Part shown: piece by piece, positions 1 through 64,000 of the stretch
How the letters are laid out: each line of letters begins with the position of its first letter
Position numbering within the stretch: the stretch's first letter is position 1
Source of the DNA: Scyliorhinus canicula
Lineage: Eukaryota
Assembly (NCBI RefSeq): GCF_902713615.1
Contig: NC_052149.1
Span: 15,294,260 to 15,358,259 of the forward strand
Length of the DNA stretch: 64,000 nucleotides
Direction of reading: 5' to 3'
The notes under the pieces: generated by a model
What the model was told of the DNA's origin: nothing
Seen by the model: only the letters and a program-made list of their open reading frames with translations
Databases searched by the model: none
Translations under genes and position numbers: made by a program

Positions 1-362
1 CCTCAATTGTCGGCTCAAATATGCAGTTTAAAAGGAGGTGGTGGCTAGTGGTATTGTCACTGGACTAGTAATCCAGATTGTTCTGGGGATGAAGTCATCC
101 AGGGCAGGATTCAATTAAAAAAAATCTGGAATTAAAAATCTGATGAGGAGCATGGAATTATTTCCGATTCAGTCTGCGTGGGTTTCCTCCTGATGCTCCG
201 GTTTCCTCCCACCAGTCCCGAAAGACATGCTTGTTAGGTGAATTGGACACTCTGAATTCTCCCTCTGTGTACCCGAACAGGCGCCGGAATGTGGTGACGA
301 GGGGATTTTCACAGTATCTTCATTGCAGTGTTAATGTAAGCCTACTTGTGACACAAATAAAG

Positions 363-397
<35 letters not shown>

Positions 398-1270
398 CCT
401 TTTGGGAGTGGAAATCTATCCATTCTTACCTGGTCTGGCCTACATGTGACTCCAGATCCACAGCAATATGGATGACTTTTAAATGCCCTTTGAAGTGGCT
501 GAGCAAGCCACTCAGTTCAACGGGAATTTAGGGATGGGCAATAAATGATGATCCAGCCAATGGCATCCACATCCCATGAGTTAATAGGGGGAGGTTGTTG
601 GGTTACGGGTATAGGGTGGATACGTGGGTTTGAGTAGGGTGATCATGGCTCGGCACAACATCGAGGGCCGAAGGGCCTGTTCTGTGCTGTACTGTTCTAT
701 GTTCTATGTTCTAATTCTTATTTTTTTTTCGGTGGCACAGTGGTTAGCATTGCTGCCTACGGCGCTGAGGACCTGGGTTCAAATCCCGGCTCTGGGTCAC
801 TGTCCGTGTGGAGTTTGCACATTCTCCCCGTGTCTGCGTGGGTTTCACCCCCACAACCCAAAGATGTGCAGGGTATGTGGATTGGCCACGCTAAATTGCC
901 CCATAATTGGAAAAAATGTATTGGGTACTCTAAATTCAAAAATAAAATTCTTAATTTGTTTTTAAAAAGAGGTGAAATCACAAAAAGCCAGAACTGCCTG
1001 AAGGTCTATTGGAAGCATCTGTCATAAACCTCAGAACGGTGGAGCCTCACAGGGAGCTTGGAGACACTGAAGACCCAGGAAAGGAGATAAGATGTTGAAT
1101 ACGCGTGGCACAAGTTCTCAAAAAGGGGCAACCGTCATTAGCATAGATCTCAGCGATGCCCAAGCATCAAGGAGATAACAACAACTTCATTTATCTAGCA
1201 CCTCTAATACAATGAAACGTCCAAAGGCAATGAAACAAAAATGGACTTTGAAGTGGTTGATAACTCTGAC

Positions 1271-1406
1271 CTTTAAATGTGCATTTTCCAGCCGGAGATC
1301 AGAAATTTCCAGGTTGCTGATTGTTAACTTGTCGAGAAGTTCATGGCTTGTTGATCTGCTCTTTTCTGTAGAGCTTTGAAGCTGTTCCTCGAGGACAGCC
1401 ACCCCA
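1271..1406 (-). CDS. ODF2L: ODF2-family (ODF2L-like) coding exon 12 (last one traced; gene continues off the left edge)
   Basis: Acceptor ...caacaaacag|, donor AAG|GTCAGA, phase 2->0. Encodes GVAVLEEQLQSSTEKSRSTSHELLDKLTISNLEISDLRLENAHLK, resembling the recalled ODF2L segment ending ...LNLENTKLK. ODF2 vs ODF2L paralog assignment is uncertain. Confidence 0.8.
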
Positions 1407-1970
1407 CTGTTTGTTGAAATGATTAGATGTGTTAGCCCAGTGCAGGTCTTTTTCTGATAAAGTTTTCAATCGAGGTTTCTTACACACACAGCACTTGTTT
1501 TGTGTTCACAATTTGTGGACATGTAGTAAACCTGTAATACTGCCGACTTGCTATTTATTATGAGCCAGTTATCTTTCCAGTGTTGATTTACATTGTAATT
1601 TTTCTTATTACACCTCAGAAGGAGAAGTAGTGGCCTTTAACCACCTTGGGTCGTCATTACTTTTCTTTATAAGGTTTCACTAACTATTAGTCGTCTATTG
1701 TTTTCACATCCCCAGATGCCCGAGAGAAGGTAGCGATGAACTGCCTTCTTGAACTGCTGCACTCCACGTGAGACACTTACTGTTAGGAAGGGTGTTTCAG
1801 ATTTAAGGGTGTTTCAGATTTTGGAAGTGCCCAACAGTGAAGGAACGGCGATATAGTTCCAAGTCAGGATGTTGTCAATGCCAGGTAAGAACCATCTCCA
1901 ACAGGAGAGAATCTAACCATCGTCCCTTGACATTCAATGGCATTACCATTGCAGAATCCCGCACAAACAT

Positions 1971-2568
1971 GGGCTGGATTCTCCGCAGCTTCGCGCCAAA
2001 GTCGCGGCCGGCGCGGGGGCGGAGAATCCACTTTCACGCCGTAATTGGGCCCGGCTCTCGTCCTACGATTCTCCGGGCCCCGAAAATTGGCGTGACCTCG
2101 GAGTACGCCACGCCGCCTGGTGGCCATTGCCAGAGGCCCATTCAGCAATCCTCCGCTCTGGACCGGCCACGTTCCCGACAACGACTTGGAACTAACCACC
2201 TATTGCCGGTCGGGATGCCGGCTGCAGACTCAGTCCGCAGCCGCCCAGGTTGTGGGCGTGGGGATCGGAGGCCGGGGAGGGGTGCCTTATAGGCGGCCGG
2301 GGTTAAATCTGCGCAGTTTTAAGCTCGGGCGTGCGGCCGATCGGTGGGGGTCTCTTTTCTCTGTGTGTCTCCGTGGTCCGAGTCTGCCGTGGAGCACGGC
2401 GCGGCTGCTGGAGGCCGCCGCCTTACGTATGCGTGGACTCCAAACTGGAAGTGCGGGGCTGTGTATCCGCAGCTAAAGCTTTACGAGATTTACTCCGAGT
2501 CCCTGCTCGCCCCCTGCCAATTTTACGCCAGCGTGGGGACATTATCTCATTTTGGGAGAATCCAGCCT
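1971..2568. mobile_element. Non-autonomous DNA transposon (PIF/Harbinger-like MITE), GC-rich
   Basis: TIRs GGGCTGGATTCTCC ... GGAGAATCCAGCC(T); inserted in a LINE 3' fragment; 3-bp flanks cat/ctt match imperfectly. Confidence 0.6.
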
Positions 2569-2569
2569 C

Positions 2570-3118
2570 TTAAGTTCAAAGATGTAGAAGCAGAATTAGG
2601 CATTTGGCCCATCGAGTCTCCTCCACCATTCGATCATGGCTGATCTCATCATGGCCTCAACGCCACAACCCTTCAACTCATTAGCAATTAAAAATCTGTC
2701 CAACTCCTCCTGAAATTTACTCACTGTCCCAGCATCCACCACACTCTGGGGTAGCGAATTCCACAGATTCACAACCCTTTGGGAGTAGTTTCTCCTCATC
2801 TCGGTTTTAAATTTCGCTACCTCTTATACTGAGACTATGACCTCTTGTTCCACAATGCCCCACAAGAGGAAGCATCTGCTCCACATCTACTTTATCCATA
2901 CCTTTTATCATCTTATATCACTCAATTTAATCTCCCCTCGTTCTTCTAAACTCTAGATAGTAAAGGCATAAACTGTTCAATCTCTCTTCAAACGACAAAC
3001 CCCTCATCCCTGGAATCACCCCAGTGAACTTCCTCTTAACTGCCTCCAGTGCCACTACATCTTTCCTCAAATAAGGGAACCAAAACTGTGCCCCCACTAC
3101 TCCAGGTGTGGTCTCAGC
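2570..3118 (-). mobile_element. CR1-type LINE 3' fragment
   Basis: Minus-strand peptides YSQRVVNLWNSLPQ and PYLRKDVVALEAV...YYLEFRRTRGD are typical of the CR1 ORF2 C-terminus. Confidence 0.75.
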
Positions 3119-3505
3119 AATCAACATCCTGGGGGTTATCATTGACCAGGAACTGAACTGGACCAGCCATATAAATACTGTGGCTACAAGAGCAGGTCAG
3201 AGGCTAGGGATTCTGTAGCAATCCTGACTCCCCAAAGACTTCACCATCTACAAGGCACAAGTCAGGAGTGTGATGGAATACTCTCCCCTTACCTGGATGA
3301 GTGCAGCTCCAACAACGCTTAAGAAGCTTAACATCACCCAGAGCAAAGCAGCCCCGCTTGATTGGCACTCAATCCACAAACATTCACTCCCTCCACCACT
3401 GATGAACAGTGGCAGTCATGCGTACCAGTTACAAGATGCACTGCAGGAATTCACCAAAGTTCCTTAGGCAGCAACTTCCAAACCCACGACCGCTTCCATC
3501 TAGAA

Positions 3506-3892
3506 CAGGGGTGGGCAAACTACGGCCCGCGGGCCGCATGCGGCCCGCCAAAGGTATTTCTGCGGCCCACCAAGTCATTAAAAAAAAAAAAAAAAAATTT
3601 TTTTTTTTAATTTTTTTTTTTTTTAATTTTTTTTTAAGGTTAATAGGGGGGGGGGCTGTTGGGTTACTTACTGGTATAGGGTGGATACGTTGACTTGAGT
3701 AGGGTGATCATTGCTCGGCACAACGTCGAGGGCCGAAGGGCCTGTTCTGTGCTGTACTGTTCTATGTTCTATATGAGGCGCCCAGAATCATAACCGGGTG
3801 AAGTAATTATTTTACTTAATATACTATGCGGCCCTTTGTGAATTGTGAATTTCTGAATGTGGCCCTTGCACGGAAAAGTTTGCCCACCCCTG
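3506..3892. mobile_element. hAT-type MITE carrying an internal SINE/LINE 3' tail
   Basis: Perfect TIR CAGGGGTGGGCAAACT / AGTTTGCCCACCCCTG; 8-bp TSD ATCTAGAA at 3498-3505 and 3893-3900. Confidence 0.9.
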
Positions 3893-4115
3893 ATCTAGAA
3901 GAACAAGAGCAGCAGATATCTCGGTACATCACCACCTAGAGCTTCCCCTCCAAGTCACTCACCATCCTGACTTAGAAATATATCGACTGTTCCTTCACTG
4001 TCGCTGGGTCAAACTCCTGGGGCTCATTTCCAACAGCACTGTGGGAGTACCTACACCACATGAACTCTAGCGGTTCATGAACGCAGCTCACCACCATCTT
4101 CTCAAGTGCAACTGA

Positions 4116-4420
4116 TAATAATAATCTTTATTGCCACAAGTAGGCTTACATTAACACTGCAATGAAGTTACTGTGAAAAGCCCCGAGTCGCCACACTCCG
4201 GTACCTGTCTGGGTACACAGAGGGAGAATTCAGAATGTCCAAATTACCTAACATGCACGTCTTTCGGGACTTGTGGGAGGAAACTGGAGCACCCGGAGGA
4301 AACCCACGCAGACACGGGGAGAATGTGCAGACTCTGCACTGACAGTGACCCGAGCCGGGAATCGAACCTGGGACCCTGGCGCTGTGAAGCGACAGTGCTA
4401 ACCACTGTGCTACCATGCTA
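4116..4420 (-). mobile_element. tRNA-derived V-domain SINE (HE1-like). Representative of more than 20 copies, e.g. ~731-960, 7884-8133, 14345-14574, 16968-17236, 19990-20220, 34378-34690, 35713-36022, 36418-36760, 51395-51741, 54740-55005, 55497-55840, 56301-56660, 56850-57130, 60928-61227
   Basis: tRNA-like head with A/B boxes (TAGCACAGTGG, GGTTCGATTCC), central GTGGGTTTCCTCCGGGTGCTCCGGTTTCCTCCCAC block, and LINE-derived tails. Confidence 0.85.
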
Positions 4421-5737
4421 GGGACAGGCAATGAATGCTGGCCTAGCCAGCCACACCCATATCCTATGAATGAATTTTTAAAAAAAATTAAACAGTGCGC
4501 AGCTTGCAGGGAAACGAGGAAACGTAGTGGTTACCGTGCAGCTGCTCCTTGTCCTTCGAGTTGATAAAGGTCATGGGTTTGGAGGAGCTTGGAGACGGTG
4601 CACATTGCTGCCACTGTGCGTCAGGGGTGGAGAGTGTGAATGTTTTCGGTGCTGGAAGGGGTGTTTAGGCAAAGCAAGTGCCGGTGACCCTGCTAGTTTT
4701 TACCTCACTGACCTGATCAGCGGTCTGGATGCAAACTGATGCAGCTTTGCCCCAAGTTTCCAATGTGTTCAGCCTGACCACTCCACCAAGGCAGGCAAGG
4801 CTTTGAGGTCTTCAGCAGGATTCCCACCCTATTAATGTCAGCGAGTGGACTGCTCTTCCCTCACTCCCACCTCAATGCCCAGCAAAAGTGCACTTTTCAC
4901 GTCGGCTGCGCACCGAATGTTTGGTTTCGGGAAGTTTTTGAACTTACTGGGGCATTACATTAACGTTCCGTTCAAATGACAAAGACCAAATACTCAGGTT
5001 CATTGCAAAAATAGGTGGATGAAAAATGGTTTTGATGGAGCAGATGGGGGTGGGTGGTGAGGAGGGGGGGGTGGGGGGGGGGGGGGGGGGGGGGGCGTGT
5101 TTCCACTGCCAGGAAGCAATAACCAGAGGACACCGATGACAGACAATTCACAAGAGAATCAGGGAGGCGATGAGGAACCAGTAAGTTATGATGATCTGGG
5201 ACCCATTGTCTAAAAGGGTGGTGGAAGACCTATCAGCAGTAACTTTCAGAAGGGAATGTATACATATAGAAGGAAAGGGTGAAGGGGGAAGAATGGAGGA
5301 GTGAACACCATTTGAACAGTTCTTGGAAAGATGCTGCGCACACACACGCACTCTCGCATGTGCACGCACGCACACACACACACACTAATTGAATTGTGTT
5401 TTTAAAAATATATTCTTCACGGGATGATAGATCGGCAGCAAAGTTAATATTTGTTGCTCCTCCCTCACTGCCCTCGAGAAGGTGATGGCAAGCCACCATC
5501 TTGAACTGCTGTCAGGGATATCCACACTGCTGTCAGGGAGGGAGTCCCAGTCAGTGAAGGAACGGTGATACATTTCCAAGTCAAGGCGGTGTGTGACTTG
5601 GAGGGGAACTTGCAGGCAGTGGGATCTGCTTCCCTTCCTCCTGCCACACCATTCTAATGAAAGGAACAATGAACTATTAAATTAATTATATTTTTGTGGA
5701 TTTTCACAGGTGAGCGACCTAGCTTATCTGTACTTGG

Positions 5738-6398
5738 TGTCATGTGAGAGTACCTTTAAGAAATGAATGTTTAAGCAATGTACCTTTAAGAAATGAATGT
5801 TTAAGCAATGTACCTTTAAGAAATAAAGCAGCTTATATTACTGAAGTGATGTCAGAGGGTGGGGGCGCTGAGCTCACTTCTGCTTTTAGTTTCAGTTTGA
5901 GAGAGAGCAGCTGAAAAGTGCCTAGCTGGTTTGTTGTGAGCTGTTTGAAAGGAAAAGCCAGTTTTGAGGAAAAGAGCTTGGGTGTGTCTGTGTTTGCAGT
6001 GAACTGGATCTGCCGTGATCTCTGCCAGGAAAGACTATCTCTGAATCATTTGGGTAATTTAAACTCATAATAGTAATGTCTTTAACCTGACGTGTTTCTG
6101 TTTAAAGGTGTTAAGTCTTTTGGAGGTTTGAAGGAACATTTTGAGGGATTATTTAGTGTTGTATTATTTTCGAGGTTATCTTTGAAGGGGTGGTAAATGA
6201 TCCAATGTTTATTTAAAAAGGTTAAGTTGAATTCATGGAATAAACATTGTTTTGTGTTTAAAAACCCACATGTCCATAATTGTAATACCACACCTGGAGA
6301 ACAAGCCGTGTGCTTCAAAAGCAACAATACATTAAAGGGAGGGGCTGGTTGAACTCCAGGATACATTTTGGGGTTCTGAAAACGCCGCTCCCATAATA
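5738..6398 (+). mobile_element. Solo LTR
   Basis: Starts TGTCATG, ends CCCATAATA (CA mutated to TA), 4-bp TSD TTGG (5734-5737 / 6399-6402), AATAAA near 6239. Confidence 0.75.
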
Positions 6399-6805
6399 TT
6401 GGTCACAATGCCAGGGACCCGGCTTCAATTCGCGGCTTGGGTCACTGTCTGTGCTGAGTCTGCATGTTCTCCCCGTGTCTTCGTGGGTTTACTCCGGGCG
6501 CTCCGGTTTCCTCCCACATGTCCCGCCTGTTGGGTAAATTGGACATTCTGAATTCTCCCTCAGTGTACCCGAACAGGCGCTGGAGTGTGGCAACTAGGGG
6601 ATTTCCACAGTAACTTCATTGCAGTGTTAATGTAAGTCTACTTGTTACACTAATAACGATTATTAGACAATAAATCAAAATAAATGGTGCAAGAAATTTT
6701 GAGTATAATTAATTCCTTACGAAAAAGTGAAAGAGGGCAGTGCAAGGACTGAATTTATCACAATTCTTCATGTTTACTAAATTCTAACAAATCAGCTCGA
6801 CTCAC

Positions 6806-6915
6806 TTGAAAAGAGAAATAATCTCAGTTTCTAACTGGGCCTTCTCTTCAGCAGCTGAATCGTGTTTCTTCTTCCAGGTGTCAACGGTCAGACGGGTTTC
6901 TAATAGCTTCAGATC
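6806..6915 (-). CDS. ODF2L: ODF2L-like coding exon 11
   Basis: ttcttag|GAT CTG AAG... DLKLLETRLTVDTWKKKHDSAAEEKAQLETEIISLF, donor AA|GTGAGT. Phase 0->2 matches the next exon. Confidence 0.82.
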
Positions 6916-7302
6916 CTAAGAAATGTTTCAGGGCATACAAAGGAAGCGGAGTCATTGTGTTAGCACGCCCAAGGTCAAAGCGATGAGAAGATCCCCAAGG
7001 TTTTATCCCCAGGGTGCGCCGGGATTCCTGACCGACAGTGGAGCAGCCGCGCTGGTGTCACAGCTGCTTAAAGACCCTGGGCTGGGGATGGTGCGGGATG
7101 CCGAGATTGCAACTCAAAGCCCCCAACCCCATTTAGTTTCAACACCCCCTTACCAGCTGTGATTCTCCAATTCAGAACAGACCAGCAACCAAATCGAGGT
7201 CCGTTCTGGGTGATAAGGTTCAGACACTCATTGAGGCGCCGGAAACGTTTAGAAAAAGAAAACAAGAGGGTGGCTTTTCCAGGAATAGTAAATTCAAGAT
7301 AC

Positions 7303-7488
7303 CTTTTCTTTGATCTGGGAGTGAAGGTTTTCCAGAGCAGCTTCAAATCTCTCCGCTCTCCTCTTTTGAGCTCGCGTTGCCTTCTTCAGAACCTCCTTGT
7401 CCACCTCAGCTTTTTCCTTCAGGGCTGATAACTGCGATCGAAGGTGCGCAATTTGCAACTTTTGGTCAATTACAGTCCTCTCGTGTTT
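7303..7488 (-). CDS. ODF2L: ODF2L-like coding exon 10
   Basis: 186 bp, AG/GT bounded. KHERTVIDQKLQIAHLRSQLSALKEKAEVDKEVLKKATRAQKRRAERFEAALENLHSQIKEK resembles recalled ODF2 DKESLKKAIRAQKERAEK. Confidence 0.88.
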
Positions 7489-8476
7489 CTGGAATATTGA
7501 AAGGTAGATTGCCTTTTTGCCCAATAGCCACTAGAGGTCCTCAGGCACATACTGATTATAAACATATGGGCAAGACCAGTGAGGCATCATAAAACACTTG
7601 GACCCAATTAAAGTAAAGCAGGAGAATAAGTAACACATAGGGTTTATAGCACAGATGTCCCATAGTTTCTGATAAGAATCGATGAAAAATGGAGTTACTT
7701 CAGCTGTACCAGCTATATATGTTATAAACAAGAAACTTAATTCTACCTATTGTGGCCCAGTTAGTTTTGTGCATGCTCGAAGATACTACATATGCAGGTA
7801 ATTCTGGCTGCCTGTTGCATTCCTCATTATAATCACTCCAGCACCGGCGGTTGTGCTTTCAGCTGCCAAGGTCCTGAGATCGAGCGGCACAATGGTTAGC
7901 ACCGCTGCCTCCCAGCTTCTCCCACAGTCCAAAGATGCACAGGTTAGGTGGATTGGCCACGCTAAATTGCCCCTTAGCGTCCAAAGGTTGTGGGGGTGGT
8001 TACTGGGTTACGAGGATAGAGTGGAGGTATGGGCTTATGTAGGGTCCTCTTTCAAGGGCCAGTGTAGACTCGATGGGCTGAGTGGCCTCCTTCTGCACTG
8101 TAAATTCTATGATTCTATGATCATGATTCTATGAGTCCCTAAACTTCCCCTTACAATTTACTACTGTGACCAAGTGTTTGGTCATTTGACCTAATATATT
8201 ATTATGTGACCCCCCCCTCCCCCCACCAAGTGAGACTTTGCTTTATAATGCAAGGGTCAGATTTTACGTTGCAGTGCTCCTGTCAAGCACTCTGCTAAAT
8301 TATGTTAAAGACCCTGTCTAAATATAAGTTGTTGTTTTATGTACATCCCAGGGATGCCCTCACTTTCAACCAGCTTTGTTCTGACTGCAAGGGGCTGCCT
8401 GCCTTGCCTTGGATTTGCCAGAGGGAAGAATGAGTTATTTTCTAGCCTGCCCACTCCGCCAATCCCACTGTAAACC

Positions 8477-9101
8477 GGTCTACAGAAGCTAAAGAACTTT
8501 AGTATGTCTGCATCGACTCTCACAAACTTCTACAGATGTGCCATAGAGAGCATCCTATCCGGCTGCATCACAGCTTGGTATGGCAACTGCTCGGCCCAAG
8601 ATCACAAGAAACTGCAGAGTGTGGTGAACACAGCCCAACGCATCACACAAGCTTGCCACCCCCACATTGATTCTGTCTACACCTCCCGCTGCCTCAGGAA
8701 GGCAGACAGCATTATCAGAGACCCCTCCCATCCTGGCATTGCCTTCTTCCAGCCCCTTCCATCAGGCAGAAGGTACAGAAGTCTGAAGACCCGCACATCC
8801 AGACATAGGAACAGCTTCTTCCCCACAGCTACAAGACTCCTCAACGACTCCCCCTCAGACTGATCTGTTCCCTGTAAGAACACTATTCACGATGCCCTAT
8901 GCTGTTCTTGCTCATGTATTTGCTTTGTTTGGGCCCTTGCTCCGCACTGTAACCAATCACTGTTTTGCCGATGTACCATTTGTCAATGTTCTCTGTTGAT
9001 CATTCTTGTGTCTACTATGGACGTACTGTGTATGTTCCTCGGCCGCAGAAAAATACTTTTCACTGTACTTCGGTACATGTGACAATAAATCAAATCAAAT
9101 C
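8477..9101 (+). mobile_element. Rex1/Babar-like LINE 3' end (5'-truncated)
   Basis: ORF TLTNFYRCAIESILSGCITAWYGNCS...RTSRHRNSFFPTATRLLN, followed by a 3' UTR ending CATGTGACAATAAATCAAATCAAATC. Confidence 0.8.
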
Positions 9102-9687
9102 TCCCATCATAAGCAATTCCCTCTGTTACAGATTGTCATGTTGAGTACAGTGGCCTTATAAGCCTTTCTCCTATGTAATTGTTTTACTGGAGTCTGTTGA
9201 GGGTTCTGAGCATGTGCGAGCTTTGGGGAGGTTTTTCAGTCTGCAAGAGGGTGGCCTGTGATCAAGACCTATATTACTGGAGCCCCTGTGTTCACAGTTA
9301 TGACTGTTAATACTGTTACTTCTGAGTTGCTGTTAAACTTTGTTATTCATCTATATAAAGAAGTTCCTTCTTTCAAACAGCACATTTCACTACCTTTTTT
9401 GTGGTTTCAAGTAACCACACCCTCCATCTCAGCTATAACCCTGGTTAACGATCCAGTATTGTTTGGCCATCTGCTCTTCCAGATGTCAATAAATGCAGAT
9501 TATATGAGAAAGTTGAATCGTAAACGGAATGAAACAATGATTCTGGCCCATATGCATTTTATTGCTTTTGTAGTATACTCATTCAAGCATTGTGCAGTTT
9601 CATAAAAAACCCTTCAGGTAATTAAGGCAACAGATTAAAATATTATAGCGCGTGTTTATATTTAGTTGCCAAATTTCTAGCTTGTCC

Positions 9688-10163
9688 TGTTTTGTTATGC
9701 TCTTGACGTAGCATAAGCTGCTTCCTTGATGTGCACTCTGACAAAGGAAGGTTCAGACTTGGAGATAGCTTTAACACGTTTATTAAACTGTTAACGATTC
9801 TCCTACTTGGATTCGACTCTCCTGTTAATCCTGCTATAGCTACTCAGACCATCTAACCAGTCTGCTATAATCCACGTGGTTGGTGATGTGTTTCAATCAA
9901 CCCTGTGTACTGACTAAGTGTCTCCACTGGAAAGAGGAAGACCATGTGTGCTTTGTCCTTATATATGAGTTGGTGTAATGCCCCCCTGTGGTGGTGTCAC
10001 CTGTGTGTGTGTCTTGAATGCCCATTGGTCGTGTCCTATCTTACTGACCTATTGGTTGACTGTCTGTGTGTGATGATGTCTCTGGTGTCCCCTCTAGTGT
10101 CTAGCTCGGTGTAGTGTGTTCACATTAACCCCTTGTGTATTTACAGTGATGCATATCACCACA
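9688..10163 (-). mobile_element. Solo LTR (Gypsy-like)
   Basis: TG...CA termini; 5-bp TSD TGTCC (9683-9687 / 10164-10168); AATAAA on the minus strand near 9780. Confidence 0.8.
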
Positions 10164-10996
10164 TGTCCCAATCAGCAAGATCAAAGATTGCTTTGGTAAT
10201 CTAAATTGGTATTGCTATTCTGATAGGGAGAGGATTTATTGCAGTGCAATGATATCTAAACTATATGCGGCATAAAAACAATCAAAAACAGTTTGCAGCT
10301 GAATCAAAACACAGCCCATTGCTATCCTGATGTGAAACATACTTTCAAAGTTTGCACCATTGTTCCAGCCTTGACATTTCTATTTTTCAACCAATCTGGT
10401 TGGAGGGCATGAATTCAGTGGACAGGTTGCTGAAGTGCCACTTGTAGCGAACGTCACAGGGACCCCATTCTATAATTGGCTTCCCACCAGAAGCTGAAAA
10501 AATGCTGGTTAAGTATCTCCTGAATGAAGCTGCCATGCAAATCTTGCAGCAGCAATGCATGAGAAATAAGAAACCCGGCCCATTCCCTGGGGGAAAAATT
10601 CTCTCTCCCGGGCGGTATTTTCCATGCAACCCCGGATGCGGCCCGCCATTGGCCCAGCCGTCGTCAGCGGGTTTTCCCTTTGATTGCACCCCTCGCCATT
10701 GGCACCCTGCAGCGGGATGGTCCATCGGCAAGACTGGAAGATCCCTGCCAGTGTGAGCAGGCGGAGAATCCCAGCCCTCGTCTTTAATTGGGTGATGTTT
10801 CAGCCCTTAAAACTGAAGCAACCTACGTGTTAATCATAGAATTTACAGTGCAGAAGGAGTCCATTCAACCCATCGAATATGCAGCGGCCCTTGTATAAAG
10901 CACTCCCTTAAGGCCGTGCCTCCACCATATCCCTGTAACCCCGTAACTCAGTAACCCCACCCAACCGTTTTGTACATTACGGGCAATTTAGCATGG

Positions 10997-12435
10997 TGTA
11001 ATTGAAAATACAGAAAAATGTGTCATTTGAAACATGGAAGTCTGGCAATATCTGGTCTGAGAGGATACAGGGAAAGATCCCACAAAAGGTTAATAGCAGC
11101 TGCAAAGAGCAGGATTAAAAAAATGCAGATTCTTTCTCACAAGCAGGCTTAGCAAACACACAGGTTTCATGTGATAAGCTAAAACAATGGCTCACACCTT
11201 CATGGAATGTAACTATCTGAGGAAGCATCTGGAAAGCATGGATGAGAGTTTCAATTTAATTAAGTGACGAATGTTTAAAACAGGCAGGTCTTTCAAGTCA
11301 TAACCAAGTTAAACTTTAGCATAAAGTTAAAAGCAAAGTTTCACACCTTAATTGAAATGAACTCTCTTAGTAAACAGCTGGAAAGGATGGATGATGTTCA
11401 GTCGAATTTGGTGTTAATTCTAAGTATAAAATTCTACTAACATCAAGTCAATTAAAAGCAAATTGGAGACGACCTGTCTACAAGAAACATAATTTAAAGT
11501 CAAAATCATAGGCAAAGTTATGAGCTGGGGACAATTGGAAAATTAAACAATTCGAAATCACAGAAATAAAAGTAACACCTATTGAAACCAAAGCATTTTG
11601 TAATCAGATCTGAGAGGTGACGTTATGCCCAAATTGAATAATTAGTTGTATTAGAATGTTTACATCAAAGATACTTTTTAACAATCAAAGGGAAATAAGT
11701 TAATTTACAATAAGGCTCTAAAAACTTAATAATTGTTAGAAAGAGAATATAAACCCAGGTAGCAGAAGCAGAACAGCAACAGTAACAGCAACAGGAGAGA
11801 AGGGGAGGAGAACTCAGATAGAGAGAGAGAGAGCTCGGTCATGGGAAAGACAAGGCAAGCAGCCGAGTTTAAACAGCTATACATCTAAGGAAGACTAGAA
11901 TTTAAACAGGAGTCAGAGTCAGCTTAGAGATAGCTAGCAGTTAGCTCTTATAGCTCAGTACATGGATCGACAAGACACAGCAACAGAGATAACCAGCGAT
12001 TACATCCCAAGATGACCAGAATTTAAAGAAGATTGAGTGTCAAGGTGGGCCTGAAGGTCCCTTCGACCAACCAGCAGGATCCAGAAGCAAGATCTTTTTA
12101 CCTTTCTGTAAAGAAAGTGTTTGCAGCTTTTAAAAGAAAAAATATAATAAAATAACTTACTTAACCTGAAAAAGTGTTTTTTTCCTAAAGTCTACGTTAC
12201 TTACTTAGCAACGTGGGACCCAGGACATCGATGCTACTAAGTGGTAGGTAGATAAAATCTTCGATGAAGGTAAGGGTTATACTGGGGGATAACTTGAAAA
12301 TATAGTTTGACCTGAATGGCACCCACCGAAGTCTGCATCGGAGTCAGGGAGTGAGAATCCCTGTTCACCATTTAGAATATCGGCCCTTTTTGGTATAGGG
12401 GGAATTCTAAGAAGAGTGGTGAGTTTTCAAAAACA
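10997..12435 (+). mobile_element. Long (1439 bp) solo LTR inserted into a V-SINE
   Basis: TGTAATTG...AAAAACA termini; 4-bp TSD ATGG (10993-10996 / 12436-12439). The SINE sequence GGGCAATTTAGCATGG|CCAATCCACC is split exactly at the TSD. TATA-like site near 11747, AATAAA near 12146. Confidence 0.85.
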
Positions 12436-14140
12436 ATGGCCAATCCACCGAACCTGCACATCTTTGGGCTGTGGGAGGAAACCGGAGCATCCGGAGGAAA
12501 CCCACGCACACACGGGGCGAACGTGCAGATTCCGCACTGGCAGTGACCCAAGCCGGGAGTCGAACCTGGGACCCTGGAGCTGCGAAGCAACAGTGCTAAC
12601 CACTGTGATACCGCGCTGCCCTAAAGGTATCAATATGCAAGTGCCTCCAATCAAAAATGAATAAGGTGCCCAGCTTGTGATGAACGGCATAATTACTCAC
12701 ATCAAACTCCGTCGCCGTTACAGCTGCACCATATCAGTCGCAATTGGAGTGGTCGGAGTTACAGGAACAACCTCCGCCATTTTCTCCACCGTGGAGCCCC
12801 TTGAAGGCTGGGAGTCTGTCCCGGTATTTCTATCCATGGGTTTCTTTCCCCTGATCTTTCTTGGCATCACTTTAAAGTGGACACCTTATATTATCTCATG
12901 GATGGAACATCGAGAAAAAATAACCATCGAAATCGGGCAAAAAAAGGCCGAAAATCAAGAACCCTATCGGGGGCTACCTAGTGCGCGACCTCCTTCAACA
13001 TGCCGCCACTGGAACTCAGACATAATTATTCCCATCAACAAAGCACACCTTAATGACAGTAAAATAATCCCAAACAGCAACGGCCTCTATTTTTCAGCAG
13101 CTCAGTTCCCTGCGTAGACTGACTAGTGCCAGTTTCGTTGGCCAGGTCATGCCACTAGCCAACATCAGAATTGCAGATATTTGGCGAGGGCAGTGAACGA
13201 GAGTGTTTGTTGGTCACACAGGTAGACATGGAGGCTTTTCCCCAAATGCAGATTATCTGGGTTGTTGACTGAATACGTTAACTATCCACAGCCTTTCGAA
13301 ATGAATAGGGGCTGGTTTAGCACACTGGGCTAAACCGCTGGCTTTTAAAGCAGACCAAGGCAGGCCAGCAGCACGGTTCAATTCCCGTAACAACCTCCCC
13401 GGACAGGCGCCGGAATGTGGCGACTAGGGGCTTTTCACAGTAACTTCATTTGAAGCCTACTTGCGACAATAAGCGATTTTCATTTTCATTTCATTCGTAA
13501 TAGCTGGTCATTTCCGCAAAAACTGTCTCAATGTTTCTACTGCGTTCGTGAACTGTATATAAAAAAATTTGGAGGATACTGTTATATTACTTGTTTGTAA
13601 TATGTCGTTACACTTTGCTTTACTTGCAGAATGGTCTGATGGTTAGATTTCAATGAAACTACCTATCTTCAATTCAAAGCAAAATAGATTTAATGAATAA
13701 CCATTTAAATATTAATGATGAAATGAGTTTTTCACTCTTACAGAACTAACGCTGGTGATAAAGTAAATCAGAATAAGTATTAACTAGATTTGACTGTAAG
13801 TATTAACTATGCTATAACTTCTGTCTCTCTAACTGTTGTGTAGTCACTCCTGGTTCGAAGAGGGCCAAGATCCTTTGAGATGACACATTTGTACATGAAT
13901 CTAGTGCTGCCATCTGGCGGTTGTCTTACACCATGATGTAGTTGTTAACTCTTTATATACCAGCAAATATACATATCACTGCAGGTACTATTCTGTAATC
14001 TTTTAGGTTCATGTGGCTCTTTCACAAATCTGTCACATGTTGAAGAGAACATTCAAATTAGGAGCAGGATCAGGTCACTCAGCCAATTGAGACAGTATCG
14101 CCATTCAATAAGACCGTGGCTGATCTGAAGAGCAACTTAC

Positions 14141-14257
14141 GAGTATCTGAACTGACATTCTGCTGCTCTTGGCCTCTTTGTTCCTGAGCTGTCCCTGCAG
14201 ACGAACTTGCGTCGCTTCAACAGACTTTGAAAGTTGCTTTACAAAGCAAGAACGATC
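14141..14257 (-). CDS. ODF2L: ODF2L-like coding exon 9
   Basis: 117 bp AG/GT. DRSCFVKQLSKSVEATQVRLQGQLRNKEAKSSRMSVQIL resembles recalled ODF2 LSKSMESMRGHLQAQLRSKEAENSRL. Confidence 0.88.
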
Positions 14258-14602
14258 CTGGAGACAAAGTGGGATGTGGTTAAAAAGCATTCCTCACCCG
14301 TGGTGAATCATTATTCGTTTCCAATAAAGTAAAAAGAATTCTTTAAAAAAAATAAAAATTTAGAGTAGCCAATTCATTTTTTCCCAATTAAGGAGCAATT
14401 TAGCGTGGCCAATCCACCTACCCTGCACATCTTTGGGCTGTGGGGGCGAAACCCACGCAAACACGGGGAGAATGTGCAAACTCCACACGGACAGTGACCC
14501 AGGGCCGGGATTCGAACCCGGGTCCTCGGTGCCGGAGGCAGCAATGCTAACCACTGTGCCACCATACTGCCCCAGGTAAAAAGAATTCTGATATCCTTGT
14601 AC

Positions 14603-14674
14603 CTTTTCCGTCTGACATTGCTCCGAAAATTCTTTAGCATTTGTCTCGATGTCCAGGAGTTTTCTTTTTAAATG
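14603..14674 (-). CDS. ODF2L: ODF2L-like coding exon 8
   Basis: 72 bp AG/GT; HLKRKLLDIETNAKEFSEQCQTEK. Confidence 0.8.
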
Positions 14675-14822
14675 CTGTAAAAGTTTTTTTTTTAAACGGA
14701 AAATCAAGAGTCATTTTTATGCAAAGCCAGTCATAAATATGAAACCACTCTTCTGTGTGTACTTTTAACGTAATACAAATTAACTTGATTCTATTTAGGA
14801 ATGAAGAGTGTGAACTACTTGC

Positions 14823-14897
14823 AGTATTTTCAGTTTCACATCTGGTCAGCTTCTGTGTCAACACTTCCAGCTGTCTGCTAGCACAATCCAGGCAGGG
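14823..14897 (-). CDS. ODF2L: ODF2L-like coding exon 7 (GC donor)
   Basis: ttctag|CCC TGC... PCLDCASRQLEVLTQKLTRCETENT, donor ACT|GCAAGT; 75 bp, phase 0-0. Resembles recalled ODF2L ...LTDNESENT. Confidence 0.72.
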
Positions 14898-15045
14898 CTA
14901 GAAAGATAAGCTGCCATTAGCATGAGGGCTCACATTCCCAACAAAGTAGAGATACTGACTGCAACCGCCTGAAAATTCCACCATGCGGGCAATTTATCCA
15001 CGCATTTACAACAACTTTGGAAAGCCAAGCTCAAATAAAAATCTT

Positions 15046-15750
15046 GGGCGACGGGTCGGAGAATAGCGGGAGGGCCTTCCCGACATTTTTCCCGCCCTCC
15101 CGCTATTCTCCCCCACCCCCCGCCCAACTCCCGACCCGAATCGCTGCCGCCGTTTTTTTACGGCCGGCAGCGATTCACAGCTGTTCGATGGGCCGAAGTC
15201 CCAGCCCTTTACGCCGTTTTTACGAACGGCAAACACACCTGGTCTGGCCGTTCGTAAAAACGGCGTCACAAACTCGCTTTTCATAACCATGGCACCGATT
15301 GGCACGGCAGTACCACGGCCGTGCCAAGGGTGCCATGGGCCCGCGATTGGTGGGCACCGATCGCGGGCAGCGGGCCCAATGCCCGCGCACTCTTTCTCCT
15401 TCCGCCGCCCCGCAGTATCCATTCGCGGGGCGGCTGAGGGGCAACCGGGCCCGCGCATGCGCGGGTTTCGCGTAAATACGCGATGATGTCATCCGCGCAT
15501 GCGCGGGTTGGAGTCTTCCAATCCGCGCATGCGCGGCTGACGTCATATGACGCGTCAGCCGGCGCTAACTCCGGCAAGCGGGCTTAACGATATTCGTTAA
15601 GCCCGTCATGCCGGAGCCTACGGCGTCGGGCTGCTAGCCCCGACCAGGGACCAGAATCGGTTCCCGGTCGGGAAGGGGCGCGCTGGCGTCAAACCCGCCC
15701 GGGTTTGACGCCAGCCTTACGATTTCTCCCGTTTTGGGAGAATCGCGCCC
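15046..15750. mobile_element. PIF/Harbinger-like MITE, copy 1 (left end partly deleted)
   Basis: Starts GGGCG, ends GGAGAATCGCGCCC, 3-bp TSD CTT; near-identical to 40504-41227. Confidence 0.85.
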
Positions 15751-16036
15751 CTTTACTTTACAAATTATTCCCCTTCCTGTGAGGGCAGAGCAACTCGCGT
15801 CTCTCTCAAGAAAACAACTCAACTCAACAGTCCCTCTGCAATCCAGGAAATGGTTTAAAGGATAGATCCCGGAACGCAAGTAACATCGACCCTCGAGGTT
15901 TACGGTTTTCAAAGGGCTCCATTTTTACCTACCAAATTGTTATAAAGAGAAAAGGAAACAAGTTTTATTGGTCTCTCTCTCTCTCTCTTTGTATTTTCTC
16001 TACTCTTGACGACCTCCCTACCCTGTTTATCCTGAT

Positions 16037-16340
16037 CTGTGTGTTGCACGGGTGGAACAAACCATTATAAGGGGATATAAATTTAAGGTGAATGGTGGAA
16101 GATATAGGGGGGATGTCAGAGGTAGGTTCTTTACCCAGAGAGTAGTGGGGGCATGGAATGCACTGCCTGTGGAAGTAGTTGAGTCGGAAACATTAGGGGC
16201 CTTCAAGCGGCTATTGGATAGGTACATGGATTACGGTAGAATGATGAGGTGTAGATTAATTTGTTCTTAATCTAGGACAAATGTTCGGCACAACATCGTG
16301 GGCCGAAGGGCCTGTTCCTGTTCTGTATTTTTCTATGTTT
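16037..16340 (+). mobile_element. CR1 LINE 3' end
   Basis: RGDVRGRFFTQRVVGAWNALP peptide plus the CR1-type tail GGCCGAAGGGCCTGTT. Confidence 0.75.
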
Positions 16341-16555
16341 TCCTTGCCTGCCTCTCGATCGGCAAATCTGCGACTTATCCAGAATGTGACAATCCCGGGG
16401 ACCTTTCCTCATGACTGAATTAAGGCGTCCAACGCAGTGCCATTTTGCTGTATTTTCAGATCAGTCTCACCACTGGTACGTTGCTGCTTCAGAGGCCCAA
16501 CTGCATTAGAAGTCATATTACTGATGATTTTTTGTGGCGACGGTGTTCCTCTTAC

Positions 16556-16687
16556 CTCTGGCCTCCGTAACTCCCTCAAGAGATATTGCAACTTTTGGTT
16601 CGCAGCCTCGAAATTCCCCAGCTCCTCCAAAAGCAAGTCTTTTTCTCCGGCAAACCTGCCAAGCCCCGAGGCTGAAAGTTGATTCAC
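16556..16687 (-). CDS. ODF2L: ODF2L-like coding exon 6
   Basis: 132 bp AG/GT. VNQLSASGLGRFAGEKDLLLEELGNFEAANQKLQYLLRELRRPE resembles recalled ODF2 QKELLLQKLSTFEETNRTLRDLLREQ. Confidence 0.88.
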
Positions 16688-18024
16688 CTGCAAAGATGGA
16701 AAGACACACAGATTTATATAGTTATATAGACCTTGCAGCGCAGAAACAGGTCACTGGGTCATGCCAATGTTTATGCGCCACACCAGACTCCTCCCTTCAA
16801 CGGTATTAACATGTTCTGCTCCTCCCCTTTTCCGTGGTATAGTTATCTAGCCTCTCCAGATCATAAGCAGTAGGAGCAGGATAGGCCATTCAACCTATTC
16901 AGGCCAGCCGTGATCTTTGGCAACATGGTCCCAACTCCACTTTCCTGTCTGCTCCCCACAACCTTGGGTCCCAGGTTCGATTCCCGGTTTGGGTCACTGC
17001 CTGTGCGGAGTCTGCACGTTCTCCCTGGGTCTACGTGGGTTTCCTCCGGGTGCTCCGGTTTCCCCCCACAAGTCCCGTGAAAACGTGCTGTTAGCGACCG
17101 TGCTGTTTGGCGAATTGGGCATTGTGTATTCTCCCTCCGAACAGGCACCGGAATGTGGCGACTAGGGGCTTTTCACAGTAACTTCATTGCAGTGTTAATG
17201 TGACAATAATAAAGATTATTAGATTATTATTATTATGGAGCCCTTGAGCTCAGGGAGGTCCCATAAGTGCATCTTCTATACATAAAAGTAGCAATCTTTA
17301 TTGGAGACCTACAAACAACACAAACACATATCACTACAGACTATCTGGAGACCACAAGAAAGAAAAGGGACCTCTGCAAAATTAAGATAGACCCCGGGAG
17401 CAAAGACTGGAAAGCTGGACTAGCTGAGAATGATGATGGTTCCCCTGTTACTTCACAAACAACAGAAAATCATTGAATAATGCTAGAGACAGACACTTTT
17501 ATTAGCTAATATTACCCTCAGATTATTACTTTGCTTTCAAGTAGCGATGTTGTAAAATAGTGAACACAAAATCCCGAGAAAATTCATCACTCAGCATATT
17601 CTCACTAGCCACTCCAAACCAGTTGCTAGGGTAAAAAACACTTACTGAATTGCCTCTCCACCCACTGGAATGAATAAAAACCCGACAGAAGCACCGCCAA
17701 CCACGACAAATGTTGCCTGAAAGCATTCACTCTCCCTCCCTCCCACACCATCTCTGCCCCATCCATCACCATCACTCCTCTCACATATACCTATCTCTAT
17801 ACCTATTCGCAAAGCCCCCTCCCCTTATCTCACCACCTCTGTCGCTCTCTCCCTCTATGCCCTCCCCGAGAACCAGTCTCCCTTATTCCCTCCTTTCTCG
17901 ACTCCTTGTCTCTCAACCCTCTGTAGCCCAGTTCTAGACTCCTCATATACATCAACATCAGGGTCGAGCCGTGCATTCTGAGACTGTGGCACATTAAGAT
18001 CACTGAGGGATTTCACTGCCGTAC

Positions 18025-18115
18025 CTGTATTAATTCAGTAATAGAATTCTTAAGAGTTGCAACTTGTTCTGCTACAGATATTGATGCTGTTTCAGCAAGG
18101 TTTTTCTTTTCCAGC
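18025..18115 (-). CDS. ODF2L: ODF2L-like coding exon 5
   Basis: ttacttag|G CTG GAA... LEKKNLAETASISVAEQVATLKNSITELIQ, donor CAG|GTACGG; phase 2->0. Resembles recalled ODF2 AAKQVMALKDTIGKL. Confidence 0.8.
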
Positions 18116-19039
18116 CTAAGTAATGGCAAAAGCCACATTAGAAGAAGGTTATAAGTACACAATTATTTGCAATTCTTGATGCAACTCATCTGAGGCCTGA
18201 AATGACTTTAAACTATCTCCATTTAACATATTCCAATAAAGCATTAGCAACATCCAAACTGCAAACTGGAAGCCACGGCAATTTGGTCTAGAGAGTCAGG
18301 TTAATTCCCTATACTTGATAGTTGGTCTTGTTCGAATTTGCACGATATTTAAATAGGGGTGCAAAAATGTTACAGTAGCTTTGTTGGGAGACTTGAATTA
18401 TTCAAATATACTCTGGGATAGTCATAGTGCAAAGGGCAGAAAGGGGAGCAAGACCTTTCGGGCATGTCCAGGAAATGTTTCTGCAGTTGTATGTATCGGT
18501 TGCAATGCGAAATGAGGATCTGCTGCACCTGGTTCTTAGGAATGAGATGAGCCCAGTATCAGTGATCATTCCAGGACCAGATCTAGGCTGACTATGGAAT
18601 AGGACAAGGAGCAATCCAAACTGGAGGGGGAAATCCAACTTCAATGGGGTAGGAACAGATCTGGGTCAAACAAATTGGAGTCAAAAGTTGACAGAAGAAA
18701 TGGTAGCAGTGCAATGGCTATCGTCAAAGAGGAGATAGGTCAGGTACAGTCAAGGTATATTCCCGTAAAACAAATCCAGAGCTCCCTAGATGAGAAAAGA
18801 GTTAGAAATTAAGATAAAAGAAGAAAAAGCACCATGACAGGAGCTACGTGGGAAATACAATTGCAAACCAAGTTGAATATAGAAGGTTCAGAGGGGAGGA
18901 GAAAAAGCAAATGAGAGAGGCAAACAGGGAGTATGAAAAGAGACTGGCAGTTAACATAAAAGGAAATCCCAAGTCTTCTATAGGAAAGGGCCTTTTCTGT
19001 GCTGTAGACCTCTAAATCTCTGAAAGATTTCAGTTCCAC

Positions 19040-19460
19040 TGCCATAGTCGGGAATAAGATGAAAGCATTTTACAGTTTGTAGCGTCTTTTAGAAGATTAG
19101 CTAAATCTTGTGAATTTGATAAAACACCTGATGACACTCTGTGAGACAGGCTGGTTTGTGGATTCCGCAATGAAGCTATTCAGAGGAAGCTACTCACTGC
19201 AAGTGATTTAACTCTAAAGGATTTAACTCTGAGGAAGTTGCCACAACTATGGAGCAAGCAATGAGAGAAGCTTCACAGAGAAGATAGAGATCTCGAGGAA
19301 CAAGACTGCAAAGATGCAACCAAGCCATCATTGCACACAGGTTTGACACTCAGCGAGGAAATAGTGAATTAAATCGAATACATACAAGAACATTGGCAAG
19401 AAGGGTCACATTGCCGAGGTGTGTTAGGCTCAGAAAATCTCTCCTGCACCAAGAAAGTGC
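19040..19460 (+). pseudogene. Degraded Ty3/Gypsy gag fragment
   Basis: Reads DRLVCGFRNEAIQRKLLTASDLTL around 19145-19215, with frameshifts and stops; adjacent to degraded CR1 ORF2 sequence at about 18350-18985. Confidence 0.55.
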
Positions 19461-20856
19461 AAGAAGAAGAATACAGTCTGTTTATTCCCTTATTTCTCCT
19501 TCCTTTCATTTTTGGCATTACGTTTTGGTCCATGGATGATTAATGGACTTTGAGGCAAGTAGCCTGTAAGCAGCCTGTATCTTTAATTCAAACAGAAGAA
19601 TCCAAAAGCTGTTTAAACAGGAGATTGCAGACTGGCCGGCAGCAGTGGGAGAGAGCTGGGTTCAGACTCGGTTTGATTGATTGGCTGCTGGCCAATGCAT
19701 TGGCTCAAAAGGCTGTGCTCTGTCTGGTAACAGGTGGTGATTGGATACTATTCCACTGGGATACTATTCCACTGGGATGTTTTCTGAGTCCCTAAATTTC
19801 ATTTTGGTTTCAGTTTGACTCCTGGCAGCTCCGAGGAAGGTCTGGCATCATCTCCTCTCGGATTCTTCCTACAGAAAGGCCGTGTTTCTGAACTGGACGA
19901 GAGTCTGAATGAATCTATGTGCAGGCAGAGTTCAGAACCGAATAATTCATCACTGACTTCGCAAGGACAGTTAGGTTTGGGCAAGAAAACGGCAGCACGG
20001 TTACGCAGTGGTTAGCATTGCTGCCTATGGCACTGAGGACCCGGGCTCGAATCCCGGCCCTGGGTCACTGTCCGTATGGAGTTTGCCCATTCTCCCCGTG
20101 TCTGCATGAGTTTAGCCCCCACAACCCAAAGATGTGCAGGGTAGGTGGATTGGCCACACTAAATTGCCCCTTAATTGGAAAAAATAATTGGGTACTCTAA
20201 ATTTATTTATTTATTTTTTTTAAAAGGTTTGGGCAAGAAATGCTGGCCTGGCGTAAAATAAAGAATAAAATTGTAACTGATTAAGAAGAAGGATTCCCAG
20301 CTTTGTGGAGCCATTTACAACCTCAGGACATCCCAATGCTGTTTACAACCAGCTAATTGCTTCTGGAGCATTGCCACTGTGGTAATGTAGGGAAACATTG
20401 CAACTAATTCTGTGCACAGCAATCCCCCCACAACAAGCAGCTACGAGACGGATGACCAATTAAACTGCCTTGGTGATGTTAGACAGAGGATACATGTCAG
20501 CCAGGACACAGGGAGAACTTAGGATCAGCAGTAGTCCATTCGTCCCTTCCAGCTGGACAACAAATTGCATCATAGCGTCTTTTAATCCACACACATATGG
20601 AAAGTGATCGGTATTTGTTTCCTCGTATGGACTGCAATCAATGAGGTCAATTGTTTCTGTAACTCTAAAATTGCAATCATCTAATTTAAGTAAAATGAAT
20701 ACAGCTGAAAACAAAACACCAGCACTGTTTGACGTTAAGATATTACCACGTTATTAAAGGGTTAACACATTGGTTAAAATAGCAGGCAACATAATTTGAT
20801 ATGAACATTAACGTCGTAACATCTCACAAAAGGCAGTCAAACAGTTAATTAGTTAC

Positions 20857-21056
20857 CCTCGCAAGTTCAGCTCTTTCTGTAACTTTTCAAAACTCTCCTG
20901 AAAAGTCCTAATTTTTTCAGTAGTTCGACGAAGCTCTTGTGTTTCAGCTTCGTGTTGTTCAGTTGTCCAACTTGATGTGCTCGCTCCATCCTCAAAGCGT
21001 TCATTTGTTGGGTGCCCTGAAAGCTGAACAATTCCCGTCGACAATATGCGTGACAG
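20857..21056 (-). CDS. ODF2L: ODF2L-like coding exon 4
   Basis: ttttgtag|CTG TCA CGC... LSRILSTGIVQ...IRTFQESFEKLQKELNLR, donor GG|GTAACT; 200 bp, phase 0->2. Confidence 0.78.
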
Positions 21057-21305
21057 CTACAAAAACAAATAACCAAAAATGTGCAGTCAACAGTGAAATG
21101 GACAAAATGATCTTGAATGTGGTTCTATGTCTTTTTGGTACAAGAACTGAAAGTGCCCTTTTGCCAAGCTCAGTTTCTGATTCGACCCCCTTGCAGCAGG
21201 CCCATGTGGAAAGGGCAGCTCATTAGCTGGAAGTATGGGTGTTAACGTTGTACAAGATCTCATCGTCTAACACCAACACTTTTCATGAAAAGGTCAAATA
21301 CTTAC

Positions 21306-21339
21306 TTCATTTTTCAAACCCTCTAAATCTTCCAGTAAG
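21306..21339 (-). CDS. ODF2L: ODF2L-like coding exon 3, 3' part (split by provirus)
   Basis: After removing the provirus and one TSD it reads ...GAC AG|C TTA CTG GAA GAT TTA GAG GGT TTG AAA AAT GAA|GTAAGT (IDSLLEDLEGLKNE; recalled ODF2 IDSLMNAVGCLKSE). Confidence 0.85.
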
Positions 21340-21343
21340 CTGT

Positions 21344-22156
21344 TGTAGCCATGCTGGCCACGCAAAATGGACACTGAGCCAAACTAAAATGGAAGGCTGC
21401 TGAGAAACAGACAGTTCAGCCAGAACAGCAGTCTGCAAAGAGCAGTTTGCATTCTGCAGCAGCAGAAACCAGTTTGGGCTCAGGTGAAGAGACCTTAGCT
21501 AGGTGCAAATGGCAAAACGCTTTGCATGCTAATGAGGCCATCAGACTTGAACACCCACACAATAGATACATTTGGTTCTGAATGGACACATTCCAATCAA
21601 GACCCAGACATCGAGGCACCAGAAACCTCCGAACAAAAGGACATAAGAAACGCCCCCTCCATCACGGAGACCCCCTCGCATTGGGGAATTAATCCAGTAT
21701 CGATAAGAAATTGATCCAATAGGTAGAGCCCGCCCGGGAAGAGGGAAGGACAACGGAACCCCTATAAAAGATAGGGACCTCGTGTTGTCCGGTCTGTTAA
21801 ACCTGTGCTCCGGCCTCGACTGACACCTGGTACCCTGACTCCAGCCGTTGAGCACCAGCCGCCGAAACCGTAAGTTCAACGCTCGCTACGCGATCCAAGC
21901 CCGCTAGACTCCCAAGTGCCAGAACGCTTGCTGAAGGCTGCAGACAAAACCAGGACGAAGGCCTCGTTCTCTGACCTTGCCTGTTCCTGTTAGATAAGTA
22001 TTCTGTTTGCTTATGTTTAGTTGTAGCTTAGTCTCTTAGTGTGTGTGCATGAGTATTTATTATTAACTGTATAATAAATATTGATCGTTTGAACTTGACT
22101 AATCGGTGTATCGTCTTTATTACTTTGAACCCTTGAGGACCTGTGTTTCGTGCACA
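21344..22156 (+). repeat. 5' LTR (short U5)
   Basis: 21344-22129 matches 30073-30858 except C21833/T30562. CCAAT 21716, GC box near 21728, TATAAAA 21763, donor GTAAGT 21870, AATAAA 22073. Ends CGTGCACA just before the PBS. Confidence 0.9.
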
Positions 22157-22161
22157 TTTAG

Positions 22162-22180
22162 TGGCGACATCCGCCGGGAC
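22162..22180 (+). promoter_or_regulatory. Primer binding site, tRNA-Arg(UCU)-like
   Basis: TGGCGACATCCGCCGGGAC equals the complement of the recalled vertebrate tRNA-Arg(UCU) 3' end (TGGCGACTCCGCCGGGAC) plus one extra A. Confidence 0.75.
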
Positions 22181-22475
22181 CCTGTTGTAAGTGGAAACAC
22201 CACAGTGTTCAGGACCCTGAAATTTGAATTAGAACTCCAAATTGCAGAGAAATAAAGAGATCACAAGTATTCAAGGTGTTCAAAATAATAAGCGAAATTC
22301 GGAAGTGTGTTTTAGTGCATGCGTACTAACAGGGCTGTAAGGTAAAACTGAAAGCTTTTTGTTGCGACAAACTTTCGGTAGTTTTGTAATCGGAAAATAG
22401 CGTAAGCCGTACCCTTTTTCGAAACACCACCCCAGCAACCCCCTGTTCCAAATTATAAAAAGAGAGTCAGAGGAA

Positions 22476-24224
22476 ATGGCCATGCAGGCAATGGAACGCC
22501 TGATGGATCCAGCAAAGTTTGTGGTCGCAGCGACCAGCAGCAGTAGCAGAGTAGGCCAGTGTCCCACGTGGGAGCTGGAACTCCGCAAATATCTGCAGGG
22601 AAAGGGATGGCCCCTTTGGAAAGAGTTTTGTGCAAATGAGGAGACAGGTCCCGGAAGTATAGGTCATACTTGGTGGGAGAACCTCTCTCAGATACACAAA
22701 AAGAGTTTAAGTAAAGCACGCAAGCCGATGGCGATTGTGTCCTGCTTGGCACAGTTGCGAGGCGCAGAGGAGGTTATCAGGACGCTCCGGGCAGATTTAG
22801 AGGAAAGGAACCGAATGAGTAAGGTCGATGTCAGGGACATCGAGAAAGAAAACCTGGATCTTAAAGGGAAGTTGGCAGAGAAGGGTAGAGAGGTGGATGA
22901 TGCCAAGAGGGCTCACCAGTCTTGTCTAGCTCATCTGAACAGTTCCCAGACCCAGTATGAGAAAGCCTATCAGGACGTGCAACGTGCCGTTCTGATAAGA
23001 CAGGAATCGGAAAAGCAGGTGGAGGCATTGCAGAGGCAATGTTCCGATCTCAAAGCAGCTTTGAGAGCACTCCACGCTGCAACGACCGAACAAAGACAAA
23101 GCACAGTTGACCACGCGAAATGCAGAAAACAGATTGCGGAACTGCAATCTCTGCTTTCGGTGCAGAATGGCTTCCAAAGCACCTTTGGAGCACAGTTAGA
23201 TGGGGAAAATGCCCCAGATTGGCAGGAATTAAGCGAGACAGCGCAGCGTTATGTTCAGGGAACATGTGCGCCCGCAGCTCAGCAGAAACGACAGGCACCC
23301 CAACCCCCCACAGCTCAGACCATAACCGCACCCATGAATCCCGTAACCACACAGAGGAAAGCCGAATCAGAAGGCGCCCCAGACATAACTTACACCACCC
23401 CTTTAACAGTAACCCAGCTAAGGGACGCTTGTGAAAAGATCACTCCGTTCCTCCCCACCGCAGACCCCCACCAGTTCTTTGCGAAAGTAAAACAGCAGGC
23501 TACCATGTACGGCCTGGATGAGAGAGAGCAGGTTAAGCTCACCGTGCTGAGCTTAGACCAGAGTGTAGTGGCAGCCCTCCCCGACCCACAAAACGTGGCA
23601 GGAGGCAGCCTAGAGGAGATGCACACTGCTATTTTAGATGCCATCGGGTACAATAGAGGTGACCCCGTAGAAGGCTTGAATAAGTGCAGGCAGAAGAGAT
23701 CTGAACACCCCACAGCATTCGCCGGAAGGCTGTGGATTCACTTCAGCGCAGTTTTCGGACAGCTAGATAGAGCGCATTTAACCCGCGAGAACATGGTTAA
23801 GTGGACGCGCACAATTATCTCACACGCAACAGAAGCAGGACAGAGCGCTTGCAATAATTACGACCCCTCAGAAGAGGCCCATAACGAAAAATGGGTCCTC
23901 AAAAGATTGTCCCGCGCTTGGGAGCAATCGCTTCAGGCAAAAGCAAAGGTTAGATCCCCAGAAGAGGCTCAGGCTGCTGCAGATATCCAAGCAGTCAGAG
24001 AGCACCAGAAGCCCGCATGGGTAAATGAAGGCAAGAGCAGCCCTCAACAGAAAGGACAGGAATGCTATAACTGTGGACAGTTAGGGCATTGGGCAAAAGA
24101 GTGCCAAGCACCCCAGCGATCTCAGAGAGGCCAGCAGACAGGCACTCTGAACCGCAACAAAGCAAAACCAATCCACAATGTAGCAGTACAGTCAGGACCC
24201 ACCAATGTGGACGAGACGAACTGA
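22476..24224 (+). CDS. gag: Gag (582 aa): long coiled coil, capsid-like region, one CCHC zinc knuckle
   Basis: Open ORF after the PBS/leader; CYNCGQLGHWAKEC knuckle; ends in TGA in frame with pol. Confidence 0.92.
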   Translation: MAMQAMERLMDPAKFVVAATSSSSRVGQCPTWELELRKYLQGKGWPLWKEFCANEETGPGSIGHTWWENLSQIHKKSLSKARKPMAIVSCLAQLRGAEEVIRTLRADLEERNRMSKVDVRDIEKENLDLKGKLAEKGREVDDAKRAHQSCLAHLNSSQTQYEKAYQDVQRAVLIRQESEKQVEALQRQCSDLKAALRALHAATTEQRQSTVDHAKCRKQIAELQSLLSVQNGFQSTFGAQLDGENAPDWQELSETAQRYVQGTCAPAAQQKRQAPQPPTAQTITAPMNPVTTQRKAESEGAPDITYTTPLTVTQLRDACEKITPFLPTADPHQFFAKVKQQATMYGLDEREQVKLTVLSLDQSVVAALPDPQNVAGGSLEEMHTAILDAIGYNRGDPVEGLNKCRQKRSEHPTAFAGRLWIHFSAVFGQLDRAHLTRENMVKWTRTIISHATEAGQSACNNYDPSEEAHNEKWVLKRLSRAWEQSLQAKAKVRSPEEAQAAADIQAVREHQKPAWVNEGKSSPQQKGQECYNCGQLGHWAKECQAPQRSQRGQQTGTLNRNKAKPIHNVAVQSGPTNVDETN

Positions 24225-27200
24225 CGGTGTTCGGGCTCCCCCACTTGGGTCTGTGACACACTATGGGACTCATCAGGGAGGCCCGTAGTCACGGCAAAAG
24301 TCAAAGGGAAGCCCATAGAGTTATTGTGGGACACAGGAGGATCCCGCACCACCATTAACTCCACAACCACGGCACACGCAGACACGTGGCCGACCACCTC
24401 CACCATCACACTTAGCGGGTTCACCGGACACTCGCAGCAGGGACATATCACAGCACCCGTAGCGATCCAGCTAGGGAACATTAGCACAAGGCACCCCGTA
24501 GTTTTAGTAAATCTTCCCCGGACAGCAGAGCACATCCTGGGGATAGATTTTATGAACGCCCACAGCTTGTCGTTCGACCCAGTGAACCAGTGTGTCTGGC
24601 GAATGGCGAGATCAGACAGAGCCCCAGCCACCCTCACAGTAGGAGACTACGCTAATCGGATTAGCGCAGTGGGAGAGTACTCATTCGACCTGACTACACT
24701 CCACACCGACCGACAAATTAAGGCCCTTCTAAACAAACACAGGACAGCATTTGCAAGTCACCGTCATGACTGTGGCAGAATGACTGGACAAGTTCATGTT
24801 ACCGGACAGGACCCCCGACCGCAAAAGCAGTATAGATTTCCCCTCGAGGCAGAGGTGGAAATAGAAAAGGTTATAGGCAGCTTGTTGGACCAAGGTGTAC
24901 TGAGAACGGTAGCCTCCACCAACAATGCCCCTATTTGGCCAGTGAGGAAGCCCGATGGATCATGGCGTCTGACCATCGATTATCGGGAACTCAACAAAGT
25001 AACCCCCGCAGTAGCCCCACCGGTAGCTACTAGTCCCGAGACCATGCTCAAGCAGGGTCTCAACGCCAAGTACTTCACGGTATTGGACATCAGTAATGGA
25101 TTCTGGTCAATACCATTGGCAAAAGCGTGCCAATACAAATTCGCATTCACTTTTAAAACTCAGCAGTACACGTGGACATGCCTCCCACAAGGATTCCACA
25201 ATTCCCCCTCCATTTTCCACCGACAGCTGGCAAGTGGATTAGAAAAATTTTCCCGACCCGAATGTCTGGTACAGTACGTAGACGACCTACTACTGCAGAC
25301 AGACACAAAGGCAGAGCACATTTCGCTTCTGGCCGAACTCCTAGAACTCTTAACTGAAATTGGCTGTAAAGTTAACCCGAAAAAGGCCCAAATATTGGAA
25401 AGTAAAGTGATGTATTTGGGATCAGTCATCACGCACGGCAAACGCGAGATCGAATTCAAAAGAATTGATTCGATCGTCAAATTGCCCCTTCCCCAGAATG
25501 TATCAGCCCTCCGGTCGTTTTTAGGACTGGTTGGCTATTGTCGGAACCACATCGACGGATTCGCGACAAAAGCCGCCCCACTTTCAGACCTCCTTAAGAA
25601 AGGAGCCCCCTGGGAATGGCTTCCGCAGCATACAGGCGCTGTGGAAGAGTTAAAACGAGCCCTTAGTGCAGCACCCGCGCTGCTAGTCCCCGACCAACTT
25701 TCACCGTACGCAATCGAGGTAGCTAGCACAGATCTAACCCTCTCGGCCGTGTTGCTTCAAGAACGGCACGAGCAGCTAAGACCAGTGGCTTATGCCTCCC
25801 GACTGCTAGACCCAGTAGAACAAGGATTTTCAGCCTGTGAGAGGCACCTCCTTGCTGTCTTCTGGGCAGTGCAGTATTTCTCATACATCACCGGACTCAA
25901 CCCCATCACCATTCTAACCGAACACACACCCACACAGCTACTACTAGACGGTCGACTGAAGGACGGTTCAGTTAGCCAGATTAGGGCAGCTAGGTGGACC
26001 CTACTTTTACAAGGACGGGACATTACAGTGAAACGGACACGCACCCACACATACTTAGCAGACAACCTCCAATACCCAGGACAGCCCCATGACTGTGAAA
26101 TTGTAGCTCCCCTGCACAACACAGGACCCTTTTTAGCCAAAACACCCCCCAGGAAGATAGGGAACCCGAAACAAAGCCCCCAGCCCACAGACACGTGTGG
26201 ACCCTTGAGGATTTATGTAGACGGTTCCTCCACAGTTTTAAATGGTGAGCGTATCACAGGATGCGGCATCTACGTAGAGGACGCGCAGGGGCGCGCTCTC
26301 GAAGAAATCGCTCTTAAGTTACCAGGTCACTTAGGCGCGCAGGCAGCAGAGCTAGCAGCCATAGCGTACATAGTGGACCACCCCGATTCTTTCCCCAGCC
26401 CAGCAGACATATATTCAGACAGCTTATATGTCTGTAACAGTTTAACCGATTTTCTGCCCCTGTGGAGGACACGAGGTTTTGTCTCCGCAGACGGAAAACC
26501 CCTTCCATCAGCCCCTCTACTCCAGCATATTTTAGCGAAAGCGAAGGACAGGACCTTCGGCATTATAAAAGTTCGCAGCCACCATAGGTCATCACCACCT
26601 GGGAATGTAAAAGCCGACGCGTTGGCTAAGGCAGGTTCCAGGAGAGGACACTTATGGACCCCCCCAGCTAGCGCACCAGCTAGCGCCCCTGTGAGCGCAG
26701 TCCAAGTCTCACAGACTGATATTAAAGATCTCGTGGCAGCACAAAAACAGGACGGAGACCTCAGGGAGGTTTTCAAGGGAAACTTTGTGCCTGCTTACGA
26801 GCACTTTAAACACGCACTGACCACACATGAGGGTGTGATCATTAAGGACCGACTTTATGTGGTCCCACAGCAGGACAGGAATCAGATGATTGCCTTGTTC
26901 CATGACGGACACGGGCATCAGGGAATTGATGCAACAACGAGGCACCTCAGACAACTCTGTTGGTGGCCTGATCTCAGGAATGATGTAACGCACTACATAG
27001 AGAATTGCCTGATTTGTGCTCAGAATAACCCGGACAGGTATTCTAGGAAGGCACAACTTCGGCATACTCGCCCAGTTAACGGCCCTTGGACAAACCTCCA
27101 GATCGACTTTATAGGTCCATTGCCCCCTTGTAGGAATGGCTATAAATACGTTCTGGTGGTGATAGATACCTTTACCAAGTGGGTAGAGGCATTTCCCTCA

Positions 27201-28451
27201 CGAACAAATACAGCAAAGACAGCTGCAAAGATCCTGACCCACCACATCTTCACGAGATGGGGTTTACCCCGAAGTATCGATTCGGACCAGGGATCTCACT
27301 TTACAGGACGGGTCATGAGGAACGTCCTGACAATATTCGGAATCAAACAGAACTTCCACATTGCGTATCATCCACAGTCCAGCGGGATTGTGGAGCGCAT
27401 GAATCGGACCCTAAAAACTACCCTTAGGAAAATGGTTCAAGAGAACAATTCCACATGGGATTCAGTGCTCCCCTTTGCACTTATGTTCATAAGGAACACT
27501 GTCTCCACATCGACAGGACACACACCACATACACTCATGACCGGACGCCCTATGAAAGGTACAGAATTCCTTTTAGGACTGGACATGACAAGCCCCGAAG
27601 TGACGGCCCTCACACATGAAAAGGCAGTTAAAGAACTAGTTGAGACTGTGAGGTCTGCACAGCTCGCAGCCGCAGTCCAGCTAGGGAAACGCCGACAGCA
27701 ACATACTGCCTGTTTCAATAAGACCGTACACACCACAGAATTCCAGGTTGGGCAACAGGTAATGTTATCTGTTTATAACCCCAGCAGTTTTTTGGCTCCA
27801 AAATATTCCGGCCCCTACTCAATTTCGGACAAAATTAGCCCCTCCGTTTACAGGATAAAGTATCCTAATGGGAAGACCGCGTGGTTCCATATAAACCAGT
27901 TAAAGGCATATGGAACACAGGCCAACCATGCCCACCATGTCCTGCTAGACGCAGCAGAACACTTCACCCCGCCCACCAGAGACACTTTTCCACCATCCCC
28001 CTCACAGACCAGTACATCAACGGACTCGCCCACGACTCCGCCCACAGACCACTACAGACCACGCCCCGACACGCCCACAAGCTGCCACAGCAGAGACAGT
28101 AGGACAGACACTGACTCTGAAGACAGCGACACCACACAGCCATACAGCCCACACTGCACCACCTACGACCCCGACTCCAGTGACCCCATGGAAGTCACTT
28201 ACCTTAAAAACCCAGAACCACCACCCGACCCCGCCTACCCCGACAACACACTCGACGCCACACAATGGCACAGGGACAATTCCTACAGACTTGTCCGCAA
28301 TGACGAGAGTGACCCCCGGTCACACAACTCCAAAATAGCATGCCTGATCCACACAAGGGTGTGGGATCCGGGAGAGCAGGACGACACGGTGTCTGACTCC
28401 CGACACGGCAACCCCTTTGTGACCCTGTTCACAGAGGCAGAATCAAAGTGA
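24225..28451 (+). CDS. pol: Pol (PR-RT-tether-RNase H-IN), most likely expressed by readthrough of the gag UGA
   Basis: Same frame as gag with no further stop. PR LLWDTGG; RT LDISNGF, LPQG, YVDD; degenerate RNase H (EVAST...TEH); second RNase H (YVDGSS, AQAAEL, IYSDS, GNVKADALAK); IN HHCC, LQIDF / SDQG / VERMN, GPY motif. Confidence 0.95.
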   Translation, partial: RCSGSPTWVCDTLWDSSGRPVVTAKVKGKPIELLWDTGGSRTTINSTTTAHADTWPTTSTITLSGFTGHSQQGHITAPVAIQLGNISTRHPVVLVNLPRTAEHILGIDFMNAHSLSFDPVNQCVWRMARSDRAPATLTVGDYANRISAVGEYSFDLTTLHTDRQIKALLNKHRTAFASHRHDCGRMTGQVHVTGQDPRPQKQYRFPLEAEVEIEKVIGSLLDQGVLRTVASTNNAPIWPVRKPDGSWRLTIDYRELNKVTPAVAPPVATSPETMLKQGLNAKYFTVLDISNGFWSIPLAKACQYKFAFTFKTQQYTWTCLPQGFHNSPSIFHRQLASGLEKFSRPECLVQYVDDLLLQTDTKAEHISLLAELLELLTEIGCKVNPKKAQILESKVMYLGSVITHGKREIEFKRIDSIVKLPLPQNVSALRSFLGLVGYCRNHIDGFATKAAPLSDLLKKGAPWEWLPQHTGAVEELKRALSAAPALLVPDQLSPYAIEVASTDLTLSAVLLQERHEQLRPVAYASRLLDPVEQGFSACERHLLAVFWAVQYFSYITGLNPITILTEHTPTQLLLDGRLKDGSVSQIRAARWTLLLQGRDITVKRTRTHTYLADNLQYPGQPHDCEIVAPLHNTGPFLAKTPPRKIGNPKQSPQPTDTCGPLRIYVDGSSTVLNGERITGCGIYVEDAQGRALEEIALKLPGHLGAQAAELAAIAYIVDHPDSFPSPADIYSDSLYVCNSLTDFLPLWRTRGFVSADGKPLPSAPLLQHILAKAKDRTFGIIKVRSHHRSSPPGNVKADALAKAGSRRGHLWTPPASAPASAPVSAVQVSQTDIKDLVAAQKQDGDLREVFKGNFVPAYEHFKHALTTHEGVIIKDRLYVVPQQDRNQMIALFHDGHGHQGIDATTRHLRQLCWWPDLRNDVTHYIENCLICAQNNPDRYSRKAQLRHTRPVNGPWTNLQIDFIGPLPPCRNGYKYVLVVIDTFTKWVEAFPSRTNTAKTAAKILTHHIFTRWGLPRSIDSDQGSHFTGRVMRNVLTIFGIKQNFHIAYHPQSSGIVERMNRTLKTTLRKMVQENNSTWDSVLPFALMFIRNTVSTSTGHTPHTLMTGRPMKGTEFLLGLDMTSPEVTALTHEKAVKELVETVRSAQLAAAVQLGKRRQQHTACFNKTVHTTEFQVGQQVMLSVYNPSSFLAPKYSGPYSISDKISPSVYRIKYPNGKTAWFHINQLKAYGTQANHAHHVLLDAAEHFTPPTRDTFPPSPSQTSTSTDSPTTPPTDHYRPRPDTPTSCHSRDSRTDTDSEDSDTTQPYSPHCTTYDPDSSDPMEVTYLKNPEPPPDPAYPDNTLDATQWHRDNSYRLVRNDESDPRSHNSKIACLIHTRVWDPGEQDDTVSDSRHGNPFVTLFTEAESK

Positions 28452-29390
28452 GGTGTCCAGATGATGTAAGATAGGAATCGTTTGAGGGAAACGATGTCCT
28501 TTCTGATGGAACCTGCACGTATGTTTGTCTTCGTTTTATGTTTGTTTGTCTCAGGATTGTACAATGTTTCAGCTGGAGGATGGACATCTTCTTTTCAGCT
28601 GAAAAGATTGTGACCACCTCACATACACGTTAGTTTGTCCGCAGATACTTCTGAGAACTTCGGTTTGATTGGAGATCTTTTCCAAAGTTGTAAGGCCACA
28701 CGCCAAATAGTTTATCTGCAGATATCTCTGAGAACTTCAGTGATGTCCTCAGTTGGAGCATCTTGGCTCCCTTGGTTTCTTTTTTAGGTGCCCCTCTATT
28801 CGGCGAAATAGAGGCTGCAAGTCATGGTAAACACATTCGTACCCGTTTTTCCAGGTTACTCAGGCAGTGGACAAACGGCACTGAGGACCCGCCCTGTCTG
28901 AGAACCAACCCTTGGTCAGCCAAGCTCGGGTATGGCACAGCACGCCCTACCCGGGGATCCCATCCAACTCGTACCCGTAGCGGCCCATACGCAACTCATT
29001 CGGATGTTTCTTTCCAAATTTGTTTTCATTTTAGGTTAGGTAGCCCTTCGGCCGCCATCCCACATGCTATTTACATCCGGAAACATTCGGATGGTAAATC
29101 AGCAAAGCCTGCGAGACGGCTCGCAGAAGGAAGGATTGTTAGGTGTATGCTGGTCTTTAAATTCGCTTTTTGAAAAAAAAAATGAGGGGAGTCACAGGGT
29201 GTGACTTAGCCAGTCATTTTAAAGGGTCAATTGGGTTTTGAAAGACAGATGCACTAACAAGTAAAGGTCTTAAACTGTGTATTGACAGATACTGTGCTTG
29301 ATCCCAAAGGTTTCAAAGGACGAGACAGAGGTCGAAGCCAGGATTGTCAATACCGGAGGAAGAAGGAAGAGAAAGAGGAAGAACAGCAAA

Positions 29391-29744
29391 ATGATGGAAG
29401 CCCACTTATTACTATTTAATGTCATATGTATATGTGTGGAAACAAGACACGTTTCCCCCACAACCCCCACCGTAAATGTTAGTACAACAAACCCCCAGTG
29501 CTCAGCTCTGATCAGCGAGGTTCAGACCTGGTGTACTAAATTCATGACGTGGTACTCCATGTCCTACATAATCGAATCACTGTTGGTGATTGCGATCCTC
29601 ACCATCCTAGTGCAGACCCTCAGGTTGAGGAAATGGAAGAGGAGAGCCTCTCGTTCCAGCACCTCACCCATCTATAGAGTGCAATCCCCCATCTTCGGAT
29701 TCCACCAAACCCCTCAACCCCTCACTGATTACAACACTCTGTAA
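29391..29744 (+). CDS. Putative 117-aa single-pass membrane protein in the env position
   Basis: ATGATGG start 102 nt after the acceptor TTGACAG| (29288), with branch-like CACTAAC at 29252. Hydrophobic N-terminus, NVS sequon, C-x10-C, TM YIIESLLVIAILTILV, basic RLRKWKRR, tail ending DYNTL. Confidence 0.65.
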   Translation: MMEAHLLLFNVICICVETRHVSPTTPTVNVSTTNPQCSALISEVQTWCTKFMTWYSMSYIIESLLVIAILTILVQTLRLRKWKRRASRSSTSPIYRVQSPIFGFHQTPQPLTDYNTL

Positions 29745-30062
29745 ATAAAATTCAGCCATGTATTATATTGTTCCATACTCGACTGCCGAGTTGGGAAGTG
29801 TGATGTTGTGGTGTGAATGGTTAAGATTTTAGAGTGATTAAATGTTTAAGTTAAGGTTAAGGTTAATAGTGATAGGTAGAGGTTCCCAATTGTAGTAATG
29901 CATGTCCCTTTGACATAGGGCCAAGTAGAAATGTTAGTTAAAATTTTTTTCTCTTCTTCCCATAGTTTAGAACAGAGTAGAACAGGAACTGGCAAGAGGT
30001 CAGAACACAAGGAGGCAAAGTACATAGGTGATCCTTCACAATAGTATGATTGTGAGGATCAC

Positions 30063-30072
30063 AAGGAGGGAA
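30063..30072 (+). promoter_or_regulatory. Polypurine tract
   Basis: AAGGAGGGAA immediately before the TG of the 3' LTR. Confidence 0.85.
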
Positions 30073-31024
30073 TGTAGCCATGCTGGCCACGCAAAATGGA
30101 CACTGAGCCAAACTAAAATGGAAGGCTGCTGAGAAACAGACAGTTCAGCCAGAACAGCAGTCTGCAAAGAGCAGTTTGCATTCTGCAGCAGCAGAAACCA
30201 GTTTGGGCTCAGGTGAAGAGACCTTAGCTAGGTGCAAATGGCAAAACGCTTTGCATGCTAATGAGGCCATCAGACTTGAACACCCACACAATAGATACAT
30301 TTGGTTCTGAATGGACACATTCCAATCAAGACCCAGACATCGAGGCACCAGAAACCTCCGAACAAAAGGACATAAGAAACGCCCCCTCCATCACGGAGAC
30401 CCCCTCGCATTGGGGAATTAATCCAGTATCGATAAGAAATTGATCCAATAGGTAGAGCCCGCCCGGGAAGAGGGAAGGACAACGGAACCCCTATAAAAGA
30501 TAGGGACCTCGTGTTGTCCGGTCTGTTAAACCTGTGCTCCGGCCTCGACTGACACCTGGTATCCTGACTCCAGCCGTTGAGCACCAGCCGCCGAAACCGT
30601 AAGTTCAACGCTCGCTACGCGATCCAAGCCCGCTAGACTCCCAAGTGCCAGAACGCTTGCTGAAGGCTGCAGACAAAACCAGGACGAAGGCCTCGTTCTC
30701 TGACCTTGCCTGTTCCTGTTAGATAAGTATTCTGTTTGCTTATGTTTAGTTGTAGCTTAGTCTCTTAGTGTGTGTGCATGAGTATTTATTATTAACTGTA
30801 TAATAAATATTGATCGTTTGAACTTGACTAATCGGTGTATCGTCTTTATTACTTTGAATTTGACCTTGGAATACTTGTGACGTTGCCTATACGGCAGCTG
30901 GCGACTCCAGAGCTTAAATAATTACATAGAACAGAGCCTAGCAGTGTTAAGCACACGTCGAACTCGGAGGCGTGTTAATACACTCCAATAAACGCGTTTT
31001 ACGCCCATAGTAAAACGTGCAACA
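30073..31024 (+). repeat. 3' LTR (long U5)
   Basis: Copy of the 5' LTR to 30858, then 166 unique bp ending CGTGCAACA, followed by TSD CTGT. Confidence 0.9.
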
Positions 31025-31164
31025 CTGTCGATCTGAAGTCCACACTGATACGCTCGTCCATTAATGGTGGATTCCTTATCACAGCTGGCATCGCTGGAAG
31101 GGGTTACAGAGGAGTTATTTTCTGCATTGCCCAAGGTGATGTACAGCCTTTGCGTTGGCCCATT
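31025..31164 (-). CDS. ODF2L: ODF2L-like coding exon 3, 5' part (split by provirus)
   Basis: ctttgtattag|AAT GGG CCA... NGPTQRLYITLGNAENNSS...INGRAYQCGLQID; resembles the recalled ODF2 GPTHRLEIT motif. Confidence 0.85.
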
Positions 31165-31934
31165 CTAATACAAAGGAACAAGAATTATATTTAGTTTTTA
31201 TACTTCAGACAAGTCTAGGTCGATGTCGAGTTGGGCACCCTATCAAAAGTACATTCAGGCAATTTCACAGACTATCTGAATGAAAATATAATAACTTTTT
31301 CTTACATATTCAACAACTACAATTTGCATTGATATAATGCCTTTAAAGTAACAAAGCATCGCAAGGTGCTTCACAGGAGTGTTATAAAATAAGACAGTGA
31401 GCCACACAAGGTGTTAGAGCAATTGACATTCCTTCCACACTCTGGGCAAAGATGTTTCGCCTGAATTCCCGATTGGATTTACTTGTGATGATCTTGTATT
31501 TATGGCCCCTAGTTCTCGTCTGATCCACAAGTGGAAACATCTTCTTTACGTCTGCCCCATCAAATCCTTTATCAATCTATTAGGTCGTCCCTCAGCCTTC
31601 CCCTTTCTGGAGAAAAGAGGCCCAGTCTGATCAATCATGCCGGAGATAACCTCTCACTGGAGTCATCAGTCATTTTGGTAGCAGGTGAAAAAAAATTAGT
31701 TCTGCCTTATGCTTATTCTAAACTCCCCAAGGCGTCATTTTAACACTAAGGATACAATAAATGTATTCAGAATTTGTGAGAGGGAACATTGATACTGAAT
31801 GCAATTATATATTTGGATCAGATTTTCAAAGGGAGGGCCTGGATTATTTAATGTAGCAGACATATCAGAACACAGAGACATAGGCCTGAACTTTGCACTC
31901 CTCCCAGAAGGTTTTGAGGCGGTGGGATAGGTGT

Positions 31935-31966
<32 letters not shown>

Positions 31967-32969
31967 GGAACGACATGAAATTGCATGGACTGTATTCCCT
32001 CCAGGATCAACCAGGAAGCTATTTTACAGTGTAGCGGGCAGGGCCTAGTATAGGAGTCCTGCCCTTGCCACCCCAAGTAAAGCCCTTAAATGGCCACATA
32101 ATGCCTTTTCCCACCCAGCCTCAATTTTAAAAACCGGGGGGGGGGGGGGGGGGGTTTCAAGAAACACCCTGCAGTGGGGTCAGCAGATGTCCTGTCCGCT
32201 TCATGTCCCGGGAGCTAGGAGAATCTGGCTTTATACAGGCACAGCACATTTAACTGCTCATCAAAATAAGCCAACCTGGTTCACGCCCAGAGTGGGCACA
32301 CCCCATTTAGGGGGTCACCCTGTATAGCAGCTTAGGAATTACAAGATGATCATTCGTATACATCTTGGGCAAGATTCTCCAGTTGCCCAGCTGCATGTTT
32401 CTCGCCAAAGTGCCTTTCGTTGGCGACAGGATTCCATCTTCCCGTCGCTTGTCAAAGGAATTTCCCATTGTAACCACCAGCCGGCTGACGGGGTTTTCGT
32501 GCCGGCGGGAAAATTGAATCCCAACACCAGAGAATTCCCAACTCCTTCCTTGCATTGCATCAGCCCCTGCTACATCCTCAGCGTTTAAACCTACACCTCA
32601 TCTTCATGCACGCTCTCATAGACTTTATCTATCTGACAGAAAGTTGTACCACATTTAGCATGCAAACTGGTTGTGGATGTTAATGTTCAAAAGAAGCAAA
32701 AACGCGAGATGCTCGCCTGCGGTACCGAGTTCCCCAAGAGCAGCAATGGGCTCCGCAAGCAGATAATTGCACCTGGGCGACTTCAAACAGGCCTTCTGAA
32801 ACTAAACGATCCAATGTACCTAAAAGTGTTATTTTATTCAACAGAAAAACAATTAGCCCCACATGGCCAACCTCAAAAAGATTGTATTTCTTTTTGAAAT
32901 AATTTCCCACCTTGATGTGCAGGCATGCAAACGAGTAGTTAGCTGATGCGTCAGATTTGCTGTACCTAC

Positions 32970-33083
32970 CTCCTGGCCGAGCACAAAAGGACGAGACTTT
33001 CTCCAACCCCTTGTTTTCCCCTTCCCAGATCTGTTTGCTTTCGTCGAATCAGTTGAACGTTTTCTTTTGTGCACCTGAGATAG
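32970..33083 (-). CDS. ODF2L: ODF2L-like coding exon 2
   Basis: ttcttccag|CTA... LSQVHKRKRSTDSTKANRSGKGKTRGWRKSRPFVLGQE, donor GAG|GTAGGT; 114 bp, phase 0-0. Confidence 0.72.
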
Positions 33084-33845
33084 CTGGAAGAAAACATACC
33101 CTTGAGTCCCCGGTCCCTGCACAATGGATTTGCCGAACGCGTAATTTTGCAGTCGGAATGTGAAATTATGAAAGCGTTTGCTGACCGATGCGGAGATGGG
33201 ACACCGACTGGTGGGGAAGGAAGTCTACTTAGTGATGTCCTGAAGACTTAACTCAAAATTGTTCAAACGCTTGAACATACATTCTGTAACCTAGTAATCT
33301 GGGAGTGAAAAAAGTGGTGCATTCCTCCCTCTAATTTTTTCAATTAAAATGGCATACTAAATGGAACCAGGGAGGCAGTGGTGCAGTGGTATTCTCACCA
33401 GGCCAGTAACCCAGAGCAATGTTCTGGGGACCCAGGTTCAAATCCCACCAAATCTGGAATTAAAAGTCTATTGGTGACCATTGTCGATTGTCATTAAAGA
33501 CCCATCCGGTTCATTATTGGCCTTTAGGGAAGGAAATCTACCGTCCTCCCTTGGTCTGGGTTTTACATGTGAGTCCAGACCCACAGCAATGGGGCCGACT
33601 CTAAGCTCTGAAATCCAGTCAGTTCAAGGGATATTTAGGATGGGCAATAAATTCTGGCCCATCAATGAATAACTTTTCAAAAAAGCCCTCCAAAACCTTG
33701 GTGCTCAAGTTTATAAACACACTATATTAACTTCAAAAAGATTCTGTTAACATCGGGAATGCATCACCCACACTAATTCAATACCGCTTCCCCAACTTCC
33801 CCCAAATGGCTCCACTTTTTCTTCTCTGTATATAGCTGAGATGTT

Positions 33846-34340
33846 GATTTGATTTGATTTATTATTGTCACATGTATTAGTATACAGTGAAAAGTGTTGT
33901 TTCTTGCATGCTGTACAAACAATGCATACCGTACATAGGGAAGGAAGGAGAGACTGCAGAATATAATGTTACAGTTATAGCAAGGTGTAGAGAAAAGATC
34001 AACTTAATACGAGGTCGGTCCATTCAAAAGTCTGATGGCAGCAGGGAAGAAGCTGTTCCTGAGTCGGTTGGTACGTGACCTCAAACTTTGGTATCTCTTT
34101 CCTGACGGAAGAAGGTGGAAGAGAGTATATCTGGGGCGCGTGGGGTCCTTAATTATGCTGGCTGCCTTTCTGAGGCAGCGGGAATTATAGATTGAGTCAA
34201 TGGATGGGAGGCTGGTTTGCGTGATGGACTGGGCAACATTCACAACCTTTTGTAGTTTCCTGCGGTCTTGGGTAGAGCAGGCTCCATACCAAGCTGTGAT
34301 ACAACCAGAAAGAATGCTTTCTATGGTGCATCTGTAGAAG
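33846..34340 (-). mobile_element. Rex1/Babar-like LINE 3' end
   Basis: FYRCTIESILSGCITAWYGAC...RLRNSFFPAAIRLLN plus (AAATC)n tail. Confidence 0.8.
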
Positions 34341-37300
34341 CTGGAACTTAGCTGAACAATTTTAACGATGGTTTTATACATAGAAAATACTGTGCAGAAG
34401 GAGGCCATTTGCCCCATCGAGTCTGCACCGACCCACTTAAGCCCTCACTTCCACCCTATCCCCGTAACCCAATAACCCCCCTAAACTTTTTGGTCACTAA
34501 GGGCAATTTATCATGGCCAATCCACCTAACCTGCACGTCTATAGGACTGTGGGAGCACCCGGGGGAAACCCACGCAGACACAGGGAGAACGCGCAGACTC
34601 CGCACAGACAGTGACCCAGCGGGTAATCGAACCTGGGACCCTGGCTCTGTGAAGGCATAGTGCTATCCACTTGTGCTACCGTGCTGCCAATAATAATAAT
34701 CGCTTATTGTCACAAGTAGGCTTCAATGAAGTTACTGTTAAAAGTCCCTAGTCGCCACATTCCGGCGCCTGTTCAGGGAGGCCGGTATAGGAATTGAACT
34801 CGCGCTGCTGGCCTTGTTCTGCATTACAAGACAGCTGTTTAGCCCAGTGTGCTGAACCAGCTCCACCAGTTTCACATTCCTGTGCCTGTGCCAACACCTC
34901 TAGAGTCCCACATGGAGTTATCCTTGATCTTCGCCTCTTCCTCATCGACACACAAGAAACAGGAGTGGGCCATATGGTCCTTCGAGCCTGCTCCGCTATT
35001 CTATATGATCATGACTGATCTTGGGCTCCAAATCCACTGTCCTGCCTGCTCCCCATATCCCTTAATTCCCTGAGACCGGAATTCTGTGCCCCAGCCTTAA
35101 AATGCATTCAAGGCTGCACCAATTACAACCTCCAGGGGTAGAGAATTCCAAAGATTCACACTCTTTTGAGTGAAGTAATTTCTCAACTCAGTCCTAAATG
35201 ATTGGGCCTTTACGCTGAGACTGGGCCCCCCCCCCCCCATGTTTCAGATTCCCCGATCAGCGAATACAATCTCTCAGTGTCGACCTTACCAAAGCCCCTG
35301 GGAATCCTAACCACACAGCTTTCAACAAGACCGCCTCTCATTCTTCTGAACTCCAGGGAATATAAGCCCACTGTACCTTTTGTCATTTTCCAGATTATAT
35401 TCTAATGACGTGAACCTCACCCTAAGCCGCCTACTCTGTCCTGTCACAGAGCTTGTTCAATATCCTCCACTGCATGGGCTGTCACTTCCTCTAGCTTAAA
35501 ATTGGAAAGACTGTGGCCATCGTCTTTCACTAATATCGCAAACGCTATCTACCACCGATTCCAATCTCTCCCCTGGAACTATTTATGGCTGAACCAGACT
35601 TTTTGCAACCTCAGGCGCCCTATTTGAAAGGAAGCTGGATTTCAAATTCCATATCCTCTCCAGCACAAAGGTTGCCAACATCCACCCCCACAGTATTGCC
35701 TGGTACTGCACCTGCATGGTAGCACAAGTGGTTAGCACTGTGGCTTCACAGCGCCAGGGTCCCAGGTTCGATTGCCGGCTTGGGTCACTGTCTGTGCGGA
35801 ATCTGCGTGATCTCCTCGTGTGTGCGTGGGTTTCCTCCGGGTGCTCTGGTTTCCTCCCACAAATCCCGAAAGACGTGCTGTTAGGTAATATGGATATTCT
35901 GAATTCTCCCTCTGTGTACCCGAACAGGCGCCAGAGTGTGGCGACTAGGAGTTTTTCACAGTAACTTCATTGCAGTGTTATTGTAAGCCTACTTGTGACA
36001 CTAATAAAGATTATTATTATTTCTTTACCATGACAACTCTGCCTTCATCACTTCTGCGCTGCTAATTCCGTGTGACCATTATTGCTCTCTCCTCGATTAC
36101 CTATTCTTGAGTGTCGGCATCTCACCTATTCTTACATGTTGACATGGTCTCTGCTTCAATCACTTGGCCTAGTAATGGCTTCCATTCTTCACAACTTTGT
36201 GTGAAAGTGTTTCTTCCTCTTCCATCCTAAATCCTTTCCATTTAATTTCCCATGAATTGAAATCCATCAGCACTCTTATGTAATCTGTTCATCCTGTCAC
36301 ACTTTTCAAATACCTCAAACAAATTCTAATCTCTTCAACCCTGATCAAAACAGCCCCAATTTATATTCCTTTATATTTCTTCGTATCCTCTTTATTGACT
36401 CAGCATCCCTCCAATAAGGGCAGCACGGTAGCATTGTGGTTAGCACAATTGCTTCACAGCTCCAGGGTCGCAGGTTCGATTCCCGGCTTGGGTCACTGTC
36501 TGCGTGGAGTCTGCACGTTCTGTGTATGCGTACGTTTCCTCCGGGTGCTCCGGTTTCCTCCCACAGTCCAAAGATGTGCAGGTTAGGTGGATTGGCCATG
36601 CTAAATTGCCCTTAGTGTCCAAAATTGCCCTTAGTGTTGGGTGGGGTACTGGGTTATGGGAAAAGGGTGGAGGTGTGGGCTTGGGTAGGATGCTCTTTCC
36701 AAGAGCTGGTGCAGACTCGATGGGCTGAATGGCCTCCTTCTGCACTGTAAGTTCTATGAAAAAATAGCAAGGAGCCCACATCTGTACACTGTATTACAAT
36801 TGTGCTTTACATTGAATCACATTTCAATTTTATATTGTATACCACTTGTCATAAATCAGAATGTGACCGTATTAATTTGAGGGCCGGGGTGCCTCTTGTA
36901 CATGAACCTGCTAATCCCCTGCTCTTCCACATCATTCAATCTTTTAAAAAGTCAAAATATACCACCTCGCACTTAATAACATTGGAATGCTATCCTTCAC
37001 ACTGTTGCTCATTCCAACAGGTTATAAAATATCCATCTTCAGCTTTCTTGAATCAGAATCTTTTTGTGATTCCTCTTCAACATTATCTGCAAATTCCAGC
37101 CGCACTCCGTCTCGCCTTCTACGTAAACCACTAATATGCAGGAGCAGTCCTGGATTCAAAACTGTACCGGCCTCCCCGAACAGGCACTGTGGCGACTAGG
37201 GGCTTTTCACAGTAACTTCATTGAAGCCTACTTGTTGACAATAAGCGATTATTATTATTAAAACCTGTGGACCCCTCTGTCTGCCCCCAATCGTTCTATT

Positions 37301-37775
37301 AACTGTCCTTAATTCCTAATTACCCCCTTGTGACAAGGCCTTGAATCCAATTTGTTACTTCTGTCCTAATTCCATACCCTTAAATAATTTTCTGCCTGGT
37401 ACTCTGTTAATAGCTTCCTAAAATCTATGCATACCACGTCATTGTCATATCAATTAGAATAATCAAATGACATGGTACAGAAGGAAGCCCCATAGCAAAT
37501 TTTGCCTTTGTTGGGTCTTAGGTGGGAAATACAATTAACCCCATGCCTCACCTCTTCACAATCCTGCAATTCTTTCTCCCCAACTTCAAATATTATCCAA
37601 TTTTCTTTTGCATTTTGCCATTGAATCTGTTTTTTGCTACCCTTTCAGGCAGTGATTGCCAAATCAAAACTTGTCCGTTAAAATAAAAGGTTTCCTCCTG
37701 CCATTTCGGATTCTTTTGCCAATGACTTCCTCTTTTGATTATTTTTATGAAGCTGTTACCATCATTTACACTTAC

Positions 37776-37880
37776 TTCCACAACAGAAGGCAACAACTTG
37801 GGTTTCTGAACATGTACACGAACAGCTGTAGATTCATCAGCATGGACATGGATTGGGGGTGAAGATGATCTTGACTTCAT
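37776..37880 (-). CDS. ODF2L: ODF2L-like first coding exon
   Basis: ttccttag|G ATG; MKSRSSSPPIHVHADESTAVRVHVQKPKLLPSVVE|GTAAGT resembles recalled ODF2 MKDRSSTPPLHVHVDENTPVHVHIKK. Confidence 0.85.
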
Positions 37881-39072
37881 CCTAAGGAAAGAAATAAATA
37901 AATGAGGAAAAATGTTTACTTTTTTTTGCTCAGACAGTTGCACAAACACCCAGAGAAACATAGAAAAAATTAGTAGAGAAGGAGGCCAATCATCCCATAA
38001 CCTGCCCCAGTATCTTCTCATTATCCCTTCAATTCTTTTCTCCAAGTACTTATCGGATTCCCCTCTGACAGGTATTATTGAATCAACAGGGGGCTGGTTA
38101 GCTCAGTTGCTAGATAGCCTCATTCAGAATGTGAGCAGTGTGGGTTCAAATCATGCAGGTTGACTTGGGACCTCTGCCTCCTTGTCTTGCCCCTGAGAGT
38201 GGACGGAACTACTGACAAAAGCAGCCAAGAAAACAGCTCGAGAAGAAGCTTCAACAGCCAAGGACCTGCCTTCAGGCAGTGCGTGGATGATGAATTGAAT
38301 CTACGCATTGCATAAAAGTATCATTCCTCACATTGCCTCTGCGTTTTTTGTCAATATCTTAAAAACTGGTTATGTTCAAATAATGTTTTTGAGTGCAGTA
38401 AAAATTTGTCGGATGCAGCAGGAATTTATATTAGAGAATTACTTTAGTGACCAAGAACTCGTCAGATATTGGAAAAAAGTGGATACAATCATTATACCCA
38501 CAGATACGATTAAAATCTCCATTGTCCAATTGTGTCATAACCACTTTCCAGTTAATGTAAACTGCAAGTATCCTCAAACACACACCTGGGGATCCTAGAA
38601 GAGATGTGGCTAACTGTTAAAGATCATTGTTTGTTTATTTTTAACCCAGGGACTCATTCTGTCCTCATTGAAGGACACAATTGTCGATCGCAAGTGCTGG
38701 CTGGGACAATAATTCAAAACCACTGCCTGGCCAGTTGGACTAATTAGCCTTATGTAAAGTGTTTTCAGGCTCGCTATACTGTATTGTGCAGCTCAATATC
38801 TCACCTTTACCATCACTTTGGAGAATAGTTTTGAGAATGAACCAGTTTTCACTCAATTTTTCAAAGCAATGCATAAAACAGTGGTATCTATTATTTACCA
38901 AAGTTACATTCCCATGGGGATCCATAAACCAAACCAACCAAATGTACCCAATGTCCACCCCCCACCCCCCCCCCCCCCCCCCCCCCCCGACCCCCCGCCT
39001 CGCAAATGAATATATTACCAGATAAGATTTTGCTGACAGTCAGCATCAATGTAGATTCAAATTAAACATAAA

Positions 39073-39891
39073 GGGTGGGATCTACCGACTGTGTTGCGCC
39101 CGAAATGCAGCACCACACAACGCAACCGTAGATACCAGGAGATCCACTTCCGGGAACTATCTAGCTCACCACGCCTCGTGAAATCCAACGCGATCTTGCA
39201 AGACGTGGTGGGCGGGATTCACTTTCGGCAATTCCGCATATTAGAATGAGACATATCCTGATACGTGTTCCCGAGATCTAACCAAAGTGTGGGAGGTAAT
39301 TCCCTCACCTCGGTGAACTCGGGCCAGCACCGTTCAGTGCTGGTCTCCACAAACAGGGACCAGATGCAACTGCACTCGTTGGGGTCTCCCAGGGGATTGG
39401 AGGCCCCCGGGTACATGCCCTCTGGGCAGAGTGGTACACTGGCACTGCTGGTGCCACCCGGGTACCCTGGCACTGCTAGCCTGGCACCCTTAGTGTCACC
39501 TGGGTGCCAGGCTGGCCCTGCCAAGGTGCCAAGCTGGCATTGTTTGCACAGCAGCGATCAGACTGGAGGGGGTGCCTTGCATGGGTCCCCCTTATACCGA
39601 ATTGGGGCTTAAGAGGGGGTTCAGGGGTTGCATCAGGGCCTCGGGAGATTGGGACGCCATTTAAAAATGTCTGTCCCGATCTCTCGCTGCACTGAGTTCT
39701 GTTGAGCGGAGCCCCTCAGTGCCGAAAATGGGGCTAAGTGCGATCTCATTGGAGAGGTTCCCCGCTGAGGCCCCCAATCTACTCGGATGGGCATTGGTTA
39801 GCGGGGTGTTTCTTGGCTCTCCGAGCGCTGGGAAACACTCGGCTAATCACGCGCGCTAAAAACTCTGTCCTCATTCGGGTAAATCTTGCCC
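39073..39891. mobile_element. Older Harbinger-like MITE
   Basis: Imperfect TIRs GGGTGGGATCTACC / GGTAAATCTTGCCC; AAA on both flanks; GC-rich with internal palindromes. Confidence 0.5.
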
Positions 39892-40503
39892 AAAGTAACA
39901 GACAGATCGCAGTAAGGACGAACTATATAATTCCACAAGGAATGGCAGATTCAACAGAGACTGGGTGCTCCGGTTTCCTCCCACAGTCCAAAGATGTGTA
40001 TGTTAGACGGATTGGCCGTGCTAAATTGCCCTTTAATGTCCAAAGGTGTGCAGGTTAGGTGAGATTACGGGTTTAAGGAGATAGGGTGGGGAAATGGGCC
40101 TAGGTAGGGTGCTCTTTCAGAGCGTCGGTGCAGACTCGACAGGCCTCATGGCCTCATTATGCACTGCAGGAATTCTACGGTTCTAACAACTGAACAGTAT
40201 CAGACCCCCATAGTTGCTTGGATACTGGACAGAAATCCCAATATTTTATTTAATTAATAGACTGTGAGGAAAGGATACTTCGCTCCAGGAAGATAGGGAT
40301 ATGGTATATCAAAACAAACGTCATTACTAACACAGTATTACTAACTCTAGTATCATAAAGAAAATAGCTTACAATTACCCATTTAAAAATGCTAAATAAT
40401 ACAATGAAACAACATTTTCTAACCGCTAGCTTTATCTCCACTCAAACAACACCCATCTCAGATCACAATCCATTTTTAAATAGTTAGCAGACCCAGGAAT
40501 ACT

Positions 40504-41227
40504 GGGCGAAATTCTCCGACCCCCACGATGGGTCGGAGAATAGCGGGAGGGCCTTCCCGATATTTTTCCCGCCCTCCCGCTATTCTCCCCCACCCCCCGC
40601 CCAACTCCCGACCCGAATCGCTGCCGCCGTTTTTTTACGGCCGGCAGCGATTCACAGCTGTTCGATGGGCCGAAGTCCCAGCCCTTTACGCCGTTTTTAC
40701 GAACGGCAAACACACCTGGTCTGGCCGTTCGTAAAAACGGCGTCACAAACTCGCTTTTCATAACCATGGCGCCGATTGGCACGGCAGTACCACGGCCGTG
40801 CCAAGGGTGCCATGGGCCCGCAATCGGTGGGCACCGATCGCGGGCAGCGGGCCCGATGCCCGCGCACTCTTTCTCCTTCCGCCGCCCCGCAGTATCCATT
40901 CGCGGGGCGGCTGAGGGGCAACCCGGCCCGCGCATGCGCGGGTTTCGCGCAAATACGCGATGACGTCATCCGCGCATGCGCGGGTTGGAGTCTTCCAATC
41001 CGCGCATGCGCGGCTGACGTCATATGACGCGTCAGCCGGCACTAACTCCGGCAAGCGGGCTTAACGATATTCGTTAAGCCCGTCATGCCGGAGCCTACGG
41101 CGTCGGGCTGCTAGCCCCGACCGGGGACCAGAATCGGTTCCCGGTCGGGAAGGGGCGCGCTGGCGTCAAACCCGCCCGGGTTTTACGCCAGCTTTACGAT
41201 TTCTCCCGTTTTGGGAGAATCGCGCCC
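40504..41227. mobile_element. PIF/Harbinger-like MITE, copy 2 (complete)
   Basis: TIRs GGGCGAAATTCTCC / GGAGAATCGCGCCC; 3-bp TSD ACT (40501-40503 / 41228-41230). Confidence 0.88.
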
Positions 41228-42687
41228 ACTTACTTTGTAGAGATGTCTTGGACACCTTGTTATGAGAGATATATTCTAAATGAGCCAGCTTGCGGGCTCT
41301 TGCCTCTCCCAAACAATCTAACCAGCCTTCCTTTGAGAAGCTGCTCCTGTGCTGTTCACATCCAAATCTTTAGCTCGCTGTTTTGAGAGAAATTGTTCCT
41401 GTTCACATCCTGAATGCACTCCTGTGCTGTAACTGGATGGATCAAAACCCACTGTTTTGAAACGCTGTTTGTCTGTCCACAGTCCAATCTTTAACTGAAC
41501 TGTTTTTCCAGAAACTGAAAACTCAACACTCAACTGCTGCAGCCCCTGGCTCCTCCCATTAACTGCATCACCTTACCAAACTAAGCACAATGTCTCAAAT
41601 CATCTACTCCCCAGGGAACATCTTTATATAAGCAAAATTCCATTAGTCCAACTTTTACTCTGCTATAATTGCACCTGTCTCTAAAAGGCCTAACTGCCTT
41701 GTTTTAAAAACATGACTGCAGCAGTCACACACACACTAACCCAGGCTTTTAAACGTCAGTTCACCAAATACATATAATCTGAAATGCTTACATTCATCAC
41801 AACAGTTACAGCACAGGAGTCCATTCAGCCTATCATGTCTGTGCCTGCTCTCTGCAAGAACTCCTCAGCTAGCCCCATTCCCCCCACCCCATCTTTTCCC
41901 TGAAGGCCAGCAACCTTTTCTCTTCAAACTATTGTCCAACTCATTTTTGAAAGCCACAATGGAATCTGCCTCTACCACAGTTTTGGGCTGCGCATTCCAG
42001 ATCCTAACCACTCGCTGCCTTTGTTTATTTGACTGCTAACCTTAAATCGCCATCCCTCTGTTTCTCCACCAAAGTCTAAGAGGAACAGTTTCTCCCTACT
42101 CTGTCCAGACCTCACGATTTTGAACACTTCTGGCAAATATCCTCTCGGGCTCCTCTTCTCGAAGGAGAACACAGCTTCTCCTGTACATCCACCTCCCTGC
42201 AACCGTTCGTATGAATCTTTTCCGCACTCTCTCCATTGCATTCACACCCTTCTTAAAGTGTGGTGCCCAGAATTGGAAACCAATACTCCAGTTGAGGCCA
42301 AAGCAGTGTTTTACTGAGATGTATCACTACATTACTCCACGTCTCTATTTTCAAAGGTCAGCATCCCTCTAGCCTTATTAACCTCTTTCTCAATCCATTC
42401 TGCCATTGTCAATGATTTGTGCATACATACTCCCCCAACCCCCGTCCCGAAGTCCCTCTGTTCCTGTTTCTCATTCTTTCCATCACATTACCCTGCATTC
42501 ATTTGATCTACCACACATCCTGCCATTCCAACAACCCACCTCTGTCCTTTTGGAATCTATCACATTGTTCTCGCAGTTCGCAATACCTCCCGAGTTTTGT
42601 CTCATCCACAAAGCTTTGGGCCTGAATTCCTCTGCACGAGGGTGGGCTGGGTCAACAAGAGCGGCAGTCTCCTCGGCCGGGAATTTT

Positions 42688-45600
42688 CCAGAGCACAGGA
42701 ATGCAAGATCGGCTAAGGGTCTGCTGATGGGCCCAGGATCAAAGAACTTCTCAGAACTCTGCATTTTGCCTCACCTCTATTCCCAATACAACACATGTCA
42801 CCCAAGATGACATTCTGGAGCATATAGTCACAGGCATATCCATTGGCTGTATCTGTGCCACAGAAAGAGCATTAAGATCCTAGATTCTTTTTCTATTTTT
42901 CCCTCAATTCTACTTTTTGGTTGTGATGTTGGCTTTGCAATGTAGCAACATTGGCTGTGGTATTACTGAAGTCATTCTCACTCTTTTTGTTTTGGTTATG
43001 TATAAACAAATGTATTTGAAGTGAATTTCCAAATGGAAAATAAAAATGTATTGATTATTAATTTTGAAAGCTTGCCCTGCACGCCCAAGTCAAGATCTTT
43101 TTCAAAAAAAACTTGTACAATAATAATGATCTTTATTACTGTCACAAGTCAGCTTACATTACACTGCAATGAAGTTACTGTGAAAAGCCCCAGGTCGCCT
43201 CACTCTGGCACCTGTTCAGGTACACTGAGGGAGAATTCAGAATGTCCAATTCGCCTAACAAGCACGTCTTTCGGGACTTGTGGGAGGAAACTGGAGCTCC
43301 CGGAGGAAGCCCACGCAGACACGGGGAGAACGTGCAGACTCCGCACAGACAGTGACCCAAGCTGGGACTCAAACCTGGGTCCCTAATGGATGTGGGCGTC
43401 GTTGGCTGGGTCAGCATTTGTTGCCATCCCTAATTGCCCTTGAACTGAGTGGCTTGCTTGACCATTTCAGAGGGGCAGTTATGAGTCCACCACATTGCCT
43501 GGGTGTGGAATCACATGTCGGGTAAGGACGGACCAGGTAAGGATGGCAGATTTCCGTCCCTGAGGGACACGAGTGAAGCAACCGTTTTTCATGACAATCA
43601 ACGATAGCTCCATGGAAACTATTAGCTATGCTAATTTTATATTCCAGGTTTATCAATTGAGAATTTAACTTCCACCAGGTGAGGCTTGAACCCTCGCCCC
43701 CAGCCCCCAAGAGCATTATCCAGAGCCTGTGGAATATTAGCCCAGTGACATTACCACTGCATCAACACCTAGGAAGGGTGCGATTGCACTTAAAGGGTGC
43801 AGAGGGGATTCAGCAGGTTGTTGCCTGGTCTGGAGCGTTTCACCTATGCAGAGCGGCTGGCTAAACTGAGATTGTTTTCCTTGGAACAAAAACAAACGGA
43901 TGACCTCCTTGAGGTGCTTAAAATTATGAGGGACATAGATAGGAAGGGACTTTTTCCCTTAGTGGAGGGGTCACCAACCAGAGGGCATTGATTTAAAGTA
44001 AGGGGCAGGAGGGGATTTGAGGAGAAGTTTTTTCACCCAGAGGGTGTTGGGAATCTGGAACTCGCTGCCTGAAAGGAAAGGGCCCTTACAACATTTAAGA
44101 AGCATTTAGACAAGCACTTGAAAAACACCATAGCATACAAGGTAACGGCAAAGTGCTGGAAAATGGGATTAGAGTTGATTGGTGCTTGATAGCCGGCATG
44201 GACACACAGGGCCTCCTTTTGTCCTGTAAAACTCAGTGATTATCTTCCTCAAATATATATAATAAATATTAAGAAAATTTGCCGTCCTATCGCAGCAACT
44301 CCTGGGGAATCTGTTGTATACCAACCAGTCTGGTAAACCAGTTCACCATTCCTCTGGAACCTGTCACTGGAACTCTTCCACCCAGCTGTGGTTTCAGAGC
44401 AGGGGTTTGACCCCAGTGTGGTTTCAGGGCAGGGGTTTGACCCCAGTGTGGTTTCAGGGCAGGGGTTTGACCCCAGTGTGGTTTCAGGGCAGGGGTTTGT
44501 CCCACTGTGGTTTCTGGGCAGGGTTTTGACCCCAGTGTGGTTTCAGAGCAGGGGTTTGACCCCAGTGGGGTTTCAGGGCAGGGGTTTGTCCCACTGTGGT
44601 TTCAGGGCAGGGGGTTGACCCCAGTGTGGTTTCAGGGCAGGGGTTTGTCCCCAGTGTGGTTTCTGGGCAGGTGTTTGACCCCAGTGTGGTTTCAGGGCAG
44701 GGGTTTGACCCCAGTGTGGTTTCAGGGCAGGGGGTTGACCCCACTGTGGTTTCTGGGCATGTGATTGACCCCAGTGTGGTTTCTGGGCAGGGGGATGTCC
44801 CCAGTGTGGTTTCAGAGCAGGGGTTTGACCCCAGTGTGGTTTCTGGGCAGGGGTTTGACCCCAGTGTGGTTTCAGGGCAGGGTTTGACCCCAGTGTGGTT
44901 TCAGAGCAGTGGTTTGACCCCAGCGTGGTTTCAGGGCAGGGGTTTGTCCCACTGTGGTTTCTGGGCAGGGGTTTGACCCCAGTGTGGTTTCTGGGCAGGG
45001 GTTTGACCCCAGTGTGGTTTCAGAGCAGGGGTTTGACCCCAGCGTGGTTTCAGGGCAGGGGTTTGTCCCACTGTGGTTTCTGGGCAGGGGTTTGGCCCAC
45101 TGTGGTTTCTGGGCAGGGGTTTGACCCTAGTGTGGTTTCTGGGCAGGGGTTTGATCCTAGTGTGGTTTCTGGGCAGGGGGTTGACCCCAGTGTGGTTTCT
45201 GGGCAGGGGTTTGACCCCAGTGTGGTTTCTGGGCAGGGGGATGTCCCCAGTGTGGTTTCTGGGCAGGGGTTGACCCCAGCGTGGTTTCTGGGCAGGGGGA
45301 TGTCCCCAGTGTGGTTTCTGGGCAGGGGTTGACCCCAGTGTGGTTTCTGGGCAGGGGTTGACCCCAGCGTGGTTTCTGGGCAGGGGGATGTCCCCAGTGT
45401 GGTTTCTGGGCAGGGGTTTGATCCCAGTGTGGTTTCTGGGCAGAGGTTTGATCCCAGTGTGGTTTCTGGGCAGGGGTTTGACCCCAGTGTGGTTTCTGGG
45501 CAGAGGTTTGATCCCAGTGTGGTTTCTGGGCAGGGGTTTGACCCCAGTGTGGTTTCTGGGCAGAGGTTTGACCCCAGTATGGTTTCTGGACAGGGGTTTG

Positions 45601-45815
45601 TCCCCAGTGTAGTTTCTGGGCAGGGGTTTGATCCCAGTGTGGTTTCAGGGCAGAGATTTGACCCCAGTGTGGTTTCAGAGCAGGGGTTTGACCCCAGTGT
45701 GGATTCTGGGCACAGCTTGACCCCAGTGTGGTTTCTGGGCAGGGGTTTGACCCCAGTGTGGTTTCAGGGCAGGGGTTTGACCCCAGTGTGGTTTCAGGGC
45801 AGGGGTTTGACCCCA
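42688..45815 (+). repeat. 3.1-kb direct duplication, copy 1
   Basis: Nearly identical to 46137-49264 (offset 3448-3449; about 4 differences seen by eye). Confidence 0.93.
44380..45815 (+). repeat. 30-bp G-rich minisatellite, about 48 units
   Basis: Unit CCCCAGTGTGGTTTC(A/T)GGGCAGGGGTTTGA. Confidence 0.95.
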
Positions 45816-46138
45816 TAGAACATAGAACAGTACAGCACAGAACAGGCCCTTCGGCCCTCAATGTTGTGCCGAACAATGATCACCCTACTTTAAACCCATG
45901 TAACCCGTAACCCAACAATCCCCCCATTAACCTTACACTACGGGCAATTTAGCATGGCCAATCCACCTAACCCGCACATCTTTGGACTGTGGGAGGAAAC
46001 CGGAGCACCCGGAGGAAACCCACGCACACAGGGGGAGGACGTGCAGACTCCACACAGACAGTGACCCAGCCGGGAATCGAACCTGGGACCCTGGAGCTGT
46101 GAAGCATTGATGCTAACCACCATGCTACCGTGAGGCCC
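45814..46138 (-). mobile_element. Full-length V-SINE with CR1-type (TTCTATG)n tail at the duplication junction
   Basis: Minus strand GGGCCTCACGGTAGCATGG...GGCCGAAGGGCCTGTTCTGTGCTGTACTGTTCTATGTTCTATG. Confidence 0.92.
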
Positions 46139-58480: not shown

Positions 58481-58500
58481 GTTCTGAGCAGCGTTAGAAG
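58481..58500 (+). CDS. TRIM exon 4 (20-bp micro-exon)
   Basis: ttttttgtag|GTTCTGAGCAGCGTTAGAAG|gtaagt; supplies the phase 0->2 link needed for exon 5. Confidence 0.78.
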
Positions 58501-60116
58501 GTAAGTTTAACATTTTAAATTAGTTAATGTACGAAGCTGAATGAATTGCCACTGGAAAATGCTTTACTATTTGAGGCCTCGACTTTACTCAAATCAGCGT
58601 ACTGCAGCTTCAAACTTAGTTGATTTGGCACCCAAATTTTACTCTGGTGAAGAAATGGTTGCCTGCTCAGTTTTATACAACACCACACCAGTTAAGATTG
58701 GAGCACTTGTCATTTTGCAGATGTTGGCAGACAATTTTACATTAAATGTGTGAAGCTGATTCGATAATTCTAACAACCATTGAAACACCCTTGCCCCAAA
58801 ACAAAATCGCATTAAACCAGTGACGAGAGGGGGGGAGGGAGTGTGGCATCATCTTGCAGGCGAGCAACTGCAAGCAGGTTAAACTGGGATTAAACTTCAC
58901 TCTTACTCATTCTACGTTGTGACTCATAGACATTCACTAAACATTGCACTTTAGATCATTGGGCTACCTCTTGGCTATGTTGGCTGATGAACTCTATTTT
59001 AATTGCACTACTTTGGTACATGGGCGTCGCTGGCTGGGTCAGCATTTATTGCCCTTGAGGGGGCCAATTTCAGAACCCACCACAATCTGGAGTGACGCAT
59101 AGGCCAGACCGGGTAAGGATGGCATATTTTCTCCCCCAGCGGACACTCGTGAACCAGGCGGGTTCTTGCAGCCATTGATCCAGATTTTAATTCAAATTTA
59201 ACCATCTGCTGAAGTGGGATTTGAACCCAGCTCCCCAGAGTATTACCCTAAATCTCTGGATTATTAGTCCAGTGGCAATACCAATACACCACCTCCACCC
59301 CTCCGCCTCAGGACCAGCTAACATTAAATCGTTTTAATACAGAGAAGTGAGCCATCATTTCCATTCTCTTTTAGAAAGATTTGAATTTATCTAGCACTTT
59401 TCCTCCGAACATCCCAAAGCGCTTGATAGCCAATCATAGGGGCTGTTTAGCACAAGACTAAATTGCTGGCTTTGAAAGCAGACCAAGGCAGGCCAGCAGC
59501 ACGGTTCAATTCCCGTGCCAGCCTCCCCGAACAGGCGCCGGAATGTGACGACTAGGGGCTTTTCACAGTAACTTCATTCGAAGCCTGCTTGTGACAATAA
59601 GCCATTTTCACTTCATTCATTTTTATTTTTTCATTTTCATTTCATTTCATTTTCATTTCATTTCTTTTTCATTTCATTTCATTTTCATTTCATTTCATTT
59701 CATTTCAAGTACATTGACATTTACTCACTGTCAGAAACATAGGACGAAACAAGTAGAAGTTAATTTAACCAACTCTCCTCACCAGTTTTACTAGAATTGA
59801 GGTATATCAACCAAATAGTTTATATAACTCAGACCAGAATTAACTTTGACGTAAGCACGATACTGCTTAATGAACAGCGGTATGAGTTACCTGTGGGCAT
59901 AGCGGCAATTGTTTTCCTGTCCGGAGCATGTGTTTCCCAGGATTCATTGGAAGGAACTCAACTTCTGTAGTGATTTTTGTTTTTATTTTAATGAGGCATG
60001 TTTGTTCAAACTTGAAAACCTGTCTTTTCGATTCGCGACCTTTTATAGCCTACTTTAAGAAAAAATACAGTGCGTGTTTTTAATTGGTTATCTTCTCCAT
60101 ATTTATGCATTCACAG

Positions 60117-60259
60117 TACAAAAATCAAGGAACAGGACCTTGGTTTAAAAGAGCTTCAGGAGGTGACAAACCACTTAAAAAACATAGTGCCCGAGCCACA
60201 TTTCAGCAAGAAAAGGAACATTCCTAGCATTTTAACAGCTTTGGGGGAATTATTTTCAA
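60117..60259 (+). CDS. TRIM exon 5 (linker)
   Basis: cattcacag|T ACA AAA ATC...TTT TCA A|GTAAGT; phase 2->1. Confidence 0.8.
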
Positions 60260-61364
60260 GTAAGTCCGTGCTAAATGCAATACACCATATAAAATATGCA
60301 GCAGTGCCTGTAAAACTGAACATGCTGTGGTATTCTGGACACAGGAAAAGACTTGTGGATGTTGAAGGCCAATTTTCACTGAGTTCCTTTGGGATGTGGC
60401 CTTCGCCCAACCATCTTCAGCTACTTCATTTAGTCACCTTTGCTCCGTCAAAATTTGCATGGCGTGCTGGTGGTTTCAGCGTGCAACTCCATTCACACTC
60501 CTTCAATAATGAATACGGCAGCCTAAACAGAACCTGGACAAGTGACAGGTGGACGTTGGGTCACTTACATACCAGATAGTGACCATCTCAGGGCAAGATT
60601 GGGCCCAGCCGCCTCACCTTCACTTCAGTGGCATTGCCATCGCCAACTTCCCCACAAGGTGAGAGGCTTGTTGAAGAGGAAGTTGCCTCTCCACCATTGA
60701 GTTTGGGGAATGGTAAAATGCTTACCATTTCCCGGCACGGGTGCAGGTGCAGTGCCACTTACCTCCACACCATTCAGGACGGAGCAGTTTGTTTAGTGCC
60801 CCAACCATTGGGCTGTATATCTGCCCTTGCCACACAGTGGCTGCCGTATGTCTGATTGACAATATGCACAGTCAGATAGTTACTTTGACAGAACATGCAG
60901 CGTCCTGATTGGGCATTTCTATATTTTAATAATGATATCTTTATTAATGTCACAAGTAGGCTTACATTAACACTGCAGTGACGTTACTGTGAAAATCCCC
61001 TAGTCGCCACACTGTTCGGGTACACTGAGGGAGAATTCAGAATGTCCAATTCACCTAACAGGCACTTTTGGGACTTGTGAGAGGAAACCGGAGCACCCGA
61101 AGGAAACCACGCAGACACGGGGAGAAGGTGCAGACTCCGCATGGACAGTGACCCAAGCCGAGAAACTGACCTGGGTCCCTGGCGCTGTGAAGCAGCAGTG
61201 CTAACCACTGTGCTCCCGTGCCACCCTAATTTCGTCCCATACAAATGACGGATCTGTGGTTGAAATCTCCATCGAATTGCCAAGACAGATTCTAACTCGC
61301 CCATGAGTCTTATCTTTTCTAATTTATGCTCGAATGTAACTTTTTTTTTTTTGCCCTCTTCTAG

Positions 61365-61918
61365 ATCAAGTTATCCAATTGGACACGAGCAATGCGCATG
61401 CACAGCTGGAAATAAGTAGGGAAGGCACCACAGTTGGAGCCGTTGAGGGGAAGCACAATGAGGTGTGCAGTGCAGAACGCTTCAGCACCTCTTTCAATGT
61501 GCTGGCCAAGAGAGGCTACATTACTGGCCTTCACTACTGGGAGGTCAGCGTGAAAAACATTCCTTCGTGGGCTGTGGGGGTAGCCTACCAGAGCATCCCA
61601 CGCACGCCACCGGGAAGCAGGCTGGGAACCGAGGAAAGCTCCTGGGCATTTTCTTGCTCAAAAGGGGGCCTTTGCTGCGCTCAACACAACATGGAAGTGA
61701 TGTATTTTCGCTACGAAAAGCAACTGGAAAACATTGGCATCTATCTGGATTGTGACAGCGGCATTCTGACGTTTTGCGATGCAGATTCTGTGCAGTGTTT
61801 GTACACATTCTATTGCACGCTGAAAGCACCGGTGTTTCCTGCCTTTTGTCCAAAGTTTAATGAGAACCAAGAGTTTTCGATGGTCCCCATGATCATTCAC
61901 AGCGGTATCATTGACTGA
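61365..61918 (+). CDS. TRIM exon 6: PRY-SPRY (B30.2)
   Basis: ctcttctag|AT CAA GTT ATC CAA TTG GAC; motifs LDTSNAH, GLHYWEV, WAVGVAY, IGIYLD, VFPAF; stop TGA at 61916-61918. Confidence 0.93.
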
Positions 61919-62971
61919 AATGCATTGCTGTAATGTAGATAATGTGGGCTGTTTCATTTTAGACTGAGGGGGCAGCAGTTCAAACATTTGGTGGGAGGAT
62001 CTCTGGTGGGATGGGAGTTCTCAGAAGAGCTTCCTGCCTCTGACCATATCTTTGTCCACAAACTCACTTCCAGCTAAGAAATGGGCTTCCCCAGCCTCTG
62101 GCATTACACATGAAACTTTCTATGGGATCCTCTCTTCACACATTTTAATATTGTTTGCCACACGCACCCCACATTTTGCGAGATAAACTGGCTGACGAGG
62201 TGGAGCTCCATACCAAGAGTTCTGCCAACTCGGTCTGCCCCAGAGCCGCTGACAAGCTCCCGGCAAAGATTTGCAATTAGTGGTATTTATGGTATTACTG
62301 TACTGGCTTATTTTAATGGCTTTGAGACATGGCTTAATTTGTTGCCCGTCCCAGAATGCCCTGAGGAAATTGACATTTCTTGAACTTGTTCCCAGAAAGC
62401 CTGAAAGCAAAATAATGCAGATGTTGGCAATCTGAAATCGAAACCGAGAATGCTGGACGAACCCAGCAGGTCTGGCAGCATCGTTGGCGAGAGACAGTGG
62501 AGAAACCGCATGTTTCTCCCTCCACAGATGTCGCCAGACCTGCTGAGTTCAGCCAGCATTCTCTGGTTCAGCCTGAATTACTGAGATTTTTTTCGATTGA
62601 AACTGGTGCTGATTCTCTGACTGTTACTGTAAGGCGAGTATTGTGACCACATTGTTCATGGGCCTGGCTGTGCTTGTATGCTATTTTGTTATATTGCTCC
62701 TTATCAGTTATTCCTCATTGGAATTTACTTGTCCTGGTGAATGATTGGTAAAGGGAGGAAGGGGGATGCAATACTAGGACTGGTGCCTTGAACTATGTGT
62801 CACACAGCTGAAGGTTGAAAGCTGCTGAGCTCCCTGTTTTGCTTGAGCAACACTACCATATGCAGCTTAATATAGCCTTCCTTAACTGCCATTTACTTTT
62901 CCGTATGTGTACATTAAAAACTAAAACTGATGTCTTTTCAAAGGTGCATTTTCAGATGGCAGGCATTTTCA

Positions 62972-64000
62972 GCCATGGGGTACAGGTCTCTGGCACAGAG
63001 TCTGTCCCTGGTGCTCAGAAGGGAAGGGGGGAAAAGGAGTAGAACATTAGTCATTGGAGACTCCATAGTTAGGGGGATAGATAGGAGATTCTGTGGGAAT
63101 GAGAGAGACTCGCGGTTGGTGTGTTGCCTCCCAGGTGTCAGGGTCCGTGATGTCTCAGATCATGTTTTCGGGATCCTTAAGGGGGAGCAGCCCCAAGTTG
63201 TGGTCCACATAGGTACCAACGACATATGTAGGAAAAGGGATAGGGATGTAAGGCAGGAATTCAGGGAGCTAGGGTGGAAACTTAGAGCCAGAACAAACAG
63301 AATTATTATCTCTGGGCTGTTACCCATGCCACGTGCTAGCGAGTCGAGGAATTGGGAGAGAGCAGTTGAACACGTGGCTGCAGGGATGGTGCAGGAGGGA
63401 GGGTTTCAGATTCCTGGACAATTGGGGCTCATTCCGGGGTAGGTGGGACCTCTACGAAAGGGATGGTCTACACCTGGACCAGAGGGGTACTAATATCCTC
63501 GGGGGGGGGGGGGGGGGAGAGGTTTGCTAATGCTCTTCGGGAGGGTTTAAACTAGTTCAGCAGGGGATTGGGAACCTGAATTGTAGCTCCAGTACACAAG
63601 AAGCTGAGAGTAGTGAGGTCATGAGTAAGGTTTCAAAGTTGCAGGAGTGTACCGGCAGGAAGGAAGGTGGTCTAAAGTGCGTCTACTTCAATGCCAGGAG
63701 CATCCGGAATAAGGTGGGTGAGCTTGCGGCATGGGTTAGTACCTGGGACTTCGATGTTGTGGCCATTTCGGAGACATGGATAGAGCAGGGCAAGGAATGG
63801 TTGTTGCAGGTGCCGGGGTTTAGATATTTCAGTAAGTTCAGGGAAGGTGGTAAGAGAAGGGGAGGGGTGGCATTGTTAGTCAAGGACAGTATTACAGTGG
63901 CTGAGAGGACATTTGATGAGGACTCGAATACTGAGGTAGTATGGGCTGAGTTAAGAAACGGGAAAGGAGAGGTCACCCTGTTAGGGCTTTTCTATAGGCC
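62972..64000 (+). mobile_element. 5'-truncated CR1 LINE: ORF1 SGNH-esterase part (frameshifted) and start of ORF2 endonuclease (from about 63621, off window)
   Basis: GDSIVRG, VHIGTND and DGLHL esterase motifs; then CVYFNARSIRNKVGEL, VAISETW, GGVALLVK AP-endonuclease motifs. Confidence 0.88.

Follow-up and report, generated by a model that had tools for sequence, protein, structure and literature searches.

The locus studied here raises the question whether a young provirus has split a coding exon of an ODF2-family gene in the lesser spotted catshark, Scyliorhinus canicula, and whether the gene has thereby been knocked out, as the original prediction had it. We analyzed a window of 64 kb, i.e., the whole stretch of DNA around the insertion, and asked what was inserted, into what, and with which consequence for the gene.

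Anatomy of the insertion

The junctions between provirus and host DNA are formed by the following features, the two duplications having no strand:

21340..21343: target-site duplication CTGT, left copy, observed in the sequence
31025..31028: target-site duplication CTGT, right copy, observed in the sequence
31025..31164, minus strand: host ODF2L coding exon 3, 5′ part, 140 nt, with the native acceptor
21306..21339, minus strand: host ODF2L coding exon 3, 3′ part, 34 nt, with the strong native donor

The LTR element comprises 9,681 nt (21344-31024, plus strand); it starts with TG at 21344, ends with CA at 31024 and is flanked by the 4-bp duplication, as is characteristic of a provirus. When 21344-31024 and one CTGT were excised as had been proposed, the host pieces 31164->31025 and 21339->21306 joined to a 174-nt exon of phase 0-0 whose frame is open and whose splice sites are canonical, the acceptor being a TAG behind a pyrimidine-rich stretch and the donor GTAAGT. 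Over its 58 aa this empty exon is 94.8% identical to Scyliorhinus torazame, and the orthologous proteins continue uninterrupted across the insertion junction, which excludes a chance exon. With the insert in place the exon frame runs for 80 codons into the antisense LTR and stops there at an in-frame TAA (30924-30922), again as predicted. The possibility that orthologous transcripts never include the exon does not apply: it is complete in the models of 7 of 14 chondrichthyan species. The insertion is thus real: it is young, was made by an integrase and cleanly splits a genuine coding exon in a gene of the ODF2 family. There is no N anywhere in the window. The surroundings are rich in repeats, among them a 3.1-kb duplication with 99.87% identity near the element.

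Identity and state of the host gene

Twelve coding exons of the host gene could be traced:

1271..37880, minus strand: host ODF2L/BCAP gene, 12 traced coding exons, extending past the start of the window
minus strand, exons: 37880-37776, 33083-32970, the split exon, 21056(21023)-20857, 18115-18025, 16687-16556
minus strand, remaining exons: 14897-14823, 14674-14603, 14257-14141, 7488-7303, 6915-6806, 1406-1271
18025..18115, minus strand: exon 5, 91 nt, lacking 36 nt (12 aa) in alignment A1

Together they form an open frame of 504 codons with AG/GT splice sites and one GC donor. In a quick tree of 30 rows, computed without bootstrap and without tetrapod ODF2L rows, the gene groups with BCAP/ODF2L of gar, bowfin and coelacanth and is excluded from an 11-row ODF2 clade (SH-aLRT 100). 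This placement assigns the host gene to ODF2L/BCAP, a paralogue distinct from shark ODF2; the predicted family was right, but the member is not ODF2 itself. A separate ODF2 paralogue is present in other sharks. According to PMC4519066, ODF2L/BCAP is a centriolar-satellite protein with a restraining effect on ciliation, and zebrafish morphants are reported to show ciliary phenotypes (a meeting abstract). The catshark gene resembles it in its tree grouping, whereas the catshark allele differs from other ODF2L/BCAP genes in being split by a provirus and in lacking 12 conserved residues.

These residues are lost through an in-frame 36-nt deletion in exon 5, a block that is kept in all 20 other rows of alignment A1. 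All other traced exons had been described as intact; this is correct for the open frame and the splice sites but not for exon 5. Lineage-specific amino acid changes amount to 23 in S. canicula versus 18 in S. torazame (718 aligned columns), in keeping with the claim that the gene was functional until recently. Together with the 504 open codons these counts leave a long-dead pseudogene unsupported.

The S. canicula RefSeq model starts only in intron 4, leaving out exons 1-4, a truncation that is explained by the insertion in exon 3. A model without these exons would fit little or no rescue as well.

Coding capacity of the element

Between the LTRs there are two long frames on the plus strand:

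22476..24224, plus strand: gag, 582 aa, no internal stop, ending in an in-frame TGA
24225..28451, plus strand: pol, 1408 aa, no stop

Gag has a long N-terminal helical/coiled-coil part and one CCHC knuckle; neither a myristoylation nor a late motif was found in its 582 aa, and a single-sequence fold (pLDDT 46.8) was too weak for use. Pol contains a protease, a reverse transcriptase (RT) with YVDD, a tether and second RNase H, and an integrase with a GPY motif. This is the Retroviridae-type order PR-RT-tether-RNase H-IN, with intact catalytic motifs; a dUTPase motif is absent from the 1408-aa Pol. No stop interrupts the 582 + 1408 codons. An env gene was not found in the 1,621 nt that separate pol from the 3′ LTR, where the longest frames have 159 and 152 aa and neither matches Pfam. 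The element is therefore coding-intact for gag and pol, env-less, and was mobile recently. An Rfam search of the 64 kb gave 0 matches, and ARAGORN made two doubtful tRNA calls in the window, both outside the element.

Unequal ends of the LTRs

5′ and 3′ of the coding region there are the LTRs, a PBS-like site and a polypurine tract, all on the plus strand:

21344..22156, plus strand: 5′ LTR, 813 nt, 786 common nt followed by a 27-nt U5 end
22162..22182, plus strand: PBS-like sequence beginning TGGCGAC, 5 nt past the U5 CA
30063..30072, plus strand: polypurine tract (PPT) before the 3′ LTR
30073..31024, plus strand: 3′ LTR, 952 nt, 786 common nt followed by a 166-nt tail

The common part of the LTRs matches at 99.87%, with 1 mismatch in 786 nt (0.13% divergence), corresponding at published shark rates to 0.03-16 My, a span that lends the predicted polymorphism or heterozygosity of the insertion no direct support. 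The 5′ LTR has a TATA at 21763 and an AATAAA at 22073. The PBS-like site we take to resemble the 3′ end of tRNA-Arg, and tRNA-Arg is the primer of the snakehead retrovirus (SnRV).

An earlier reading of the sequence had overlooked that the two LTRs end differently. The 27-nt U5 end (22130-22156, ending CA) occurs only in the 5′ LTR. The 166-nt tail (30859-31024) is confined to the 3′ LTR; it carries a second TGGCGAC at 30899, has an AATAAA at 30987, includes a terminal hairpin and closes with the CA. The leader around the PBS (about 22250-22295) can fold back onto the 5′ U5 end (z -2.7), and both U5 variants can pair with this same stretch (-19.0 and -23.6 kcal/mol), the behavior expected of homologous functional U5s. 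A simple deletion in the 5′ U5 is unlikely: its 27 nt have diverged from the 166-nt tail instead of forming part of it, and they base-pair with the leader. In our judgement the unequal ends arose, on balance, in one recombinant reverse transcription of two co-packaged subfamily RNAs with different U5s; we regard a trait of the whole family as possible yet doubtful and a chimera of the assembly as unlikely.

Classification of the element

In an RT tree of 41 rows the element falls outside the Loki clade (100/99) and outside the class I clade (18 rows, 100/97). Its nearest relatives there are frog and coelacanth elements with 54-58% RT identity; in this tree, which is without SnRV, the element sits among the basal retroviral rows without a firm position. 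The central RT motif block shares 37/46 positions with SnRV and 23/46 each with Loki-Lch and feline foamy virus, as counted by eye on the RT alignment in the supplement of PMC7947760. This by-eye comparison of one motif block hints at an SnRV-like RT of clade Huo.

The dual RNase H and NYNRIN-like matches had pointed to a Lokiretrovirus. With these (PMC7947760) the element shares the tether and second RNase H, NYNRIN-like database matches and a coiled-coil-rich Gag region, but its RT motifs differ, it lies outside their clade and it lacks the paramyxovirus-like Env: no Env related to the F protein of paramyxo- or pneumoviruses was found, nor any env-sized ORF. The RT motifs and the tree reject this assignment. 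For class I ERVs (gamma/epsilon, ERV1), as defined in PMC4299795 (Table 1) and PMC8278194, a number of traits agree (the 4-bp target-site duplication, the Gag zinc finger, the GPY motif, the in-frame gag-pol stop and the missing dUTPase), but the RT falls outside the 18-row clade. ERV3/ERV-L and ERV4 have a 5-bp duplication, no zinc finger and no GPY (PMC4299795, Table 1), in contrast to the 4-bp duplication, CCHC and GPY found here. A fish foamy-like ERV with QYP(L/I)N, YIDD and GGGTG at the PPT/LTR border is rejected as well, the element having YVDD, a different N-terminal RT motif and a PPT that ends in GGGAA before TG. We also reject Gypsy, on account of the second RNase H and the position in the tree.

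S. canicula itself harbors a foamy-like family, ERV-Spuma.0-Sca, with 293 elements of 9.2 kb, some of them young, with LTRs of 866/869 nt, a 2.9-kb pol and a 1.3-kb env, grouping with teleost foamy-like ERVs (PMC10699275). Host species and size are alike, but 813/952-nt LTRs, a 4.2-kb in-frame pol and the missing env set our element apart, and layout and motifs reject the assignment. Two motifs from the start of its LTR were not found in the supplement of PMC10699275 (first 400 characters of long cells).

To the SnRV/clade Huo ERVs (PMC12193657, PMC6001957) the element is linked by the closest RT among the references compared, the dual RNase H, small accessory ORFs 3′ of pol and relatives in a cartilaginous fish, the CmiERV lineage I of a chimaera (PMC4422223). 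Some SnRV-related ERVs also carry a zinc finger and a GPY motif (PMC4299795). The absence of env and the unequal LTR ends distinguish it from them. SnRV is the sole exogenous member of its clade (PMC12193657), and for the elephant shark the single complete SnRV-related copy with a date goes back about 75 My (PMC4422223), whereas the catshark copy is coding-intact with 0.13% LTR divergence.

A small membrane ORF in the env position

In place of env there is a short frame:

29391..29744, plus strand: small ORF, 117 aa from the ATG, frame open from 29286, in the env position

Its predicted layout is a signal-peptide-like start, an N-glycosylation sequon, a Trp/Cys helix, one transmembrane helix, a polybasic stretch and a short tail. 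Four compact homologues were found; a fifth match, P0257, was dropped as a repeat-rich protein aligned on the transmembrane stretch only. The ORF had no match in Pfam and nothing useful among phage records, and in BFVD none of the 200 matches reached E<=0.001; the best ESM Atlas match (0.86) is a lead only.

PMC11952523 describes sORF2/FAST-like small transmembrane proteins in env-less insect retrotransposons, nackednaviruses and reoviruses, with sORF2 lying downstream of pol in some Lepidoptera elements. Envelope-independent cell-to-cell spread is shown there in insects, the sORF2 of Drosophila MDG1 elements moving capsids. Measured against this account the catshark ORF is similar in length (about 100-200 aa), in its short ectodomain with an amphipathic stretch, its single transmembrane helix and juxtamembrane polybasic patch, and in belonging to an element without env. 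Unlike these proteins it lacks the N-terminal myristoylation motif (MGxxxS/T) and has instead a hydrophobic signal-peptide-like start and a glycosylation sequon; the likeness is one of predicted layout, with no sequence or fold match, and the carrier, a vertebrate retroviral-clade element, is of a class not among these.

Should the SnRV clade include an env-less member with a conserved small membrane gene, envelope-independent spread of a vertebrate retrovirus would become directly testable, and cell-to-cell movement of capsids by the small ORF product, if true, would parallel sORF2 in Drosophila MDG1 elements. One could go further and imagine an SnRV-related lineage still active in the catshark germ line, its env replaced by a conserved capsid-moving membrane protein, its LTRs permanently unequal, and the ODF2L hit segregating, so that a laboratory model shark would have a natural mutant for cilia and sperm; as a joint reading this is a long shot. 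Permanently unequal LTRs would place the terminal poly(A) signal and the second primer-like site only at the 3′ end and thus imply non-canonical strand transfer.

Consequence for the ODF2L allele

Since the provirus is oriented antisense to ODF2L, host transcripts would meet its LTRs on the minus strand:

30785..30924, minus strand: host-strand effects in the antisense LTR, TAA 30924-30922, AATAAA 30850 and 30790
21353..21399, minus strand: cryptic acceptors in the antisense LTR end, candidates for rescue of the 34-nt exon remnant

Upstream of the in-frame stop the donors are weak, the best (31002) scoring 3.6 as against 3.2-10.1 for native donors, with a matrix derived from no more than 13 acceptors and 11 donors, all from the ODF2L gene. 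Among the cryptic acceptors 21383 and 21353 are in frame, while 21399, 21396 and 21373 shift the frame; the best-scoring one is 21399. There are four antisense AATAAA sites (30850, 30790, 22121, 22061), with no obvious GU-rich downstream element near them.

In the reading preferred here, the integrase of a recently active SnRV-like env-less ERV inserted the element antisense into coding exon 3. Transcripts using the exon 3 acceptor would find no good donor, reach the stop and end at the AATAAA 30850/30790, giving a truncated product of about 150 aa; alternatively late splicing would be followed by degradation of the transcript. A minority may escape in frame, either by skipping the exon or through the LTR acceptors 21383/21353. 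Skipping does keep the frame, as predicted (phase 0-0, 58 aa lost). The predicted junction 32970->21056 is one such route but not the sole one, most orthologue models using the acceptor 21023.

In the models of the 14 species exon 3, which sits in the least conserved N-terminal region of the protein, is absent from 3 (Stegostoma, Mobula, Hypanus), shortened in 4 and full-length in 7, the closest relatives included; the models are cluster representatives, and species scored without the exon may have isoforms with it. The claim of a knockout is thereby made uncertain: the in-frame stop and the antisense AATAAA sites speak for it, the species' models lacking the exon and the in-frame acceptors against it. 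Loss of function in this allele is most likely strong yet leaky, in view of the in-frame stop, the antisense poly(A) signals and the predicted minority escape in frame, exon 3 being apparently dispensable in other lineages. The provirus probably cripples this copy of ODF2L, without certainty that it destroys its function.

How far the damage goes may be seen differently. With exon definition lost, clean skipping could be dominant and the insertion largely tolerated, perhaps even fixed: the protein would resemble the three models naturally without exon 3, the phase 0-0 exon lies in the least conserved region, its 5′ half is left without a strong donor so that the acceptor is poorly defined, and the LTR date permits more than 1 My. 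This is unlikely, however, as polymerase would have to traverse all four antisense AATAAA sites, the exon is complete in the seven full-length species and no skip isoform is annotated. Quite unlikely, too, is the opposite, a true null allele that is rare or that the sequenced fish carries in the heterozygous state, with truncated or degraded transcripts and a wild-type allele supplying the function. The stop and poly(A) signals, the 9.7-kb insert, the near-identical LTRs, the lack of excess amino acid change in the rest of ODF2L and the failure of the RefSeq model to bridge the insertion would suit it, but in-frame skipping and in-frame cryptic acceptors, as well as the 7 of 14 species' models with a missing or shortened exon 3, do not, and no empty-allele S. 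canicula protein was found among the protein matches, where one could sit hidden inside a 90% cluster.

Two further explanations do without a recent loss of a working gene. If ODF2L had been lost or relaxed beforehand, in this haplotype or in the species as a whole, provirus and 36-nt deletion would both be decay, as two independent lesions on one haplotype and the ODF2 paralogue of other sharks might indicate; the 504 codons without stop or frameshift, canonical splice sites throughout and 23 versus 18 derived substitutions make this very improbable. That the assembly wrongly put another copy of a repeat into the exon is hardly credible: the near-identical duplication in this repeat-rich region and the unequal LTR ends, which could come from a two-locus chimera, would allow for it, but an exact 4-bp duplication, TG..CA ends and restored orthologous codons are not the product of misassembly, and the window is without N. 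We therefore return to a young env-less SnRV-like ERV in exon 3 of ODF2L that causes a leaky loss of function, which we consider the probable explanation as a whole.

Relation to known insertions

In the literature searched, which is sparse in subscription papers and without Repbase, we found no published description of the locus or the family; the family may already be catalogued.

Young ERVs mutate genes by insertion, as in the mouse IAP/ETn alleles, causing premature stops, premature polyadenylation, cryptic splicing and possibly LTR-driven antisense transcription. The gene disruption reported here is thus a known kind of event, and it is the element that is unusual; accordingly the main value lies more in the element than in the gene hit. 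The same set of effects is predicted for the catshark insertion, including possible firing of the LTR promoter antisense into ODF2L, as judged from geometry. It differs from the mouse alleles in being exonic rather than intronic, in having been met in a shark reference genome and in that its effect is a predicted one. If an empty allele segregates, the catshark would offer a natural ODF2L mutant. A coding-intact copy in a conserved exon means that this element family was mobile recently in a slowly evolving genome.

The insertion in ODF2L

As originally predicted, the window contains a provirus that splits a coding exon of a minus-strand host gene. The insertion is defined by the following features:

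21344..31024 (+): the element, beginning with TG at 21344 and ending with CA at 31024
Both flanks of the element: target-site duplication CTGT, 4 bp

The predicted restoration of a 174-nt phase 0-0 exon 3 holds as well: joined, the two minus-strand host pieces (31164 to 31025 and 21339 to 21306) are open and have good splice sites. Once the insert is included, the reading frame does run into a stop (30924-30922). Orthologous proteins are continuous across the insertion junction in the sequence comparison, and without the insert exon 3 shares 94.8% identity with that of S. torazame. Since the exact 4-bp duplication restores the orthologous codons, we infer that it is the mark of an integrase and not an assembly error. 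The insertion is thus real, and it is recent. The LTRs differ at one of 786 shared nucleotides, corresponding to 1.3 My (0.03-7.1) with the rate applied in PMC10699275 or 2.9 My (0.07-16) with that applied in PMC4422223. The single mismatch could instead come from a reverse-transcription error or from assembly polishing.

We traced 12 host coding exons, from 37880 down to 1271, which comprise 504 open codons with canonical splice sites and one GC donor. One exon downstream of the insertion is 100% identical to a RefSeq Scyliorhinus canicula 'ODF2-like' protein, and on this ground we take the window to come from that species. The RefSeq model starts at an ATG in intron 4 and leaves out exons 1-4. 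In a quick tree of 30 rows of named proteins, without any tetrapod ODF2L row, the gene falls within a clade of chondrichthyan sequences belonging to the BCAP/ODF2L side, and the ODF2 clade, with shark ODF2 inside it, is separate. The assignment to the ODF2 family therefore stands, the paralogue being ODF2L, reported to be a satellite protein restraining ciliation (PMC4519066, meeting abstract). Over 718 columns there are 23 derived changes in canicula vs 18 in torazame, which argues against long decay and agrees with the claim that the gene was functional until recently. Contrary to the claim, the other traced exons are not all intact:

18025..18115 (-): exon 5 deletion, 36 nt absent, in frame, from a conserved coiled-coil block

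All 20 of the other proteins in the alignment keep this block, and most orthologues have a Met in it. Several orthologue models skip exon 2 (33083-32970, -), exon 4 (-) has two in-frame acceptors (21056 and 21023), and a GC-AG intron at 14822 (-) follows exon 14897-14823, whose last 9 aa are missing from S. torazame models.

Consequences for the allele

The allele had been called a knockout. Besides the stop, this is favored by host-strand AATAAA sequences inside the element (30850, 30790, 22121 and 22061) and by the weak donors between junction and stop, the best of which scores 3.6 vs 3.2-10.1 for native sites on our small home-made matrix. Against it stands the variability of exon 3. Of 14 chondrichthyan species with models reaching from exon 1 through exon 4, seven have it in full, four have it in a shortened or diverged form (Leucoraja, Hemiscyllium, two Chiloscyllium), and the models of three are without it (Stegostoma, Mobula, Hypanus). 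Four further species, with models lacking an exon-1 match, are outside this count; one of them, Callorhinchus, has exon 3. In addition, the 34-nt exon remnant retains a top-scoring donor, and the LTR end holds cryptic acceptors scoring inside the native range, three frameshifting and two in frame (21383 and 21353, at the 85th and 87th percentile among 2,272 AG sites). We therefore interpret the allele, as judged from its sequence, as a strong loss of function, probably a leaky one; it is probably damaged and may be null or polymorphic. The orientation of the LTRs makes antisense transcription possible.

Coding content and affinity of the element

The element carries two long reading frames:

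gag: 582 aa, one CCHC knuckle, long helical N-terminal part, no stops, ending at an in-frame TGA
pol: 1,408 aa after the gag TGA, with protease, RT, tether, second RNase H and integrase, no stops

The best named relatives among the matches listed are frog and coelacanth elements (42-46%). An RT tree of the element and 40 named matches from the 120 listed, unnamed rows being excluded, places it basally among the retroviral rows, on no well-defined branch, and outside the lokiretrovirus (Loki), gypsy and class I clades. Compared by eye in the available part of a published alignment, the central RT block is nearest to snakehead retrovirus (SnRV; 37 of 46 residues), with 23/46 identical residues each in Loki-Lch and feline foamy virus. 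On this comparison we provisionally file the element as SnRV-like. The primer of SnRV is tRNA-Arg, and the PBS-like site of the element would correspond to tRNA-Arg too. SnRV-like ERVs are reported from a chimaera (PMC4422223), and a zinc finger and GPY motif in some of them (PMC4299795). A Loki screen took in six cartilaginous-fish genomes, none marked Loki-positive in the part available (PMC7947760). The S. canicula family ERV-Spuma.0-Sca, as far as described in the available part of PMC10699275, is not the identity of the element.

Among named relatives the one nearest in Pol is from Pyxicephalus, and at the C-terminus its gene model continues into a segment that is signal-peptide-like and, by eye, Ig-like, with no Pfam Ig match. 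Capture of a gene at the env position may explain this, as may a chimeric gene model.

A small membrane protein in place of env

No env fits within the 1,621 nt downstream of pol. The env position is occupied by a small ORF of 117 aa:

29391..29744 (+): small ORF with signal-peptide-like start, glycosylation sequon, Trp/Cys helix, one TM helix, polybasic patch and short tail

Among 1.84 billion proteins searched, five matched it. In four of these the compact unit (E 1e-34 to 5e-12) forms the end of apparently chimeric gene models. The homologues share 21 invariant columns, and thus the small ORF is a conserved gene, its homologues being seen as protein models. As far as the available part of PMC11952523 goes, sORF2/FAST proteins have a similar layout but carry a myristoylation motif absent from the small ORF. 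A shrunken env remnant, made up of leader, signal peptide and membrane anchor, would be an equally good reading, and so would a viroporin-like accessory protein. A basic stretch lies in frame upstream of its ATG, also in three homologues. Some 940 nt at 28452-29390 (+) contain short ORFs and a number of strong splice sites, both acceptors and donors; together with the basic stretch these may point to spliced accessory mRNAs as in SnRV.

Gene disruption by an ERV is a known kind of event, and ERV insertion alleles occur in mouse. The unusual part is the element, coding-intact, env-less and SnRV-like, which carries a conserved gene for a small membrane protein and has LTRs with unequal ends.

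Unequal LTR ends

After the 786 nt in common the LTRs diverge:

5' LTR end: 27 nt, ending in CA, five bases ahead of the PBS-like site
30859..31024 (+): tail of the 3' LTR only, 166 nt, with terminal hairpin

The 27-nt end pairs with the leader (z -2.7), and both versions are able to pair with the same leader stretch. The tail has a high CpG o/e (1.3), an AATAAA at 30987, 32 nt before its end, and at 30899 a second TGGCGAC, a primer-site-like 7-mer and the sole other copy within the element. In standard reverse transcription both ends receive a copy of a single U5; the simplest reading is therefore that the unequal ends would have come from a single recombination event between two RNAs packaged together. 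Intermolecular strand transfers are documented in the available part of PMC5651808, unequal U5 ends not being shown there. With one copy examined, a mechanism common to the whole family or a chimeric assembly may also account for the ends. We consider it improbable that an SnRV-related lineage still active, with env replaced by a capsid-moving small protein, permanently unequal LTRs and a segregating ODF2L mutant would all hold together.

Other features of the window

A 711-nt repeat, probably a young transposon, is present in two copies (15049-15759 and 40526-41236, 97.9%), one within an ODF2L intron. A 3.1-kb duplication at 42688-49264 (99.87% identity), either recent or an assembly artefact, overlaps two 30-nt minisatellite arrays (44381-45815 and 47829-49535). 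A TRIM gene at 50139-61918 (+), directed away from ODF2L, encodes RING, B-box, coiled coil and PRY-SPRY, and an ORF at 62918-63442 (+) with a weak GDSL-esterase/OSK match is likely a LINE ORF1 fragment.

Follow-up and report, generated by a model that had tools for sequence, protein, structure and literature searches.

Non-identical U5 ends in a young env-less endogenous retrovirus, read as a possible one-off recombinant of two co-packaged RNAs

Non-identical LTRs that arise through faulty or two-genome strand transfer have already been described (PMC9278108, PMC12657518). In HIV-1, 26 of 88 proviruses carried asymmetric LTRs, which were attributed to plus-strand transfer between two genomes, and most of them (24 of the 26) were plain deletions of the 3' LTR (PMC9278108). 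The insertion described here resembles those proviruses in having non-identical LTRs for which strand transfer between two co-packaged genomes is invoked, but differs: it is a germ-line copy whose reading frames are open, and the end of its 5' U5 is replaced by what looks like a diverged homologue. Recombinants of Onsen-type LTR retrotransposons come from co-packaged family members and take U3 and R/U5 from different parents, as we propose for this element, yet those recombinants have two identical mosaic LTRs (PMC5668417, PMC6894440), whereas the LTRs of this copy differ. Because intermolecular first-strand transfer alone leads to two identical mosaic LTRs (PMC6894440), an asymmetry of the present kind needs an extra step. 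A search of the literature on asymmetric or non-identical LTRs and on a heteroduplex origin, which covered mainly open-access papers, most of them on HIV-1, found no systematically asymmetric family.

In its coding content the element is closest to the basal ERVs of fish, amphibians and coelacanth (SnRV-like elements and the foamy-like elements of frog and shark), which are described with a dual RNase H Pol, as found here (PMC4977317, PMC4422223, PMC5512871); unlike them, it has no ORF of env size. Its nearest named proteins belong to frog and coelacanth elements (51-56% over the RT region), and a quick tree, for which 72 of 120 hits were kept, grouped it with the frog and coelacanth elements on the retrovirus side (SH-aLRT 99, short branch). 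In this tree, whose labels were assigned by us with no labelled SnRV, FLERV or loki reference among the sequences, the element appears to stand apart from a teleost clade that we took, by such a label, as loki-like. Lokiretroviruses share gag, a pol with tether and RNase H, and two LTRs with the element, but they are described with a paramyxovirus F-like env and an RT in a clade sister to retroviruses (PMC7947760), whereas the element has no env and falls on the retrovirus side. Assignment as a foamy-like ERV was considered and rejected: the Gag of the element contains a zf-CCHC domain (E 6e-8), and foamy-like Gag is described as having no Cys-His box (PMC5210030). The accounts of Troyka (PMC12440569) and Odin (PMC9040795) had no bearing on the LTR asymmetry.

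The element occupies positions 21344-31024 of the window, that is, of the whole 64-kb stretch of DNA that was analysed (Table 1). It is a 9.7-kb, env-less ERV with gag and pol open in the window sequence, and it is a young, retrovirus-like, germ-line copy in a host genome whose SINEs suggest a shark. The canonical LTR features are present, with TG...CA termini, a TSD of 4 bp (not 5) that is intact on both sides, a PBS after the 5' LTR and a polypurine tract before the 3' LTR. The domain search recovered the Retroviridae-type Pol order PR-RT-tether-RNase H-IN. No env-size ORF was found between pol and the 3' LTR, where the plus strand has only two frames of at least 60 aa (152 and 159 aa), neither with a Pfam match. 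The gag and pol genes share a single frame with one TGA between them (24222-24224), which suggests UGA read-through or a spliced pol message. The tRNA for the PBS at 22162-22180 is putatively Arg-UCU; no literature naming it was found. The spacing between the LTR terminal CA and the PBS is usually two bases in retroviruses, and the five-base spacer of this element, present in its long-U5 relatives as well, would imply unusual processing of the end.

Table 1. Features of the element and their coordinates in the window
Feature	Position	Strand	Basis or remark
Left TSD, CTGT	21340..21343	+	sequence
5' LTR, 813 bp, short-U5 form	21344..22156	+	LTR comparison
TATAAA box	21763..21768; 3' LTR counterpart 30492	+	motif; function inferred
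AATAAA, both LTRs	22073..22078; 3' LTR counterpart 30802	+	likely poly(A) signal; role inferred
U5 arm, pairs with leader across PBS	22117..22150	+	folding and comparison; predicted
Foreign 23 bp replacing long-form 30860-31021	22131..22153	+	LTR comparison and relatives' contigs
5-nt spacer, LTR terminal CA to PBS	22157..22161	+	same in long-U5 relatives
PBS	22162..22180	+	sequence
Leader arm, inverted partner of U5 arm	22255..22291	+	folding and comparison; predicted
gag, open, CCHC zinc knuckle	22476..24224	+	ORF and domain search; ends TGA, same frame as pol
pro-pol, open, 1408 aa	24225..28451	+	protease, RT, tether RNase H, RNase H, integrase
117-aa ORF at env position	29391..29744	+	one hydrophobic segment, then basic stretch
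Polypurine tract directly before 3' LTR	30063..30072	+	sequence
3' LTR, 952 bp, long-U5 form	30073..31024	+	LTR comparison
Long U5 end	30859..31024	+	leader-pairing arm, hairpins, PBS-like 10-mer, second AATAAA, att end
Right TSD, CTGT	31025..31028	+	sequence

With starts at 21344 and 30073, the LTRs are identical at 785 of 786 bp up to 22129/30858, after which the 5' LTR continues for 27 bp (22130-22156) and the 3' LTR for 166 bp (30859-31024). The initial annotation, which was made from the letters of the window, had reported this pattern, and pairwise comparison of the LTRs bore it out; the intact TSD (CTGT, 4 bp) and the similar att-like ends it had noted are likewise there, with a CGTGC..CA motif at both ends. 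Two further statements needed correction. The point mismatch at 21833 (C) and 30562 (T) had been described as the only one and as lying in R. The mismatch is there, and it probably does lie in R, judging by a start site placed from the TATAAA at 21763, but it is not alone. At 30859, all related contigs listed in four of four runs (see below) read C and continue as the long form, while the 3' LTR of the window reads T and the 5' LTR reads C at 22130. The true break is therefore one base later than 22129/30858, so that the foreign piece is 22131-22153 and 23 bp stand where the long form has 162 bp; a second point change, private to the 3' LTR, also separates the LTRs. The two U5 tails had also been presented as different, which holds for their lengths and sequences but does not make them unrelated, as the first 15-20 bases of one tail are homologous to those of the other, and both to leader 22261-22291 in reverse complement.

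The short tail has about six edits in 27 bp beside the single mismatch in 786 bp upstream, and the short U5 is thus not a product of gradual decay. Two of the edits are doubled letters shortened by one base. No other source of the 27 bp was found within the window (the best other ungapped match in the element was 17/27), and no second short-U5 copy was seen in the 64 kb. In the assembled sequence, the asymmetry at 21344-31024 is a real-looking, single oddity.

Both tails begin with the inverted partner of leader 22255-22291, an arrangement predicted to form a long stem with the leader across the PBS (z -2.5; 4 of 200 shuffles). A U5-leader stem is also present in avian retrovirus. In HIV-1 a stem of this kind, across the PBS, has been named (PMC1865047); the predicted stem is like it, and differs in being retained by two U5 forms of very different length. 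The predicted pairing of arm and leader amounts to -29.7 kcal/mol for the short form, -31.0 for the long form and -8.0 for the common part alone. In tests devised after the pairing had been noticed, 1 of 2000 shuffles paired equally well, as did 7 of 2000 versions of the long arm after an equal number of random edits. Compared with the long arm, the short arm is without the two arm-side bulges and has the same gap pattern as the leader; at three positions it also carries substitutions found in neither the long arm nor its own leader. On the simplest account, the 23 bp would not be a scramble but look like a diverged homologue of the U5 arm, an allele that evolved in a relative under the same pairing constraint. 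An Rfam search of both U5 forms gave two chance-level matches and no ribozyme or known RNA.

We then turned to relatives of the element in public contigs. Among the runs listed, 20 of 24 (8 studies, one organism) contain 64-68% of the element's words. These runs are assembled contigs, none recorded as RNA or DNA, and rare variants drop out in such contigs. Four of them (X1, X2, X5 and X9), from four studies, were aligned to 22040-31200. X5 and X9 each have a contig in which the long-U5 end at 31021 (or up to 3 positions further) runs straight into 22154 and on through the spacer to the PBS; the depth of this joint (58.2 in X5, 55.8 in X9) equals the total depth listed at leader position 22209, with one contig counted. 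X1 has the same join in the form of loose ends, with the long-U5 end before 22154 in 2 contigs and the start of the spacer and PBS behind 31024 in 4. The joints listed for X2 include none of this kind, and a distance-to-end of 56 at 22209 would place the start of that piece at 22154. Since relatives have the long U5 joined to the PBS spacer, the 5' LTR of the family normally carries the long U5 and replication is ordinary. For the relatives sampled, a long U5 in the 5' LTR with canonical replication is the family norm; the symmetric long-U5 copies predicted in the initial annotation are thus found, and the systematic asymmetry that it had entertained is contradicted for the family sampled. The U5 found before the PBS is also the terminal U5 of the element in relatives, but not in the 21344-31024 copy.

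The rows listed for the four runs cover 40 of the 1242 differences, 15 of the 24 joints, 24 of the 537 loose ends and 32 of the 4410 pieces, and the short U5 occurs in none of these. By word share, the lineage of the relatives is about 98.7% identical to the element (about 1.3% away), and 23 of the 34 gag-pol differences listed were synonymous, against 23% expected at random (sites classed singly, some in the same codon). From the word share and the synonymous excess, we conclude that the runs represent a sister lineage and that the joins are not tied to this locus; the element's own sub-lineage may be unsampled by the four runs. LTR variants with about 5-6 differences per 30 letters (by eye) are present at 30643 in X1 and X9, and at such divergence they indicate that donors of the needed divergence exist. 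Contigs at 22097 in X1 and X9 were not readable as short-U5 contigs and could reflect SNP bubbles in the shared LTR. A fall in summed contig depth over 30859-30914, which would fit poly(A) addition after the first AATAAA, was discounted, as contig depth is not a level. Beyond the runs, 0 of 7 candidate viral contigs were related to the element and none matched the short U5, a PBS-pattern search of metagenome and genome contigs gave no match, and the only metagenome matches were 4 distant ones at gypsy level (25-27%), which were not used.

We favour, with a probability of about 0.55 for two routes taken together, the reading that the element is a one-off recombinant in which a co-packaged relative with a short U5 supplied the 5' U5; both the donor RNA and the transfer route are putative. 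In the standard scheme, the right end of the provirus derives from minus-strand strong-stop DNA. Minus-strand priming on a long-U5 RNA would, under that scheme, have fixed the long 3' end, and the 5' U5 would have been supplied by a second RNA with a short U5. By one route, the minus strand, having arrived at the PBS, would have copied the second RNA through its intact PBS-U5 before rejoining at the U5-leader stem, at its conserved 13-14-nt base; a 139-nt loop would have been left and resolved after integration. For this route 23 bp from the donor would be enough, and a diverged subfamily may have served as donor. By the other, plus-strand strong-stop DNA from the second RNA would have been transferred onto this minus strand; it counts against this route that the donor would have to be 99.9% identical in U3-R yet about 75% in U5.

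A two-genome origin is supported by the long-U5 norm in relatives, the retained leader pairing and att-like end, the intact TSD and the diverged LTR variants. Counting against it, no other short-U5 copy was found among the contig matches listed, in the window or among the viral contigs. Both U5 types are needed, and the long type was found independently, while the short type was not among the matches listed. Co-packaging of two variants with intermolecular first-strand transfer had been the proposal of the initial annotation. Its two-genome origin stands as the best reading, but first transfer by itself does not suffice, as it gives identical mosaic LTRs (PMC6894440). Nor can the mismatch in R be taken as a sign of the second genome, given that the 3' LTR has its own private change at 30859 and that point changes arise without one.

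Several alternatives bear on the same evidence. A private deletion with insertion would need no donor: RT may have slipped over hairpins in the long U5 as the 5' LTR was being completed, or about 140 bp may have been lost after insertion to host end-joining repair, which left a short patchwork insert. This is unlikely in our estimate, if the least so of the rivals. It agrees with the lack of a second short copy in the matches listed, the window and the viral contigs, with the tiling of the 23 bp by 4 exact pieces from the neighbourhood (4 or fewer were enough in 55 of 2000 shuffles), with the hairpin-rich long U5 (whole-sequence folding weakly better than shuffles, z -1.6) and with published 5' LTR defects through faulty plus-strand transfer (PMC12657518). 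A direct-sense likeness of the 3' part of the 23 bp to leader 22301-22319 (26 of 1000 shuffles) would also agree, weakly, but was rejected as not significant over the 10 region-strand tests of which it was one. A single clean deletion after insertion, as the initial annotation had allowed, was rejected because no one deletion yields the short form, and only the version with an insertion stays as a rival. Even so, a copy of the element's own leader arm should match it exactly, whereas the short arm matches at 12 of 15, and random damage seldom retains the pairing (the 7 of 2000 above). Gene conversion of the 5' LTR end after insertion, by a short-U5 relative elsewhere in the genome, would fit the preserved TSD and the diverged LTR variants of relatives, and homology on two sides (R upstream, PBS-leader downstream) exists only at the 5' LTR, which is the affected side. 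It would however require a very short tract to swap 162 bp for 23 bp, no donor was among the contig matches listed, and we hold it to be quite improbable.

We are as doubtful of a local assembly or consensus error at the end of the 5' LTR. The locus is known from the assembly, all relatives listed carry the long form, two of the edits shorten a doubled letter by one base, and the window holds a near-identical 3.1-kb tandem duplication (99.87%) that is itself possibly an assembly fault. Yet 6 kb of gag-pol run without a frameshift, the two LTRs are the same at 785 of 786 bp, the window has no N, unique flank lies 813 bp away from the site, and retention of the leader pairing is not what an error would lead one to expect. 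It is very improbable that every copy of the sub-lineage has a short U5 at its 5' end and a long U5 at its 3' end through non-canonical priming or transfer, for instance by an early primer translocation to the 3' end of an RNA that reads through the long U5. The PBS-like 10-mer of the long U5 and its AATAAA, 32 nt before the end, would suit this route, and the runs sample a sister lineage and not the element's own. Against it, in relatives of about 99% identity the PBS is preceded directly by the long U5 at full leader depth, a new mode of replication is unlikely to arise within 1.3% divergence, and the long U5 would be lost in one round under the standard scheme.

If the recombinant reading is true, the element preserves, in the germ line, the trace of a rare strand-transfer event between two genomes and offers a natural minimal U5, consisting of a stem arm and an att end, in place of one that is 139 bp longer. 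Such copies would be mishandled by LTR-divergence dating and by LTR finders. There is no pointer to a new replication mechanism. Only systematic asymmetry, which is very improbable, would overturn the textbook rule, and it would then represent a way of retroviral replication that does not make the two LTRs identical.

The protein encoded at the env position is possibly of greater interest than the LTR asymmetry. It has an N-terminal hydrophobic patch, one N-glycosylation sequon and a single 19-aa hydrophobic segment (56-79) adjoining the basic stretch. A splice-acceptor-like sequence lies upstream of its ORF (about 29250-29288), and in three runs of relatives the contigs that cover the ORF region show few differences. 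Pfam domain and homology searches found no homologue. The layout resembles that of the sORF2/FAST-like cell-fusion proteins of env-less insect retrotransposons (PMC11952523), but an N-terminal myristoylation glycine is absent here.

Some smaller features of the locus were also recorded. The PBS-like 10-mer of the long U5 (30899-30908) lies behind a hairpin and shares its first 7 letters with the true PBS; it could be a second tRNA contact or a remnant of an old U5-PBS duplication, and a literature search on this motif found nothing related. The second AATAAA (30987-30992) lies between two hairpins. In run X1, the consensus of the loose ends past 31024 tracks the PBS for only 7 letters and then turns to other sequence, perhaps from a copy integrated with a partial PBS or from a variant PBS. 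The tandem duplication (42688-45815 and 46137-49264), which contains a 30-bp minisatellite, is either very recent or an assembly fault. The non-coding region after pol contains a 34-bp direct repeat (28631-28664 and 28708-28741, 85%) and an 18-bp palindrome at 28590-28607.

Follow-up and report, generated by a model that had tools for sequence, protein, structure and literature searches.

A small open reading frame (ORF) follows pol and precedes the 3' LTR in a 9.5-kb LTR element located at 21344-30858 of the 64,000-nt stretch of DNA analysed here (the window). It is a real gene that sits in the env position and is conserved in a multi-copy retrovirus family of catsharks; this is shown or strongly supported by the data below. 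An initial annotation had proposed a spliced gene for a small membrane protein in place of env, and our analysis agrees: env was not detected, and the gene is conserved in 11 gene models. In a literature search, with most subscription journals and Repbase reports outside its scope, neither this family nor any small membrane protein from the env slot of a shark or SnRV-clade ERV was found described. The family, a small env-slot glycoprotein of an SnRV-related shark-type ERV, is apparently undescribed so far.

Structure and affiliation of the provirus

The features of the element outside the small gene are as follows.

21344..22156, + strand: 5' LTR (TGT...ACA); the portion common with the 3' LTR is 21344-22129
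21763, + strand: TATA-like box within the 5' LTR
22073, + strand: AATAAA within the 5' LTR
22162..22180, + strand: PBS-like sequence beginning TGGCGAC, read from the sequence
22476..24224, + strand: gag, 582 aa, with a coiled-coil-like region and one CCHC knuckle
24225..28451, + strand: pol, in frame with gag, 0 stops, PR-RT-tether-RNase H-IN (GPY) and a low-complexity tail
30063..30072, + strand: polypurine tract, a sequence signal
30073..30858, + strand: 3' LTR; the match to the 5' LTR ends 27 nt before ACA

The LTR pair shows one mismatch in 786 bp (785/786 identical) and both gag and pol are open, which argues for recent movement of the element. From the one LTR change, and at the shark rate assumed in PMC4422223, its age comes to some 3 million years, an estimate to be taken very loosely. 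According to PMC8278194, TGT/ACA LTR ends are usual for class III ERVs. No exact TSD was found around the element. Its PBS may be that of an arginine tRNA, as in SnRV. The gag frame terminates in UGA-CGG-UGU, a readthrough context that PMC13517186 gives for CTFV type II readthrough. Neither Gly2 nor a canonical late domain was found in the 582 aa of Gag, and membrane budding is therefore not evident; the coiled coil is read solely from composition and sub-threshold matches. After the integrase, Pol continues into a long Ser/Thr/Pro/Asp-rich extension (about 27900-28451).

Some observations concern the LTRs and their surroundings. U3 contains an open frame of 67 codons without ATG (30107-30310). 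Beyond the 3' LTR match (30859-31150), a differing stretch runs up to a CA at 30896 and is followed by GCTGG, a 4/5 match to the 5' flank GCTGT, which overlaps a second PBS-like TGGCGACTCC at 30899; the roughly 290 nt after this second site are CpG-rich (o/e 0.95). The sequences following the two LTRs have no significant similarity when compared (257/1000 shuffles), and the right end may be an aberrant junction or a second element. Farther downstream, a 3449-nt segment is duplicated almost identically within 42688-50411, where units of 30 nt and 37 nt also form tandem arrays, and 50547-51200 looks by eye like an exon of a RING and B-box (TRIM-like) host gene.

The RT clade, the presence of a tether with RNase H and the PR-RT-RH-IN order all place the element in Retroviridae. 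In a midpoint-rooted RT tree of 52 rows (51 of 120 matches plus the window), it falls together with SnRV and gamma-like rows in a clade supported at 98/99, from which Loki-like and Gypsy-like rows are separate. The nearest group in the tree consists of frog and coelacanth ERVs (90/91, unstarred), not directly of SnRV. Frog and coelacanth ERVs also gave the best RT-region matches, at 52-57%; among the tree rows, identity to these ERVs is 55-58%, compared with 48.8% to SnRV Pol (P0021) and about 40% to Loki-like and gamma-like rows. SnRV has the highest RT identity among named viruses (34% over 705 aa when Pol is compared), and the nodes joining the element to SnRV are without resolution. In the supplement of PMC7947760, the RT motif DISNGFWS occurs at least three times, each of these in the SnRV row, which we equated with P0021 by eye; the Loki rows differ. 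On these comparisons the element appears to be an SnRV-related retrovirus. A lokiretrovirus was ruled out by the RT motifs and the RT tree. ERV4 (Chong et al. 2014) was rejected because it is defined without a Gag zinc finger or GPF/Y and the element has CCHC and GPY; XtERV-S/ERV-L was also weighed as the element's identity and rejected.

Common to SnRV and the element are a Gag that is non-myristoylated and coiled-coil, with a single zinc finger (PMC2717909), gag-pol readthrough (PMC13517186) and complex splicing with 3' ORFs (PMC12193657), and the elephant shark is known to carry SnRV-like ERVs (PMC4422223). SnRV (clade Huo), however, has an env, and none was detected here. According to PMC12193657, the SnRV genome holds env and four accessory ORFs, which are spliced and one of which sits at the 3' end of env; in that account, the SnRV 3'ORF is a 205-aa Tat-like candidate without description as a membrane protein. 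Lokiretroviruses resemble the element in their dual RNase H, coiled-coil Gag and aquatic vertebrate hosts, but their Env is Mononegavirales F-like (PMC7947760). The closest frog Pol model (P0001, Pyxicephalus) has a hydrophobic segment and an Ig-like domain at its end (about 1195-1295, sub-threshold Pfam); this may be a related ERV with an Ig-fold protein after pol, or a host exon joined by the model.

The small gene, its product and its relatives

The signals for a spliced transcript and the parts of the predicted product are listed here.

21870..21875, + strand: predicted splice donor GTAAGT in the predicted R, upstream of the PBS, 6/6 intronic consensus
22187..22192, + strand: second candidate donor GTT/GTAAGT, 3' of the PBS
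29252..29288, + strand: CACTAAC as branch point and TTGACAG as 3' splice site, sequence signals
29355..29390, + strand: purine-rich 5' part of the exon, enhancer-like, 94% purine
29391..29744, + strand: small ORF for a predicted type I membrane glycoprotein of 117 aa (translation, relatives)
29391..29447, + strand: signal-peptide-like segment, aa 1 to about 19 (hydropathy and -3/-1 heuristics)
29448..29525, + strand: S/T/P-rich stalk with sequon N29; length variable in relatives, Cys37 unconserved
29526..29621, + strand: conserved core of an aromatic membrane-proximal helix and a TM helix (identity, periodicity, AF2), with W47, C48, F51, W54, Y55, S56, S58 and Y59, then E62, L65 and A68 in the TM (alignment)
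29622..29654, + strand: polybasic juxtamembrane patch, aa 78-88 (alignment)
29655..29744, + strand: cytoplasmic tail; Tyr95 conserved, terminal YNTL unconserved

The donor at 21870, CACTAAC at 29252, the acceptor at 29288 and the purine-rich run, on which the spliced transcript of the initial annotation was built, were all confirmed in the sequence; the donor at 22187, equal in quality to that at 21870, had been overlooked. The GTAAGT at 21870 in the 5' LTR has a counterpart at 30599 in the 3' LTR. According to PMC8278194, an env donor that precedes the PBS is characteristic of spumaviruses and has been predicted in XtERV-S. CACTAAC at 29252 is unique in the element, its A lying 31 nt before the AG at 29288, and the pyrimidine tract of this acceptor is weak (10/20). 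Stronger acceptors, with 15-18/20 pyrimidines, are found at 28554, 28787, 29034 and 29965; the first three ATG frames behind each of them reach at most 46 codons, and the four sites suggest complex splicing. No ATG occurs in 21740-21900 and the first one past the acceptor is at 29391, as had been claimed for the first AUG of the predicted spliced RNA. All AGs within 29288-29341 lead to this same ATG. In relatives the junction lies about 46-68 nt before the Met; the distance here is 102 nt, which leaves it uncertain which AG is used. We infer that the small ORF is made from an env-like spliced mRNA that joins an LTR donor to an acceptor near 29288. An AATAAA overlaps the stop codon of the ORF and is followed by a GT-rich run (29742-29815), where the spliced mRNA might be polyadenylated internally; internal signals of this kind are present in Ovex1 as well (PMC2717909).

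The product carries every element that had been read from it before: a signal-like start, NVS (at 29), one hydrophobic segment (near 57-77), RLRKWKRR and a terminal TDYNTL; its cysteines are at 13, 15, 37 and 48. The ectodomain had been described as about 35 Ser/Thr/Pro-rich residues; this composition (50%) applies to the first ~25 residues, but the last ~14 form the aromatic helix. Judging from the alignment of relatives, predicted cleavage would leave an ectodomain of ~37-48 aa, a spread of about 10 aa. The mature protein has a single hydrophobic segment with positive charge C-terminal to it, which points to an N-out/C-in topology. AlphaFold2 models a continuous helix over residues 37-90 and little else (pLDDT 86-93 at aa 51-80, pTM 0.31). 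Homodimer prediction of the 117-aa protein scored 0.02, which we give no weight either way. With an architecture filter that was fixed after the protein had been seen, the combination of signal-like start, TM and basic patch arose in 0/3000 dinucleotide shuffles of 28452-30072, TM and basic patch alone in 1/3000, and the small ORF was the sole passer among 111 window ORFs of 60-200 aa. The protein matched no family in Pfam, the PDB or the ESM Atlas (best 0.88 and 0.85) and no host gene family, and its 117 aa contain no furin site, fusion peptide, heptad repeats or CX6CC.

That the ORF is not conserved had been named as an outcome that would speak against the gene; relatives were found in 11 gene models at 10 loci of two Scyliorhinus species, on contigs of nine different lengths, known as predicted models that are ascertained for open frames (P0127, an isoform of P0126, is left out of the row counts below). 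A phmmer search of 1.84 billion representatives gave five matches, four of them RefSeq models of Scyliorhinus canicula or S. torazame; the fifth, P0125, a 1498-aa repetitive ENA protein, was removed as a low-complexity TM match. A profile search, for which 8000 longer candidates were scored, gave 10 matches, all Scyliorhinus gene models. With every relative from a catshark, the host of the element is probably a shark. Neither search of protein models produced an Env-length relative or a full Env carrying the segment, and a word-indexed single-protein homolog search found no relative among two candidates of 64-205 aa. Identity of the small protein to near-complete relatives is 40-60%, and 26% to the truncated P0132. 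The N-terminal part of P0124 is apparently frameshifted and has no sequon. The N-terminal extensions of P0121-P0123 (~100 aa) are mutually unrelated and were not counted as protein.

Most relatives turned up as isoforms modelled for unrelated host genes (SUGCT, KIAA1958, a galectin-domain gene, a B3GAT1-like gene, CFAP36, a HEPACAM2-like gene and PTGER3), in which host sequence continues into the ORF exon. At four loci (P0122, P0126/P0127, P0131 and P0132), unrelated upstream sequences meet this exon at one and the same point, 22 codons before the conserved Met, an observation in favour of an acceptor in use shortly before the ORF. RefSeq isoform models of this type generally rest on RNA-seq introns. 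From the sequences, the shared junction would fit scattered intronic insertions with a working acceptor. It appears that inserted copies of the family serve as splice traps: at least eight host genes of catsharks have isoform models that are chimeric with it, the apparent chimeras among S. torazame models being P0124 and P0126-P0132. The purine-rich exon part is an in-frame K/R/E-rich peptide in the chimeric relatives.

Conservation is uneven along the protein. Averaged over pairs of rows, identity is highest for the basic patch (78%) and the membrane-proximal helix (74%), followed by the TM (59%), the tail (49%), the stalk (42%) and the signal region (31%). Over aa 46-88 identity is 0.69, compared with 0.33 over aa 2-45 (0/20000 permutations, 6 rows), a split that was picked after viewing the alignment and a contrast that stalk alignment error may inflate. 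The core is without indels, with 31 aa from Trp-Cys to the basic patch in 9/9 rows; the stalk has in-frame indels, and Met to Trp-Cys spans 46-56 aa. W47, C48, W54, Y55, S56, Y59, L65, A68, K81 and W82 are invariant (juxtamembrane C48 in 11/11 rows), E62 is present in 9/10 rows and Y95 in 8/9. The sequon is kept through substitutions (NVS, NDT, NDS, NTS) in 10/11 rows. A hydrophobic N-terminus with small -3/-1 residues, a heuristic measure, is seen in 9/9 relatives with Met, and the basic patch has 6-8 K/R in 15 aa in all nine rows covering the region. No row has Gly2 (0/11), and hence there is no myristoylation motif. The C-x10-C loop and the terminal YxxL sorting cue, both noted earlier, are present in this copy but private to it: Cys37 is missing at its column, and YxxL at the terminus, in 10/10 relatives. 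The alignment revealed no conserved ITAM, ITIM or YxxL in the tail. A TM-distal Cys occurs in 9/9 relatives with TM and not in this copy. Conservation is concentrated on one helical face (p=0.025); two other conservation tests were weak (invariant columns numbered 20 where 13.9 were expected, P=0.05, and the best window gave p=0.11).

The env slot and comparable systems

Between pol and the branch point of the small gene lies a spacer with the following features.

28452..29251, + strand: spacer, which contains strong acceptors and the two reading frames below
28494-28613: 39-codon hydrophobic ORF with NVS, just after pol, overlapping a T-rich acceptor tract
28694-29173: frame of 159 codons without a stop, rich in Arg, Pro and Ser, with the 28787 acceptor inside it

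Pfam searches revealed no env match in three frames of the spacer and no Env match in six frames flanking the small ORF. The 39-codon ORF may be a by-product of the T-rich acceptor tract. The 159-codon frame is marginal when set against shuffles (62/5000) and flank tiles (2/54); it has a borderline hydrophobic 19-mer (KD 1.8) with about 120 residues after it, no PDB match and no similarity to the small ORF. The tail of SnRV Env is 136 residues (PMC12193657), and the frame may therefore be an env remnant. We consider it possible that it represents an anchor and tail left from env or a spliced accessory exon; if it is an env remnant, the accessory-gene explanation discussed below is favoured. 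The spacer also contains a 34-nt direct repeat (85%; 28631-28664 and 28708-28741) and several short palindromes. Its predicted RNA folding showed no strong structure, with z no lower than -2.0 in 11 windows; 29745-29864 gave a z of -2.5.

The initial annotation had likened the small protein to reovirus FAST proteins. Like p10, p14 and p15, it is small (within 60-210 aa), has one TM in an inferred N-out/C-in topology and carries a cytosolic polybasic motif, with at least three K/R within 15 aa after the TM. The likeness fails on four features of the family, namely the signal peptide (9/9), the sequon (10/11), Gly2 (0/11) and Cys37 (0/10 relatives). FAST proteins, as PMC3952855 describes them, traffic without a signal peptide or glycosylation and use the TM as a reverse signal anchor, in agreement with the caveat that the earlier proposal had attached to itself; the polybasic motif of p14 is a Golgi export signal (PMC3952855). 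The shark family, by contrast, has a signal-peptide-like N-terminus (by heuristics) where none is expected and keeps a sequon, with predicted glycosylation, where glycosylation should be absent. It has neither a Gly2 acylation site within an N-myristoylation motif nor a conserved p10-type cystine loop. Its predicted ectodomain is about 37-48 aa and varies by ~10 aa; for a FAST or sORF2-like protein a length near 30 aa that is rather constant would be expected. On sequence grounds the protein would not be a FAST protein; it may still work in an sORF2-like way.

The sORF2 proteins of MDG1-group insect LTR retrotransposons are likewise small single-TM proteins with a basic patch in env-less LTR elements, and some lepidopteran copies lie downstream of pol (10.1101/2025.03.14.642691). 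Their host elements are Metaviridae, however, as opposed to Retroviridae here, and the description in 10.1101/2025.03.14.642691 has them usually myristoylated, with an ectodomain near 30 aa and no mention of a signal peptide. The sORF2 screen reported there was run on arthropods, nackednaviruses and picornaviruses, with MGxxxS/T as a requirement; insect sORF2 and Env are stated never to occur together (PMC13486581). Other non-Env membrane proteins are found in the env slot of non-class I/II ERVs, namely the nectin3 of CrocERV31 and ORF3 of Ovex1 (PMC4299795, PMC2717909). Nectin3 stands in place of env in this crocodilian ERV and is under purifying selection (PMC4299795), and Ovex1 ORF3 is on a spliced transcript (PMC2717909), as predicted for the small ORF. 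Nectin3 differs in being host-derived and having three Ig domains (PMC4299795), compared with 117 aa and no host homolog found for the shark protein; Ovex1 ORF3 differs in its length of 873 aa (PMC2717909).

Candidate roles of the small glycoprotein

We tentatively propose that the small protein is an Env substitute that acts through its membrane-embedded face at cell contacts. Insect sORF2 and the nectin3 that took the place of env are precedents. We choose this role because an element without env but with intact coding regions would, under selection, most plausibly retain a surface protein in order to reach new cells; an element copying inside one cell only would presumably have little use for a surface glycoprotein. 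The conserved part lies in or near the membrane and the exposed stalk is variable, which argues against receptor binding and for helix-helix contact in the bilayer. The spliced product would enter the ER, lose its signal peptide and be N-glycosylated, and the basic patch may help to deliver it to the plasma membrane. There, the invariant face (W47, F51, W54/Y55, S58, E62, L65 and C48) could self-associate or grip a host membrane protein; this contact would take place where cells touch, with no fusion machine of FAST or Env type. The tail might link the contact to Gag cores, so that cores pass to neighbouring cells and ultimately to germ cells, a step modelled by analogy on the proposal for insect sORF2.

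A role as a host-modulating accessory protein of a complex SnRV-like retrovirus is also quite possible, and nearly as likely as that of an Env substitute. Such a protein would bind or reroute a host membrane protein or form a channel, acting through its TM Glu and juxtamembrane Cys, in an element that lost env or borrows it in trans. Vpu, glycoGag, papillomavirus E5 and the small viroporins would be its analogues, and a polar TM residue combined with a juxtamembrane Cys, here E62 (9/10 rows) and the invariant Cys (11/11), is typical of TM-mediated adaptors and oligomers. The spliced accessory ORFs of SnRV, with one at the 3' end of env (PMC12193657), fit this explanation, as would env remains in the spacer; sub-threshold look-alikes (KSHV K1, adenovirus E3, influenza M2) are small glycoproteins too and serve as leads only. 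It is weakened by a spacer without an env match in Pfam or the PDB, by a tail lacking a conserved ITAM, ITIM or YxxL, and by family matches that all fall below curated cut-offs or under 0.9. We judge it unlikely that the gene is an ancient, internally deleted Env kept by selection as a mini-Env, a reading of its origin that is compatible with a role in spread. Predicted expression and topology are Env-like, the aromatic membrane-proximal helix resembles Env stem regions, and the TM-distal Cys of 9/9 relatives with TM, missing in this copy, would fit as well; yet no Env-length relative emerged from the 1.84 billion representatives or the 8000 longer candidates, the protein has no furin site, fusion peptide, CX6CC or PDB match, and the stalk looks like a mucin-like linker and not like an Env fragment.

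Still less probable is that the ORF has no current function, being a passenger or a captured host exon kept open by the youth of the element and by gene-model ascertainment. The element is young, its relatives are predicted models only, and P0124 has its apparent N-terminal frameshift and no sequon; against this, architecture, sequon and core spacing are kept across 40-60% identity, and no host gene family was matched. A true FAST-type cell-cell fusogen is very improbable: size, single TM, polybasic patch, amphipathic ectodomain helix and ectodomain length (about 37-48 aa) lie within or near the limits of the sORF2 screen, but the signal peptide and sequon are conserved, the myristoylation motif is missing from 11/11 rows, the cystine loop is private to this copy and the stalk varies in length.

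Whichever of the two leading roles applies, a conserved surface glycoprotein in the env slot of a young, coding-intact shark ERV would either carry Env-independent transmission over to vertebrates or add a new class to the accessory membrane proteins of retroviruses. The general assumption is that ERVs without env multiply inside one cell only. The broader form of the Env-substitute proposal, that in a vertebrate retrovirus lineage a 117-aa glycoprotein with a signal peptide replaced Env and cores pass directly from cell to cell, from soma to germ line, is somewhat doubtful. If it is true, Env was replaced convergently with insect sORF2 by a different design, and screens that look for an intact env or a myristoylation motif would miss the lineage; a large screen for actively invading ERVs demanded an intact env (PMC10435555).
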